64,000 bases of DNA, taken from positions 2,144,001 through 2,208,000 of the forward strand of contig CAVZZO010000001.1 in the NCBI GenBank assembly GCA_963779755.1, read 5' to 3'. The notes below the pieces were generated by a model that did no database searches, was not told the DNA's origin, and saw only the letters and a list, made by a program, of their open reading frames with translations. Both the position numbers and the translations under genes were made by a program. Below, in pieces: positions 1 to 64,000 of the stretch. The stretch comes from an uncultured Gemmatimonadales bacterium. Lineage in GTDB: Bacteria > Gemmatimonadota > Gemmatimonadetes > Gemmatimonadales > GWC2-71-9. Position 1 is the stretch's first letter; every line of letters starts with the position of its first letter.

Positions 1-1392
1 TGCGGGACTCGTGAGGAGTGGTGACGCATGGCGGAGCTGAACGATCTGCTCCGAAACTGGTGTAGGGTAGCGGCCGGAGAAACAGGCGTGGCACCAGGCA
101 TTACCGTTGCCGGCCGCCCGGAGCATGCCCTCGAGCGAGAGATAGCCCAGCGTGTCCACGCCCAGGTAGTCGCGGACCTCGTCCTGGGAATGGGTGGCCG
201 CGATGAGCTCTTCCCGGGTGGGAGTGTCGATCCCGTAGTGGCAGGGGCCGGTGATGGGTGGCGAGGCCAGCCGGAGATGCACCTCGCGCGCCCCGGCGGC
301 GCGGATCATCTGCACCAGCCCCTTGCTGGTGGTGCCGCGCACCAGGCTGTCGTCCACCACCACCACCGACTTGCCGTCGATCACTTCGCGCACCGGATTG
401 AACTTGATCTTCACCTTGGCCACGCGCAGCGCCTGGCTGGGGTGAATGAATGTCCGGCCTACGTAGTGATTGCGGATGAGGCCGTGCTCCAGCTTGATGC
501 CGGATTCTTCGGCGAAGCCCAGGGCCATGGCGTTGGCGCTGTCGGGCACGCTGAAGACCACCTCGGCGTCCGGCGCCGGATGCTCCCGCGCCAGCTCGCG
601 GCCCAGGTCGCGGCGGACCCGGTCCACCGAGCGGCCGAAGACGGTACTGTCGGGACGGGAGAAGTAGACCAGCTCGAAGACGCAGCGGCTTACCGGCCGC
701 GGCTCCAGCCGGCGCAGCTCGGTGACCTCGCCGTCCTCGATGCGCACGAAATCGCCCGGCTCCAGCTCGCGCAGCACCCGCGCGCCCAGCAGGTCGAGGG
801 CGCAGGTCTCGGACGCGACCACGATCCCGGCTCCCAGGCGGCCCATGACCAGCGGCCGGAAGCCGCGGCTGTCCACGGCCGCGTAGATGGTGCGCCCCAC
901 CGAGATCAGCAGGGAATAGGCGCCTTCGGCCTTTTCCAGCGCGTCGCGGATCTGTTCGTCCACCGTCGGCGCCTGGGAGCGGGCGATGAGGTGCACCAGC
1001 ACTTCCGAGTCGGACGAGGAATTGAAGATCGAGCCGCGGGCGACCAGGTCGCGCTTCAGCTCCGGCGCGTTGGTGAGGTTCCCGTTGTGCGCCAGGGTGA
1101 GCGGGCCCTCATGGTAGTTCACCAGGCAGGGCTGGGCGTTGGCCAGCACCGAAGTGCCCGCCGTGGAATAGCGGGTATGACCCACCGCGACGTCGCCCGG
1201 GAGCCGGCTCAGCAGGGTATCGTCGAAGGTGTCCGAGACCAGGCCCATGCCCCGGTGGGTATGGGTCTGCCCCTGCTCGTCGATGCTGACGATCCCGGCG
1301 CTCTCCTGGCCGCGATGCTGCAGCGCATAGAGGCCCAGGTAGGCCAGCCGCGCCGCGTCGGGAATCCCGGAGATGCCGATGATACCGCACAT
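1..1392 (-). CDS. purF: Amidophosphoribosyltransferase (3' end runs off the window)
   Basis: Not in the ORF track because no stop lies inside the window. ATG at 1392 gives MCGIIGISG (Ntn Cys), QHRGQE, VVVDDSLVRGTT PRPP motif and WCHACFSG Fe-S motif; directly downstream of purL. Confidence 0.97.
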   Translation of the reverse strand, partial: MCGIIGISGIPDAARLAYLGLYALQHRGQESAGIVSIDEQGQTHTHRGMGLVSDTFDDTLLSRLPGDVAVGHTRYSTAGTSVLANAQPCLVNYHEGPLTLAHNGNLTNAPELKRDLVARGSIFNSSSDSEVLVHLIARSQAPTVDEQIRDALEKAEGAYSLLISVGRTIYAAVDSRGFRPLVMGRLGAGIVVASETCALDLLGARVLRELEPGDFVRIEDGEVTELRRLEPRPVSRCVFELVYFSRPDSTVFGRSVDRVRRDLGRELAREHPAPDAEVVFSVPDSANAMALGFAEESGIKLEHGLIRNHYVGRTFIHPSQALRVAKVKIKFNPVREVIDGKSVVVVDDSLVRGTTSKGLVQMIRAAGAREVHLRLASPPITGPCHYGIDTPTREELIAATHSQDEVRDYLGVDTLGYLSLEGMLRAAGNGNAWCHACFSGRYPTPVSEQIVQLRHASPLLTSPA

Positions 1393-1395
1393 GAG

Positions 1396-3735
1396 CTATG
1401 CTCCCGCCGCGCCGCTGCTGACCGGTTGCCGCATCCGGCGCGGAATCGCTTCGAAGTAGGCCTCGCGCAACCCATCGACCGGGCGGCGGATTGCCGCACC
1501 CCGGCCGGTGATCTCCACCAGTCCGTGAGGTTGGCCCACGGTACCGGCAACCGCGGCCGGCACCCCGAGCTCCGCCGCCAGCGCGAGGAGCGGTGCGTCC
1601 TGACCGCCCGCACAGGAGATCACGGCGCAGGCGGATGGCTCCCCGAAAAATAACCCCGCAGGGGAGATCTCCGAGCCGTGGCCGGCCCAGGTATCGAGGT
1701 CGACGGCGACGCCGGACCCGGCCCTGCTGTAGGGGCCTCCCATGGCCGATTCTGCCACCGCCAGCGCCATGCCTCCGGCGCTCACATCGTGTGCCGAGCG
1801 CAGCAGTCCGGCTCCCGCGGCCCGGGCCAGAAAGCGTTGCAACGCCGCCTCCGCCTCGAGATTGACCCGCGAGGGCGTGCCGCCGGAGAATTCCCGCACC
1901 ACCGACCAGTAGGCGGAGCCGCCCAGGCCGTGGCTGGTAGCCGGGTCGGTGTTGGGCCGGCCCAGCAGCAGGATCAGGTCGCCCGGCGTCTGAAAATGGG
2001 AGCCGACCCGCCGCTCGATACGGTCCAGCAGGCCGACCATGCCCACCACCGGCGTGGGATCGATCGCCCCGGCGGGGCTCTCGTTGTAGAACGAGACGTT
2101 CCCGCCGGTTACCGGTGTGCCGAACGCTTCGCAGGCATCGGCAATGCCGCGGCAGGCCTCCCGGAACTGGTAGAACACGGCCGGGCGCTCGGGGTTCCCG
2201 AAGTTCAGGCAATCGGTGATCCCCAGGGGCACGGCACCGGTGCAGGCGATGTTGCGCGCCGCCTCGGCCACTGCCGCCTTGCCTCCCTCGTAGGGATCGA
2301 GCGCCACCAGCCGGGGGTTACAGTCGACCGTCACCGCCAGCCCCAGCGCGGTATCGCCCACGCGCAGGACGCCGGCGTCGCCGCCCGGCGCGATCCCGGT
2401 GGCGCCCTGCACGGTGGAGTCGTACTGCTCGTAGACCCAGCGCTTGGAGGCCAGGGAAGGATCGGCCAGCAACAGGTCCAGCGCGCCGGCCATGTCCGGC
2501 GACGCGCCCGAGGGCGGCGCCGCCTCCCTTCGCCGCGCCGCCGCGGGATCTTCGCGGGCGTCGGGGTGGTACACCGGGCAGTCCTCCACCAGCCGCTGAC
2601 CCGGGATCTCGGCCACCACCGTTCCGCCGTGGACTACCCGGAACAGCCCGTCATTGGTGACGTGCCCCACCTGGGCCGCTTCCAGCTCCCACTTGCGGCA
2701 GATCTCCTGCACTCGCGCGATATTCTCCGGGCGGCAGACCACCAGCATCCTCTCCTGCGATTCCGAGAGCAGGATCTCGTACGGCGTCATGTCCGGCTCG
2801 CGGACCGGCACCCGATCGGTATGCAGTTCGACCCCCACCCCGCCGCGCGCGGCCATCTCGGCCGAGGAACTGGTCAGGCCGGCGGCGCCCATGTCCTGAA
2901 TGGCGACGATGGATCGGGAGGCGATGAGCTCGAGCGTGGCCTCGAGCAGGAGCTTCTCGGTGAACGGGTCGCCCACCTGCACCTGGGGCCGGCGCGCCTC
3001 GCTCTTCTCCGACAGCTCTTCGGAGGCGAAACTGGCCCCGTGGATGCCGTCGCGGCCGGTGCGGGCGCCGACCGCCAGGAGCACGTTGCCCACGCCGGTG
3101 GCCGCGGCGCGGATCAGGTCTTCCTCCCGCAGCAGTCCCACGCACATGGCGTTGACCAGGGGATTGCCGTTGTAGCCGGGAGCGAATTCGACCTCGCCTC
3201 CCAGCGTGGGCACCCCCACGCAGTTGCCGTAGTCGCCGACGCCCTTCACCACGCCGGCGAAGAGATACCGGTTGCGGGGCAGGTTGAGCGGCCCGAACCG
3301 CAGGCTGTTGAGCACGGCAACCGGGCGCGCGCCCATGGTGAAGACATCGCGCAGGATGCCGCCCACCCCGGTGGCGGCGCCCTGGTAGGGTTCCACCGCG
3401 CTGGGATGGTTGTGCGACTCGATCTTGAAGGCCACGGCCCAGCCGTCACCCAGCCGCAGCACCCCCGCATTCTCGCCCGGGCCCTGGATCACCCGGTCGC
3501 CGGTGGTGGGGAAGGTCCGCAGCACCGGCCGGCTGTGCTTGTAGGAACAGTGCTCCGACCAGAGCGCGGAGAAGATCCCCAGCTCGGTCAGGGTGGGCTC
3601 GCGACCCAGCAGTTCCTGGATGCGTTGGTACTCCAACGCATTCAGGTGGTGCTCCCGGACCAGCTCCGGTGTCACCGCGGGCTCGCCCGGCAGGGCGAAT
3701 GCGGCGGTGCGCTGGGAGGTAGGAGCCCGGGTCAC
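1396..3735 (-). CDS. purL: Phosphoribosylformylglycinamidine synthase subunit PurL
   Basis: [39 protein letters not shown] motifs. GTG start at 3735 overlaps the upstream stop (GTGA). Confidence 0.97.
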
Positions 3736-4055
3736 GACCGGCCGCGGAAGCCGGTCAGCAGATCCCGCACGATACGGCCCAGCGCTCCATGGTCTTCGTG
3801 CTGCATCAGGGCGTCGATCTCCCCCGCGTCCAGCCAGAGGCCGCCGCATTCGCCGCAGCGGTCGATCTGCACTCCGTGCATGTCCTCGGGCGTGAGGTCG
3901 GCGCCGCACTTGGGGCACTTCATATGATGGCTCTTCCGCTCCGCCGCCCGCTGCTCGGAGGCCAGGGCCGCTTTCTTCTTTTCCAGCAGCTCGCGGTTGG
4001 CCTTGGCGAAGTATTCGTCTTCGTTGCGGCTGGGCTTGTCGGTTGGATCGGGCAT
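3732..4055 (-). CDS. Small zf-TFIIB-type zinc-ribbon protein with N-terminal charged helix
   Basis: CPKC...[16 protein letters not shown] motif; stop overlaps the purL start. Confidence 0.88.
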
Positions 4056-4085
4056 GGGATCGTTGGTTGGGAGTCGCTGGACAGA

Positions 4086-4110
4086 AGTCGTTAGTCGTTA
4101 GTCGCTAGTC
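4086..4110. repeat. Short 7-bp tandem repeat (AGTCGTT)~3.5
   Basis: agtcgtt agtcgtt agtcgct agtc. Confidence 0.8.
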
Positions 4111-4129
4111 ATCAGCAAAGGTCTTACAT

Positions 4130-4244
4130 TGCCGTCCTGCCGTCCTGCCGTCCTGCCGTCCTGCCGTCCTGCCGTCCTGCCGTCCTGCCGTCCTGCCGTC
4201 CTGCCGTCCTGCCGTCCTGCCGTCCTGCCGTCCTGCCGTCCTGC
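4130..4244. repeat. Perfect 8-bp tandem repeat (TGCCGTCC)x14 plus TGC
   Basis: 115 bp of uninterrupted tgccgtcc units between purQ and the zinc-ribbon gene. Confidence 0.98.
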
Positions 4245-4302
4245 GACCGAGCGGCCTCCAATAGAAAGCCGCGAGGAAGTCCTTTAGGGCCGCCCTGCCG
4301 CC

Positions 4303-5055
4303 CTACAGCCCCGCTTGTCCGGACGTCGCCGTCCTCCGCGGCTCCGGCGCGCTGCCGCCGTGCCCCGCGATCCAGCGGGCCGGACTCTGGAAGAACCCCA
4401 GACCGTCCGTGGGCCCCAGCAGGGGATCGGTAGCCCGGTCGGGGTGGGGCATCAGGCCCACCACGTTGCCGGCCTCGTTGGTGATACCCGCGATGTCGTG
4501 CAACGAGCCGTTCGGGTTGGCGCCGGGATCGCGACCGCCGTCGGGCACCAGGTACCGCACCACCACACGCCGGTCGGCTTCCAGGGCGTCGAGCACCGGC
4601 TGGTCGGCCACGTAGCGGCCCTCGCCGTGCGCCACCGGGAGCCGGATAGTGCTGCCCGGTTCGTACTCGCCGGTGAAGGCGGTGCCGGTCTGCTCCACCC
4701 GCAGGTCCACCGGCCGGGAGGCGAAGGTCAGGCGGCCGTTCCGCATCAGCGCTCCCGGGAGCAGCCCCGCCTCACAGAGGATCTGGAAGCCGTTACAGAT
4801 CCCCAGCACCGGGCCGCCGCCCCGGGCGAACCGGGTCACCGCCTGCATGATGGGACTGAACCGCGCGATCGCGCCCGCCCGCAGATAATCGCCATAGCTG
4901 AAGCCGCCGGGGAGCACCACCACGTCGGCGTTCTGGAGGGCGGTGTCGCGGTGCCAGACGTAGTACGCCTCGGCCCCCGCCCGCCGGGCGCTGTTCAGAC
5001 TGTCGAAATCGCAGTTGCTGCCGGGGAACCGGACCACCGCCACGCGCAGCGTCAT
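4303..5055 (-). CDS. purQ: FGAM synthase glutaminase subunit PurQ
   Basis: VVRFPGSNCD, PGGFSYGDYLRAG, GICNGFQ, MPHPDR; ATG at 5055 overlaps the purS stop. Confidence 0.97.
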   Translation of the reverse strand: MTLRVAVVRFPGSNCDFDSLNSARRAGAEAYYVWHRDTALQNADVVVLPGGFSYGDYLRAGAIARFSPIMQAVTRFARGGGPVLGICNGFQILCEAGLLPGALMRNGRLTFASRPVDLRVEQTGTAFTGEYEPGSTIRLPVAHGEGRYVADQPVLDALEADRRVVVRYLVPDGGRDPGANPNGSLHDIAGITNEAGNVVGLMPHPDRATDPLLGPTDGLGFFQSPARWIAGHGGSAPEPRRTATSGQAGL

Positions 5056-5303
5056 CGGGTCTCGACCGCGATCTCGTAGTCTTCGGTGACCGGGTTGGCC
5101 AGGAGCTTGTCGCACATGCGGCGGGCGGCCGCTTCCGCTTCGGCCGGGCTGGGGGCGTCGATGTCCAGTTCGATGGCTTTGCCCATGCGCACCTGCCGCG
5201 CCTCGCCAAAACCGAGGGAGGCGAGCGCGTGCTGCACGGCCTGGCCCTGAGGGTCGAGCAGGCCGGCACGGGGCACGACCCGGATGTGCGTTCGATAGCT
5301 CAT
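5052..5303 (-). CDS. purS: FGAM synthase subunit PurS
   Basis: LLDPQGQAV...RMGK...LLANPVTEDY, 83 aa. Confidence 0.96.
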   Translation of the reverse strand: MSYRTHIRVVPRAGLLDPQGQAVQHALASLGFGEARQVRMGKAIELDIDAPSPAEAEAAARRMCDKLLANPVTEDYEIAVETR

Positions 5304-6172
5304 AGCATGTCCTTGCTGCGCGGATAGGGGGAAGCGGGCGCGTCCAGCCCCGGGTCGTCATAACCGGGATCGCCGAGGTCGGTGCCCTCGTCGTCGTCCA
5401 CATCGTCGTCGGCGCCGCCCCGCTCCTGAAGGCCCAGCACGGTGGCGCGCAGCACGCCGAACGCCATGTAGGTCAGGCCCAGCGGGAAGAGCACGTACTC
5501 CGGTACGGTCAACCCGGCGGCCAGCAGCGCCAGGATGAAGAGTGTGCCGGCGACGGCCCGGATGCTCCGGATGCCGATCCCCGGGAATTTGGGGTAGCGG
5601 ACGTTGCTCACCATCAGCACCGACAGCAGCAGCAGCAGCAGCACCAGACCATCGTGCTGCAGGTTGAGATAGGCCAGCGAAGCCTGGTACCACTCGGTGC
5701 GACTGAAGGGGTAGTAGACGGCGAGCGTCATCCCCGCCGCCGGCGACGGCAGCCCGGTGAACCAGCTGGTGGGGGGCTGGCCGTGCGAGGTGATGTTGTA
5801 GCGGGCAAGCCGGACGGCGACGGCCACCACGTAGATCCAGCAGAGCACCCAGGCGAAGCGGCCGGCCTGGGAGAACTCCAGGAAATACATGATCATGGCG
5901 GGCGCCACGCCGAAGGAGATGATGTCCACCAGCGAGTCGAGCTCGGCCCCGAAGCGGGTGCCGGCCTTGGACATGCGAGCGAGCCGCCCGTCCAGCATGT
6001 CCAGCACGCCGGCGAACACCACGAACCAGGCGGCCCAGGTGAAGTTTCCCTGGAAGGCCGAGACCATGGCCCAGAAGCCGAAGAACAGATTGCCCAGCGT
6101 GAAGGCGCTCGGCATCACGATCACCACGCCACGGAGGCGGGGGCGGCGGAACCGGCGCGGCCTTACGCCCAT
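5300..6172 (-). CDS. pssA: CDP-diacylglycerol--serine O-phosphatidyltransferase
   Basis: PSAFTLGNL, DMLDGRLAR...FGAELDSLVD CDP-alcohol phosphotransferase motif, FTGLPSP; adjacent to psd. Confidence 0.93.
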   Translation of the reverse strand: MGVRPRRFRRPRLRGVVIVMPSAFTLGNLFFGFWAMVSAFQGNFTWAAWFVVFAGVLDMLDGRLARMSKAGTRFGAELDSLVDIISFGVAPAMIMYFLEFSQAGRFAWVLCWIYVVAVAVRLARYNITSHGQPPTSWFTGLPSPAAGMTLAVYYPFSRTEWYQASLAYLNLQHDGLVLLLLLLSVLMVSNVRYPKFPGIGIRSIRAVAGTLFILALLAAGLTVPEYVLFPLGLTYMAFGVLRATVLGLQERGGADDDVDDDEGTDLGDPGYDDPGLDAPASPYPRSKDML

Positions 6173-6792
6173 TCCGCCACCACCGTGACGCCCGCCCGGG
6201 TCCGGTAGCCGACCTGGACCAGGACCTTCGCATCGCGTGGGAGGAACAGATCCACCCGTGAGCCGAACCGGATCATGCCCATCCGTTCCCCCTGCCGGAC
6301 GTCGGTGCCCTCGTCGTGGTCGGTGACGATCCGGCGCGCTACCAGGCCGGCGATCTGCCGCACCAGCACCCGGCCGTGGGAGGTGTCCAGGCCGACCGAC
6401 GACTGCTCGTTCTCCAGGCTGGCCTTCTCTGCCGCGGCATTGATGAACTTGCCGGCGTTGTACCGGCGCCAGATCACCCGGCCGCTCACCGGATAGCGGT
6501 TGACGTGGCAGTCGAAGACGTTCATGAAGATGGAGATGCGCAGCGCGGTGCTCTGGAAGAAGTCGGGCTCGTCCACCTCCAGCACGCTCACCACCTTGCC
6601 GTCCGCCGGCGCAATCACATAGGGCTCGCCTCGCGGGCCCAGGCGCGCCGGGTCGCGGAAGAACGCCACCACCCACACCGCGAACGGCAGCCAGAGCAGG
6701 GCCCAGATCCAGAGCCCCAGTGTCAGCAGAAGGAGCTCGATCGCCCAGGCGACAACAATGAACCACCGGCCCTCGGGGGCGATGCGGATCAC
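6163..6792 (-). CDS. psd: Phosphatidylserine decarboxylase proenzyme
   Basis: [32 protein letters not shown] (Gly-Ser pyruvoyl cleavage site). Confidence 0.95.
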
Positions 6793-7709
6793 GCATCCTC
6801 CGGCAGATCGGCTCCGGTGAGCCGGCGGTACGCTTCGAGGTACCGGCGGCTGGTGGCGTCCACGACTTCCTCCGGCAACGGCGGCGGCGGCGCGTCGCCG
6901 TTCCAGCGGCCTTCCTTCCTGAGCCCCGCCAGGTAATCCCGCAAGGGCTGCTTGTCGAAACTCGGCTGCCCCCGGCCCGGCTGATATTGATCCGCCGGCC
7001 AGAAGCGGGAGGAATCGGGGGTCAGGACCTCGTCGATCAGGCGCAGCTCGCCGTCGGGATCGAACCCGAATTCGAATTTGGTGTCGGCGATGATGATGCC
7101 GCGGGTGGCGGCGTAGTCGCGGCCCGCGGTATAGATGCGGAAGCTCGCGTCGCGCAGCCGGGTTGCCGTGTCCTGGCCCAGCGCCTCGGCCACCGCGCCG
7201 AAGGTCACATTTTCGTCATGCCCCGAGGTGGCCTTGGTGGCCGGGGAGAAGATGGGCGGGTTAAGCCGCGCGCTCTCGGTCAGCCCCTGGGGCAGCGGCT
7301 CGCCGGCCAGCGTCCCCTGCTTGCGGTATTCGGCCCAGGCCGAGCCGGAGAGATAGCCCCGCACCACGCATTCGAAGGCCACCGGCTCGGTCCGCCGGAC
7401 CAGCATGCTGCGCCGGGCTACCTGGGCGCGATAGGCCCGCAGGGCGGGGAAGCGGTTGAGGATTTCGCTGGTATCCGCCGTGATGAAATGCGAGGGCAAC
7501 ACGTCGGCCAGCCGGTGGAACCAGAAGGCGCTGATCTGGGTCAGCACGGCGCCCTTGGCGGGTATGGCCTCGGCCATCACCACGTCGAATGCGCTCACGC
7601 GGTCGCTCGCCACCAGCAGCAAATGGCGGTCGTCGACCTCATAGACTTCGCGCACCTTGCCGCGGCGCAGGAGTGGGAAGGGCAGGTCGCTCCGGGTCAG
7701 GACGGTCAT
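6789..7709 (-). CDS. purC: SAICAR synthetase
   Basis: [48 protein letters not shown]. Confidence 0.97.
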
Positions 7710-9141
7710 ACGGCTAGCTCCGCGGTATCCACCGCCGTGGCGAGCGGTCGTGCCCGCTCCAGCAGGGGATGCAGGAAGTCGTGGAGGAATTCGCCCACCT
7801 GCCGCTCGGCGCGGCCGGTGTAGCGGACGGGATTGAGCTCACGGCGCAACTGGTCGCCCGGCACGCCGGCGAAGGCCGGGTCGGCGGCCAACCGCACCAG
7901 CAGGTCGTTGGCGGCGCCCCGGCGCACGGCTTCCGCCGCGGCCATGCTGTGGCGCCGGATGACCTCATGCAACGCCTGCCGGTCGCCGCCGGCGGCGACC
8001 CCCAGCAGGAGCCAGCGCTCCGTGGCCATGAACGGCATCTGGGCCTCGACGTTGCGCCGGATTACCTCGTCGCGGACTTCGAGGCCGGCCGCGACGTTGG
8101 CGGCGAGCACCAGGATGGCATCACCGGCCAGGAAACTCTCGGGCAGCGTGAGCCGGCGGTTGGCGCTGTCGTCCAGGGTGCGCTCCAGCCACTGGGTTGC
8201 GGCTGTCTGGGCCGCATTGGCCTGCAGCGACATGACGAACCGCGCCAGCGCGCTCATCCGCTCGGCCCGCATCGGGTTGCGCTTGTAGGCCATGGCGCTG
8301 GACCCGATCTGTTCCGCCTCGAAGGGCTCCAGCAGCTCGCCCTCGTGCTGCAGCAGCCGCAGGTCGTTCGCCATCTTGGCCGCCGATTGCGCCACGCCGC
8401 TCAGCACGTCCAGCACATGACTGTCGGTCTTGCGGGGATAGGTCTGCCCGGTCACGGCGAAGGGCTGCACGAAGCCCAGGCGGGCCGTGACCCGGCGATC
8501 CAGCTCGCGCACGCGGTCGTGATCACCGCCGAAGAGCTCGAGGAACGAGGCCTGTGTCCCGGTGGTGCCCTTGCAGCCGCGGAACCGAAGATGGGTGAGC
8601 AGGTGGCAGAGCGCTTCGACGTCGAGCGCGAAATCCTGCATCCACAGCGTGGCCCGCTTCCCCACGGTGGTGAGTTGCGCCGGCTGGAAGTGGGTGTAGG
8701 CCAGGCAGGGAGTGCCGGCGGTACGGACCGCGAAGGTCTCCAGCGCCGACAGCACCGCCAGCACGCGGCCCAGCACCAGCCGGAGCGCGTCGCGGATCAG
8801 GACCAGGTCGGCGTTGTCGCCCACGAAGGCGCTGGTGGCGCCCAGGTGCAGGTAGGGCCGCGCGCTCGGCGCCTGATCGCCCAGGGCGTGGATGTGGGCC
8901 ATGACGTCGTGGCGGAAGCGCCGCTCGTACCGGGCGGCCGCCGCGAGATCGGCGTCGTCCAGGTGCAGCCGCAGCTCGGCCAGGGCGGCATCGGGAATCT
9001 CCAGGCCCAGCTCCTGCTCCGCCTCGGCCAGCGCCAGCCAGAGGCGGCGCCAGATGGCGACCCGGTGGGCGTCGCTCCAGAGCCGCTGCATGGCGGGCGA
9101 GGCATAGCGGCTGCCCAGCGGCGACTGATAACGGTCGTCGG

Positions 9142-9145
<4 letters not shown>
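7706..9145 (-). CDS. purB: Adenylosuccinate lyase
   Basis: [31 protein letters not shown] signature. Confidence 0.97.
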
Positions 9146-10544
<1,399 letters not shown>

Positions 10545-10548
<4 letters not shown>

Positions 10549-11324
10549 GCGTCCTCCGAACAGGCGACGTACCATCGATCCGGATACTCCGCGGCGAGGA
10601 AGAAGAGTCCCTGGGGCGGTGCCGGCGGACTGGAGCCGGCGTTGTCGCCACTGGCCAGTACGGTGCGCATGTCGTCCGGCGGACGGCGGCCCAGGCCGAT
10701 ATCGGTCATGGTCCCGACCAGCATGCGCACCATGTGGTGGAGAAAGCGGTCGGCTTCCACCTCGTACCGGGCGCCCGTTCCCCCGGCACGGGCCTCCCAG
10801 GCCGAATGCCGCACCCGGCAGCGGTAATGCGGGCGCGGGCTCCGCACGCTGAAGGGCCGGAAGTCGTGTTCGCCCGGGAGCACCGCCGCCGCCGCCCGCA
10901 TGGCCGCCAGGTCCAGCGGGCGGGCCAAGGCCCATTCCCAGGGCCGCCGGAATGGCGAGCGGCAGGCCGGATCGGTGCCGATCTCGTAGCGGTAGCGTCG
11001 CGCCGTAGCGTGCTTCCGCGCGTGAAACCCCGGGAGCATCTCGTGCACCTGGGCGGCCCAGCAGTCGCCGGGGAGCAGCGCGTTCAGCGCCCGGTGCAGC
11101 TCCGGCACCGTCCAGCGCTCCGGCAGGGCGAAACTCACCGGCAGCCCCAGGGCATGGACCCCGGCATCGGTGCGTCCGGCGGCATGGGCCACCACGCGGC
11201 GCCCCACCAGGCGGGCCAGCACGTTCTCCATTTCCGACTGCACCGAGCGGCCGGCCGGCTGCCGCTGCCAGCCGACAAAGCGGCCCCCGTCGTAGTGGAG
11301 CAGGGCGAGAAACGTCCGGCTCAT
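10545..11324 (-). CDS. truA: tRNA pseudouridine(38-40) synthase
   Basis: YDGGRFVGWQRQ, AGRTDAGVHA, FLHHMVR, APPQGL. Confidence 0.96.
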
Positions 11325-11372
11325 CGGCGCGAAATCTAGTCCCCCGGCAACCCTTAAAGAAGGACTGAGACG

Positions 11373-11417
11373 AAAGGACTGAGAGAAAAGTGGACCCACC
11401 TTTCCTCTCAGTCCTTT
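11373..11417. terminator. Long inverted repeat / REP-like hairpin downstream of lexA
   Basis: aaaggactgagagaaaag-N9-ctttcctctcagtccttt (18-bp arms, one mismatch); an extra aaggactgaga copy sits at 11360. Confidence 0.7.
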
Positions 11418-11463
11418 TTGTCTTTTCTCCGGCCGGGAACTGCCAGGATTGTCGCCAGGACCG

Positions 11464-12072
11464 TCAGTACTTGCGGATGACTCCGACCACCACGCCCTGG
11501 ATGAGGACGTCCTGCTCCTGGAAGCGCATGGGCTGCATGGCGGTGTTGGCCGGCTGCAGACGGATCCATCCGCCGGTTTCGCGGTAGAACTTCTTGACGG
11601 TGGCTTCGCTGCCATTCACCAGGGCAATGACCATCTCGCCGTTCTCGGCGCTCTGGCGGCCGTTCACCACAACGAAGTCGCCATCCTGGATGTGCTCGTC
11701 GATCATGGATGAGCCCCGGACTTTGAGCGCGTAGTTGGGCCCCCGGCGCGGGAGCAGCTCGTCGGGCACCGGGAGGGTTTCGTCGTGCATGAGCGACTCG
11801 ATAGGCATACCCGCCGCTACGGTGCCCAGCAGCGGGATTTCGGTGGCCCCCGCCTGGCCGCGCGGCGGCAGCAGCTGAATGGCCCGGCTCTCGTTGTGGG
11901 TGCGGTGGATGTAGCCCTTGCGCTCGAGATTGGTCAGGTGCTCGTGCACCGTGGCCAGCGACTGAAAGCTGAAATGTTCGGCGATTTCCTCGAAGCTGGG
12001 CGCGTACTGGTGCCGGGCAATGTACTCGCGCAGGTAGGTGAGGATTTCGCTCTGGCGCCGGGTCAGGGGCAT
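11464..12072 (-). CDS. lexA: SOS repressor LexA
   Basis: LTRRQ..IL, PSFEEI wHTH; VAAG cleavage site, GSSM catalytic Ser, ATVKK catalytic Lys. Confidence 0.97.
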   Translation of the reverse strand: MPLTRRQSEILTYLREYIARHQYAPSFEEIAEHFSFQSLATVHEHLTNLERKGYIHRTHNESRAIQLLPPRGQAGATEIPLLGTVAAGMPIESLMHDETLPVPDELLPRRGPNYALKVRGSSMIDEHIQDGDFVVVNGRQSAENGEMVIALVNGSEATVKKFYRETGGWIRLQPANTAMQPMRFQEQDVLIQGVVVGVIRKY

Positions 12073-12092
12073 GATGGCATCTCCGCGTTTGG

Positions 12093-12139
12093 CCGAATAG
12101 ACCCCGAATCAACATACCCGAATGCCTCCCGAAGAGCAA
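12093..12139 (-). promoter_or_regulatory. lexA sigma70-type promoter overlapped by two TTCGG-N6-TTCGG direct repeats (candidate LexA operators)
   Basis: Minus strand TTGCTC (12139-12134) -17 bp- TATGTT (12116-12111); CCGAA on + strand at 12093, 12104, 12118, 12129. Confidence 0.7.
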
Positions 12140-12193
12140 GGCTGTCGGGCCGCCGGGCCGGAAGCCAGAGGGTGGCCGATCCGGTGGATGATA

Positions 12194-12221
12194 TTGCGCA
12201 TGCGGGGCTCCGGGGTAGAAT
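12194..12221 (+). promoter_or_regulatory. Possible sigma70 promoter for the HEAT/HD-GYP/MCP operon
   Basis: TTGCGC-N16-TAGAAT, about 270 nt upstream of the 12491 start. Confidence 0.35.
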
Positions 12222-12490
12222 CGAGGCAGGGTCGCCACACCCTGTGCGGCCATTGGGGCTTTCCCGTTACGTTGTAAGGGCAAACCCGAACGGCAGGCGC
12301 TGGGCCGGCCCCCACGTCCAACTTCTCGATCGATCACGGAGCGATTCGTTCTGCGTGCTCTGGTGTGCGGCAGCATCAGGTGTGTCCGGCCGGCCGGCGG
12401 CTCCGCGAGCTGCCGGGGGGTTTCCGCCGCCGGGCGGTCGGAAGACGGGGCCGTGATGCTGATCGAGTGGAGCGGACCGGAGGTGCCGAG

Positions 12491-14191
12491 GTGACCGAAG
12501 GCGTGGGCGTGCCTCCGGCGGTGGATGGAGCCCTGGTTGAGGCGCTGTTGCAGTCGCTGGTGAAGGCCCTTCGGGCGTTCCAGATGTATCTCCCGAACAA
12601 TCCGATCTACCAGCGGGCGCACCAGAACATCCGGCGGGCCTTCGAGCCGGCCTGGGCGGAGTTGCCGGAACTGGTGCTCATCGTCTCGGAGACCGACTTC
12701 CTCTGGGAAGACAGCGTGGTGTACCACCAGGCCAGCAAGCACGACAGCCTCGCCTGGACGCTCTACAAGGACGGGATGCGGGTGCTCACCTTCTCCCCCG
12801 GGGCGGAGGAGACCGAGGTGGTGCGCTTTCTGGAAGCGGTGCAGCGGGCGCGCATGCTGCCGGCCGAAGCGGATGACGACCTCAACACCCTGCTCTGGGA
12901 GCAGGAGTTCCAGTACATCACCTACCGGGTGGCGGAGTTCCTGCCGGAAGAGGCGCTGCCCGCGGTCACGGACGGGGGTGGCGCGCCCGCCGCACCCGAG
13001 GTGCTGCAGGCAGCAGTACGGGAGGAGACCGACTCCGAGGCGGCCAGCCAGCCGGGGGAGCGCCCATCCGGCATCGTGGATGTGGAGGATTTCGATTCTA
13101 CCCTCTACTTCCTGGATGAAGGGGAGATCGCCTACATCACCCGGATGCTGGAGCGGGAGTACGGCCAGGATCTCCGGCCCAGTGCGCTGCACATCCTGCT
13201 GGACCTGCTCGAGCTGGTGCGGGAACTGGAAGTCCGGGAAGAGATCCTGGGCATTTTCGACACCCTGCTGCCCAACCTGCTGAACGCCGGCGAGTTCCGG
13301 ACCGTCTCCATGGCGCTGCGCGAGATGCGCCTGGCCGCCGACCGGGCCCAGGCGCTGACACCGGACCATCGGGAGCGGCTGCAGCATTTCCGCTTCAGTC
13401 TGAGCAATCCGGCCGTGCTGACCCAGCTGCTGCAGGCGGTGGACGAGGCGACCGCCGCGCCCAGCGAGGAAGACCTGGGCGAGCTGTTCGGCGAGCTGCG
13501 GCCGGAGGCGCTGGAGACCATTCTGGTCTGGCTGCCCCGGCTTCGTTCCCCGGCGGTTCGGGGCCTGCTGGTGACCGCCTCGGAGCGCCTGGCCGAATCC
13601 CATCCCGCCGAGGTGGTGCGGCTGCTGCGGAGTGCGGAGTCGGAAGCGTTGCCCGGTATCATTGATCTCTGCGGACGCCTGGAGCTGCAACCCTCGGTGG
13701 CGGGACTGGGCGAGACGCTGTCGCATCCGGAGGGCGCCATCCGGGTGGCCGTGGTGCACGCTCTCATCGCCATCGGCTCCGCCGGGGCGCTGGCACATCT
13801 GGAGCGGGCGCTGGAGGACCGCGACCGCGAGGTCCGCATTGCGGCGGTACGGGCCCTGGGGGCCCGGGGGTATCGCAACGCGCTGGCGCGGGTGGAGCCG
13901 GTGGTGCGGGGGCAGGTGAACCGCGAGCTCGATCTCACCGAGCGGCTGGCGTTCTTCGAGGCGTACGCCGAGATCGCCGGGAGCGGCGGCTTGCAGGTGC
14001 TCTCCGCCATGCTGCTGCCGGGCGGCATCTTCCGCCGCCGGCACGGTCCCGAGGTCCGCGCCTGCGCCGCCCTGGCCCTGGGCCGCATTGGCACGCCCGA
14101 GGCGCGGGCGACGCTGGAGCAGGCGCAGAGCGAGAAGGACCTGGTGGTCCGCAATGCGGTGAATCGGGCGCTGCGGGAGATGGGACGATGA
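12491..14191 (+). CDS. HEAT-repeat protein
   Basis: C-terminal repeats such as ALEDRDREVRIAAVRALG and EVRACAALALGRIG; GTG at 12491 preceded by GGAGGT. Confidence 0.85.
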   Translation: MTEGVGVPPAVDGALVEALLQSLVKALRAFQMYLPNNPIYQRAHQNIRRAFEPAWAELPELVLIVSETDFLWEDSVVYHQASKHDSLAWTLYKDGMRVLTFSPGAEETEVVRFLEAVQRARMLPAEADDDLNTLLWEQEFQYITYRVAEFLPEEALPAVTDGGGAPAAPEVLQAAVREETDSEAASQPGERPSGIVDVEDFDSTLYFLDEGEIAYITRMLEREYGQDLRPSALHILLDLLELVRELEVREEILGIFDTLLPNLLNAGEFRTVSMALREMRLAADRAQALTPDHRERLQHFRFSLSNPAVLTQLLQAVDEATAAPSEEDLGELFGELRPEALETILVWLPRLRSPAVRGLLVTASERLAESHPAEVVRLLRSAESEALPGIIDLCGRLELQPSVAGLGETLSHPEGAIRVAVVHALIAIGSAGALAHLERALEDRDREVRIAAVRALGARGYRNALARVEPVVRGQVNRELDLTERLAFFEAYAEIAGSGGLQVLSAMLLPGGIFRRRHGPEVRACAALALGRIGTPEARATLEQAQSEKDLVVRNAVNRALREMGR

Positions 14192-15642
14192 ACGAGGAGG
14201 TCCGTCCCGGCACCGGCGGCGAAGGCGCCCTGCGGGTTGCGGGCCGCACGTTCCTGCTGGCCTTCTATACCGCCCTGCGCAGCCTCAAGCTCTATCCCAT
14301 CGAGAATGCGGTGGCGCAGAAGGCGCTGGACGAGCTGCAGGCGGCCGCCACCGGCCTGCTGGAGGCGGAGACCGAGATCGACATCCGGGTCGCGGGCGAC
14401 TTCATGTTTCTCAACAGCACCCGTCTGCGGCTGGAGCTGGAAAACTACGCCTCGTTCAGCCACGTCCTGGCCATGTTCCGCACCTTTGATATCGGCACCC
14501 TGCGGGTGCACCCGGGAGTGGAGCGGCGGGACTGGCAGATCTTCGTCGGCACCCTGCTCAATCTCTCCGGACGCGAAGGGGCCGCCGATCCCTTCAGCGA
14601 CCTGGTGGACCGGCTGCAGGCCGCGCCGGTCTCCAGCATCGAGCTGGAACCGACCATCGAGACGCAGGAACAGCTGGAAGAGCTGGAGCGGGCTCGCGAG
14701 CTGGCCAAGCGGACGTACTCCCAGGGCGTCGCCGTCACCAAGGAAGTGGTGAACAGCGTCCGCATGGGGCGCTCGGCCAATATCAAGAAGGTCAAACGCG
14801 TGGTGCAGGGCATCGTGGACCAGGTGCTGAACAACGAGACATCGCTGATCGGGCTCACTACCATCCGCGACTATGACGAGTACACGTTCACCCATTCCGT
14901 GAATGTCTGCATCTTTTCCGTGGCGCTGGGCAAGAAGCTGGGGTTCAGCCGGCTGCGCCTGTATGACCTGGGCCTGGCGGCGCTGTTGCATGATATCGGC
15001 AAGGCCCGGGTGCCGGTGGAGATCATCAACAAGGCGGGCGGCCTGGATGAAGGCGAATGGCAGACCATCCAGCGGCATCCCTGGATGGGCGCCCTGAGCC
15101 TGTTCGAGATGCGGGGGTACAGCGAGCTGCCCTACCGGGCGATCATCGTCGCGCACGAGCACCACATGAAGACCGACCTCACCGGCTATCCCCGGCATCT
15201 GCGGCCCCGGGAGCTGCAGCTCTTCAGCCGGGTGGTCGCCGTGGCCGACGGGTTCGACGCGGCGACCTCCCGGCGCAGCTACCAGACGGTGCCGATCTCG
15301 CCCGACGAAGTTCTGCGGGAGATGTGGGAGAACCCGCGGCGGGGCTACGATCCGGTCATCGTGAAGGCGCTGATCAACCTGATCGGGGTGTATCCCGTGG
15401 GCACCTGCGTGATTCTCGACACCTTCGAAGTGGCCGTGGTGGCTGCGACCAACCCCGACCCCAACTTCCTCAACCGGCCGCTGGTACGGGTGGCCATCGA
15501 CGCCGACGGGGCCGTGGTGCGCGCCGCCGCCCAGCTGCTGAACCTGGCCGATCGCGATGCCGCGGGGAGTTTTCTGCGCTCGATCGTCAAGGTGACCAAC
15601 CCCGACCGCTACGGTATCACCGTAGGAGACTACTTTGTCTGA
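14188..15642 (+). CDS. HD-GYP domain phosphodiesterase (putative cyclic-dinucleotide PDE)
   Basis: YTFTHSVNV, LLHDIGK, HEHH...LTGYP, VADGFDA..SRRSY; ATGA overlap with the HEAT gene. Confidence 0.92.
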   Translation: MNEEVRPGTGGEGALRVAGRTFLLAFYTALRSLKLYPIENAVAQKALDELQAAATGLLEAETEIDIRVAGDFMFLNSTRLRLELENYASFSHVLAMFRTFDIGTLRVHPGVERRDWQIFVGTLLNLSGREGAADPFSDLVDRLQAAPVSSIELEPTIETQEQLEELERARELAKRTYSQGVAVTKEVVNSVRMGRSANIKKVKRVVQGIVDQVLNNETSLIGLTTIRDYDEYTFTHSVNVCIFSVALGKKLGFSRLRLYDLGLAALLHDIGKARVPVEIINKAGGLDEGEWQTIQRHPWMGALSLFEMRGYSELPYRAIIVAHEHHMKTDLTGYPRHLRPRELQLFSRVVAVADGFDAATSRRSYQTVPISPDEVLREMWENPRRGYDPVIVKALINLIGVYPVGTCVILDTFEVAVVAATNPDPNFLNRPLVRVAIDADGAVVRAAAQLLNLADRDAAGSFLRSIVKVTNPDRYGITVGDYFV

Positions 15643-15654
15643 GCCCGGCCCCCG

Positions 15655-17730
15655 GTGACCATCCGCGGTTTTCTGGAGGGCTATGCCCGCGTGCTCGCCT
15701 TCGGCGGGCTGGCCCTGGCCCTGGCGGTTCTGGCGCAGGACGCGGGATGGACCCGGCAACCCCTGGTCACCCTGGCCCTGCTGCTGGCCGTGGTCGCGCT
15801 GCGCGCCAGCCAGATCTCCCTCACCAAGTATGCCTACCTCACCCAGATCGGCGTGCCGGTTCTGCTCGGCGCCGTGCTGGTGGGCGTCGCCCCCGTGTCC
15901 GTGGCGCTCTGGCTCGGCGTGTTCGTCGCCGATGTCCTCTGGGTCCGGAAGTCGTTCTGGGCGTCGTTCATCAACGCCGGGCGGGAGGAACTCGCCTTTC
16001 TGGCGGCCTTCGGCGCCTACGCGCTGGTGCTGCGGTTCACCCGGCCCGAGGGTCTGACGCTCGAGCTGCTTCCCGCCGTGTTCACGCTGGCCGCGGTCTA
16101 CTTCTTCGCTTCCCGGATCCTCTTCTATTTCACGCTCCTCTTCCGCCGCAAGCTGGAGAGCGACGAGCGGCTGGTGATCCTGCGGTACGAACTGCTCACC
16201 TTCCTGCTCACGATTCTGGCGGTGGTGATCCTCTTCGGCGCCTTCCACAGCCTCTCGCCCGCCGGCTGGGTCACCGTCACCGCCGTCATCACCGCCATCG
16301 GGCTGCTCACCAAGCGGATCCTGGAAGACGCCATCGGCGCCGAGGAGCTCAACAAGGTGCACGTGCAGGAGAAGGTGATTGCGGGCAATCTCAGCCTGCA
16401 GGACTCCTTCGCCGAGATGGAACGGCTGGCGCACCGGCTGCTCGACTGGGGCGACATGCGGATCTACCGGCTGGACAACGGCCAGCCGGTGCTGCTCTAT
16501 CGCGGGGCCTACGGCCGGCAGGGCCGGAGCGAGCCTCTCTATGACGCCGCCGTCCTGCGGCAGGAGGTGCTCCGCCAGGGCGTGCCCCTCATGGTGCACG
16601 ACGCCTACCGCGACGAACGGATCACCAGCCCCGATGCGGCCGCGCGGAGCATTCTCATCGCGCCGCTCGCCTTCGCCGACCGGCCGGTGGGTACGCTGGA
16701 GCTGGAACATCACAAGCGGCACGCCTACCGCCAGCGCGACATGGAAGCCGTCAACACCTTCGCCAACCAGCTCGCCACCGCCATGCACATCGCCGATCTG
16801 CGGCGGCCGCTGGTAGACACGGTGGAGCGGATCGGGCGGCAGGTGGAGTCGTTCATGCGCAACGCCGAGCTCCTGCGGCAGACCACCCACGCGGTGGGCG
16901 GCGCTACCCGGGAGATCGAGAGCGGCATGGGACGCCAGGGGGAGGCGTTGAGCGCCGGCCTGGCTACCACCGAGCAGGTGGCCGCCGCCACCGCGGAGGT
17001 AGCGCGCGATGGCGCTCTGGCGGCCACGGCGGCAGAATCGGCCAGCCGGGTGGCGTCGGAGAGCCACGATACCATCGGCGACGCGGTGCGGCGGCTGGTC
17101 CAGCTCAAGGCCTTTGTGGACGACAGTAGCCGGCGGGTGGAAGAACTGGGCCAGATCAGCGGCCGCATTACCGGGTTCATCGAATCCATCCGGGAGATCG
17201 CCGATCTCACCAATCTCATCGCGCTGAACGCCGCCATCGAAGCGGCCCGCGCCGGCCGGCAGGGCCAGGGTTTCGCCGTAGTGGCCGAGGAGGTCCGCCA
17301 GCTGGCGGCCCAGAGCTCCGGCGCCTCCCGCGAGGCCGCAGTCCTGATGGAGCTCATCACCCGGCAGGTGAGCGATGTCGCGGCCCAGATGGAGCACGGG
17401 CGCTCGGTGGTGGCGGGCGTGGAGGAACTGAGCGAGGATGCGCTCCAGGCGCTGAGCGCCATCATGACCACGACCCGCGAGGCCGGCGAGTACGGACGGC
17501 GGATCGCCGGGTCGGCCGAGGCCCAGCGCACCTCCTTCGACCGGCTGCGGGTCGATATCGAGCAGATCGCCACCGTCTCCCGGCATGCCCTGGCGGAGAG
17601 TCGGCGGCTGGCCGGGCGCGTGGCCGAGGCAACCACCGGCCAGGCGGAGATGGAGGAGGCCATCCGGGACCTGGCGGGCGTTGCCGACCGGCTGCAGGCG
17701 ATCGCCCGGACCTTCGCGGCCGACCTCTGA
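15655..17730 (+). CDS. Methyl-accepting chemotaxis-type protein with multi-TM N-terminus and GAF domain
   Basis: [34 protein letters not shown] hairpin; GAF-like [15 protein letters not shown]...D...FANQLATA; about 7 hydrophobic helices. Confidence 0.92.
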
Positions 17731-17756
17731 GCCGGTCCCGGGGAGCGGCCAGCCCG

Positions 17757-18185
17757 ATGGAGCGGGTCTATCTTGCATTGGGGAGCAACCTGGGCGAGCG
17801 GGACAAGTTCCTGGCCCTGGCCCGTGAGCGGCTGGCGGCGCTGCCGGATTCGCGCCTCCTTGCCGCGTCCAGTATAGAGGAGACGGCGCCGCTCGAGGGC
17901 CGCGACCAGCCCCCTTATCTGAACCAGATGCTGCTGCTGGAAACGGCCCTCGACCCGGAGGCGCTGCTCGAGGCCTGCCGCGCGATCGAAACCGCCGCGG
18001 GACGGGTTCGGCACGAGCGCTGGGGCTCCCGCACGCTGGATATCGACATCGTCCGCTTCGGCGAGCGCGAGATGGCGACCGGCCGGCTGACCATTCCCCA
18101 CCCGGGCCTGGCCGGCCGGGACTTCTGGCGCCGCGAAATCGCCGAGATTGAGCGGCACCTGGCCGAGACGAGGAACCCACGATGA
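17757..18185 (+). CDS. folK: 6-hydroxymethyl-7,8-dihydropterin pyrophosphokinase
   Basis: YLALGSNLG, YLNQ, RWGSRTLDIDI, LTIPHP. Confidence 0.96.
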   Translation: MERVYLALGSNLGERDKFLALARERLAALPDSRLLAASSIEETAPLEGRDQPPYLNQMLLLETALDPEALLEACRAIETAAGRVRHERWGSRTLDIDIVRFGEREMATGRLTIPHPGLAGRDFWRREIAEIERHLAETRNPR

Positions 18186-18994
18186 CTCCGGACAAGAAAC
18201 CGCGCTCGGCGCTCGACCTGCTGGCGATGAAACGGGCGGGACAGCGCATCGTGGTGCTGACGTGCTACGACGCGCTCACCGCGCGCCTGTTGGTAGAGGC
18301 GGGCACCGACCTGCTGCTGGTGGGCGATTCGGTAAACCAGGTGGTGGCCGGCGGCGCCAGCACCCTCACCGCCACCCTGGACCAGATGATCTACCACGCC
18401 CGCGCGGTCCGCCGCGGCGCCGGCGAGGCGCTGGTGGTGATCGATCTCCCCTTCATGACCTACCAGGTCTCGCTGCCCGAGGCGCTCCGCAATGCCGGGC
18501 GCGCGCTGGCCGAGAGCGGCGCCAACGCCGTGAAGCTCGAGGGCGGCCGGCACATGGCCCCGACCGTCCGGGCATTGGTGGAGGTCGGCATCCCGGTGAT
18601 GGGGCACCTGGGGCTTACGCCGCAGTCGGTGCATGCCCTGGGAGGGTACCGGGTGCAGGGCAGGGAGGCGGCGGCGGCCGACCGGCTGCTGGAGGACGCC
18701 CGGCTGCTGGAAGAGGCCGGAGCCTTTGCCATCGTGCTCGAACTGGTCCCGGCGCCGCTGGCCCAGCGCATCAGCGCGGCGCTCACCGTCCCCACCATCG
18801 GCATCGGCGCCGGACCCGGCTGCGATGGCCAGGTGCTGGTCACCCCCGACATGCTGGGGATGAACATGACGTTCAGCCCCCGATTCCTCAAACGCTATGC
18901 CCAACTGGGAGAGGTGATCCGCGATGCCGCCCGCCAGTACGGCGAGGAAGTGCGGGCGGGGACCTACCCGGGGAAGGAACATTCGTTTGAATAG
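18182..18994 (+). CDS. panB: 3-methyl-2-oxobutanoate hydroxymethyltransferase
   Basis: LTCYD, LLVGDS, DLPFMTY, VKLEGG, GHLGLTPQ, IGIGAG..CDGQVLV. Confidence 0.97.
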   Translation: MTPDKKPRSALDLLAMKRAGQRIVVLTCYDALTARLLVEAGTDLLLVGDSVNQVVAGGASTLTATLDQMIYHARAVRRGAGEALVVIDLPFMTYQVSLPEALRNAGRALAESGANAVKLEGGRHMAPTVRALVEVGIPVMGHLGLTPQSVHALGGYRVQGREAAAADRLLEDARLLEEAGAFAIVLELVPAPLAQRISAALTVPTIGIGAGPGCDGQVLVTPDMLGMNMTFSPRFLKRYAQLGEVIRDAARQYGEEVRAGTYPGKEHSFE

Positions 18995-19039
18995 GAATGG
19001 GCAGAACCGCGGGAAGAGGGAAACGGAAACCGCACTGCC

Positions 19040-19960
19040 ATGCAGCTGATCGAATCTCCCGCGGACCTGCGCTCCGCCGTGGCCGAGGCCCGCGTCGCCG
19101 GCAAGCAGATCGCCCTGGTGCCGACCATGGGCGCGCTGCACGAAGGCCATTTGCGACTGGTGGACGCCGCTCGCCACCGTGCCGGGCTGGTGGTCATGAG
19201 CATCTTCGTGAACCCGCTGCAGTTCGGGCCGCGGGAGGACTTCGCCCGCTACCCGCGCGATCTCGCGGCCGACCGGGCGTTGGCGGCAGCGCGCGGTGTA
19301 GACCTGCTCTTTGTCCCCACGGTCGAGGCCATGTACCCTCCGGGCAGCGAAACCCGGGTGGTGCCGGGAGCGTCAAGCGAGTTGTGGGAAGGGGCCTCCC
19401 GGCCGGGGCATTTCACCGGTGTCCTGACGGTGGTCGCCAAACTCTTCCACCTGGTTCAGCCCCAGGTCGCCTGCTTCGGACAGAAGGACATCCAGCAGCT
19501 GAGCCTGATCCGGGCCATGGTCCGGGACCTCGACTGGCCGCTCGAGGTCGTGATGGTGCCGACGATGCGGGAATCCGACGGCCTGGCGATGAGCAGCCGC
19601 AACGCCTACCTCACTCCCGCCCAGCGGTCCGATGCCCTGGCGCTGAGCGGGGCACTGGGGCGGGCGCAGGAGGCCTGGGAGGCCGGCGAGCATCGTGCTC
19701 GGGTGCTGGAAGCCGTGGTGCGGGAAGGATTTCGGACTTTTCCGGCGGTGGAGGTCGAGTATATTGCAGTCGTTGACCCTGACACGATGAACCCGGTTCC
19801 GCACGCGGAGGCGGGCACGGTGATTGCCGTGGCCGCACGGGTGGGTACGACCCGTCTCATCGACAACATCATTCTCGGGCGAGGGCTGGGGCATGTTCCG
19901 CCGGCTGATGAAATCCAAGATCCACCGCGCCAGCGTCACGGCGGCGGATCTGCATTATGA
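19040..19960 (+). CDS. panC: Pantoate--beta-alanine ligase
   Basis: [44 protein letters not shown]. Confidence 0.97.
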
Positions 19961-20264
19961 GGGCTCATTGACGCTCGACCAGGACTTGATGGAAGCGGCC
20001 GATCTCGTCGAATTCGAGGAGATCCAGGTCGTCAACATCAACAACGGCGCCCGGTTCAGCACCTACGTGATTCCCGGTGCCCGGGGCTCGGGCGCGGTGC
20101 AACTCAACGGCGCTGCCGCCCGGCTGGGCCTGACGGGCGATCTGGTCATCCTGATCAGCTACGGCGACTACGCCGACGATGAGGCCGCGGGTCATGCGCC
20201 GCGCGTGGTGTTCGTGGATGGCGCCAACCGGGTCGTTCGCCCCCCACTGCGCGCGGAGCGCTGA
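19893..20264 (+). CDS. panD: Aspartate 1-decarboxylase
   Basis: [14 protein letters not shown] (Gly-Ser cleavage), [15 protein letters not shown]. Confidence 0.96.
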
Positions 20265-20276
20265 TCCACGCTGGCT

Positions 20277-20861
20277 ATGGCCCGCCATCCGCGCCATACG
20301 CCGCCAGAGTTGCGGCCGACGATTCCCACCTGGGCCGTCATGTCTCCCGAACGGATCGAGCATGTCTACCGGGTGGCCGCGCTGGTCTCGGAGTGGGCCG
20401 AGGCCATGGGGGTGCCCGACTCCGAGCGCAACCGGTGGCTGCGCGCCATCTGGCTGCACGACGCCCTGCGTGACGCGCCGGAAGAGGAGCTGACCCGCTG
20501 GGCCCCCAGCATGACGGGCGCGGTCGAACTGCGGCACGGGCCGGCGAGTGCCGCCCGGGCCAAGGCCGAAGGCGAGGTCGACCGGGGGGTGCTGGACGCG
20601 GTCCGCTACCACTCCGTGGGCCTGGCCGAATGGGACATGGTGGGCCGGGTGCTCTACTGCGCCGACTTTCTCGAGCCGGGACGTGAGTTCGACGTCGAAC
20701 GGCGGGCGGAGTTGGCAGACCTGTTTCCCCGGGATGTCCGCACCGTGCTGCGCCAGGTGGCCAGCTCCCGGGTGCGCCACGCCATCAAGCGGGGATGGTC
20801 GCTGCCCGATCCTACCGTCCGTTTCTGGAACAGCCTGTGCAGCCACGAGCCACGCGCCTGA
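20277..20861 (+). CDS. yqeK: YqeK-like HD hydrolase (putative symmetrical Ap4A hydrolase)
   Basis: RIEHV, WLHD, LRHG, VRYHSVG, LYCADFLEPGR pattern. Confidence 0.75.
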   Translation: MARHPRHTPPELRPTIPTWAVMSPERIEHVYRVAALVSEWAEAMGVPDSERNRWLRAIWLHDALRDAPEEELTRWAPSMTGAVELRHGPASAARAKAEGEVDRGVLDAVRYHSVGLAEWDMVGRVLYCADFLEPGREFDVERRAELADLFPRDVRTVLRQVASSRVRHAIKRGWSLPDPTVRFWNSLCSHEPRA

Positions 20862-21271
20862 CGTTGCTGGGCGGAGGCGTCCTCCTCCTCGCGCTCGTGG
20901 CTTTTCTCCTCGTCCGTCCCCACCGCGATCTGATCGCCGGACACGCCTACGCCATTCCTTCCGGCCACAACCGGATTCTGGTCGAAGTGCTGAACGGGAC
21001 GGCGCGCCCGGGGCTCGCCCGCACGGCCACTCGCCAGCTTCGGGAACAGGGCCTGGATGTGGTGTACTTCGGCAACGATCCGGCAGGGCAGCGCGACGAG
21101 GGAGACTCTACCCGGATTCTGGTGCGGCAGGGCAGCGCCGACGCCGGCGAAGCGGTGGCGCATGCGCTGGGAACCGGGGTCGTGAAGCAGGCCGCTGATA
21201 CGCTCCGGCGGGTGGATGTCAGCGTGATCCTGGGGCCGGATTACGTACCGGAGCCTGGGCTCCATCCGTGA
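20837..21271 (+). CDS. Membrane-anchored LytR C-terminal-domain protein
   Basis: One TM helix, then VEVLNGTARPGLA...L...G..V...GN and DVSVILGPDY; start uncertain. Confidence 0.82.
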   Translation: MQPRATRLTLLGGGVLLLALVAFLLVRPHRDLIAGHAYAIPSGHNRILVEVLNGTARPGLARTATRQLREQGLDVVYFGNDPAGQRDEGDSTRILVRQGSADAGEAVAHALGTGVVKQAADTLRRVDVSVILGPDYVPEPGLHP

Positions 21272-21287
21272 AGCGTGGGGAAAGAGA

Positions 21288-21312
21288 AAAGGACTGATTC
21301 TCTCAGTCCTTT
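21288..21312. terminator. Hairpin between convergent genes (possible bidirectional terminator), same core as the 11373 element
   Basis: aaaggactga-ttctc-tcagtccttt, perfect 10-bp stem. Confidence 0.7.
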
Positions 21313-21323
21313 CGCCTATCTTT

Positions 21324-21791
21324 CTACAACGGTTCTGTGCCCTGATTGGCGGCTTTCCTGGCCTGCGCCAGGTACGCGGGTTGCAGGTCCAGCAGGTGGC
21401 CCAGCTTGCGGACCAGCCAGGCTTCATGATCGGTGATCTTCCCGTCGGCCAGAATCACCCCCCACATGACTTCCGCCAGGACCATCTTCTGGCCCAGATC
21501 GTACCGCTCGGCGATGAGACGGGTGAACTGGAAGTCGTCGATTGCCTCCCGCCGCTTGGCCTCGGCCAGCTGGATCAACTCGCGCGCGGCGGGTTCCTCC
21601 AGCCCGAAATGCCGTTCCAGCGCGTTCAGGATATGGCGGCGCTCCTCCTCGCTGAATTCCTGGTCGGCATAGGCCAGCTCCAGCAGCAGCGCGCAGGCGG
21701 CGAGCTCGACCCCGGGAACACCGGACGGGTGAGTGTCCGGCTCGGCGCCGAGAATCTTCGTATGGACGAAATGGCGGATGGAATCGATCAT
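21324..21791 (-). CDS. TerB-family protein
   Basis: ACALLLELAYAD..FSEEE, VILADGKITDHE...RKLGHLL. Confidence 0.85.
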   Translation of the reverse strand: MIDSIRHFVHTKILGAEPDTHPSGVPGVELAACALLLELAYADQEFSEEERRHILNALERHFGLEEPAARELIQLAEAKRREAIDDFQFTRLIAERYDLGQKMVLAEVMWGVILADGKITDHEAWLVRKLGHLLDLQPAYLAQARKAANQGTEPL

Positions 21792-21854
21792 GTTCCAAGA
21801 TAGCCCGTTCTCACCCCTCTTTCGAATACCGGGGCACCGCGGCCTGCCGTCTGC

Positions 21855-21883
21855 TTGACAGAACGGTTAGCAAGTGCTAACCT
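21855..21883 (+). promoter_or_regulatory. tetR promoter (extended -10) containing palindromic operator GGTTAGCAAGTGCTAACC
   Basis: TTGACA (21855) -17 bp- TAACCT (21878) with upstream TG; palindrome at 21865-21882; ATG at 21889. Confidence 0.85.
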
Positions 21884-21888
21884 GAGTC

Positions 21889-22488
21889 ATGACCGGGAAG
21901 CTGCCGTTCTACCTGGCGGAGGACGATCCTCCGGCGAAGCGCGAGATCCTGCGCGCGGCGCTCAAGCTGTTCAGCGAGCGCGGGCTGGCGGCCACGAGCA
22001 TCCGCGACATCGCGGAAGAGAGCGGGTACACCAATCCCGCCCTCTATAAGCACTTCGCTGGCAAGGGGGAGCTGGCGCTCTACCTTTTCGAAACCTGCCA
22101 CACCCGCGTGTGGACGGGCTGCGCCACGGCGCTGGCCTCGGCCGAGGGGTTCAGGGCCAAGCTGGAGGCGTATGTGGCTGCCTGGCTCAAACTGTTCGAC
22201 ACGGAGCCGGAGGTGCTCGCCTTCCTCGCCGACAGCGCGCGGGTGCTCTGGCCCCGCACCGGGACCACGGTGCATCGCAGGACGATGATCGGGCTCGCGC
22301 GCGCGCTAGTGGCGGAGGCGCCGCGCGTGCGGGCGCGCGCCCGGGCGATCGACGCCGACGTCGCCGCGGCGAGCGTCCAGGGGACGCTGTCGGAACTCGG
22401 GCGCATGATCCAGGTAGGTGTCGTACCCGGCCCGGCGCGCCGATGGCACGGCAGGCTCGTGTCTCTCTTCCAGCAGCTCGTCGAGTGA
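21889..22488 (+). CDS. TetR/AcrR-family transcriptional regulator
   Basis: ILRAALKLFSERGLAATSIRDIAEESG....LYKHFAGK HTH. Confidence 0.93.
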   Translation: MTGKLPFYLAEDDPPAKREILRAALKLFSERGLAATSIRDIAEESGYTNPALYKHFAGKGELALYLFETCHTRVWTGCATALASAEGFRAKLEAYVAAWLKLFDTEPEVLAFLADSARVLWPRTGTTVHRRTMIGLARALVAEAPRVRARARAIDADVAAASVQGTLSELGRMIQVGVVPGPARRWHGRLVSLFQQLVE

Positions 22489-22509
22489 GTCTCGTCGTTT
22501 GTCCTGGAA

Positions 22510-22525
22510 GTTAGCAAACGCTAAC
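22510..22525. promoter_or_regulatory. Second copy of the TetR operator GTTAGC-N4-GCTAAC
   Basis: gttagc aaac gctaac, 28 bp upstream of the 22554 ATG. Confidence 0.82.
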
Positions 22526-22553
22526 CGCCGAGATTCCTCCGGGAGGTCGTATC

Positions 22554-23258
22554 ATGTTCGCCGTCGATCACGCCGCCACCGCGCTGCTCCTCAAGCGGCG
22601 CTATCCGTCCGTCTCCATGATCCCGCTGCTGCTCGCGGTGCAGGCGATGGAGCTTGCCTGGGTGCTCCTCAACTTCATCGGCGTGGAGCGCACGACGACC
22701 GAGCCCGTCGTCCGGAGCGTTGCCGAGATCCACCTCGCCTACATGCCGTACTCGCATTCCGTCGCCACGGCGCTCGGCGCCGCCCTGCTGGCGTGGGTGG
22801 TCCTCGAGGTCGGGATGGGCCGCCCCACGATCGGCCGCGCGGTCGGGCTCGGGATCGCTTCGCACCTCGTGCTCGACCTGCTCACCCACGCGCACGACAT
22901 CGTGCTCTGGCCCGGGCACCCGTCGCCGCGACTCGGGCTCGGGCTGTACCACACGGCGCCCTTTGCCGCCTTTCTCCTGGAGCTGGGCTACGGTGTGGCC
23001 TGCTGGCGGGTCTACCGCGGCGGCCGCGGGCTGCTCGCCCTCGTCGTGCTCGGGAATCTGGCGAATCTCTCGCTGCTCTCCGCAACGATCCCCGGCCCCG
23101 AGATGCTCCTCGCCGGACGGCCGCTCATGGTCGTCGGGCTGGTCGCTGCCCAGATCGCCGTGACGCTGGTGCTTACCGGCGTGCTGGCCCGCCGGCCGGT
23201 AGCGATGGCGCCCGAGCGCGCCGTGGTCCCGGACGCCCGGAAGCCGGCCGGCGTCTGA
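22554..23258 (+). CDS. Multi-TM membrane protein, putative metal-dependent hydrolase-like
   Basis: About 6-7 TM helices; MFAVDH, PYSHS, SHLVLDLLTH His/Asp motifs; GGAGG RBS. Confidence 0.78.
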   Translation: MFAVDHAATALLLKRRYPSVSMIPLLLAVQAMELAWVLLNFIGVERTTTEPVVRSVAEIHLAYMPYSHSVATALGAALLAWVVLEVGMGRPTIGRAVGLGIASHLVLDLLTHAHDIVLWPGHPSPRLGLGLYHTAPFAAFLLELGYGVACWRVYRGGRGLLALVVLGNLANLSLLSATIPGPEMLLAGRPLMVVGLVAAQIAVTLVLTGVLARRPVAMAPERAVVPDARKPAGV

Positions 23259-23285
23259 TCCCGACAGCGCGTTGCAGGCGGTGCC

Positions 23286-23365
23286 ATGCTCCAGCGGAAG
23301 CCGTACTCCTCTCCGGAGCAGGCATCGCGGGGCCGACGCCGGCGTACGGCCTCGCCCGGCAGGAC
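23286..23365 (+). pseudogene. 5' remnant of an FAD-dependent monooxygenase/oxidoreductase
   Basis: Reads AVLLSGAGIAGPTPAYGLARQ (GxGxxG), out of frame with the ATG at 23286, and stops matching at the end of the convergent kinase gene. Confidence 0.6.
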
Positions 23366-23367
23366 AG

Positions 23368-24684
23368 CTACCTGCTTCCCGTACGCTCCACTGCCCCGAT
23401 CACCAGGTCCATGACGTTCGTTCCCGTGTAGCCGGTGCGCAGGAGCACCCCGGCGGCATCCAGGGCCGGATAGGCATCGTGCTGGTGGAGCGCGTGCTCC
23501 GGGTCGATGCCGGCTCGCGCGATGCGATCCCAGGTCGAATCGTCCACCACCGCGCCGGCCGCATCGGTCGGGCCGTCGCGTCCATCGGTGCCCGCCGCCA
23601 GCAGGGCCATGGCGGGGCCCGACGGCGCCAGCGCCAGGCTCCGCGCCGCCGCCAGGGCCAGCTCCTGGCACCGGCCGCCGGTGCCGCTGGATGCGCCCAG
23701 GCTCACGGTGGTCTCGCCCCCCCAGATCACGCAGCGTGCCGTAGCGCTTTCCCCCGCGCGCGCATCCAGCAGCCCGGCCGCGATGCGGGTCCCCGCCTGG
23801 GCGGCTTCCCCCCGGAGCGGCGTATCGACCACCCGCGCGCCGCATCCCGCGGTGCGGGCCTGCCGGGCCGCGGCCTCGCGCGCCATCGCGTTGTCGGCGA
23901 TGATCGTGGTGCGAACCTGCTGGAAGACCGGATCGCCCGGCTTGGGAGTCTCCGGCGCCTCGCCCCGCCGTACCCGGGCGAGGTAATCGAGGACCGGAAG
24001 CGGGAGCTGGTCGCGGAGCCCGCACGTTTCGATGAACACTTCGATTTCCTCGGCGGTCGAGGGGTCCGGTGCGCAGGGGCCCGAGCCGATGACGGCGGGA
24101 TCGTCTCCGATAACGTCCGACACGATGAAGACGCGCATGGCGGCGTGCGGCATCGCGGCCGCCAGGCGTCCCGCGCCCCAGCGGGAGAGCCGGCGCCGCA
24201 CCAGGTTCATCTGAGCGATGTCGAGCCCGGAGCCCAGCAGCGCGGTGGAGACCCGCCGCAGATCGTCGGGGCCCAGGCCGGCAACCGGTGTGCCCAGCAG
24301 GCTACTGGTCCCGCCGGAGAGCAGGACCCAGACGGTGTCGCCCGGCCGCACCCGGCTGGCCGCGGACTCGAGGGCGAGGGCGGCGGCGCGCGAGTGCTGG
24401 CCCGGGACGGGATGGTCGCCGAACGCCACCGGCAGGCCCGGATTGGGGGGCACCAGTTCGGGCACGGTGACCAGCAGGCCGCCGGCAGGCGACTGGCCGC
24501 GCTGCTCCAGCGTCCGCAGGGCGGCGCGCACCATGGCGGGAGCGGCCTTGCCCATGGCCAGTACATGCACCCGGGCGTCGGGTCCGGTGGGCTCGGCCTG
24601 CAGCGCCCGGGCCAGCGCGGGATCGGGATCCACCGCGGCCACCGCGGCGCGGTAGCACTCCTGCAGCAGGTAGATTAGGTCCAT
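23368..24684 (-). CDS. Glycerate 2-kinase (MOFRL/GckA type)
   Basis: AMGKAA..M, DHPVP, LLSGGTSSL, SDVIGDD...IGSGP, GGETTV, GGRCQE, GTDGRDG, TGTNVMD. Confidence 0.93.
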   Translation of the reverse strand: MDLIYLLQECYRAAVAAVDPDPALARALQAEPTGPDARVHVLAMGKAAPAMVRAALRTLEQRGQSPAGGLLVTVPELVPPNPGLPVAFGDHPVPGQHSRAAALALESAASRVRPGDTVWVLLSGGTSSLLGTPVAGLGPDDLRRVSTALLGSGLDIAQMNLVRRRLSRWGAGRLAAAMPHAAMRVFIVSDVIGDDPAVIGSGPCAPDPSTAEEIEVFIETCGLRDQLPLPVLDYLARVRRGEAPETPKPGDPVFQQVRTTIIADNAMAREAAARQARTAGCGARVVDTPLRGEAAQAGTRIAAGLLDARAGESATARCVIWGGETTVSLGASSGTGGRCQELALAAARSLALAPSGPAMALLAAGTDGRDGPTDAAGAVVDDSTWDRIARAGIDPEHALHQHDAYPALDAAGVLLRTGYTGTNVMDLVIGAVERTGSR

Positions 24685-25687
24685 GCCCCCTTCATCCTTA
24701 CCCAGGATCGTGGTGACCCGCCGGCTGCCCGACGCGGTCGAGGCCGCGCTGCAGCGCGATTTTGCCGTCCAGCTCAACCGGGACGATCATCCCTTCACCG
24801 CGCAGGAGCTGCGGCAGGCGCTGGCCGAGTGCGACGGTCTGCTCTGTACCGTCACCGACCGCATGGGCGCCGACGTGCTGGCGGGGCCGGTCCGAGCCCG
24901 GATTCTGGCCAACTTCGGTGTCGGGTTCAATCACATCGATCCGGCGGCTGCCCGGCGGCGGGGCCTGGTGGTGACCAATACGCCGGGCGTGCTCACCGAT
25001 GCCACGGCCGACCTGGCAATGCTGCTCATCCTCATGGTAGCGCGTCGGGCCGGCGAGGGCGAGCGGGATCTGCGTGCGGGACGCTGGCACGGGTGGGGTC
25101 CCACGCACCTCATGGGCACCATGGTGACGGGCAAGACGCTGGGGATCGTGGGCCTGGGCCGGATCGGACGTGCGCTGGCGCACCGTGCGCGCGCGGGATT
25201 CTCCATGTCCGTGTGTTCCTGGATGCCTCGGCCGCTGCTGCCCCCGGAGGCCGAAGCGCTGGGAGTCACCCAGTGCGGCACGCTCGACGAGCTGCTGGCC
25301 CGGAGCGACTTCGTTTCTCTCCATTGCCCGGCCAGTGGCGATACCCGCCATCTGATCGGCGCGGCGGAGCTGAGCCGCATGCGTCCCGGCGCATTTCTGG
25401 TCAATACCGCGCGGGGGGAAGTGGTGGACGAGGCGGCGCTGGCTGCGGCCCTGGGCGGGGGGCGCCTGGGCGGCGCCGGCCTTGATGTCTACGAGGAAGA
25501 GCCGCAGGTGTCCCCCGCGCTGCTTCAGCTGGAGAACGTGGTTCTGCTGCCGCATCTGGGCAGCGCCACCCTGGAGACGCGTACGGCGATGGGAATGAAG
25601 GCGGTCGCGAATCTCACGGCGTTTTTTGAGACCGGTGAGGGCCTTGATGTGGTCGGCGCTGCTCCGGATCCAGCCGGTGAGGTGTGA
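24683..25687 (+). CDS. D-2-hydroxyacid dehydrogenase (glyoxylate/hydroxypyruvate reductase type)
   Basis: GVGFNHID, NTPGVLT, GIVGLGRIG, NTARG, DVYEEEP, LPHLGSAT. Confidence 0.93.
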   Translation: MPPSSLPRIVVTRRLPDAVEAALQRDFAVQLNRDDHPFTAQELRQALAECDGLLCTVTDRMGADVLAGPVRARILANFGVGFNHIDPAAARRRGLVVTNTPGVLTDATADLAMLLILMVARRAGEGERDLRAGRWHGWGPTHLMGTMVTGKTLGIVGLGRIGRALAHRARAGFSMSVCSWMPRPLLPPEAEALGVTQCGTLDELLARSDFVSLHCPASGDTRHLIGAAELSRMRPGAFLVNTARGEVVDEAALAAALGGGRLGGAGLDVYEEEPQVSPALLQLENVVLLPHLGSATLETRTAMGMKAVANLTAFFETGEGLDVVGAAPDPAGEV

Positions 25688-25702
25688 GGCGTAGCCGACG
25701 CC

Positions 25703-26761
25703 TTACGCTTTCCGCTTCGCCTTCTTCTCCACCGCGGTTCTCAGTTGTCCGCATGCCGCGTCGATGTCCAGTCCGCGGCTGCGCCGCACCACCGCCTCCA
25801 CTCCCTGCGACTGCAGCCGCTCGGCAAAGGCGGCGATCCGGGCCGGGCTGGAGGCGATCAGCCCGTCTTCGCCTCCGGGATGCAGCGGCAGCAGGTTCAC
25901 CAGGGCGCCCGACTCGCGCGCCAGCCGGGCCAGCGCATCGGCGTCGCTGTCGCGGTCGTTGCGGCCGGCGATCAGCACGTACTCGAACGTGATGCGCTTG
26001 CGGAACGCCCGGGCCGCCCGCAGCACCGACGCCAGGTCGTATTTCTTCTCGATGGGCATGAGAGCCTGCCGCTCCTCCGGGAGCGCCGAATGCAGTGAGA
26101 TGGCGAGCCGGAACTGCTCCGGCCGCCGGGCCAGGGCTTCCATGCCGGGGATAATGCCCACGGTGCTGACGGTGATGTGCCGGGCGCCGATCCCGATCCC
26201 GTCCGGATCGTTCAGGATGGTCAGGGCGGCATCGACCGCGGGCCAGTTGAGCAGCGGCTCGCCCATGCCCATGAACACGATGTTGGTGGGGCGGGATGCA
26301 GGGTCTTCCAGCATGATCTCGCGCACCTGGCCGGCGATCTCGAACGGCGTCAGGTTGCGGCGGTAGCCCATGCGGCCGGTGGCGCAGAAGACGCAGCCCA
26401 GGGCGCAGCCCGACTGGCTGGAGATGCAGAGTGTGCGCCGGCTTCCGCTCGGAATCAGCACCGACTCGATCGCTTCGTCGTCGCCAAGACGCCAGAGGTA
26501 TTTCCGGGTGCCGTCGCTGGAATCCTGCCGCACTTCCCGCGTCAGGCGGGGCAGGGGGAGGTCGCGCTCCAGGCCCTCGCGCAGCGGCACCGGGAGCTCG
26601 CTGGCGTCCGCCCAGCCGGCCACCGGCCGCTGCCACAGCCGGGGCAGCATCTGCCGCGCCCGGTAGGCGGGCAGGCCATGTGCCTGCGCCCACTCCTCCA
26701 GGCGCTCGCGGGCCTGTGCGGGGGTGCAGTCGAGCAGGGTCGGGGTCAGGGCCGTCGTCAT
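25703..26761 (-). CDS. rlmN: Dual-specificity RNA methyltransferase RlmN (radical SAM)
   Basis: CISSQSGCALGCVFCATG, FMGMGEP, ITFEYVL, DIDAACGQL. Confidence 0.96.
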   Translation of the reverse strand: MTTALTPTLLDCTPAQARERLEEWAQAHGLPAYRARQMLPRLWQRPVAGWADASELPVPLREGLERDLPLPRLTREVRQDSSDGTRKYLWRLGDDEAIESVLIPSGSRRTLCISSQSGCALGCVFCATGRMGYRRNLTPFEIAGQVREIMLEDPASRPTNIVFMGMGEPLLNWPAVDAALTILNDPDGIGIGARHITVSTVGIIPGMEALARRPEQFRLAISLHSALPEERQALMPIEKKYDLASVLRAARAFRKRITFEYVLIAGRNDRDSDADALARLARESGALVNLLPLHPGGEDGLIASSPARIAAFAERLQSQGVEAVVRRSRGLDIDAACGQLRTAVEKKAKRKA

Positions 26762-26880
26762 GACCGGAAAGATAGCGTCGCGGCTGCCCGGGGGCCTGCC
26801 CTAACTTTCGCAACCGCAATTGCTTGAAGTCCTGCGGGCGAAGGTTACGTTTCCGCCATGCCGTTGCCAGCCGGGGCCGA

Positions 26881-27336
26881 GTGCTGCTGAGCGAGCTGCT
26901 CACGCCGGACCGGGTGCGTCTGCCGCTCGCCGCGGAGGACAAGCCCGGGGTGTTGCGCGAGCTGACCGCCCTGCTGGTGGAGCAGTCGGGCGGCAGTTAC
27001 GACGAGGTGCTGCGCGCCATCTGCGACCGCGAGCGGGTGCTCAGTACCGGCATTGGATTCGGCGTGGCCATCCCCCACGGGCGGTCTCCCGCGATGCCGG
27101 AGGTCGGGCTGGTCGCGGGCCTCAGCTCCACACCTATCCCCTTCGATGCGCTGGACGGCGAGCCGGTGCGCATCCTGTTCCTGCTGGCGGGGCCCGAATC
27201 ATCCGCCGGACTGCACGTGAAGATCCTGAGCCGCATCGCGCGGCTGGTGCGGCGGGAAGACGTCCGGACCGGCCTGCTGCAGTCGCGGTCCCCCGAAGAC
27301 TTCCACGCGACCATCGTCGCGGCCGAAAACTGGTAA
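26881..27336 (+). CDS. PTS IIA (Ntr/fructose-type) domain protein
   Basis: RERVLSTGIGFGVAIPHGR phospho-His motif, FDALDGEPV. Confidence 0.9.
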   Translation: MLLSELLTPDRVRLPLAAEDKPGVLRELTALLVEQSGGSYDEVLRAICDRERVLSTGIGFGVAIPHGRSPAMPEVGLVAGLSSTPIPFDALDGEPVRILFLLAGPESSAGLHVKILSRIARLVRREDVRTGLLQSRSPEDFHATIVAAENW

Positions 27337-27337
27337 G

Positions 27338-29101
27338 ATGAGCCCCACGTCCCTGCGTACCCACTATTGCGGCGATCTGCGCCGCGATCAGGCCGGCACC
27401 CCGGTGCGCCTCGGCGGCTGGATCCACCGCGTCCGTGATCTGGGCGGATTGCTGTTCATGGACCTGCGCGACCGCACCGGCCTGGTGCAGCTCTCGTTCG
27501 ATCCCAAATGGACGCCGGCCAAGGTGCTGCGCCGCGGGGCCGAGGCCGGGGTGGAATCGGTGGCGGTGGTGGAAGGCACGGTGGAGCTGCGGCCGGAGCA
27601 GGCGCGCGACAGCCAGCTCGCCACCCGCGAAGTCGAAGTGCGGGTGACCGGCTTCCAGGTGGTGGGCCCGGCGGTCACGCCGGCCATCCCGGTGGGGCGG
27701 AAAGAAGGCGAGGACCTGCCGGCGGAAGAGTTGCGGCTGAAACACCGGGTGCTCGATCTGCGGCGGCCCGAGTTGCAGCACAACATTATGCTGCGCCACC
27801 GCCTGGCGCAGCGGGCCCGCGCGACGCTGAGCGGCATGGGGTTTCTCGAAATCGAAACGCCCATCCTCACCAAACCGACGCCGGAGGGCGCCCGGGACTA
27901 TCTGGTGCCCAGCCGGATCCACCGCGGCGAGTTCTACGCCCTGCCGCAGTCGCCCCAGATCTACAAGCAGCTGCTGATGGTGGCCGGCTACGACCGCTAC
28001 TTCCAGATCGCCCGCTGCTTCCGGGACGAAGACCTGCGGGCCGACCGGCAGCCCGAGTTCACCCAGATCGACATCGAGGCCTCGTTCGTCACCGCCGGGG
28101 ACGTGCAGGACGTGGTGGAAACGGTATTACGGGACCTCTGGGATGAAGGGGGCGCCGGGGTCCCACCGCCCTTCCCGAGGCTCACCTGGCGCGAAGCCAT
28201 GGAGCGCTTCGGGGTGGACAAGCCGGATCTGCGCTATACCCTGGAGATCCGGGATCTGAGCGCCCTGCTGGGCGAGGACAGCGCCCCGTTCCTGGGGCCG
28301 GTGCGGGCCGGCGAGGCGCGGCTGCGGGGGCTGCTGGTTCCCGGTGGGGCGACCCTGACCCGCAAGGACCTGGATGGCCTGACGGCGCTGGCGCGCGGGG
28401 CCGGCGCGGGGGGGCTCATCTGGGCCCGGCGGGCGGAGCAGTGGGAAGGGCAGGGAGTGAAGGCGGTGGGCTCGGGGCTGCTGGAGCGGTTGGGCGGCAC
28501 CCCGGGCGACCTGCTGCTGGCCGTTATGGGGGCCGATCCGGTGACCTCCCCCGCGCTCCATGCCATCCGGACTGCCGTGATCCGGCGCATGGCTGTGCCG
28601 CCGCAAATGGAGCATGCCTTCTGCTGGGTGGTGGATTTCCCCCTCTTCGAGCACGACCCGGAAAGCGGGGAATGGGTGCCGGCGCACCATCCGTTCACCG
28701 CGCCGCACCCGGAGGATGTTCCGCTGCTGCAGACGGCCCGGGAGCGCTGCCGGGCGCTGCACTATGACGCGGTTTACAACGGCAACGAGCTGGGGAGCGG
28801 CTCGATTCGTATCACCGATCCGGCGGTGCAACGCATGATTTTCGAGATGCTGGGTCTCGCAGAGGAAGACATCCGGCGGCGATTCGGATTCCTGCTGGAC
28901 GGGTTGGCGGCAGGCGCGCCGCCCCACGGCGGGTTTGCCATCGGCTTCGACCGGGTGGTCATGCTGCTGGCGGGGGCGGGGTCGCTGCGCGACGTGATCG
29001 CCTTTCCCAAGACCACGGCGGCGCGGGCGCTCTTCGAAGGGGCACCGACGCCGGTGAATCCCAGGGACCTGGCTGCCTTGCACCTGGAGGTCACGGAATG
29101 A
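27338..29101 (+). CDS. aspS: Aspartate--tRNA ligase
   Basis: RTHYCG, RDLGGLLFMDLRD, TPEGARDYLVP, LPQSPQ, FRDEDLRADRQPEF, PPHGG.A.G.DR. Confidence 0.97.
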   Translation: MSPTSLRTHYCGDLRRDQAGTPVRLGGWIHRVRDLGGLLFMDLRDRTGLVQLSFDPKWTPAKVLRRGAEAGVESVAVVEGTVELRPEQARDSQLATREVEVRVTGFQVVGPAVTPAIPVGRKEGEDLPAEELRLKHRVLDLRRPELQHNIMLRHRLAQRARATLSGMGFLEIETPILTKPTPEGARDYLVPSRIHRGEFYALPQSPQIYKQLLMVAGYDRYFQIARCFRDEDLRADRQPEFTQIDIEASFVTAGDVQDVVETVLRDLWDEGGAGVPPPFPRLTWREAMERFGVDKPDLRYTLEIRDLSALLGEDSAPFLGPVRAGEARLRGLLVPGGATLTRKDLDGLTALARGAGAGGLIWARRAEQWEGQGVKAVGSGLLERLGGTPGDLLLAVMGADPVTSPALHAIRTAVIRRMAVPPQMEHAFCWVVDFPLFEHDPESGEWVPAHHPFTAPHPEDVPLLQTARERCRALHYDAVYNGNELGSGSIRITDPAVQRMIFEMLGLAEEDIRRRFGFLLDGLAAGAPPHGGFAIGFDRVVMLLAGAGSLRDVIAFPKTTAARALFEGAPTPVNPRDLAALHLEVTE

Positions 29102-29103
29102 CC

Positions 29104-29490
29104 GGAGTCCACAGATTACGCCGATTGGCCCCCGGTATGACCGGGACGGCGTGGGGCTTTGCCGGATGCGCCTTCTGTGTGGAATCCACAGATTACGCCG
29201 ATTGGCCCCCGGTATGACCGGGACCGCGTGGGGCTTTGCCGGATGCGCCTTCTGTGTGGAATCCACAGATTACGCCGATTGGCCCCTGGTATGACCGGGA
29301 CTGGGTGGGGCTCTGCCGGATGCGCCTTCTGTGTGGGAATCCACAGATTACGCCGATTGGCCCCCAGCATGACCGGGACTGCGTGGGCCTTTGCCGGGTG
29401 CGGGTGCGTGTACCCCGGGCCTGGTGCAGGGTTTTTCCTGAGAGAGTGCCCTTCGGTGTGACCGGTGCAATCTGTGTGATCGGTGGATCC
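29104..29490. repeat. Four tandem 77-78 bp units plus a distal inverted end (REP/MITE-like)
   Basis: Units start at 29104, 29181, 29258, 29336 (ggaatccacagattacgccgattggccccc...); 29469-29490 aatctgtgtgatcggtggatcc is an imperfect inverted copy of the unit head. Confidence 0.92.
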
Positions 29491-29521
29491 TGATGAGACC
29501 TTGGACCGTGCGGGCGGTTGC

Positions 29522-30472
29522 ATGAGCGACGAAACCACCCATCGCCTCTCCACCGAGGGGGCCGATCCGCTTCTGCTGGCGGGTGTGAACGACCAGAACA
29601 TCCAGGAGCTGGAGCGTGCCACCGGAGTCCGGGTGGTGCTGCGGGGCGATACCCTGTCGCTGGCCGGCAGCAGCGACCAGGTGGAGAAGGCCGCGCCGGT
29701 GGCGCAGGGTCTGGTGGACCTGGCCCGCATGGGAGAGCCGGTGACGCCCGAAGACGTCCTCCGGCTGGCGGGCGAGGCCCAGCCGGCGGACCTGGCGGCC
29801 GCCGGCGATCAGAAAATCGTCCTGCCCGGGATGCGCCGGGTCATCGTGCCCAAGACCACCGGCCAGCGGGAGTATCTCCAGGCGATCACCGGCAACGATA
29901 TTGTGGTGGGCATCGGCCCGGCCGGAACGGGCAAGACCTACCTGGCCGTAGCCAAGGCGGTGGAAGCGCTGGCGCGCCGGCGGGTCAAGCGGATCATCCT
30001 GGCCCGGCCGGCGGTGGAAGCGGGCGAATCGCTCGGTTTTCTCCCCGGCGACCTGCAGGCCAAGGTCGACCCTTACCTCCGGCCCCTGTACGATGCGCTG
30101 GAAGATATGATGCCGCATGACCGGGTGCAGCGGGCGCTGGAAAGCCGGACCATCGAGATCGCGCCGCTGGCCTACATGCGGGGCCGCACGTTGTCGGATG
30201 CATTCATTATCCTGGACGAGGCGCAGAACGCGACCGGGGCCCAGATGAAGATGTTCCTGACCCGGCTGGGGGTGAACAGCCGTACCGTGGTCACCGGCGA
30301 CAAGACCCAGATCGACCTGCCCCAGCGGGAAGACTCGGGGCTCATCCAGGTGGAGCGCATCCTGCCCGGCATCGACGGCATCGCCTTCTGCTACCTGGGC
30401 GAGAACGACGTCATCCGGCACCGGCTGGTGCGCGAGATCATCCGGGCCTATGCGGAGGACCAGAACGGCTGA
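29522..30472 (+). CDS. phoH: PhoH-family ATPase
   Basis: GPAGTGKTYLA, RPAVEAGE.LGFLPG, APLAYMRGRT, DEAQN, RHRLV. Confidence 0.96.
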   Translation: MSDETTHRLSTEGADPLLLAGVNDQNIQELERATGVRVVLRGDTLSLAGSSDQVEKAAPVAQGLVDLARMGEPVTPEDVLRLAGEAQPADLAAAGDQKIVLPGMRRVIVPKTTGQREYLQAITGNDIVVGIGPAGTGKTYLAVAKAVEALARRRVKRIILARPAVEAGESLGFLPGDLQAKVDPYLRPLYDALEDMMPHDRVQRALESRTIEIAPLAYMRGRTLSDAFIILDEAQNATGAQMKMFLTRLGVNSRTVVTGDKTQIDLPQREDSGLIQVERILPGIDGIAFCYLGENDVIRHRLVREIIRAYAEDQNG

Positions 30473-32151
30473 TGAACGGGACCTGGCTGGATTACCGGGA
30501 GGAGTCACTGGCCGGGCTGTCGGCAGGCCGGCGGGCCTGGTTCCATGCTTCGCGCTGGCTGCTGGTCCTGCTGGTGGCGGTGGCGGCGCGGCTGGCCTTC
30601 CCCACGACCGCCTCGCTCGACGTGCCGGTCTACGCCCAGGGCACGATGGCCGAGCGGGAGGTGGTCGCCCCCGTCACCTTTGCCGTGCCCGATTCCGCCG
30701 GCCAGGCCACGGCCGACGAGCCGCCGCACCTGGTTCGCGCCGGCGACCGGATCGTGTCGGCGGGCGAGGTGGTCTCCGAGGAGACCCATAACGAGCTGGC
30801 CGCCCTGCGGCACGAGCTGCTGCGCCGGGGGCCGGACCGGCGGCTGCTGCGGACCTTCGTGGGCCCGGTGCTGTTCAACGCGCTGGTTGTGGGCACCTTC
30901 TGGCTGATGCTGCTGCTCTACCGCTGGGAGACCTATCGGGAATACCGGGAGCTGGTGTTCCTCACCGGGTGCTTCATCGCGGTGGTGCTGGTGGCCTCGG
31001 CCGTGTCGCGCATCTTTCCCGACCGTCCCGAGCTGGTCCCGGTGCCGTTTGCCGCCATACTGATCACCATCCTCTACAACGGGCGTCTGGCGGTGGTGGC
31101 GGCAATGATGCTGGCCATTCTGCTGGGCAGCCAGTGGGCGCTGGAGAGCACCCATCTCCTGTTCATCGCGCTGGTCTCGGGCGTGGCGGCTGCGATCGGT
31201 ACCAGAGCCGTGCGGCGGCGCAAGCATCTCTACCGCAGCATCGGCACCATCACCGCGGCCTACGCCATTGCGGCCGCCACGCTGGGGCTGCTCTACGGCT
31301 GGTCTCCCTATGAGATCATGGCCAGCGTGGTCGCGGGCGCGGTGACCGCGCTGGGCAGCGCGTCGGTGGCCATGCTGCTGCTGCCGGTGGCCGAGGCGGT
31401 CACCCGGATCACCACCGATATCACCCTGCTCGAGCTGTCGGACCCGACCCGGCCGCTGCTGCGCCGGCTGGCCACCGAGGCGCCGGGGACCTATGCGCAC
31501 AGCATCGGCATGGCCAATCTGTGCGAGGCCGGTTGCGCCGCCATCGGGGCCAACGGCCTGCTGGCGCGGGTGGGCTGTTACTACCACGACATCGGCAAGG
31601 TGATGCGGCCGCAGTATTTTACCGAGAACCAGGTGTCGGGGTACAACCCGCACGACCGGCTCTCCGCCGACCGCTCGGCCCGCATTATCCGCGACCACGT
31701 AATCGATGGGCTGGAGCTGGCGCGGGAGGCGGGGCTGCCGGAGGCGGTCCGGGCGTTTATCGCCGAGCACCACGGCACCATGTACATGGATTATTTCCGC
31801 GACCGGGCCCGCCGCGAGGGATCGGCTTCCGAGAGCGAGAACTTCCGCTACCCGGGGCCCACGCCGCACACGGTCGAAACCGCCGTCGCCATGCTGGCCG
31901 ACTCCTCCGAGGCGGCGCTCCGGGTGCTGGGCGCGCCCTCGCCGGAGCGAATCCGCAGCGCCATCGAGTTCCTCTTCAACCAGAAGATCGAGGCGGGCCA
32001 GCTGCGCGAGGCGCCGCTCACCCTGCGGGACCTCGACCGGGTCAAGGAAGAGTTCATCCGCGTGCTCTCCAGCGTCTACCATACGCGCGTGGAGTATCCC
32101 GGATCCAGCGGCGGCATCGCGGCGCTGTTCCCCCGTGCCGGCGCCGGGTGA
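30472..32151 (+). CDS. 7TM-HD (HDIG) membrane phosphohydrolase, PgpH-like
   Basis: LLELSD..PLLRRL...APGTYAHS, YYHDIGK, HHGT, FRYPGP.P, MLADS.EAA. Confidence 0.9.
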   Translation: MNGTWLDYREESLAGLSAGRRAWFHASRWLLVLLVAVAARLAFPTTASLDVPVYAQGTMAEREVVAPVTFAVPDSAGQATADEPPHLVRAGDRIVSAGEVVSEETHNELAALRHELLRRGPDRRLLRTFVGPVLFNALVVGTFWLMLLLYRWETYREYRELVFLTGCFIAVVLVASAVSRIFPDRPELVPVPFAAILITILYNGRLAVVAAMMLAILLGSQWALESTHLLFIALVSGVAAAIGTRAVRRRKHLYRSIGTITAAYAIAAATLGLLYGWSPYEIMASVVAGAVTALGSASVAMLLLPVAEAVTRITTDITLLELSDPTRPLLRRLATEAPGTYAHSIGMANLCEAGCAAIGANGLLARVGCYYHDIGKVMRPQYFTENQVSGYNPHDRLSADRSARIIRDHVIDGLELAREAGLPEAVRAFIAEHHGTMYMDYFRDRARREGSASESENFRYPGPTPHTVETAVAMLADSSEAALRVLGAPSPERIRSAIEFLFNQKIEAGQLREAPLTLRDLDRVKEEFIRVLSSVYHTRVEYPGSSGGIAALFPRAGAG

Positions 32152-32563
32152 GGTTGTCGTCGGCGGCCGCCGGCCCGCGCTGCCGCCGCCGCTCGTCCGC
32201 CGGGTGGTGCGCGAAGTCCTGCGCCGGGAACGGCGGCAGGCGGACATTTCGGTCACCTTCCTCGGGCCGGTGCTGATGCGCCGGCTCAATGTCCGCTTCC
32301 TGCGGCGCGACCAGCCCACCGACGTGATCGCCTTCGCGCTTCCGCAACCGGGTGGGGTGCTGGCGGGCGACATCTACGTCTGCCGTGCGGTCGCGCTCCA
32401 GTCGGCGCGGCGCGCCGGCGTGCCGCTGCGGCAGGAGCTGATCCGGCTGGTGATCCACGGCACGCTGCACGTCCTGGGGTACGATCATCCCGAGGGCGCC
32501 GGGCCGCGGATGCAATCGCCCATGTGGCGGCGGCAGGAGCGGCTGGTGCGGGCGCTGGCCTGA
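32135..32563 (+). CDS. ybeY: rRNA maturation endoribonuclease YbeY
   Basis: PTDVIAF, GDIYVC, IHGTLHVLGYDH motif; start uncertain. Confidence 0.92.
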   Translation: MPAPGEVVVGGRRPALPPPLVRRVVREVLRRERRQADISVTFLGPVLMRRLNVRFLRRDQPTDVIAFALPQPGGVLAGDIYVCRAVALQSARRAGVPLRQELIRLVIHGTLHVLGYDHPEGAGPRMQSPMWRRQERLVRALA

Positions 32564-32564
32564 G

Positions 32565-33782
32565 ATGACCGGAACCACCCTGCACGCGCTGCATGCCGTG
32601 CTCGAGCTGCTGGTGGCGCCGCTCCTCGCCGGGCTCGCCACCATCTGGGCGGGCTGGATGGCGCTGGCGGCCGAGGCGGAAGCCGGCCTGCCCCGCATGC
32701 TGGCGGGGGAGCTTCCTCCCGAAGCCGAGCTGCCGTCCTCCTCCCGCAGCCTGCATGTGGCGCACCTGCTGCTGCTCCTGCTGGGCGGCCTGCTGGCCGC
32801 GGTGGCGGTCGGCTGGTGGCGCACCTGGCCGGCGCCGGTCGCGGCGGGACGCCTGCTCCTGTCGGTGGCGCTGGTGTGGGTGGTGGGTGACGGGCTGCCC
32901 CGGATCCTGGCGGCGCTCACCCCGGACCTGCCGGAACTGGCGCGCGAACCGGCGCTCAGGACTCTGGCGCCGTTCGGACCCTTCCTCCGGCTGGTGGCCC
33001 GGGCCGACCGGCGGCGCCAGCCGGACCAGGCCGGCCCCCGGCGCCGGGCGTCCGGCGCCACGCAGCGCGACATGCTGCTGGGACTGTTCTCGCTGGCGGA
33101 TACCACCGTATCCGAGGTCATGACGCCGCGCATCGATATCGTGGCGGTGGATCTGGCTGCGGCGCGGGAAGAGGTCATCGCCACGTTGCGCCGTTCCGAG
33201 CATGCCCGGATCCTGGTCTACGACGAACACCCCGACGAAGTCTCCGGCGTTCTCTACGCCAAGGACATGCTGGCCAGCTTCGCGTTGCCGGGCGAAGGGA
33301 CGCCGTGGCAGCGCCTGGTGCGGCCGGCCACCTTCGTACCCGAGGGCAAGTCGCTGGACCGCCAGCTCCGCGATTTCCAGCGGGGGCACACCCACATCGC
33401 CGTCGTGGTGGATGAGTTCGGCGGGACGGCCGGCATCGTGACGCTGGAAGACATTCTCGAGCAGGTGGTGGGCGAGATCCAGGACGAGCACGACATCGAC
33501 GAAGTGGCGCCCATCCAGGAGACGCCCGAAGGCGGGTTACTGGTGCAGGGGAACGCGCCCCTGGCCGAGCTGGAGGGGGCCCTGCAGCACCACTTCGGGC
33601 GGGAGGACGTGAGTACGGTGGGTGGGCTGGTCCTCGCCGTCTTCGGACGGGTTCCCCGGATGGGCGAGACGCTGGAGCTGGACGGCTTCCGGCTCTCGGC
33701 CGATCAGGTGGTGCGGCGCCGCGTGCGGCGGGTGCGGGTGGAACGGCTGGCCGCTTCGCGCGGCGAGGAGGAGCCGTCGTGA
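32565..33782 (+). CDS. CorC/HlyC (CNNM-type) CBS-domain membrane protein
   Basis: TM N-terminus, [36 protein letters not shown], CorC C-terminal domain. Confidence 0.9.
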
Positions 33783-34972
33783 TCTGGCTCGCCTTCGCCG
33801 TCGGGGCGCTGCTGGCGCTGGGGGGCGCCGCCGTGGGCGCCGGGCTGGTCGCGCTGGGGCGGCTGGAGCTCACGCGCGCCGCATCCCGCCGGCTGCGCGG
33901 CGATCAGGTGCCCAGCCCCTGGCTGGGCCGGATCGACCGCTACCTGGCGGCGGCTTCCGCCACCATGTCGCTGGGCATTGTGCTGCTGGGGGCCGTCCTG
34001 CCCGCGCTGAGCGGCGGCATCATGAGGTTGGTCATCGCGCTGGCGGCCCTGATGGTCGCCCTGCCGCTGGTGCTCTTCAGCGGCTCGGTGGTGCCCGGCT
34101 GGCTGGAACGGCCGGCGGTGGAGCGCGTGGCGCGGCGGCTGGGCCCCCTGCTGCGGCCGTGGGCGGTGCTGTTCACGCCGCTGCTCCCGGCCCGCAATCC
34201 CGGACGGATCCACGAGATCCAGTCGGTGCTGCGGGAAGGCGCGGCGGAGGGGCTGCGGACCGATCAAGAGCTGATGATGGCCGCCGGCGTCATGACCTTC
34301 AGCGACCGGACGGCGCGCGAGGTCATGACGCCGCGCACCGACATCGTCGCCATCGCCGAGGATGCCGACCTGGGGGAGATCCACCAGGTCTTTGCCCAGA
34401 GCGGCTACACCCGCATCCCGGTCTATCGCGGCACGCTGGACGACATCGTCGGCATGCTCCACGCCTTCGACCTCTTCAAGCTGAAGGAGGGCGATCCGCT
34501 GCCCATCCGGCCGGTCACCATGACGCCCGCCAGCCGGCGCTGCGGCGACCTGCTGCTGGACATGCAGCGCGAGCGCCGGCACCTGGGCATCGTGCTGGAC
34601 GAGTTCGGCGGGACGCTCGGCCTGGTGACCCTGGAGGACCTGCTGGAGGAACTGGTGGGCGAGATCTCCGACGAGCACGACGAGCACCCGCCCGCCGGCG
34701 GCCCGCCGGCCACCCAGGTCTTCGAGACCGACGGCGCCACACCCACCGCCGCCATCGAGGAGCGCTTCGGCATGACCTTCGACGGCGGCCGCGCCACCAC
34801 GGTGGGCGGGTTGCTGACCGAGCTGGCCGGCCGGATTCCCTTCGCGGGCGAACGCTTCGTGCTGCACGATCTGGAGTTCGATGTGCTGCAGGCCTCCCCC
34901 AACCGGGTGGAGCGCGTCGTCATTCGCCCCGGTCCCGTGGCGCCTACCTCGCTCCCTCCCACCGGCGCATGA
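33779..34972 (+). CDS. Second CorC/HlyC (CNNM-type) protein
   Basis: EVMTPRTDI, SGYTRIPVY, VLDEFGGTLGLVTLEDLLEELVGEI. Confidence 0.9.
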   Translation: MIWLAFAVGALLALGGAAVGAGLVALGRLELTRAASRRLRGDQVPSPWLGRIDRYLAAASATMSLGIVLLGAVLPALSGGIMRLVIALAALMVALPLVLFSGSVVPGWLERPAVERVARRLGPLLRPWAVLFTPLLPARNPGRIHEIQSVLREGAAEGLRTDQELMMAAGVMTFSDRTAREVMTPRTDIVAIAEDADLGEIHQVFAQSGYTRIPVYRGTLDDIVGMLHAFDLFKLKEGDPLPIRPVTMTPASRRCGDLLLDMQRERRHLGIVLDEFGGTLGLVTLEDLLEELVGEISDEHDEHPPAGGPPATQVFETDGATPTAAIEERFGMTFDGGRATTVGGLLTELAGRIPFAGERFVLHDLEFDVLQASPNRVERVVIRPGPVAPTSLPPTGA

Positions 34973-36318
34973 CCGCCCGGGAAGACACCACCGATCTGAT
35001 CGAGCCCCTGCTCGAGCGGCTCCGCAGCGGCGACCTGCCGGGCTTCGCCGCCACGGCGGGCGAGCTGGAACCGGCGGACCTGAGCGACGTGCTGATGGCG
35101 CTGGAGCCGGACGAGCGCCTGACCGCCGTGCGCCTGCTGCCCACCGAATTGTCGGCCAAGGCGCTGTTTGAGATGCCCGACGCGACCGGGGCGGAGGAGA
35201 CCCTGGCCGCGCTGGACCCGGCGCAGGCCATGGCGCTGCTCGACGCGCTGAACGACGACGAGGCGGCCGACCTGCTGGGCCCCATGGAACCGGGCCTGCG
35301 GCTGCGCCTGCTCGGGGGGTTGCGCAACCGGGGCGAGGTGGAGCGGCTGCTCCGGTACGACGAAGAGACCGCCGGCGGCATCATGACCGGCCAGGTGGTG
35401 ACGGTGCTGGACACCGACACGGTGGCCCAGGCCCTGGAGCGGATCCGGCGGCAGGTGGAGCGGACCGAGGATTTCTATCAGATCTTCATCACCGACCGGG
35501 CGCGCAAGCTGGTGGGCGTGCTGCCGCTCAAGGATCTGGTGATCAGCCCGCCGGGGCGGCCGGTGCGCGACTTCATGGAAGAGGCCGATCCCCACGTCCC
35601 GGCCGACATGGACCAGGAAGAGGTGGCGCGGCTGCTGTCGCGCTACAACGTGCCCAGCGTGCCGGTGGTGGACGGCGACGGCCGGCTCATCGGGCGGGTC
35701 ACCTTCGACGATGTGAGCGACGTGCAGGAGGCCGAGGCCACCGAGGATCTGCTCAAGTTCGGCGGCCTCTCGGGCGACGAGGACCTGTCGGCCGGCTGGA
35801 CGGTGTCCGCCCGGTCGCGGCTGCCCTGGCTGGTGCTCAATCTTGTCACCGCCTTCATGGCCGGCGCGGTGGTGCTGATGTTTCAGGGCACGGTCAACCG
35901 GGTGGTGATCCTCTCCGCCTGGATGCCGGTCATCGCCGGCATGGGCGGCAATGCGGGGACGCAGGCGCTCGCCGTCACCGTGCGGCGGCTCGCGGTCGGC
36001 GCCATTCCCCCGGGCCAGTTTCTCCGGGTGATCGGCAAGGAGTCGATCGTCGGCATCATGAACGGCCTGGCCATCGGGATCCTGGTGGCCGGGGTGGCCG
36101 CGCTGCTGGGCGGCCATCCCCGGCTGGGCCTGGTGGTGTTTCTCGCCATGAGCGGCAACCTGTTCGTCGCGGGCTTCGCCGGCGCGTTCATTCCCATGCT
36201 GCTGGAGCATCGCGGGGTGGACCCGGCGGTTGCCTCCTCCATCTTCGTCACCACCTTCACGGACATCTGCGGCTTTACCCTGCTGCTGGGGCTGGCCCAC
36301 CTGCTGCTGGGTGGCTGA
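34969..36318 (+). CDS. mgtE: Magnesium transporter MgtE
   Basis: Y.EETAGGIMT, CBS pair, RLPWL, GMGGNAGTQ, DPAVAS..FVTTFTD. Confidence 0.95.
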   Translation: MTAREDTTDLIEPLLERLRSGDLPGFAATAGELEPADLSDVLMALEPDERLTAVRLLPTELSAKALFEMPDATGAEETLAALDPAQAMALLDALNDDEAADLLGPMEPGLRLRLLGGLRNRGEVERLLRYDEETAGGIMTGQVVTVLDTDTVAQALERIRRQVERTEDFYQIFITDRARKLVGVLPLKDLVISPPGRPVRDFMEEADPHVPADMDQEEVARLLSRYNVPSVPVVDGDGRLIGRVTFDDVSDVQEAEATEDLLKFGGLSGDEDLSAGWTVSARSRLPWLVLNLVTAFMAGAVVLMFQGTVNRVVILSAWMPVIAGMGGNAGTQALAVTVRRLAVGAIPPGQFLRVIGKESIVGIMNGLAIGILVAGVAALLGGHPRLGLVVFLAMSGNLFVAGFAGAFIPMLLEHRGVDPAVASSIFVTTFTDICGFTLLLGLAHLLLGG

Positions 36319-37949
36319 TGCGCGCAATCGTCATCTTCCTTCGCCTGGCGCCCTTCGTGGTCGCCTTCCTGCGCGACCGCCGCCGCTGGATTCTCTTCGG
36401 CCGCCCCGCCCGCCGGACACCCGAGGCACAGGCTGCCCGCGCCGAGCGGCTGACCGCCACCCTGGCGGGCCTGGGGCCCACGTTCATCAAACTGGCGCAG
36501 GTGTTCGGGTCGCGGGCCGATATTCTGCCGGAGCCCTACCTCGGCGCCATTTCGACCCTGGTCGACCGGGTGCCGCCGCTGGCGCCGGGCGTGGCCGAAC
36601 AGGTCATCGCGCGGGAGGCCGGCCGGCCGGTGGGGGAGCTGTTCACCCGGTTCGACGCGGAACCGCTGGCGGCCGCCTCGCTGGGGCAGGTGCATCGGGC
36701 GGCGATGCCCGGGCGCGAGGTGGTGGTGAAGATCCTTCGGCCCGGCGTGGAGGACCTGGTGGAGCAGGACCTGCGGATTTCCTTCCGCATCCTCTTCGGA
36801 CTGAACCTGCTCTTCCCCAACCATCACATCCGCGCCATCACCGCCATCGTACAGGAGTTCCAGAAGCGGATCTGGGAGGAGATGGATTTCCGGGAGGAGG
36901 CGAAAAACGCGCAGGTGTTGCGCGCCAACTTCGCGGCCGACCCGCGGGTGGTGATTCCGGAGGTGGTCGACTGGCTCACCCAGCGCCGGATGCTGGTGCT
37001 GGAATATGTGGAGGGCACCCGGATCGACCGGCTGCAGGACCGGGTGGCCGCGGGCGAGCTGGATCTTACCGCGCTGGTGCGCACCGTGGTGGAGCTGTAT
37101 CTCCAGATGATGCTGGTGGACGGCGTATTCCACGCCGACCCGCACCCGGGCAACCTGCTGGTGGACCGCCAGGGCCGGCTGGTGCTGCTCGATTTCGGCA
37201 TGGTCCTGCGGGTGGAGCGTGAGACCCGCTCCCGCATCGTACGCACCGTGCTCTCGGTGCTGAGCCAGGACGTGGACGGCGTCATCAACGGCTTCTACGA
37301 ACTGGGGATTCTCGATCCCGACGTGGACCGCGGCACGGTGCGCGACGCCGCCCAGCAGCTGCTGAGTCTCACGGTCCGGAACGACCTGTCGCCGCGCCAG
37401 CTCCAGCGCATAGTCGACGACGTGCTGCGGACGTTCTACGACTGGCCGCTGATGCTGCCCAGCTACCTGGTGTACTTCGGGCGCGCCGCCGTGCTGGTCG
37501 AGGGGATCGGGCTGCGCTACGATCCCAACTTCAACGGGATGAACGTGATCCGCCCGGCGGTGGAGACCTACCGCGACCGGCTCATCCTCGGCCTGGCCGA
37601 CGACCGGGGAGTGTTCGGCGACTGGCCGCAGGAAGCGGCGGCGGTGCTGCGCCGGATGCGCGATCTGCTGCGCCGCGTGGACCGCGAGGAGCTGCGGGTG
37701 CGCTGGCACCCGCGCGACACGCTGGAGTTGCAGCGTTTTCTGGCCCAGCAGGTGCGGCGGGGATTGCTCTCGATCTTTGCCTTTACCATCGCGCTCATCA
37801 CCGCCATCGTTTACCTGGCTGTGCGCCGCCTGGAACTGCTGATCGTCGGACTCTTCCTCTCTCTGGGCATGTTCCTGGTCATCTTCCTCATGCCCAGCCA
37901 TCTCTTCCAGAATCCGCTGCGGTTCCGGCCCCGGCGGCCGCCGCGGTAG
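36318..37949 (+). CDS. AarF/UbiB/ABC1-family kinase-like protein
   Basis: LGPTFIKLAQ, AAASLGQVHRA, VKILRP, FHADPHPGN, DFGM; C-terminal TM pair. Confidence 0.93.
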   Translation: MRAIVIFLRLAPFVVAFLRDRRRWILFGRPARRTPEAQAARAERLTATLAGLGPTFIKLAQVFGSRADILPEPYLGAISTLVDRVPPLAPGVAEQVIAREAGRPVGELFTRFDAEPLAAASLGQVHRAAMPGREVVVKILRPGVEDLVEQDLRISFRILFGLNLLFPNHHIRAITAIVQEFQKRIWEEMDFREEAKNAQVLRANFAADPRVVIPEVVDWLTQRRMLVLEYVEGTRIDRLQDRVAAGELDLTALVRTVVELYLQMMLVDGVFHADPHPGNLLVDRQGRLVLLDFGMVLRVERETRSRIVRTVLSVLSQDVDGVINGFYELGILDPDVDRGTVRDAAQQLLSLTVRNDLSPRQLQRIVDDVLRTFYDWPLMLPSYLVYFGRAAVLVEGIGLRYDPNFNGMNVIRPAVETYRDRLILGLADDRGVFGDWPQEAAAVLRRMRDLLRRVDREELRVRWHPRDTLELQRFLAQQVRRGLLSIFAFTIALITAIVYLAVRRLELLIVGLFLSLGMFLVIFLMPSHLFQNPLRFRPRRPPR

Positions 37950-37965
37950 GAAAGGGGAGTCAGGA

Positions 37966-38532
37966 GTGGGGATTGAAGGATCTGCTGGCTGCCTGGCGAT
38001 CCGGGCCGCCACGGCGGAGGATGCCGCGATGCTGGCCGAGTTCGCCGCGCGCACGTTCCGCGAAACCTTCTCGGCGCAGAATACGGCGCACGACATGGAA
38101 CTCTTCCTGTCGCGGACGTACGGCCCGGAACGGCAGGCGGACGAGCTACGCGACCCGGCGATGACGACGCTCCTGGCCGAGGAGGCGGGGACGCTGGTCG
38201 CCTTCGCGCAGCTGCGCGAGGGGCCGGCGCCACCCCGCGTCCCCGGCCGCCGCCCGCTGGAGGTGCAGCGCTTCTATGTGGACCGGCCCTGGCACGGCCG
38301 GGGGCTGGCGCAGGCGCTCATGGGCCGGATCCTGGACCATGCGCGTGACCGGCGGGCGGATGTCGTCTGGCTCGGTGTCTGGGAGCACAACGCGCGGGCG
38401 CGCGCGTTCTATGGCAAGCTGGGATTCCGGGATGTAGGCTCGCAGCCGTTCCTGCTGGGGACCTCACACCAGACCGACCGGGTCATGGCGCTGGTGCTCG
38501 GGCGCCCTCAGCTCAGCCACACGTCCACCTGA
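37966..38532 (+). CDS. GNAT acetyltransferase (PaiA-like)
   Basis: EVQRFYV...HGRGLAQALM, WLGVWEHNARARAFY.K.GF, F.LG...QTD. Confidence 0.88.
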   Translation: MGIEGSAGCLAIRAATAEDAAMLAEFAARTFRETFSAQNTAHDMELFLSRTYGPERQADELRDPAMTTLLAEEAGTLVAFAQLREGPAPPRVPGRRPLEVQRFYVDRPWHGRGLAQALMGRILDHARDRRADVVWLGVWEHNARARAFYGKLGFRDVGSQPFLLGTSHQTDRVMALVLGRPQLSHTST

Positions 38533-38575
38533 ATGAATTCACTGCTCGGCCCGTCGTGGCTGCGCCACGGATAGG

Positions 38576-38604
38576 AAAGACGCCCCGCCGTTGCCGACGG
38601 GGCG
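38576..38604 (-). terminator. Intrinsic terminator of the peptidoglycan-binding gene
   Basis: Minus strand cgccccgtcg-GCAA-cggcggggcg followed by TCTTT. Confidence 0.7.
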
Positions 38605-38659
38605 CTAAACGTGGGGCGGTGTTCTTGGCCGCACGCACCCCACGGGTGGGATCCTGCGA

Positions 38660-39061
38660 TCAGCCCTTGGGCTGCGGCTTCAACTTCGCCAGCTCATCCT
38701 CCGTCAGCCGGCCGTTGACCTTCTCCTTGTTCGCCTTCTGCCACGCGCGGAGCGCGCGCGTCGTCTCGCTGTTCCAGACGCCGGTCGCCTTCCCCTTGTA
38801 GAATCCGGCCTTGGCCAGGCCCTCCTGGGCCGCCTTGACGTCGGCCTTGGTATAGCGGTGCCGCACCGCCGGTTTGGCCCCGGCGGTCTGCGCCGTGGTG
38901 CGGGTCACCGTGGGGGCGGCCTGATGGTTGGCTGCGGGGGCGGCCTTCGGGGCCATCTGATGCTTCGCCGCCGGCTTGGCGGAATCCGGCTGCTGCGCCA
39001 GCACCGGGGCCGCCAGCAACAGCCCCGAAAGCGCCACAGCCATACTCACCGTGCGATACAT
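38660..39061 (-). CDS. Small secreted protein with a PG_binding_1 peptidoglycan-binding domain
   Basis: Signal peptide (..LLLAAPVLA/QQ), Ala/Pro/Lys linker, VKAAQEGLAKAGFYKG..TGVW...T..ALRAWQ....V.G.L. Confidence 0.88.
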   Translation of the reverse strand: MYRTVSMAVALSGLLLAAPVLAQQPDSAKPAAKHQMAPKAAPAANHQAAPTVTRTTAQTAGAKPAVRHRYTKADVKAAQEGLAKAGFYKGKATGVWNSETTRALRAWQKANKEKVNGRLTEDELAKLKPQPKG

Positions 39062-39130
39062 AGAATTGGTTCTCCATCCCGGTACGTGGTTGCCTGCGTC
39101 CTGCGTCACCTGCTGCCGTGGTGGAGGAAG

Positions 39131-39145
39131 GCAATCGGCGTACCA
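39131..39145 (-). promoter_or_regulatory. Sigma54 (-24/-12) promoter
   Basis: TGGTACG-CCGA-TTGC with exact GG-N10-GC spacing, 70 bp upstream of the 39061 ATG. Confidence 0.8.
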
Positions 39146-39244
39146 CACCCGCGGCGGCCGGCTGTGACACCGGAAGTGCGCTCGTTGCCTGGAGATAGAT
39201 GCAGCGGACGAGTGAGTGGCGGGCAGCGCACCGACGCGGTTGCG

Positions 39245-39277
39245 GCGCCAGATTGGCACCGCGGGACAAGTTGGCCC
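39245..39277. promoter_or_regulatory. Pair of candidate enhancer (UAS) palindromes
   Basis: gcgcca-gat-tggcac (39245) and gggaca-agt-tggccc (39263), 100-130 bp upstream of the -24 box. Confidence 0.65.
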
Positions 39278-39281
39278 GGGC

Positions 39282-40688
39282 TCAGCCGTGCCGGCGGGGC
39301 AGCGACCAGCGCTGAATCATGCGGGTCAGCGTGCGGCGCGAAATACCCAGGATGCGGGCCGCTTCCTCCCGGTTGCCGCGGGTGTGCTCCAGCACCCGCA
39401 CCACGTGCAGCCGGTCCACCTCTTCCAGCGACGGTAGTCTGGCGTCCGTTCCGGCAGCGGCGGGCACGGCGGCGGGATGCGCTCCGCCGGCTCGGAGGGT
39501 GGACGGAAGATGCTCGGGGCCGATGATGTCCTGCGCCGCCATCACGACCGCGCGTTCCAGCACATTCTGCAGCTCCCGGACGTTGCCGGGCCAGTCGTAG
39601 GCCAGGAGCCGGGCCTGGGCGTCGGGATCGAGGGCGAGCGGGTCCCGGCCATGCCGGGCGGCGAGCATCCGCAGGAAATGATCGATAAGCAGGGGAATAT
39701 CCTGCCGCCGGTCGCGCAGGGGCGGCAAGGTCAGGCTCACCACGTGGAGGCGGTAGTACAGGTCTTCGCGGAACCGGCCTTCGCGGACCAGCGCCTCCAG
39801 GTTCCGGTGCGTGGCGGCGATGACGCGCACATCGACGCGCACCGCGCTCTCCGAGCCGACCGGCACGATCTCGTGCTCCTGCAGCGCCCGCAGCAGCCGT
39901 GCCTGCAGGGCGGGCGAGATGTCGCCGATTTCGTCCAGGAACAGGGTTCCCTTATCGGCCTCGCGGAAGAGACCGGGCCGCGAGCCGGTGGCGCCGGTGA
40001 ACGCGCCGCGTACGTGGCCGAACAACTCGCTCTCCAGCAGGCCCTCGGCCAGGGCGGAGCAGTTCACGGCGACGAAGCGGCGGGATGCGCGGTCCGAAAA
40101 GCGATGGATGGTGCGCGCCACCAGTTCCTTGCCGGTACCGGTCTCGCCCAGGATGAGCACCGTGGCCTGGCTGGGCGCCACCCGCGCCACCGTCTTCATG
40201 ACGTCAATCATGCCGGGGCTGTGGCCCACCAGCAGCTCCTCGGAGGCCGGTTGGCGCGCGCCGGATCGCTGGGAATGCTCGACCCGGCGCTCGCTCACCT
40301 GGCGGCGGCGCTCGACCGCGCGGCTCAGCAGGAGCCGGAGGGTGCCCAACTCGTAGGGCTTGCTGATGAAGTCATACGCGCCGGCCCGAATTGCCTCTCC
40401 GGCGGCGGTGGCGTCGCCGAAGGCGGTGAGCACCAGAACGACGGTATCCGGGGCGACGTCGCGCAGGTGCTGGACCAGTTCGAGGCCGCTCTCGCCCGGC
40501 ATCCGCAGGTCGGTGAGCACCGCGTCGAACGGTCCGCCGTCCTCCAGCCGGGCCCGCGCCTCGCCCACCGAATGCGCTACCGTGACCTCGTAGGCCTCGC
40601 GTTCCAGCACTTCGGCCAGCAGGCGGCAGGCAGCCTCGTCATCGTCCACCAGCAGCATGCGGGCGCGGGGAGCAAGGGTGGGAGTCAT
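39282..40688 (-). CDS. Sigma54-dependent NtrC/AtoC-type response regulator
   Basis: REC (LVDDD, TDLRMPG, KP), GETGTGKE, ESELFGH..GAFTGA, FLDEIG, WPGNVREL, Fis-type HTH; ATGA overlap with the kinase. Confidence 0.96.
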   Translation of the reverse strand: MTPTLAPRARMLLVDDDEAACRLLAEVLEREAYEVTVAHSVGEARARLEDGGPFDAVLTDLRMPGESGLELVQHLRDVAPDTVVLVLTAFGDATAAGEAIRAGAYDFISKPYELGTLRLLLSRAVERRRQVSERRVEHSQRSGARQPASEELLVGHSPGMIDVMKTVARVAPSQATVLILGETGTGKELVARTIHRFSDRASRRFVAVNCSALAEGLLESELFGHVRGAFTGATGSRPGLFREADKGTLFLDEIGDISPALQARLLRALQEHEIVPVGSESAVRVDVRVIAATHRNLEALVREGRFREDLYYRLHVVSLTLPPLRDRRQDIPLLIDHFLRMLAARHGRDPLALDPDAQARLLAYDWPGNVRELQNVLERAVVMAAQDIIGPEHLPSTLRAGGAHPAAVPAAAGTDARLPSLEEVDRLHVVRVLEHTRGNREEAARILGISRRTLTRMIQRWSLPRRHG

Positions 40689-42127
40689 GCCGGTGCCTTC
40701 GGAAGAGTCAGCCGCCATCCGGTGCCCCGTTCCAGCGGCACGTACTGCAGATCGCCGCCCATGGCCCGGGCCAGCCGGCGGCTCACGGCCAGGCCCAGGC
40801 CGGTGCCGCTGGTTCCCTTGGTGGTGGCGAACGGATTGAAGAGCTGATGCCGGGCGCCGGCGGCAAGGCCCGGGCCGTCGTCCTGGATTTCGAGCGAGAC
40901 GCCGGTTCCGTTGGCCGCCATGCGCAGCACCACGTGGTCACCCGCCTTCAGCGCTTCGATGGCGTTCTTCAGCAGGTTGAGCAGGATCTGCTCCACCATG
41001 AAAGGATCGCAGAGCGCTCGCGTCCCGGCGGCGGGCGGAAGCATGGTGGCCTCGACGCCTGCCTCCTGGAAGGAAGGCTCCAGGAATTGCAGCATGTGTC
41101 CCGCAATCTCGCCCAGGTTGGCGGCGCGGAGCACCGGCCGGGGCCATTCGCCCCCGTCCAGCCGGGCCCGGACGATGGTCGCCATCCGGTCGACCTGGCC
41201 CAGCAGCAGGGTGGCCCGGTCCACGGCGGCCTGGTCGCCGGCCTCGCGCAGGTCGTCACGCAGGAGCTGCAGGTGCCCGCTCAGGGTGTTGAGCGGGGTA
41301 CCGATCTCGTGCGCGAAGCTCGAGGTGGTCTCCTCCATCAGCGCCAGCCGGTCAAACCCGCGGGCGCGCTCTTCCAGCGTGAGCAGCGCCGCCCGGGCGC
41401 GGCTCTCGGCCTCGCGCCGGGCCAGGGCCTCGCGCATGTGGTTGTACTGCCGGGCCAGGGCGCGGAACTCGGGCGGCCCCAGTTCGGGAGCGGCGGGTGC
41501 GCCGCCCGCGCCGGCGTGCGCGCCGGCCATGGCCCGGCCCAGTTCCGAGAGGGGCCGGCCGATCCAGCCTGCGGTGAGCAGGGCGACCCCCAGTCCTACC
41601 AGCGCCGCGGAAATGCCGGCCAGGGTATAGACGCGCCAGCGCTCGCGCCGGGCCCACGATTCCAGGCGGAGGGTGGAGACCTTGACGTCCAACACCCCAT
41701 AGGGCCGTTCGCCGCCGAGCGGCGCCGCGACCCGCCAGCCGGGGTCTGGCCCGCCGACGAAGGCGGTGGCAATACTGTCGCCGCCGAGCGCATCGAAGTC
41801 GATCCGCGCCGTGCGGTCCGGCTCGAGGGTGTCGCTGGTTACGGCCGCGGTGAGGCCGGTCGTGTCGCGCAGAAACACCTGCGCGCGGGTGCGGGTCACG
41901 TGCTGGCGCGACCAGCCGCTGAAGCCCTGCGCCAGGTCCTGCGGATCACCGGTTGGCGCCAGGTCGGTCAGAAAGGTGGCCAGCGTCTGGGCCAGGGCGA
42001 CCGATTCGGTGCGCAGGTCCTCCAGCCGGCTCCGCTGCGACCAGTCGAGCGCCACCTTCGCACCGGCCAGGACCAGCAGCACCGACATCACGGCAACGAC
42101 GGCACCCAGCCGGCGGGGAAGTCCCAT
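40685..42127 (-). CDS. Membrane sensor histidine kinase (HAMP-HisKA-HATPase)
   Basis: Two TM helices, FAHEIGTPL H-box, QILLNLLKNA, DDGPG, FNPFATTK..GTGLGL. Confidence 0.94.
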   Translation of the reverse strand: MGLPRRLGAVVAVMSVLLVLAGAKVALDWSQRSRLEDLRTESVALAQTLATFLTDLAPTGDPQDLAQGFSGWSRQHVTRTRAQVFLRDTTGLTAAVTSDTLEPDRTARIDFDALGGDSIATAFVGGPDPGWRVAAPLGGERPYGVLDVKVSTLRLESWARRERWRVYTLAGISAALVGLGVALLTAGWIGRPLSELGRAMAGAHAGAGGAPAAPELGPPEFRALARQYNHMREALARREAESRARAALLTLEERARGFDRLALMEETTSSFAHEIGTPLNTLSGHLQLLRDDLREAGDQAAVDRATLLLGQVDRMATIVRARLDGGEWPRPVLRAANLGEIAGHMLQFLEPSFQEAGVEATMLPPAAGTRALCDPFMVEQILLNLLKNAIEALKAGDHVVLRMAANGTGVSLEIQDDGPGLAAGARHQLFNPFATTKGTSGTGLGLAVSRRLARAMGGDLQYVPLERGTGWRLTLPKAPA

Positions 42128-42128
42128 C

Positions 42129-43064
42129 TCAGCGTTCCGGGAGGCCCGGCACGTCGGGAGCCGGCGCGCGTCCGGGCCAGGGGAGCACCCGCGCGCCCAG
42201 CGCGGCGCCCACGGCCAGGACCGGAAGCACCTGCACCGCCTGCAGCAGCAGCCCCGCGCCGACGGCAAGCGCCGGGGTTACCCCGAAGGGGAGCAGGCCC
42301 AGGACCATGGCGCCCTGCAGCACGCCGACATTGGCGGGCGTCAACCGGAGCAGCCCGCCCAGATTGGAGAAGATCAGAGCAGCAAGCGCTCCCGGAACGG
42401 GCGCAGCGAGATGCGCGGCCTGGATGACGGCGGCATAGGAGCCCCATTGCAGCAGCCAGTTCAGCAACGCCAGCAGGAAGGGCGCGGGCAACCGGCGGGG
42501 TGACAGCGCCAGAGCGGCCAGGCCGCGCGCGAGTCGTGCCGGCAGGTAGCGTCGCAGCGGGCCCAGAGCCGCGGCGAGCGCCGCTACCAGGAGCAGCAGG
42601 ATGAGCACGCCGGTGCGCAGCCCGTCGGGCAGGCCGGGTGGCAGGGGCGTAAGCGCGAAGAAGGCAGGGAGCAGGGGGAGGAGCGCCAGCGCTTCGACGC
42701 CGCGGAGCTGGAGGAGCGGCGCCAGCCCGGGCAGCATGGTCCGGCCATCCTCGCGGGCCAGCCAGTGCAGCCGAACCGCCTCGCCGCTCACCGAAATGGT
42801 GATGGCGCTTGCGGCGGCGCCGACCAGCGTGGCCGCCACCGCCCCACGCCAGCGCGGCCGCGCCTCCCGGGGAAAGAGGCTCCACCAGGCCCAGCCCTTG
42901 GCGGCCAGCGATGCCAGGTTGAGCAGGGCCGCGAGGGCGAGCAACGACAGACTGGCCGAGGCCAGCACGGCCGCGGTGCTGGACCAGGGAAACCGTATCA
43001 GCACCCAGACGGCCAGCACCGCGGCCCCGATACCGAGGACCGGCTTCAGGCGGCGGAGCTGCAT
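42129..43064 (-). CDS. Lysylphosphatidylglycerol-synthase-TM (flippase-like) membrane protein
   Basis: About 8 TM helices, SGEAVR and LTPANVGV.QG motifs typical of the YbhN/AglD2/MprF-N family. Confidence 0.8.
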   Translation of the reverse strand: MQLRRLKPVLGIGAAVLAVWVLIRFPWSSTAAVLASASLSLLALAALLNLASLAAKGWAWWSLFPREARPRWRGAVAATLVGAAASAITISVSGEAVRLHWLAREDGRTMLPGLAPLLQLRGVEALALLPLLPAFFALTPLPPGLPDGLRTGVLILLLLVAALAAALGPLRRYLPARLARGLAALALSPRRLPAPFLLALLNWLLQWGSYAAVIQAAHLAAPVPGALAALIFSNLGGLLRLTPANVGVLQGAMVLGLLPFGVTPALAVGAGLLLQAVQVLPVLAVGAALGARVLPWPGRAPAPDVPGLPER

Positions 43065-43759
43065 GGCAGCAGCTGCTCCAGTCGGCCGAAGGAATAGCCG
43101 GCGTCGCGCGCGTCGGCGATGATGCCGGGCAGCGCCTGGGCGGTTTGCAGCCGGTCGCCCTGCAGGTCGTAGCCGTCGCCATCGTGCAGCAGGATGATGG
43201 CGCCGGGCGCCAGATGCCGGCGCACCCGCTCGCGAATGACGGCGGCGCCCGGCCGCGCGGAATCCCACACTCCGAAACTCCACCCGACGGTGTGGAGGCC
43301 CAGCCGGGCGGCGGCCTGTCCCACCCAGGGATTCCGGTAGCCGTGCGGTGCGCGGAACAGCCGCGGCCGCTGGCCGGTCGCGATGCCGATGATCTCGCTG
43401 GTGCGCGCCAGCTCGTCGCGAATCCGCCTCGGCGGCTGGAAGTGCAGCTTCCGGTGCGACCAGGTGTGGTTGCCGATGACATGGCCGGCGGAGGCTACCT
43501 GGCGCGCCACGGCGGGCAGCCGCTCGACAAAACCTCCCACCATGAAGAAGACGGCCGGTACGCGCTCCCGCTCCAGGACGTCGAGCACGGCGGCGGTGGC
43601 CTGGGGGTTGGGGCCGTCGTCGAAGGTGAGAAAGACGGTGGGGTGGCGCGGCCCCCGGCTGATCACCGGGCCGAAGAGTCGGCTCCGCGGATTGTACGCG
43701 CCCCAGGCCATGGCCCCCGCCGTGGCGGCGGCTCCGCCCAGTCCGGGAACCCAGAACAC
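43046..43759 (-). CDS. Polysaccharide deacetylase (CE4/NodB)
   Basis: LTFDDGP, GNHTWSH, FRAPHG, IILLHDG. Confidence 0.93.
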   Translation of the reverse strand: MFWVPGLGGAAATAGAMAWGAYNPRSRLFGPVISRGPRHPTVFLTFDDGPNPQATAAVLDVLERERVPAVFFMVGGFVERLPAVARQVASAGHVIGNHTWSHRKLHFQPPRRIRDELARTSEIIGIATGQRPRLFRAPHGYRNPWVGQAAARLGLHTVGWSFGVWDSARPGAAVIRERVRRHLAPGAIILLHDGDGYDLQGDRLQTAQALPGIIADARDAGYSFGRLEQLLPCSSAA

Positions 43760-43762
43760 GGC

Positions 43763-44866
43763 TCAGCGCACCCGCTGGTAGACCCGCAACACCCGGTCGG
43801 TGATGTGGGGCCAGCCGTAGTCCAGCGCCTTCGCGCGTCCGGCGCGCCCCATGTCGGCGCGGCGGGACGTATCGCCTAACAGCTCGAGGATCGTTTGCGC
43901 CCAGCACTCCGGCCGTCCGGGCGGAACCAGCGCCGCTTCCCGCCCGTGGTTCACCAGCTCCCGGAATCCCGTGATATCGGAGACGATCATCGGCGTGGCG
44001 CAGGCCATGGACTCGAGCAGCGTGATCCCGAAGGAGGCTTTGGTGGTCGGGCAGAGATAAAGATCGGCTGAAGCATAATGCTTCGGACGCTCCCCGTTGA
44101 CCCGCCCCACAAAATCGACGCTCGCGGCCACCGGCCGGGCCAGCCGCTCGTAGACCCCGCGGAGCGGCCCATCGCCCGCCACGGTGAGCCGCGCGCCGGG
44201 ATGCACCTGGAGCACCCGGGGCAGCGCCCGGAGGACGGTGTCGAGCCCATTGCGGGGGTCGAGCCGTCCCAGGAACAGCAGCCGGGGGCCCGGCGCCTGC
44301 GCCGGGCGGCTCCCGGCCGCCGGGTGAAAGACGGTGGTATCAATGCCGTTCGGGATCACCTCCCAGTCGGCCCGGAAGTAGCGGCCGTGCGCCGCCACCA
44401 CCGGCTGGCTGACGGCAATGACCGCGGCGTGCCGGTCCAGTCGTTCTTGCAGCGGGCGGCGGAAGACGCGGTACAGAGCGGAACGGGGGAACCAGGAATG
44501 GAAGGTGGCCACCACCGGCAGATCGAGGCGATGGGCGGCGGTCGCCGCCACCAGCCCGAAGGTAGGGGCCAGGCCGCCGTGGATGTGGAGGACCTCCAGC
44601 CGCTCTCGCCGGAAGAGGTCCTCCAGCCGCTCGGTGAGCCGCCAGCCGGTGGTGACCCGGGCAAAGGATCCGCTGCTGTAGATGACCCGGCTGGTACCGA
44701 CCCGGCGAACGAAATGAGGATCGGGATGATCCAGCCCCTGCATGACCGAGGTGATCACCACCGGGTCGTGTCCCCGCCGCTCCAGTTCGATCGCCAGGTT
44801 GTGAACGTGCTCGGTGACCCCGCCCAGGTGGGGATAATAGAACTCCGTGACCAGCCCGATGCGCAT
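43763..44866 (-). CDS. GT4 glycosyltransferase (PimA-like)
   Basis: MRIGLV...Y..LGGV.EH, VATFH, IPNGID, LFLGRLD, SFGITLLESMAC. Confidence 0.92.
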   Translation of the reverse strand: MRIGLVTEFYYPHLGGVTEHVHNLAIELERRGHDPVVITSVMQGLDHPDPHFVRRVGTSRVIYSSGSFARVTTGWRLTERLEDLFRRERLEVLHIHGGLAPTFGLVAATAAHRLDLPVVATFHSWFPRSALYRVFRRPLQERLDRHAAVIAVSQPVVAAHGRYFRADWEVIPNGIDTTVFHPAAGSRPAQAPGPRLLFLGRLDPRNGLDTVLRALPRVLQVHPGARLTVAGDGPLRGVYERLARPVAASVDFVGRVNGERPKHYASADLYLCPTTKASFGITLLESMACATPMIVSDITGFRELVNHGREAALVPPGRPECWAQTILELLGDTSRRADMGRAGRAKALDYGWPHITDRVLRVYQRVR

Positions 44867-44900
44867 ACGAGGCCTACCGGTTGAGAACGCCTCCCGTTGG

Positions 44901-44915
44901 GCAAGATGACAGCCA
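44901..44915 (-). promoter_or_regulatory. Sigma54 (-24/-12) promoter of the GT4 operon
   Basis: TGGCTGT-CATC-TTGC with GG-N10-GC spacing, 35 bp upstream of the ATG at 44866. Confidence 0.65.
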
Positions 44916-45000
44916 GGAGCCTGGGCCCCTCCCGCACAGAGCCAAGGCGGGCAGAGCCAACGACATAGGATGCAGGGAGAACCTCAATCTTCATGCACCG

Positions 45001-45060
45001 GGGACAAAATGGCCAGGCAGTAATGGTACGCTTCCTGGCCCATAGGAGCCAAAGTGTCCC
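45001..45060. promoter_or_regulatory. Second pair of candidate UAS palindromes
   Basis: gggaca-aaa-tggcca (45001) and gagcca-aag-tgtccc (45046) match the 39245/39263 sites. Confidence 0.65.
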
Positions 45061-45275
45061 GGAATCGTCGCTTCTGCCGCCGCGCTACGCCAGTGGCAGG
45101 ATCCGGTTCTCGGGTATCTCGAAGGTGCGGGTGCCGTCGATGCAGGTCTTGTTGTCCTGAAAATGAGCCCGACCAGGCTGGTGGTTCCATTGGGGAGGCG
45201 ACGGCCCGGGACGTGCCGGGAATGACGCGCTCCGGCAGCCATTGCCTATCTCCTTGGCTCCTGCGAATTTCCAGC

Positions 45276-46307
45276 ATGACATGGGATGCGCTGCTGACCG
45301 ACCTCAAATCCGGGAAGGCCGCGGCCTTGGCGCGCGCGATTTCGATCGTGGAGAACGAGCGCCCCGGGTTCGAACAACTGCTGACGGAGTTGCATCCCTC
45401 CCTTGGCCGGGCCTGGCGGATCGGCCTGACCGGCCCTCCAGGCGCCGGGAAATCCACCCTCACTGAAGAACTGGTCCGCGCCTACCGCGCCCAGGGCCGC
45501 ACCGTGGCGGTGGTGGCGGTCGATCCCACCAGCCCGTTCACCGGCGGCGCCCTGCTGGGCGACCGGATCCGGATGGAGTCGGTGGCCCTGGATGATGGCG
45601 TGTTCATCCGCTCCATGGCGACCCGGGGATCGCTGGGAGGGCTGGCGATGAGTACGCGCGAGGTCTGCGATGTGCTCGATGCGGCCGGCTTCGACCGCCT
45701 GCTGATCGAAACGGTCGGCGTGGGGCAGTCGGAGCTGGATGTCACCCGGATGGCCGATACCACCCTGCTGGCGCTGGTGCCCGAGTCCGGCGACGGCATT
45801 CAGGTGCTCAAGGCCGGCGTGATCGAAGCCGCCGATCTGTTCGTGGTGAACAAGGCCGACCGCCCCGGCGCCGACCGCATGCGGCACGAGCTGGAGGTGA
45901 TGCTGGGCTTACGGCATGGCCGCACGCTCCGGAACGTGCCGGCCCACCATGGGGCGTTGCGCTCCGGCCCGGCGCCGGAGGCGCCGGAAAGCGACGGTGG
46001 CTGGTCACCCGAGGTGCTCACCACCGTTGCGGTGAAGAGCGAGGGTACGCCGGAGCTGATGGCGGCGCTGGAGCGGCACCGGCAATGGCTGGAAACCACC
46101 GGCGAGCTGGCCGAACGCCGCCGCCGCCGTCTGCGGGAACGCACACGAGAGGTCGTCAACCGGGCCGCCCGGCAGTGGATCTGGGACGAAACCCAGGCCG
46201 ACCAGATGATCGAAGAACGGCTCGATGCCGTGCTGGCCGGCCGGCTGAGTCCCTACGAGGTGGCGGGGCTGGTCCTGGAGAGCCTGAAACAGGGAGCGCG
46301 GGTATGA
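45276..46307 (+). CDS. meaB: MeaB/ArgK GTPase chaperone of acyl-CoA mutase
   Basis: [52 protein letters not shown]. Confidence 0.96.
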
Positions 46308-48010
46308 GTGATCAGGACGCCGCGGCCGCCGGACTGCACCGCCGGGTGGCCGAACAGGAACGCGAGCTGGCCGAGCTCCGCCGCGAGGTGGAGCGGTGGC
46401 GGGCGCTGGCCGCGAACGCGCCGCTGCGCGATACCGCCTTTGCGACGGTGAGCGGACGTGAGGTCGAACCGGTGTATACGCCGCTCGACCTGCGTCCCGA
46501 TCTCATCGAGGCCAGCGGCCTGCCGGGAGCCTTTCCCTATACCCGCGGGATCCATCCCACCATGTATCGCGGGCGGCTCTGGACCATGCGGCAGTTCGCC
46601 GGGTTCGGAACGGCCGAGGACACCAACCGGCGCTACAAGTTTCTGCTGTCGCGGGGGCAGACCGGCCTGTCGGTGGCGTTCGATTTCCCCACGCTGATGG
46701 GCTACGACTCCGACCACCCGCGCAGCGAGGGCGAGGTCGGCAAGTGCGGCGTCGCCATCTCCAGCCTGGCGGACATGGAAACGCTGTTCGACGGCATCCC
46801 GCTGGACCGGGTCTCCACCTCGATGACCATCAACGGCCCGGCGCCGATGCTCTTCTGTTTCTACGTGGCGGCGGCCGAGAAACAGGGGGTGGCGCCCGCA
46901 CAGCTGCAGGGCACGGTCCAGAACGACATGCTGAAGGAGTACATGGCCCAGCATGCCTGGATCTTCCCGGTGGAGCCGGCGCTCAAGGTCATCGTCGACA
47001 TGTTCGAGTGGGCGTCGGAGCACACCCCGAAGTGGAACACCATCTCCATTTCCGGCTATCACATCCGCGAGGCGGGCGCCACCGCGGCCCAGGAGCTGGC
47101 CTTCACCCTGGCGAACGGCTTCTCCTATGTGGAGCACGGCATCGCCCGCGGGCTGGACGTCGATGCCTTCGCGCCCCGGCTCTCGTTCTTCTGGGACGTG
47201 CACAACGATTTCTTCGAAGAGATCGCCAAGATGCGGGCCGCGCGGCGGATCTGGGCCCGCAGCATGCGCGAGAAGTACGGGGCGACCAATCCGCGCAGCT
47301 GGGCCATGCGCTTCCACTGCCAGACGGCGGGGGTGACGCTGACGGCGCAGCAGCCGCTCAACAACATCGTGCGGGTCGCCTACCAGGCCATGGCGGCCGT
47401 GATGGGCGGCACCCAGTCGCTCCATACCAATGCCCTGGACGAGACGCTGGCCCTGCCCACCGAAGAGGCGGTCCGGGTGGCGCTCCGCACCCAGCAGATC
47501 CTCGCGTGGGAGACCGGGGTACCCAACGTGGCCGACCCGCTGGGCGGGTCTTATTACGTCGAGGCCCTGACCGACCAGCTGGAGCGCGAGGCGGCGGGGC
47601 TGTTCGCGGAGATCGAGGCGCAGGGCGGGGTCGTGCCGGCCATCGAGAAGGGCTGGTTCCAGCGCCAGATCGCGGCCTCGGCCGCCTCCTTCCAGCGGGA
47701 GGTGGAATCGGGGCGGCGTACCATCGTGGGTGTCAACGAATACGTGGAGACGGCGGAATCGCCGGTCGAGGTGCTCCGGATCGGCGAAGAGGCCGAGCGC
47801 ACCCAGCGCGAGCGGATGGCGCGGTTGCGCGCCACGCGCGATACGGCTCTGGTGGAGCAACGGCTGGCGGCGCTGGCGGAGGCGGCGCGGGAAGACCGGA
47901 ACGTGATGCCGGCCATGCTCGACTGCGCCCGCGCCTACTGTACCCTGTATGAAATCCGGCACGTGCTGGAGCGCATCTTCGGCACCTATCGCGAGCCGGT
48001 ATTCTTCTGA
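46304..48010 (+). CDS. icmA: B12-dependent acyl-CoA mutase large subunit, isobutyryl-CoA mutase-type
   Basis: [50 protein letters not shown]; Phe and Gln at the positions of MCM Tyr89 and Arg207. Confidence 0.85.
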
Positions 48011-48084
48011 TGATCTCGCCGGGACGGGTCCGGCCGGGGCGCCGCGTGCGCCCGGCCGGAGCGCCGGCGATGACGGGATGGCAC

Positions 48085-49239
48085 ATGAACCAGCCAGACA
48101 TCTCGGGCCAGCTGGAGCGGCTGACGCAGGTCCGGGCCGACAGCCACCGCGTAGTCACCTGCTATCTCAAGCTGGAGCCGCGTGACCGCGCCCGCGGGAA
48201 ATATCTCATCAAGCTCAAGAACCGGGTCCGGGCGGTCGAAGGGGCCCTGGAGGAGCTGGAGCTGCCGCGCGACGTCCGCGAAGCGGTCAAGCACGACTGC
48301 CAGCGAATCCTCGATTATCTGGGCGCGCCGGGGAACCTCCCCGCCACCCAGGGACTGGCGGTGTTCGCCTGCACTCCGCTCAAGCTGTTCGAAGCGCTGC
48401 CGCTCCCCGGAGTCTATCGTTCCCGGCTCACGGTCGACCGCACCCCGCTGGTGCGCGAGCTGGCGGCCGTGCTGGACGAATTCGGCCGCCTGATCACCGC
48501 CGTGGTCGACCGCACCAGCGCCCGCTTTTTCGAGGTCACCGCCTATGACTGCCGGGAGCTGGACAGTCTGCGGGCCGATTTCACCCGTGGGGGGAGGTAT
48601 TACGGCGAGCGTCAGGGGTTCTTCGGCCGCAGCGAGCACGATTATCACAGCCGGATCCGCGAAGAAAAGCGGCGGCACTACGCCAACGTGGCGCAGCAAC
48701 TGTTCGAGCTGACCCAGCGCGAGCCGGCGCACGGCGTGGTGCTGGCCGGGCCCGGATCCGAGGCGGGGGCGGTGGAGCCGTATCTGCATCCCTACCTGGC
48801 CGAGCGGCTGATGGGAACGGTGCGGCTCAATCCGAAGGACCTGAGTGCGCAGGCGGTGCACACCGCCACCCTGGAGGTTCGCCACGACTGGGAACGGCGC
48901 GCCGAGCGCGACCTGGTCGGCCGGATGCAGGAAGGACTGGGAAGCGGTTGGGCGGTCAACGGCCTCGGCCCGGCCCTGCGCGCCCTGGGGCGCGGCCAGG
49001 TACGCACCCTGCTGGTGGCGGCGGACGCCGCGCAGCCCGGCTTCCGGTGCGCCGATACCGGGCGGCTGGTGCTGGGGCCGCGTGATTGCCGGGGTGAAGG
49101 CGAATCGGTGCCGGTCCTCGACGTGGTCGACGAGGCCATCGAAGAGGCACTGCGGCAGCAGGTGGGAGTCAACGTGGTCTATGATGATCAGGCCGCCGGC
49201 CAGATCGACGGGCTGGCCGGCCTGCTCCGTTTCCGGTAA
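48085..49239 (+). CDS. Bacterial archaeo-eukaryotic release-factor-like protein (baeRF/aeRF1 fold), no GGQ
   Basis: [56 protein letters not shown]-terminal DGLAGLLRF; alternative starts at 48010 and 48070. Confidence 0.82.
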
Positions 49240-49261
49240 GCCGTCAAGGAGATTGCCCCGC

Positions 49262-49690
49262 ATGCCGTCTTCCGTTCATACCCCTTCCCGGCCCATCCGG
49301 GTGCTGGTCGCCAAACCCGGGCTGGACGGTCACGACCGTGGCGCGAAGGTCGTGGCCGCCGCGCTGCGCGATGCGGGCATGGAGGTGATCTACACCGGCC
49401 TGCATCAGACGCCCGAGATGATCGCCCGCGCGGCCGTTCAGGAGGATGTCGATGTGGTCGGGCTCTCGATTCTGAGCGGGGCGCACATGACGCTCTTTCC
49501 CCGCGTCCGCGCGCTCCTGGTCGAGCAGGGTCGGCCCGACATCCTGGTGACCGGGGGCGGCATCATCCCCGACGAAGATCGCCAGGCGCTGGAAGCGAAG
49601 GGCATCGGACGGCTGTTCGGCCCCGGCACGCCCACGGCGGATCTGATCAGCTATATCCGGTCCTGGGCCGCCGACCATCTCGACCGGTGA
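49262..49690 (+). CDS. icmB: Cobalamin-binding small subunit of acyl-CoA mutase
   Basis: [12 protein letters not shown] (DxHxxG), [19 protein letters not shown]. Confidence 0.9.
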
Positions 49691-49694
49691 GCCT

Positions 49695-51341
49695 GTGACC
49701 GCCTCGCCGACTGCTTCCCGTCCCGGCCGCCTGAAATCGCTGACCCGCGAATACCAGGCCCTGGCCGAACGCCTGCGCCAGGGCGGCGGCCCCCGGCGGA
49801 TCCAGAAAATGCACGACCAGGGCAAGCTGTCGCCCCGCGAGCGGGTCGAGCAGCTGCTGGATCCCGGCGCGCCCTGGTTCGAAGTCGGCCTGCTCATGGC
49901 GTACGACCAGTACGAGGGGCAAGCCCCCGGCGCCGGCGTCATTACCGGCGTGGGCCTGGTGGAAGGCCGCGAAGTGGTGGTGGTGGCCAACGACGCCACG
50001 GTCAAGGCGGGGGCCTGGTGGCCCGAGACCATCCGCAAGATGCTGCGGGCGCAGGAAATCGCCATGCGGCAGCGGATTCCCATCATCTACCTCGTCGATT
50101 CGGCCGGCGTGAACCTGCCCTACCAGGGCGGCGTCTTTCCCGGCCAGTACGGCGCGGCGCGGCTCTTTTACTACAACTCGATCATGCGCCGCTACCTTCA
50201 CGTCCCCCAGATCTCCGCGGTCATGGGATCCTGCGTGGCGGGGGGGGCGTATCTGCCGGCGCTCTCCGACGTGATCTTCATGGTGGAGGGCACCAGCTTC
50301 ATGGGCCTGGGCGGCCCCAACCTGGTGAAGGGCGCCACGGGCCAGAGCGTGGAGGCCGAGTTCCTGGGCGGCGCCCGGACCCACACCGAGATCAGCGGGG
50401 TGGCCCACTACCGCGCGGCGAACGATCGCGACTGCCTGGCGCAGATCCGCTCCTACATCGCCCGGCTGCCGCGGTACGAGGGCATCGCGGCGCACCTGTC
50501 GGAGCCCCGGCCGCCCGCCCGCCCGCCGGAGGAGTTGTATGCCCTGCTGCCGCAGGATCATCGCATGTCCTACGACATGCACCGGGTGCTGGCCTGCCTG
50601 CTGGACGGCGGCGAGCTGGAAGAGTTCCAGCCCGGGATGGCGGGCGAGCTGCTCTGCGGCCATGCGCGGATCGAGGGCCGGCCCGTGGCGGTGCTGGCCA
50701 ACCAGCGGGGGCTGATCAAGGGGCGCGAGGGCGAACGCCCCCGCACCGGCGGCATCATCTACACCGGGAGCGCGGAGAAGGCCGCCTTCTTTATCGACAC
50801 CGCCAGCCGCGAGCGGATTCCACTGCTCTTCGTCCAGGATGTGAGCGGGTTCATGGTCGGCCCCGAGGCCGAGCATGCGGGCATCATCCGGGCCGGCGCA
50901 CGCTTCGTGGAGGCCATGTCGACCGCCGTGGTGCCCAAGCTGGTGCTCACCGTGAACCACGCCTCGGGCGCGGGCTACTATGCCATGGCGGGGCAGGGGT
51001 TCGATCCCGATTTCATCCTGAGCTGGCCCACCGGGCGGATGGCGGTGATGGAAGGCGAATCGGCCGTCGGGGCGGTGCACGGACCCGAGCTCGCCCGGGC
51101 GCGCCAGTCCGGCCAGGCGGTCCCGCCCGAGGTGCAGGAGTCGGTCGTGTCCATGCGCGCGGATTACGAGCACCAGCTGGATGCCAAATATGCCGCCGCC
51201 CGCGGCTTCGTGGATGCCATCGTCACGCCGGAAGAGACCCGCCGGCTGCTCGATCTGCTGCTCCGGGTCACCGCGAGCTATGCCGGGCCGCACATCGGTC
51301 CCTTTGTCCTTCCGCCGCTCGACGCGGCGGTCACCCGCTGA
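49695..51341 (+). CDS. Acyl-CoA carboxylase carboxyltransferase subunit (MCC/geranyl-CoA carboxylase beta-like)
   Basis: GKLSPRERV..LLDPG, ANDATVKAG, LVDSAGVNLP, GSCVAGGAY, DVSGFMVG, SGAGYYAM. Confidence 0.92.
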   Translation: MTASPTASRPGRLKSLTREYQALAERLRQGGGPRRIQKMHDQGKLSPRERVEQLLDPGAPWFEVGLLMAYDQYEGQAPGAGVITGVGLVEGREVVVVANDATVKAGAWWPETIRKMLRAQEIAMRQRIPIIYLVDSAGVNLPYQGGVFPGQYGAARLFYYNSIMRRYLHVPQISAVMGSCVAGGAYLPALSDVIFMVEGTSFMGLGGPNLVKGATGQSVEAEFLGGARTHTEISGVAHYRAANDRDCLAQIRSYIARLPRYEGIAAHLSEPRPPARPPEELYALLPQDHRMSYDMHRVLACLLDGGELEEFQPGMAGELLCGHARIEGRPVAVLANQRGLIKGREGERPRTGGIIYTGSAEKAAFFIDTASRERIPLLFVQDVSGFMVGPEAEHAGIIRAGARFVEAMSTAVVPKLVLTVNHASGAGYYAMAGQGFDPDFILSWPTGRMAVMEGESAVGAVHGPELARARQSGQAVPPEVQESVVSMRADYEHQLDAKYAAARGFVDAIVTPEETRRLLDLLLRVTASYAGPHIGPFVLPPLDAAVTR

Positions 51342-51346
51342 TTCGC

Positions 51347-54163
51347 ATGCACCGTCGCCTCCTGCCGGGGCTGGCGCTCGCCGCCGCCCTCGGTTGCGCC
51401 CACCCGTCCCAGCCCGCCATCAAGCCGAACATCGATCCGGGCCTGCACCCGATGCCGGATACCAGCCAGTCGGTCACCACACCCCTGGAACCTGCCATCC
51501 CGCCCGAGGAGGCGTTCCTGGAAGGGGCCATGCCGCTTGCGTCCACCGGCATCCCCGCGTTCCTGCACGACCATCCGGACTATGACGGTCGTGGCGTGCT
51601 GATCGGCATTCTGGACAGCGGGATCGATCCGGGGGTGCCGGGCCTCGGCCTCACCACCACGGGCGAGCGGAAGATTCTCGATCTCCGCGATTTCTCCCGG
51701 GAAGGGGCGGTGGCGCTCCAGCCGGTGAGCCCGTCGGAGGACACGGTCCGGATCGGCCGGCGGGTGCTGGCGGGGTTCAGCCGGGTCGTTTCCTTCGATG
51801 CGCATGGGCCCTTCTACGGCGGCCTGGTGGCGGAGCTGCCTCTGGGCGAGGGGCCGGCCGCCGACCTCAACGGCAACGGGACCGTGGGCGATACCCTCCC
51901 GGTGGTGGTGGCCCGCGCCAGCGACGGGTGGGTGCTGTTCGCCGATACCGACGGCGACGGCACCCTGGCCGACGAGCGGCCCATTCACGACTATCTGGTG
52001 GCGCACGAGATCTTCGGCTGGCATCGGCCGGGCGGGCAGCCAACGCTCACCATGGCCGTCAACTTCCGGGAGGAGGGCGACCGGCCCGGTCTCGACCTCT
52101 TCTTCGACACCAGTGGCCACGGTACCCACGTCAGCGGCATCGCCGCCGGGCATGACATGTACAAGGTGCCGGGTTTCAACGGCGTGGCTCCCGGCGCGTG
52201 GCTGCTGGGCCTCAAGATCGCCAACGACGCGCAGGGCGGCGTCTCCACCACGGGCAGCATGCTGCGCGCGATGGACTACGCGATCCGTTTCGCGGCCGCC
52301 CGCCAGCTCCCGCTGGTGCTCAACATGAGTTTCGGTGTGGGAAATGAAATCGAAGGCACCGCGCGCATCGATCAGCTGGTAGACTCCGTGCTGGCGGCGC
52401 ACCCCGACTTGGTCTTCACCATCAGCGCCGGCAACGACGGCCCGGGCCTCTCCACCCTCGGCTTTCCGGGGTCGGCGCAGCTGCCCATTACCGTCGGCGC
52501 CATGCTGCCGGTGGCCCGGCGCCCCGGCATGGCGGCGCCGCCCGAACCGGTGGCCTACTTCAGCAGCCGGGGCGGGGAGCTTGCCAAACCCGACCTGGTT
52601 ACCCCCGGCACCGCCTATTCCACGGTGCCGCCCTGGCATGCGGGTGAGGAAGAAGAAAGCGGCACCAGCATGGCCTCGCCGCATGCGGCCGGATTGGCGG
52701 CCCTGCTCCGGTCGGGGCTACGGCAGGAACAGCGCACCGCCAGCGCGCGGGAGATCAAGCAGGCGCTGATGGCAACCGCCCATCCGGTGGAGGGGGAATC
52801 GTATCTCGATGCCGGGAGCGGCATTCCGGACATCGGGGCCGCCTGGGCCTGGCTCGCCGCGGGGCACCGGCTGCGCGCTATCGAGGTCAGTGTGCCGGAT
52901 GGCCACGGCGTCAGTGCCGCCTACCGCCCGGCGGGTCTGGCCGGGGTGGCCGACACGCTGCAGCGGTTTGTGCTGACTCCCGGGGACGGCGCCGGCAGGG
53001 CGGTCTATCACCTGCGCAGCGATGCGCCCTGGCTCCTGGCGCCCGATTCGGTCGTGCTGGGGCAGGGCGCCGATACGGTAGCCCTGCGGTATCATCTGGC
53101 CGGCCCGTCGGTCCTGACGCGCATCGGCGTGGTCACCGGATGGGGCGCCGACACTGCGGCGGGCCCGGCATTTCGTCTGGTCAATGCCATCGGCGCATCG
53201 GTGCCGGCCGACTCCAGCTGGACCGAATCGGCTTTCGCGCCGATCGCCGCAGGCGGCCAGCGGCGGCTGTTCATTCTGGCCGACAGCGGCCAGCCATTCG
53301 AGGTTCGCACCCGGGTCGGCTCCATGCAGCGGGCTCTGGTCTTTCTGCACGAGCCCGATGGCATGCCGCTGCGCGGATCCGCGCCGCAGATCGCCGTGCC
53401 GGGCGACCAGGAGGTCGGTTTCCGCCCCGATGCACGCGATATCGTCTCGGGCGCCTACCAGGTGGCGGCCGTCGCGCCGCCGACGCAGAAGAGTTCGGTC
53501 CTGTTCCATGTGCTGCGGCCGCCGGTAACCTTCGACGCCGCCCGCACCGGGGACGGGGTTGCCGCGACCGTTACCGATCGAGGCCGCTCGCAGGCGGCCG
53601 GGACCGTATCGCTCGCCCTGACGGGCGCCGAGCGGACGGTGCGGGTCATCTCCCGGGGGTCCGATACCACCGCCATTCCCGTCGTCATTCCGGGCTGGGC
53701 CGAGCAGGCGCAGGTGGATGTAGTGATGGACCCGCGCCAGTGGTCCCGTTTCACGGATTTCGGGGTCACGCTGTTCCATCAGAACGGCGAAATCATCGAA
53801 AGCCTGCCGCTCAACTACGCCCTGGGCCGTCTCTCGGTGGATTCTCTGGGTGCGCTGGCCGGCGCGCCGGCGGTCCTGCGCCTCTTTCCCGCGCTGGCCG
53901 AGCCGGAAAGCACCGAGCGCTGGACGGCCACGGTCTATCTGCGCTTTTATGCCGCCGATTCCATTCCCCTGCAGGCGGCCGGGGGCGGATCCTTCACGCT
54001 GGCCGGCGGTTCCAGCGCCATGGTACGGTTCGCCTGGACGGCGCCGAGCTGGGAGCTGGGCGACGGATTCTATCCCCTCGGCAGCCTCACGGTGCAGACG
54101 GCCGGCGAGCCGTGGACGCGACAGGTCCCGCTCGCTCCACCCGTACCGGCGCTGCGCAAGTGA
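51347..54163 (+). CDS. S8 subtilase lipoprotein, tripeptidyl-peptidase II-like
   Basis: LAAALGC lipobox; [34 protein letters not shown] triad with a long Asp-His insert. Confidence 0.9.
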
Positions 54164-55530
54164 GCCGGACGGTCCGGATCGCGGCGGGGCAGGGCTTCTG
54201 GGGCGACTGGCTGGAAGCGCCGGTGCGCCAGGTAGAGGGCGGGCCCATCGATTACCTGGTGCTCGACTACCTGGCCGAAGTCACCATGTCCATCCTGCAG
54301 AAGCAGAAGTCGCGTGATCCCGCCGCCGGCTACGCACGCGACTTTGTGACGCTGGCCGGCCGCATTCTGCCCCGGTTGCTGGCCGGCCGGATCCGGGTGG
54401 TCACCAACGCGGGCGGTGTCAATCCCCAGGGGTGCGCCGAGGCGGTGCTGGAAACGGCGCGGGGGCAGAAGCTCCCGCGAGCGGTACGGGTGGGCCTGGT
54501 GACCGGCGACGACCTGCTCCCCCGGCTGGATGATCTTCTGGCGCGAGGCCACCGGCTGACCAACCTCGATACCGGCGAGCCGCTGGAGAGCATCCGGGAC
54601 CGGGTGCGCGCCGCAAATGTCTATCTGGGCATGGGGCCCATTGTGCAGGCGCTTGACCGTGAGGCGGACATTGTCCTCACCGGACGCGTAACCGATACCG
54701 CGTTGGTGCTGGGGCCGCTGTTCCATGAGTTCGGCTGGGATCCGCGCAACCCCGACCTGGTGGCGGCCGGCACCGTCGCGGGCCACATCCTCGAATGCGG
54801 CGCCCAGAGCAGCGGGGGCAACCTGATGTACCAGTGGCGCCGGATCCGCGATCTGGCCAATGTCGGTTTCCCGATCGTGGAAGCCGCGGAGGACGGCACC
54901 TTTGTCGTCACCAAGCATCCCGGGACCGGTGGCATCGTGTCCGTTCCCGGCGTATCCGAGCAGCTGGTATACGAGATCGCCGATCCTGCGCGCTACCTGA
55001 CGGCCGACGGCTCCGCCGACTTCACCAGCATCGAACTGGCGCCGGCGGGCCGCGACCGGGTGCGGGTCAGCGGCATCCGCGGCGGGCCGCCGCCGGAACA
55101 GTACAAGGTTTCCATCGCCTACTTCTGGGGTTACAAGGCCGTGGGGACCCTGGTGTATTCCTGGCCCGATGCCTACGAAAAGGCGCGGGCCGCCGACCGG
55201 ATCATTCGCGCCCGGCTGGAGGCGCTGGGGCTCGCGTTCGAGAAGATCCACACCGAGTTTGTGGGCGTGGACTCGACGCACGGCCGGCTCGCGGGCAAGC
55301 CCGACCCCGAGATCCCGGAAGTCCAGCTGCGGATCGGGGTGCGGGCGCGCGAGCGCGCGCCGGTCGAGCGGTTCACGCGGGAAATCGCGCCGCTCGTGCT
55401 CACCGGGCCGCCCGGCGTGACCGGATACGGGTACAAACCCGATGTGAAGGAGATCATCGCCTACTGGCCGGCCCTGATCGCCCGCCCGGAAGTCGACCCG
55501 CAGGTCCGGGTCCAGGTGGTGACCTCATGA
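54160..55530 (+). CDS. atuA: AtuA (DUF1446) family protein, N-terminal part
   Basis: [58 protein letters not shown]. Confidence 0.88.
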
Positions 55531-55913
55531 GCCCCGCGCGACGCGCCCGGGCGGGCAAGGCCACCGTGCCGGTACAGCTCCGGTTGCTGGCGCACGCCCG
55601 CTCGGGCGACAAGGGCGATACCGCCAACATCGGGCTGATTGCGCTGAAGCCGCAGTATTATCCCCTCCTGCTGCGGGAGGTCACCGCCGCCCGCGTGGCC
55701 CGGCACTTCCGCGGCATGGCCGGCCGAGTGGAGCGCTACGAGCTTCCCAATCTGCACGCGCTGAATTTCGTGTTGCACGAGGCGCTGGACGGCGGCGGCA
55801 CGCTCTCCCTGCGGACCGATGCCCAGGGGAAGGTGTATTCCACGGCGCTGCTCCGCATGGAGGTCCGGGTACCGGCGGCACTGGCGCGCGAACTGGGCCG
55901 CGACCGGCGCTGA
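55527..55913 (+). CDS. Small AtuA C-terminal-like protein
   Basis: [39 protein letters not shown]. Confidence 0.85.
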
Positions 55914-55958
55914 GCGGTACCGCTTGGCGCTCACTGCTCACCGCTTACCATTTCTGCC

Positions 55959-56711
55959 ATGCTGATCGAATCCACACTCGAGACCGGTGTCCTCACTCTG
56001 ACACTCAACCGGCCTGAGAAGCGGAATGCGCTGAGCACGCCCATGCTGGAGGAACTCCGCGCCGCGCTCGACCGGGCCGATCTGGACGCCGGGGTCAAGA
56101 CGATCGCCGTGCGCGGGGCCGGGAAAGACTTCTGCGCCGGGGCCGATCTGGACGAGCTGCTGGCCTCCGCCGGGAACGCCCCGGCGGAGAATGAAGCGGC
56201 GGCGCTCCGGCTGGGATCGCTGTTCCTGCGAATCCGCGAGCTGCCGAAACCCGTGGTGGCGGTCGTGCATGGGCGCGCGCTGGCCGGCGGCGCCGGCCTG
56301 GCGACCGCGTGCGACCTGGTCCTCGCGTCCTCCTCCAGCAGCTTCGGTTATCCCGAAATCCAGCGCGGCTTCGTGCCGGCCATGGTCATGACCATGCTGC
56401 GGCGCCTCTGTGGCGAGAAGACCGCCTTCGATCTGGCGGTCACCGGTCGGGTGGTGAGCGCCGCGGAGGCGCGTGAGCTGGGGCTGATCTCGCGGGTGAT
56501 CCCCGAAGGATCCTTTGCCCAGGATACGGCGGAATTTCTCCGCCGGCTGGCCGCTCAGAGCGGCAGCGCCATGGCATTCACCAAGCGCCAGTTCTACCAG
56601 CTGGACGGCCTGGGGTTCAAGGAGGGCATTCACCTGGGCGCGCGAGTCAATGCCGCCGCCCGTGCCACGCCCGACTTCCGGGAAGCGATAGCCGGGTTCC
56701 TCCGGAAATGA
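55959..56711 (+). CDS. Enoyl-CoA hydratase, methylglutaconyl-CoA hydratase (LiuC/AtuE)-like
   Basis: LNRPEKRNAL, FCAGADL, ALAGGAGL (first catalytic Glu absent), GYPE. Confidence 0.88.
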   Translation: MLIESTLETGVLTLTLNRPEKRNALSTPMLEELRAALDRADLDAGVKTIAVRGAGKDFCAGADLDELLASAGNAPAENEAAALRLGSLFLRIRELPKPVVAVVHGRALAGGAGLATACDLVLASSSSSFGYPEIQRGFVPAMVMTMLRRLCGEKTAFDLAVTGRVVSAAEARELGLISRVIPEGSFAQDTAEFLRRLAAQSGSAMAFTKRQFYQLDGLGFKEGIHLGARVNAAARATPDFREAIAGFLRK

Positions 56712-56860
56712 TCGGGCGGGTCAAGCTGATCCTGTCGCTGGCGGGTCTGGTCTTCGCGGTGGTGGGCATTGCACGCGACGACCGGCGGATCGTCTGGGCA
56801 GCGATCGGGATCCTGGCGGTGGCGATCCTGCTGCGGCTGTTCCTGAAGCGGCGCAGTTGA
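56708..56860 (+). CDS. 50-aa two-TM membrane protein (missing from the ORF track)
   Basis: MIGRVKLILSLAGLVFAVVGIARDDRRIVWAAIGILAVAILLRLFLKRRS; ATGA overlap with the hydratase; GC3-rich codons. Confidence 0.75.
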   Translation: MIGRVKLILSLAGLVFAVVGIARDDRRIVWAAIGILAVAILLRLFLKRRS

Positions 56861-56955
56861 TCCCGCAGTGGGAGAGGAACCAGCATCGCTGCGAGCCTGG
56901 TCGACCGATACCGGAAGGGGGGCGGTCACGCCGGCTGCGCGACTATTTGCTCTAG

Positions 56956-56984
56956 GCGTCGATCCCCGCGCGTGCGGGGGAGAC
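56956..56984 (-). repeat. Solitary type I-E-like CRISPR repeat unit or hairpin
   Basis: GTCTCCCCCGCACGCGCGGGGATCGACGC (29 nt, CCCCGC-N4-GCGGGG stem); no second copy seen. Confidence 0.5.
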
Positions 56985-57652
56985 GCCAGTAGGGCGGTCC
57001 GAGCCGATCGCGCGCGGCATCCAACCAGGAGCTGATCGTCGGGTTACTCTGCTGGATTCCCGTATGTGTGGGATTGCCAAGCGAGTGGACCCAGTCCGAC
57101 AAAGGGGTCGTCAAGTCCTCTCCCGTTCTCAGAGGTGTGTGGTGGCCCAGCCAGGACTCCCGGAGCGGTCCTCTGAGGTGACAAGGTCTCCTCAGCCTGT
57201 GACACTTCCGAGGGAAGGCAGCCAGGATAGCTTCTGCCAAGGGAACTCCCTCACCATGCCTCCCGGATTCACCGGCCGCAAGGGGCCCGAGCGCTGATGC
57301 GGGGAAGATCGAGAAACGGTGGATAACCTGGGGGATAGCCCCGTGTCCCGTTCGGTTCACCTTGTGCCGGAATGCGACACGAAGCACACGAGGCAGCATG
57401 GGGGGCCAGCCGGGCCTGACGAAACGGGGCCTCGTCGCCAGTGTAGCACCCGGTGGCGGCCGCTAGGTTCGAGTACCGGGTTCGAGATCTACTGGCCCGG
57501 GGCGTCAGGAACATATGTTCGGAGCATCTTATCCTGCCAGGCAGGCGAGCCGATCTCATTTGTACCAGCACCCACTCCTCTCTCCCCCCCGCCCCCTTAG
57601 ACTGACTGCCCGCGGCTCGGGTGCCGTCGCCTGGAGACAGGCGGTGAACAGG

Positions 57653-59086
57653 TCACGCATGGCGGCCCATGCTCCCCAGCGCCGCCTCCGCCGCCCAGTA
57701 GCCACACATGCCGTGCACGCCGCCGCCGGGTGGAGTGCTGCTGGAACAGAGATAGACACCCTGGATCGGGGTATGGTACGGCCGCAGGGAAGGCACCGGC
57801 CGGGTCCAGAGCTGCCGCAGGTCCTGCACGCCGCCGTTGATGTCACCACCCACGTAGTTCGGATTGTACTGCTCCATGGCGGCCGCCGTCATTCCATGAC
57901 GGCCCAGGATCAGGTTGCGAAACCCGGGGGCAAAGCGCTCGATCTGCGCCTCTATCCGCCCGCTCATATCGGCGGTCGAGCCGGAGGGGACATGGCAATA
58001 CGCCCACAGCGTATGCCGCCCGGCCGGGGCGCGGGTCGAGTCGAACAGCGAAGGCTGCGCCACCAGCACGAACGGCCGCTCCGGCGGGCCTCCCCACCAG
58101 ACCTCGCGCTCGCTCCGGGCGATCTCCTCCGCGCTGCCGCCCAGGTGCACCGTGCCGGCGCGCCGGCATTCGGACGCGCGCCAGGGCACCGGGCCGGAGA
58201 GGGCCAGGTCCAGCTTGTACACGCCGGGACCGTAGCGATACCGCTCCAGAAGCCTGGCATAGGCTGCGGGCAGCCGGGCGCCGGCCAGTTCGAGGAACTG
58301 ACGTGGCGCAATGTCCAGAAGCACGATCGGAGCGGATGGGAGCTCCGCCAGCGAACCGACGCGGTGCCCGGTCTCGATGCTGCCGCCCAGCCGCCGGAAG
58401 TGCGCCGCCAGCGCTTCGGCAAGGGCCTGCGTTCCGCCCCGTGGAAAGGGCCAGCCCACCGTGTGGCCCGATGCGCCCAGCACCAGGCCGAAGGCCCCGC
58501 TGCCGGGGTGCTCGAGCGGCAGCATCGAGTGCCCGGCCAGCCCCGAGAAGAGAGCGCCGCCGCGGGTACCGGGGAAACGCTGCGCCAGGGCGGACGCCGA
58601 TCGCAGGGCCGTGACCCCGAACCGGAGCAGGGCCAGGGGGTGCCGGGGGATTCGCGCCGGGCCCAGCAGGCCGGGAAGCAGCTGGTCCCAGTGCCGGACC
58701 GTCGGTCCCAGCAGCCGCCGCCAGGCGGGGCCATCATCTCCCAGGGCCCTGGCCGTAGCGTCGAGCGACCGATCCAGGATCGCTGCGGTGCCGTCGTCGA
58801 ACGGATGGGCCAGCGGCAGGTCCGGATGGATCCACTCGAGGCCATACTCCCTCAGCGGGAGCGAACGGAAGAAGGGAGAGGCGATTCCCAGTGGATGGAT
58901 GGCGGAGCACACGTCGTGGCGGAAGCCGGGCAGCGTCAGTGCCGCGGTCCGGGTGCCCCCTCCGATGGTGGTTGCCGCTTCCATGGCGAGGACCCGCCGC
59001 CCGGTCTGGCAGAGGCGGATTCCCGCGGCCAAGCCGTTTGGACCGGTGCCGACCACCACGGCATCGTAGGCCGTCGCACCGCTCAT
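57653..59086 (-). CDS. Phytoene-desaturase-like FAD oxidoreductase
   Basis: DAVVVGTGPNGLAA, GGGTRT..LTLPGF.HDVCSA.HP, NPNYVGGDI.GG, TPPGGGVHGMCG. Confidence 0.9.
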   Translation of the reverse strand: MSGATAYDAVVVGTGPNGLAAGIRLCQTGRRVLAMEAATTIGGGTRTAALTLPGFRHDVCSAIHPLGIASPFFRSLPLREYGLEWIHPDLPLAHPFDDGTAAILDRSLDATARALGDDGPAWRRLLGPTVRHWDQLLPGLLGPARIPRHPLALLRFGVTALRSASALAQRFPGTRGGALFSGLAGHSMLPLEHPGSGAFGLVLGASGHTVGWPFPRGGTQALAEALAAHFRRLGGSIETGHRVGSLAELPSAPIVLLDIAPRQFLELAGARLPAAYARLLERYRYGPGVYKLDLALSGPVPWRASECRRAGTVHLGGSAEEIARSEREVWWGGPPERPFVLVAQPSLFDSTRAPAGRHTLWAYCHVPSGSTADMSGRIEAQIERFAPGFRNLILGRHGMTAAAMEQYNPNYVGGDINGGVQDLRQLWTRPVPSLRPYHTPIQGVYLCSSSTPPGGGVHGMCGYWAAEAALGSMGRHA

Positions 59087-59179
59087 GGCGCTGCGCTCGG
59101 CGCTGGCGCCCGCATGCTGTCGGCTCGTCTCACGTTCGTATGATACCGGCTCCCGTCGTCCGGTGCGGTATGCTGTGCC

Positions 59180-60538
59180 ATGATCGCGACCCTGGGCGAG
59201 CGGCTGCGGCTGGCAAACCACCTGCTGGCCGCCCGGTTCGGCCACGCCGGCTTCCGCCCCCTGCAGCGACGGGTGGTACAGTCGCTGCTGGCCGGGCGGC
59301 ATTGCCTGGCGGTGCTCCCCACCGGCGGCGGGAAGTCCATCTGTTACCAGGTTCCCGCCCTGGTGATGGACGGGTTCTGCCTGGTGGTCTCCCCCCTGTT
59401 ATCGCTCATGCAGGATCAGGTTGCCACCCTTACCGCCCGCGGCATCGCCGCCGCCAGTCTGACCAGCCAGCAGACGATGGCGGAGCGGGCCGCCACCCTG
59501 CAACGTCTGCATTCCGGCGCGCTCCGGCTCCTGTATTTGTCGCCGGAGCGGCTGGAATCGCTCGCGCCGCGGCTCCGTGAGGCGGGCATCAGGCCGGCCC
59601 TGCTGGCCGTGGACGAGGCCCACTGCATCTCCGAATGGGGGCACGACTTCCGTCCTCATTACCGGCGTTTGCGCCGGGCGCGCTATCTGCTGGGCAACCC
59701 GCTGACCGCTGCCCTGACCGGAACGGCCACTCCGGATGTGCGGCGCGATATCACCGCTTCGCTCGGGCTCGGTGCCTGCGATCTGCACCTGGGGTCATTC
59801 GACCGTCCCAACCTCTGGTTTGGCGTATCCCGGCTGCGGCGTGAGGACGAACGATGGCCCACCCTGATAGTGGCGCTGCGTCGGGCCCGGGACATGAGCA
59901 TCGTGTACGCGCCCACCCGCGCCATCGCCACCAGGCTGGCCCGGCAGCTCCGCGAGTGGGGCTTTTCGGGCGAGGCCTACCATGCGGGGCAGGAGGCAGG
60001 GCGCCGGCGGGAGATCCTGGAGCGCTTTCTCTCCGGCCGCACCGCGGTGGTGGTTGCTACCAGCGCGTTCGGCATGGGCATCGACCAGCCCCGGGTCCGT
60101 TCGGTGATTCACTGGATGCTGCCGCCCTCTCCCGAGGCGTATTACCAGGAAGCGGGGCGGGCCGGCCGCGACGGACGGCCGGCGGAGTGTATCCTGCTCC
60201 ATCGCCGGGGCGATGGGCGGCTGCAACGGCGGCAGCTCGCGGTAACCTTTCCGCCCCGCCGGCTGCTACGGCGGCTCTGGGCCGATCCCGCCCTGCCGGG
60301 GGTGCCGGAGGCCGTCAAGGCCAGCGCGCACCGCCTCCGGCGGGAGCTGGACCTGGATCCCGATGCCCGGGGCTGGGCCGCCGTCCGGCGGCGGCAACGG
60401 GCCGCCAGGCGGCGGCTCCGGGTCATGGAACAGTACGCCTCCGGACGGTCCTGTCGGCGCCGTCTGCTGCTGCGGTACTTCGGCGAAGCCGCCGGCCGGT
60501 GCGGCGGATGTGACCGCTGTCCGGGACGCCATGCCTAA
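59180..60538 (+). CDS. recQ: Short RecQ-family helicase
   Basis: FRPLQ, PTGGGKSICYQ, VDEAHCISEWGHDFRP, AFGMGID, YYQEAGRAGRDG, CRR..LL.YFGE..CGGCDRC. Confidence 0.92.
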   Translation: MIATLGERLRLANHLLAARFGHAGFRPLQRRVVQSLLAGRHCLAVLPTGGGKSICYQVPALVMDGFCLVVSPLLSLMQDQVATLTARGIAAASLTSQQTMAERAATLQRLHSGALRLLYLSPERLESLAPRLREAGIRPALLAVDEAHCISEWGHDFRPHYRRLRRARYLLGNPLTAALTGTATPDVRRDITASLGLGACDLHLGSFDRPNLWFGVSRLRREDERWPTLIVALRRARDMSIVYAPTRAIATRLARQLREWGFSGEAYHAGQEAGRRREILERFLSGRTAVVVATSAFGMGIDQPRVRSVIHWMLPPSPEAYYQEAGRAGRDGRPAECILLHRRGDGRLQRRQLAVTFPPRRLLRRLWADPALPGVPEAVKASAHRLRRELDLDPDARGWAAVRRRQRAARRRLRVMEQYASGRSCRRRLLLRYFGEAAGRCGGCDRCPGRHA

Positions 60539-60756
60539 GCCGTGTCCTCCCATATCCCTACGGCTCCTCCGGGGCCCCCTGTCTTGTCGATTCCCGCGCG
60601 GGTAGATTGAGTGGCCACCAGCATCGGCTGGCCAGCTCAGGGTGAAATCAGGATATCTGACCTGCGGGATAGCGCGGTCCGGTTCAATGTGGCGCCCGAT
60701 TCGCCGGAGTACCGTCCGGCCTGGTTCTGATATGCCCCTATTGCGACAGCCTGATT

Positions 60757-62529
60757 GTGCCTGAGGAACGACTCGTAGCGGATCCCCAATCTCTGGAACG
60801 GCTGAGCCGCGGCCTGGGCGCGAAGTTCGAAGTCGTGCGCCTGGTCGGCCGCGGCGGGTTCGCGGAGGTCTATGAGGTCCGCGACCACCAACTGCACCGC
60901 CGCCTGGCCGTCAAGGTCCTGCGCGAGGACATCGCGTGGACGCAGGGGATGTTGCAGCGGTTCGAGGAAGAAGCCCGGGCGCTGGCGCGGCTGAGTCATC
61001 CCAACATTCTGCCTATTCACTTCGTCGGCGAGCGCGAGGGCCTGGTCTATTACGCCATGCCCTTCATCGAAGGGCGCACCCTGGCGGAGATCCTGGCCGA
61101 GGAAGGCCCGCTGCCCGCCGAGCGCGCAGCGCTCATCGGACGGAGCATTCTCGAAGCGCTGGAGCACGCTCACCAGAAGGGCATGATCCACCGCGACATC
61201 AAGCCGGCCAATATTCTCATCGAAGACGAAACCGGCCGCCCGCTGCTGGTGGATTTCGGGATCGCCAAGCGGATGGACGATTCTCCCAGCACCACGCAGT
61301 CGGGATTTGTGGTGGGCACGCCCACCTATATGAGTCCCGAGCAGGCGCTGGGGCACGATCACGTGGATCACCGCAGTGACCTCTACGCGGTGGGCGGCGT
61401 CCTGTTCCACGCGGTGACCGGCGTGCCGCCGTATGCCGGCGACACCTCGCAGGAGGTGATCGGCCGGCACATCAGCCAGGCCATTCCGATCCCGGCGCTG
61501 CTCAACCAGAATATCCCGGAGTGGTTCTCCGATGTCGTCGTCAAGGCCCTGGCCAAGCGGGCGGACGACCGCTACCAGTCGGCGGCGGAGATGGCGGAAG
61601 ATCTCCGGCGCGGCATGCGGACCGGCGCCCGCCCGCCCGGCGCCGGCGACGATGCGGCCCGGGAGCGGATCCGGCACGACGACCCGACCGCCATCATCCC
61701 GGCGCATCAGACGGGCGAATCGCCGGCACCGGGTGCCGCGCCGGTGCTGCCGGAAGTGGTGCATCAGCGTTCGGAGGAGGCAGCGGCGCCCCGCCGCCGG
61801 GGGCGCCGCTCGGAAGATCGCGCCGTCCCCCGGGGCCCCGGGCGGCGCCGCTCGGACCTCGAAGGGCTGCGCAGCTGGAGCTGGCGCCAGCTCGCCGGGT
61901 GGGTCCTGGTGCTGGCGGCCCTGTTCGGGACCATCGCCTATTTCACCCGGGTCCAGCTGTCGCTCGCGATTGCCAACCGGCTGACGCTCCCGGTCCGGTT
62001 CCTGAGCGAAAGCGGCGAGGAGAAGGTCATTCCTCCGGGTGGGAGATTCGCCCAGCCCATGCCGGAAGGTGGAAAGGCGTTGCTCCAGTGGTCGGTGCTG
62101 CGTCCCAAGCTCGACGATCAGGGCGAGGTGGGGGTCAGCATGGACGGGATCATCCGGGTGGATGGCGCGACGTTCATGGAGCTGGTGCGCCGGAAAATCA
62201 CCCGCGATATCGACAGCTGGGATCTCGCCACCGGCAACCGGTACTTCTCGCCGCTTATCACCAACCTGACCGACCGGCCGATCCGCGTCAGCGTCAATCC
62301 CAACAGCCGGCTGGAGGGTTGCTACTGCCTCGTTCCACCCGGTGCTACCCGTCAGTCCATCGGCTACTATCAACTGCTCGACGACACCTCCATCCGGGTG
62401 AGCGATACCCAGGGCCGCTTCGCGATTTTCCGGAATCTGGAGCAGAAGGTGGATTCCTACAGCGGTGCCGTCGAAATCCGGGTCGACCCCGAGACCATGG
62501 GCACCAAGGTACGTCCCAGGACGCCATGA
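60757..62529 (+). CDS. Hanks-type Ser/Thr kinase with TM helix and C-terminal domain
   Basis: GRGGFAEV, AVKVL, HRDIKPAN, DFG, GTPTYMSPEQ, SDLYAVG; TM segment WVLVLAALFGTIAYF. Confidence 0.93.
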   Translation: MPEERLVADPQSLERLSRGLGAKFEVVRLVGRGGFAEVYEVRDHQLHRRLAVKVLREDIAWTQGMLQRFEEEARALARLSHPNILPIHFVGEREGLVYYAMPFIEGRTLAEILAEEGPLPAERAALIGRSILEALEHAHQKGMIHRDIKPANILIEDETGRPLLVDFGIAKRMDDSPSTTQSGFVVGTPTYMSPEQALGHDHVDHRSDLYAVGGVLFHAVTGVPPYAGDTSQEVIGRHISQAIPIPALLNQNIPEWFSDVVVKALAKRADDRYQSAAEMAEDLRRGMRTGARPPGAGDDAARERIRHDDPTAIIPAHQTGESPAPGAAPVLPEVVHQRSEEAAAPRRRGRRSEDRAVPRGPGRRRSDLEGLRSWSWRQLAGWVLVLAALFGTIAYFTRVQLSLAIANRLTLPVRFLSESGEEKVIPPGGRFAQPMPEGGKALLQWSVLRPKLDDQGEVGVSMDGIIRVDGATFMELVRRKITRDIDSWDLATGNRYFSPLITNLTDRPIRVSVNPNSRLEGCYCLVPPGATRQSIGYYQLLDDTSIRVSDTQGRFAIFRNLEQKVDSYSGAVEIRVDPETMGTKVRPRTP

Positions 62530-63671
62530 CACGACATTCCCCCTTCCGTGCCGCCGCCGCTCTCCTCCTCGCCGTCCCTGCCGTTCTCACCGCCCAGCAA
62601 CACCCCGCGCGTGCGCGCGAGCTGGGAGTCGCGCCGGGGATCTTCACGCCCGGCCGCTGGAACGCGATCACCGATGTGCGCGGCGTCCTGGTGGGGCAGG
62701 TGAGCGTCGTCGAGGGCGATTCGGTCCGCACCGGTATCACCGCCATTCTGCCGCATGGCGGCAACATGTTTGCCGAGCGCGCCCCCGCGGCCCTGCATGT
62801 CGGGAACGGCTTCGGCAAGCTCCTGGGGGTGACGCAGGTGGGCGAGCTGGGCGAGCTGGAGACGCCGATCCTCCTCACCTGTACCCTGTGCGTCTGGAAG
62901 GCCGCCGACGCCCTGGTCGGCTGGATGCTGGACCAGCCGGGAATGGAGGATGTCCGGTCGATCAATCCCGTGGTGGGTGAAACCAACGACGGCTACCTGA
63001 ACATCATCCGGTCCCGCCCCATTACCGCCGCCCAGGTGCGCCAGGCCCTCACCGCCGCTACCAGCGGGCCGGTGCAGGAAGGCACCGTCGGCGCCGGTGT
63101 CGGCACGGTCGCCTTCGGCTGGAAGGGAGGGATCGGCACGTCGTCCCGGGTGCTGCCGGCGGCCCTCGGGGGCTGGACCGTCGGCGTGCTGGTGCAGACC
63201 AACTTCGGGGGCGTGCTCCAGGTGCTGGGCGTCCCCGTGGGTAAGGAGCTGGGACGCTATGCCTTTCAGCGGGCCGTCGCACCCGAGAAGGGCGACGGAT
63301 CCATCATGATCGTGGTCGCCACCGATGCCCCCATCCTGGACCGCAACCTGGGACGGCTGGCCGCACGCGCCATCATGGGGCTTGCCCGCACCGGTTCCTC
63401 GGCCTCGAACGGGTCGGGCGACTACGTTATCGCCTTCTCCGCCTCGCCCGAGGTGCGGCGGAAGTACGACGAGCGGCGTCCCGCCTCACGCGAGCTGACC
63501 AACGATGAGATGTCGCCGCTCTTCCAGGCGGTAGTCGAGGCGACCGAAGAGGCGATCTACAATTCGCTCTTCATGGCGACGGCCGTCACCGCCAACGGGC
63601 ACACGGTCCGGCCGGTACCGCTGGATTCGGTGAAGGTGCTGCTGGAGAAGTACCACGCTGCGCAGCGCTAG
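62526..63671 (+). CDS. dmpA: Secreted DmpA/P1 (S58) aminopeptidase
   Basis: NAITDV.GV.VG, NGFGK, ETPILLT, PVVGETND, GWKGGIGTSSR, GDGSI cleavage site, NGSGD; signal peptide. Confidence 0.9.
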   Translation: MTRHSPFRAAAALLLAVPAVLTAQQHPARARELGVAPGIFTPGRWNAITDVRGVLVGQVSVVEGDSVRTGITAILPHGGNMFAERAPAALHVGNGFGKLLGVTQVGELGELETPILLTCTLCVWKAADALVGWMLDQPGMEDVRSINPVVGETNDGYLNIIRSRPITAAQVRQALTAATSGPVQEGTVGAGVGTVAFGWKGGIGTSSRVLPAALGGWTVGVLVQTNFGGVLQVLGVPVGKELGRYAFQRAVAPEKGDGSIMIVVATDAPILDRNLGRLAARAIMGLARTGSSASNGSGDYVIAFSASPEVRRKYDERRPASRELTNDEMSPLFQAVVEATEEAIYNSLFMATAVTANGHTVRPVPLDSVKVLLEKYHAAQR

Positions 63672-63693
63672 GAGACGGAGAGAAGGATGGACT

Positions 63694-63860
63694 AAGACGG
63701 GAAGAAGACGGGAAGAAGACGGGAAGAAGACGGGAATAAGACGGAAATAAGACGGGAAAGGACTAGCCTTCCCGGCTGCCGTTTCCGTTCACCCTCGGTC
63801 CTGTTCCCGTCCTGTTCCCGTCCTGTTCCCGTCCTGTTCCCGTCCTATTCCCGTCCTGTT
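63694..63860. repeat. Two opposed 11-bp tandem arrays between convergent genes
   Basis: (AAGACGGGAAG)x6 at 63694-63759 and (GTCCTGTTCCC)x~5.7 at 63798-63860. Confidence 0.93.
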
Positions 63861-63861
63861 G

Positions 63862-64000
63862 CTAGTCCTCTTCGATCCGGTAAATCCGCCCCGACGCCAT
63901 CACCACGTACACCTCGCCCGCGGCGTCTTCCCCGAACGACACCACGTTGTCATTGATGAGCGGCGCCTGCAGTGGCGGATAGGCGCCCACCGCCTGCCCG
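63862..64000 (-). CDS. 3' end of a PQQ-dependent sugar (glucose/sorbosone) dehydrogenase-like protein
   Basis: Translates to ...DNVVSFGEDAAGEVYVVMASGRIYRIEED-stop. Confidence 0.8.
   Translation of the reverse strand, partial: GQAVGAYPPLQAPLINDNVVSFGEDAAGEVYVVMASGRIYRIEED

Follow-up and report, generated by a model that had tools for sequence, protein, structure and literature searches.

Which lipid would be made, and under what control, by a glycosyltransferase, a deacetylase and a putative flippase encoded beside their own two-component system? The question is raised by six co-oriented genes on the minus strand of a 64,000-nucleotide stretch of DNA (the window) from an uncultured Gemmatimonadales bacterium. 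The genes encode, in order, a GT4 glycosyltransferase, a CE4 deacetylase, an LPG_synthase_TM protein, a histidine kinase, a response regulator and a PG_binding_1 protein. Gene calls and measured intergenic distances (+3, -19, +1, -4 and +220 bp in gene order) agree with a preliminary description of the locus, in which the first five genes were at most 3 bp apart or overlapping. The features are listed below.

45048..45058, minus strand: UAS palindrome G[AC]CA-N3-TG[TG]C, distal site of the GT4 promoter; putative regulator-binding site
45003..45013, minus strand: activator palindrome (pattern), proximal site of the GT4 promoter; putative regulator-binding site
44901..44915, minus strand: sigma54 -24/-12 promoter of the five-gene operon, ~50 nt 5' of the GT4 start
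43763..44866, minus strand: GT4 glycosyltransferase, 367 aa; PimA is the best PDB match; putative HexNAc:inositol-lipid transferase
43046..43759, minus strand: NodB-type CE4 de-N-acetylase, 237 aa; PF01522, E 5.7e-36
42129..43064, minus strand: LPG_synthase_TM (YbhN/MprF-flippase-like) protein, putative flippase, 311 aa; PF03706, 91.5 bits (cut-off 33.4)
40685..42127, minus strand: sensor histidine kinase, 480 aa; 2 TM; HAMP-HisKA-HATPase
39282..40688, minus strand: NtrC/AtoC-type sigma54 response regulator, 468 aa; PF00072, PF00158, PF02954
39265..39275, minus strand: activator palindrome (pattern), distal site of the PG-binding gene promoter; putative regulator-binding site
39247..39257, minus strand: activator palindrome (pattern), proximal site of the PG-binding gene promoter; putative regulator-binding site
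39131..39145, minus strand: sigma54 -24/-12 promoter (pattern) of the PG-binding gene
38660..39061, minus strand: secreted PG-binding protein, 133 aa; PF01471; signal peptide
38580..38605, minus strand: 11-bp terminator-like hairpin 3' of the PG-binding gene (consensus match only)

The six-gene arrangement is conserved in Gemmatimonadota and is not due to chance. CE4 follows GT4 in 76 of the 77 related loci with sufficient sequence when counted by script, and the sole miss (L064) is a boundary artefact, CE4 being seen there. Both CE4 and the flippase gene follow GT4 in 59/71 related loci, a kinase is present at the GT4 locus in 24/69, and the regulator gene is followed by the PG-binding gene in 17/21 loci. 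The trio genes therefore co-occur under the neighbourhood check that had been proposed for them, which supports the earlier logic of sugar transfer, deacetylation and flipping.

Judged by sequence, the window GT4 is not PimA itself, a phosphatidylinositol mannosyltransferase, but a member of a separate clade that is sister to it. PimA is its best PDB match in sequence search (E 3e-38, 134.9 bits versus 79 for the next) and in profile comparison (1e-116, 393 versus 183 bits), and ranks first in Foldseek with the GT4 fold; GT4 families are the only matches to the protein at E ≤ 0.01. The window enzyme carries the signature N206/R260/A277, and the N/A clade that contains it is monophyletic in the tree (support 0.957). 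PIG-A orthology, to which an N-terminal motif pointed, was rejected, PIGA being absent from the 9 Pfam families matched by 105 alignment members (E ≤ 0.001). GT4 neighbourhoods were examined in three lineages.

In the accessible text of two accounts of PimA (PMC9202250, PMC2988379), the acceptor-side residues are Y9, Q18, Y62/N63, R68, H118 and R201, the GDP-mannose contacts are K202, E274, R228 and P14, and E274 is reported to be essential. Across an alignment of 76 loci, the equivalents of H118, R196, R201 and E282 are each retained in 76/76, R68 in 68/76 and N63 in 41/76; the position of Y9 is F or Y in 74/76, and that of Q18 is T or C and so not retained. At the donor contacts, K202 is replaced by N in 76/76 loci, E274 by A in 74/76, R228 by D in 76/76 and P14 by L in 75/76. 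The change of E274, reported as essential in PimA, to A speaks against a firm assignment of donor and chemistry. It is unlikely that GT4 adds mannose or glucose to phosphatidylinositol (PI) to give a flipped PIM1-like lipid, with CE4 as a peptidoglycan deacetylase that has no part in this pathway and serves together with the co-regulated PG-binding protein: the mannose- and guanine-contacting residues are replaced clade-wide, even though JGI names close homologues phosphatidylinositol alpha-mannosyltransferase. Among 8000 candidates, 2396 proteins belong to the GT4 family at E ≤ 1e-30, many of them named PI mannosyltransferase. The window cluster has no PatA-like acyltransferase neighbour; such a gene adjoins a K/E-type GT4 copy in another genome (G029).

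CE4 bears on the same alternative. Its motifs (TFDDG, HxxxH, RxPxG and LLHD) are intact, only PF01522 matches it, and PF10096 was not found in the window genome (97% complete). The presence of peptidoglycan deacetylases among its best solved relatives favors an unrelated wall enzyme, as do the many N-type GT4s without an adjoining CE4: none has one nearby in a second Thermoleophilia subgroup (11/11), nor do 16/30 short loci and 6/10 long loci in a second phylum. The N-terminus of CE4, however, is a short hydrophobic stretch without charges followed by basic residues, and the lack of a charged n-region together with these basic residues suggests a cytoplasmic domain. Also against the alternative, one Thermoleophilia locus (L097) has CE4 and flippase as a single fused protein, and CE4 follows GT4 even in 32 loci from genomes without a kinase match. 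Within Thermoleophilia, CE4 adjoins 18/23 main-group N-type GT4s and 0/16 K-type GT4s. The LPG_synthase_TM protein has about eight hydrophobic segments, and a sequence search returned no solved relative of it.

Since GT4 is PimA-like by sequence, profile and fold, an inositol phospholipid is a more likely acceptor than the DAG or phosphatidylglycerol proposed earlier. Transfer, deacetylation and flipping on phosphatidylglycerol or a neutral glycolipid, yielding GlcN-PG or an HNHDRG-like lipid, appears rather unlikely. Acceptor specificity of GT4 enzymes drifts easily, and the window GT4 does match the GpgS model, but weakly, with 61.8 bits against an equivalog cut-off of 480 (NF053787); it ranks 8th of the genome's 16 matches to this model, a different GT4 of this genome reaches 235 bits, and GpgS orthology was rejected. 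In addition, the PimA acceptor residues are largely retained, and inositol genes are found clustered with members of the clade. In favor of such acceptors is gene order, identical to that of gpgSDF and hexSDF as far as the accessible text of their descriptions goes (PMC12713373, PMC10128005).

Genes for PIP synthase and INO1 (inositol-1-phosphate synthase) are adjacent in the window genome, where the PIP synthase match is 147 bits, below the cut-off of 170, and in 7/7 close trio-bearing relatives. Both are near-universal in these groups (38/41; INO1 81/93), and co-occurrence by itself therefore does not discriminate; INO1 was not found in 6/50 GT4-bearing genomes. In the second phylum, INO1 lies 6.2–12.5 kb from GT4 in 10/29 genomes with both, an Aur1-like PAP2_3 gene adjoins GT4 in 14/30 loci, and a PIP synthase search gave matches in 87/93, each of them weak, with E between about 1e-17 and 1e-29. 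The window genome also holds an operon with SPT, GNAT, reductase and PAP2_3 genes for sphingolipid; its own PAP2_3 had no PDB match. Ceramide as an obligatory acceptor was rejected, as four family f2 genomes with the trio (98–99% complete) yielded neither an SPT orthologue (best 38–39%) nor a match to the PAP2_3 of the window genome. The E. coli control genome gave no INO1 match. Because plain E. coli lacks inositol synthesis, failure to see a new lipid in that host, the refutation proposed earlier, could wrongly count against the pathway.

DedA (VTT) proteins adjoin the kinase in several relatives, and the second-phylum cluster includes MMPL and Wzi, with GT2/PMT genes in one case. Such neighbors would suit a trio whose product is not an end-product membrane lipid but an amino-sugar donor or anchor, either on polyprenyl phosphate or GPI-like and extended further, for downstream surface modification. 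This is quite improbable, given that no GT-C/PMT gene is found in the window cluster or among commonly shared neighbors and that polyprenyl-phosphate priming is usually carried out by GT2 enzymes.

The hallmarks of sigma54 control are all present: a regulator with GAFTGA (bEBP), rpoN in the genome, and two -24/-12 promoters, which the preliminary description did not mention, each with paired upstream activator sites. Kinase stop and regulator start share an ATGA. Promoter plus UAS occur 5' of GT4 in 20/22 loci with an adjacent kinase, in 9/15 with a kinase elsewhere in the genome, in 0/32 without a kinase and in 0/20000 of the background, with a UAS pattern refined after inspection of the upstream alignment and with related genomes that are not independent counts. 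In three kinase-bearing genomes the promoter precedes the kinase gene and none lies within 330 nt of the trio. A weight matrix built from the PG-binding promoters scored only 1/23 GT4 promoters above 10, and the plain -24/-12 pattern was therefore used. Opposite-strand coding as the source of the pre-GT4 motif was rejected: the surrounding DNA is otherwise unalignable, the distance is fixed, a second palindrome is conserved, and the motif recurs 5' of the kinase gene. With matching sites before the PG-binding gene, a sigma54 regulon covering both the operon and this gene, as in the preliminary description, is well supported. The paired palindromes are probably the binding sites of the regulator.

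Two TM helices of the kinase flank a periplasmic domain of roughly 140 aa, residues 27–168, for which sCache-like is the lead. The PG-binding protein consists of a signal peptide, an Ala/Pro/Lys linker and one PG_binding_1 domain. A predicted complex between the kinase sensor and this domain scores 0.68 (best control 0.42), a mark reached by 116/157 solved pairs and 2/215 mismatched pairs; contacts agree to at least 84% and partner pLDDT is at least 81. The model supports binding of the PG-binding protein to the sensor and makes it a candidate accessory partner.

Taken together, the preferred reading, at a probability of roughly 0.55, is that a PimA-derived GT4, a CE4 and a flippase make a zwitterionic glucosaminyl inositol lipid under their own sigma54 two-component control with a feedback partner. 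[quoted passage not shown] Membrane-tethered CE4 would then strip the acetyl group. Anionic PI that carries glucosamine is zwitterionic, and the cationic lipid of the preliminary description is not supported; glucosaminyl-PI or glucosaminyl-IPC is the likely product. The LPG_synthase_TM protein may flip this lipid outward. A periplasmic signal would switch the kinase on, and the phosphorylated regulator would bind the paired sites and open both promoters, that of its own operon (positive autoregulation) and that of the PG-binding gene, whose product may act back on the sensor. More tentatively, Gemmatimonadales and several other uncultured lineages might make GlcN-inositol phospholipids including GlcN-alpha1,2-IPC, a zwitterionic sphingolipid core in fungi, by a PimA-derived GlcNAc transferase without the canonical GT4 Lys/Glu pair and tuned by a sigma54 envelope sensor with a free PG-binding domain as feedback partner; this would fit the window genome because the sphingolipid operon is present besides PIP synthase and INO1.

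If true, inositol lipids become a third acceptor class for bacterial amino-sugar lipid pathways, and bacteria gain a head group like that of GPI or GIPC without the use of PIG-A. The naming of thousands of proteins, many called PI mannosyltransferase, would be corrected, and a GT4 clade would be defined in which two residues regarded as essential for PimA are missing. A small, fully mapped sigma54 regulon would become available in a soil phylum whose genetics is little developed, and the specific lipids predicted could be searched for by LC-MS.

A literature search largely confined to openly accessible papers, and so mostly without the polar-lipid tables of species descriptions in subscription journals, found nothing on bacterial GlcN-PI/GlcN-IPC, on Gemmatimonadota inositol lipids or on a sigma54-controlled trio. 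Within that scope, the trio logic is already published for other lipids in two pathogens, and the enzyme type and likely product seem unstudied. In the accessible text, P. aeruginosa gpgSDF is a GT4 version of the trio in which GlcNAc transfer and deacetylation give zwitterionic GlcN-PG (PMC12713373), whereas C. difficile HexS is of the MGDG-synthase type and acts on monohexosyl-diradylglycerol (PMC10128005). On these descriptions gpgSDF is a closer precedent than the HexSDF system named earlier. A GT4 trio as such is not new; what differs here is the PimA-like GT4 and the sigma54 control.

As in gpgSDF, so far as that account extends, a GT4, a deacetylase and a YbhN/UPF0104 flippase stand in the same order in one operon. 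The window deacetylase is NodB-type (PF01522), while that of gpgSDF is COG3233, a type equivalent to DUF2334; the window GT4 is not GpgS and has a PimA-type acceptor site, and its trio is accompanied by an accessory protein and a sigma54 two-component system of its own. With hexSDF/hexRK, as described in the available text, it shares a synthase, a polysaccharide deacetylase and an MprF-like flippase followed by a two-component system controlling the trio, such control being seen here by promoter/UAS co-occurrence only. The synthase differs, being a PimA-like GT4 and not of the MGDG-synthase type, and so does the regulator, here an NtrC-type sigma54 activator. Mycobacterial PimA (PDB 4N9W, 2GEJ) is the closest solved relative of GT4 in sequence and fold, but the partner here is a CE4 deacetylase and not an acyltransferase. 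PimA acts on the inositol 2-OH and GPI synthesis uses the 6-OH. The predicted glucosamine-inositol-phospholipid head group resembles, as a product-level analogy only, the first steps of GPI (GlcNAc-PI, GlcN-PI) and the fungal GlcN-alpha1,2-IPC core that Aspergillus GntA is described as making in the accessible part of its account (PMC5954224). In its regulatory half, the locus recalls the two-component modules with an accessory protein, ZraPSR and CpxPAR, having a small secreted protein with a regulator-dependent promoter beside kinase and regulator; unlike theirs, the accessory protein here is a single PG_binding_1 domain, and its binding is model-based.

The cluster consists of six co-oriented genes:

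43763-44866, minus strand, GT4 glycosyltransferase
43046-43759, minus strand, CE4 deacetylase
42129-43064, minus strand, LPG_synthase_TM flippase-like protein
40685-42127, minus strand, kinase
39282-40688, minus strand, sigma54 regulator
38660-39061, minus strand, PG-binding protein

The preliminary description had the first five genes overlapping or no more than 3 bp apart, and the successive gaps (+3, -19, +1, -4 and +220 bp) agree with this. The GC content of the cluster is that of the remaining window. Related loci are mostly from Gemmatimonadota. Matches to the GT4 (E <= 1e-40) were found in 9 of 41 genomes (its own and 40 relatives), with identities of 48-64% in seven relatives and 37% in one; the module is therefore patchy. 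Among the best 80 of 151 confirmed loci, CE4 follows GT4 in 76 of the 77 with enough sequence, the lone miss being a script boundary artefact, and both CE4 and flippase follow in 59/71. The kinase is present at 24/69 of these loci, and the PG-binding gene lies 3′ of the regulator in 17/21. Of the twelve loci scored as lacking the flippase, five are of Thermoleophilia type, and in L097, the only one of these scanned, CE4 is fused to the flippase. The co-occurrence on which the preliminary description depended is thus observed. On these frequencies the trio is the old unit and the regulatory block a sub-lineage addition. The module is real, conserved and regulated.

On one side (33779-38532) the cluster faces convergent CorC/hemolysin-like, MgtE-like, ABC1/AarF kinase and GNAT genes, CorC and MgtE being presumed labels; all but the GNAT gene recur in relatives as chromosomal context. 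On the other (45054-51341), the genes running divergently from the GT4 promoter encode a MeaB GTPase (Pfam) and, presumably, a carboxyltransferase and subunits of methylmalonyl-CoA mutase. DedA (VTT) and SulP-like genes, in relatives often divergent from the kinase or from the GT4 promoter (L181, L183 and others of L180-L191; L018 region), are absent at the corresponding place in the window.

Control by sigma54, proposed earlier for the operon and the PG-binding gene alike, is upheld. Relatives share, 3′ of the regulator gene, a -24/-12 site with two short palindromes ~90-125 nt upstream of it, and alignment of 20 GT4 upstream regions revealed a second -24/-12 site with a palindrome of the same pattern, G[AC]CA-N3-TG[TG]C (UAS). 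The kinase was sought in the 49 genomes behind 50 loci without an adjacent one and was found elsewhere in the genome for 15 loci. Promoter plus UAS, scored within 330 nt of the GT4 start at loci with at least 200 nt upstream, occurs at 20/22 loci with adjacent kinase (window counted), 9/15 with kinase elsewhere, 0/32 whose genomes gave no kinase match and 0/6 outside the kinase search, counts in which related genomes are not independent and the pattern was refined on the same data. None of 20000 random windows from the genome contains the combination. Six sites pass genome-wide; of these, only the GT4 and PG-binding sites combine a canonical promoter with a close pair of UAS. At 12 "elsewhere" kinase loci, the promoter lies directly 5′ of the kinase in eight and the PG-binding gene follows in ten. 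This class is mixed, since one locus is itself another complete cluster and in one the kinase comes after a flippase. Three genomes carry the promoter before the kinase and lack it before the trio. rpoN is present in the window's genome. Our reading is a two-component system with autoregulation and two targets; the sigma54 regulon is strongly supported, with binding by the regulator predicted.

Association with kinase and regulator is tighter for the PG-binding protein than for the trio. The kinase periplasmic domain (27-168), for which an sCache-like fold is a lead only, was modelled in complex with the PG-binding domain (62-133); the score was 0.68, versus 0.42 for the best control. That control paired the PG-binding partner with an unrelated chain, so this domain may dock readily. 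The mark used for such models is reached by 116/157 solved complexes and 2/215 mismatched pairs. Contact agreement between runs was at least 84% and partner pLDDT at least 81. The model supports a possible feedback role, which we take to be CpxP/ZraP-like.

The GT4 reached no NCBIfam cut-off, and the GpgS model gave it 61.8 bits against a cut-off of 480. A different GT4, paired with one of seven LPG_synthase_TM matches in the window's genome (L179; G000:C1:1843310-1845339), is nearer GpgS (235 bits). PimA is the closest solved relative by sequence (E 3e-38), the top match for a profile of 105 sequences (393 bits; the next scored 183) and Foldseek rank 1 for the model (pLDDT 96.3), and many close homologues carry the JGI name PI alpha-mannosyltransferase. 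Residue roles, taken from the available parts of PMC9202250 and PMC2988379, were compared by pairwise alignment in 76 full-length locus proteins. Equivalents of H118, R196, R201 and E282 are each kept in 76/76 and R68 in 68/76, and the Y9 position is aromatic in 74/76; N63 is kept in 41/76 and Q18 is lost. K202 is replaced by N (76/76), E274 by A (74/76), R228 by D (76/76) and P14 by L (75/76), and R260 is invariant. In a FastTree phylogeny of 146 sequences, in which P0126 with PimA-like motifs stands in for M. smegmatis PimA, N/A/R proteins form one clade (support 0.957) beside PimA-like K/E proteins (0.823), with a weak joining node (0.202). In L017 (G029, a Gemmatimonadales genome) a K/E-type PimA-like GT4 shares a canonical-looking PIM locus with genes for a PimB′-like GT4, an acyltransferase and an MFS protein. 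The simplest reading of these residues would be an acceptor of the same kind as PimA's and a different donor.

The presence of CE4 is the sole reason to propose an N-acetylated donor. Of 86 homologues, 77-84 retain any given catalytic motif intact. A short uncharged hydrophobic N-terminal stretch followed by four basic residues, and two-helix versions in other lineages, suggest a cytoplasmic domain, fitting deacetylation before flipping as proposed for GpgD. A DUF2334 deacetylase was not found in the window's genome. A counterpoint is that no CE4 lies nearby at 16/30 short and 6/10 long loci of a second phylum; an acetylated end product is possible there, as is a CE4 gene located elsewhere. 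Within a Thermoleophilia sample (121 genomes; 30 best loci and 20 chosen weaker ones), CE4 adjoins 18/23 main-group N-type GT4s and 0/16 K-type. BLAST found neither CE4 nor flippase in a second N-type subgroup (n=11), four members of which have a PAP2_3 neighbour.

In the window's genome a PIP-synthase-like gene lies directly 5′ of INO1 (G000:C1:1831499-1833504, L102); its best PDB matches are PI synthases (E 8.5e-27; 147 bits, cut-off 170). Both genes are present in 38/41 genomes, which predicts phosphatidylinositol as a common Gemmatimonadales lipid, and INO1 was found in 44/50 GT4-bearing genomes. Being near-universal, these genes permit an inositol acceptor and do not test it. A further operon of this genome, comprising genes for serine palmitoyltransferase (SPT; E 5e-125; 524 bits versus cut-off 640), GNAT protein, NAD-dependent reductase and PAP2_3 (G000:C1:1782552-1786739; L178 8552-12739, minus) suggests ceramide and inositol phosphoceramide synthesis, the ceramide-synthase and reductase roles being presumed. 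Its PAP2_3 is matched in 31/41 genomes and 0/8 of family f2; four trio-bearing f2 genomes with PI genes gave no SPT orthologue, so the acceptor there would be diacyl PI.

Gene context in the second phylum (93 genomes around G088) is sharper evidence for an inositol lipid than this co-occurrence. GT4 occurs in 32 and INO1 in 81; 29 genomes have both, and in 10 of these the distance between the two is 6.2-12.5 kb. MMPL and Wzi genes accompany them there in at least two gene arrangements. An Aur1-like PAP2_3 gene (Aur1, E 7e-5; PI-dihydroceramide synthase model, 41 bits, far below cut-off) adjoins GT4 in 14/30 loci. At L158-L167 a conserved INO1, ChaN-like, Wzi, MMPL, YdjM and PAP2_3 cluster diverges from GT4-(CE4)-flippase, possibly a locus for inositol-glycolipid synthesis and export. 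In L159, INO1 also has HAD and NTP-transferase neighbours, a grouping reminiscent of the alternative inositol-lipid cluster in the available part of PMC9246714.

The product is likely an amino-sugar lipid, and transfer from a HexNAc donor to an inositol lipid is the best reading (probability roughly 0.55). Such a product would be zwitterionic, and the cationic glycolipid suggested earlier is not borne out. Fungal GlcN-alpha1,2-IPC is described in the accessible text of PMC5954224; no bacterial GlcN-PI or GlcN-IPC pathway was found in the literature searched, which lay mostly outside subscription journals. As far as the accessible portions describe them, gpgSDF encodes a GT4, a deacetylase and a YbhN flippase and makes GlcN-PG (PMC12713373), and hexSDF, with adjacent hexRK, has an MGDG-synthase-type HexS (PMC10128005). 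The module resembles both in its working, but feature tests place it in neither. The proposed analogy to HexSDF/HexRK therefore holds for the working and not for membership, and a GT4-type trio is already known in gpgSDF.
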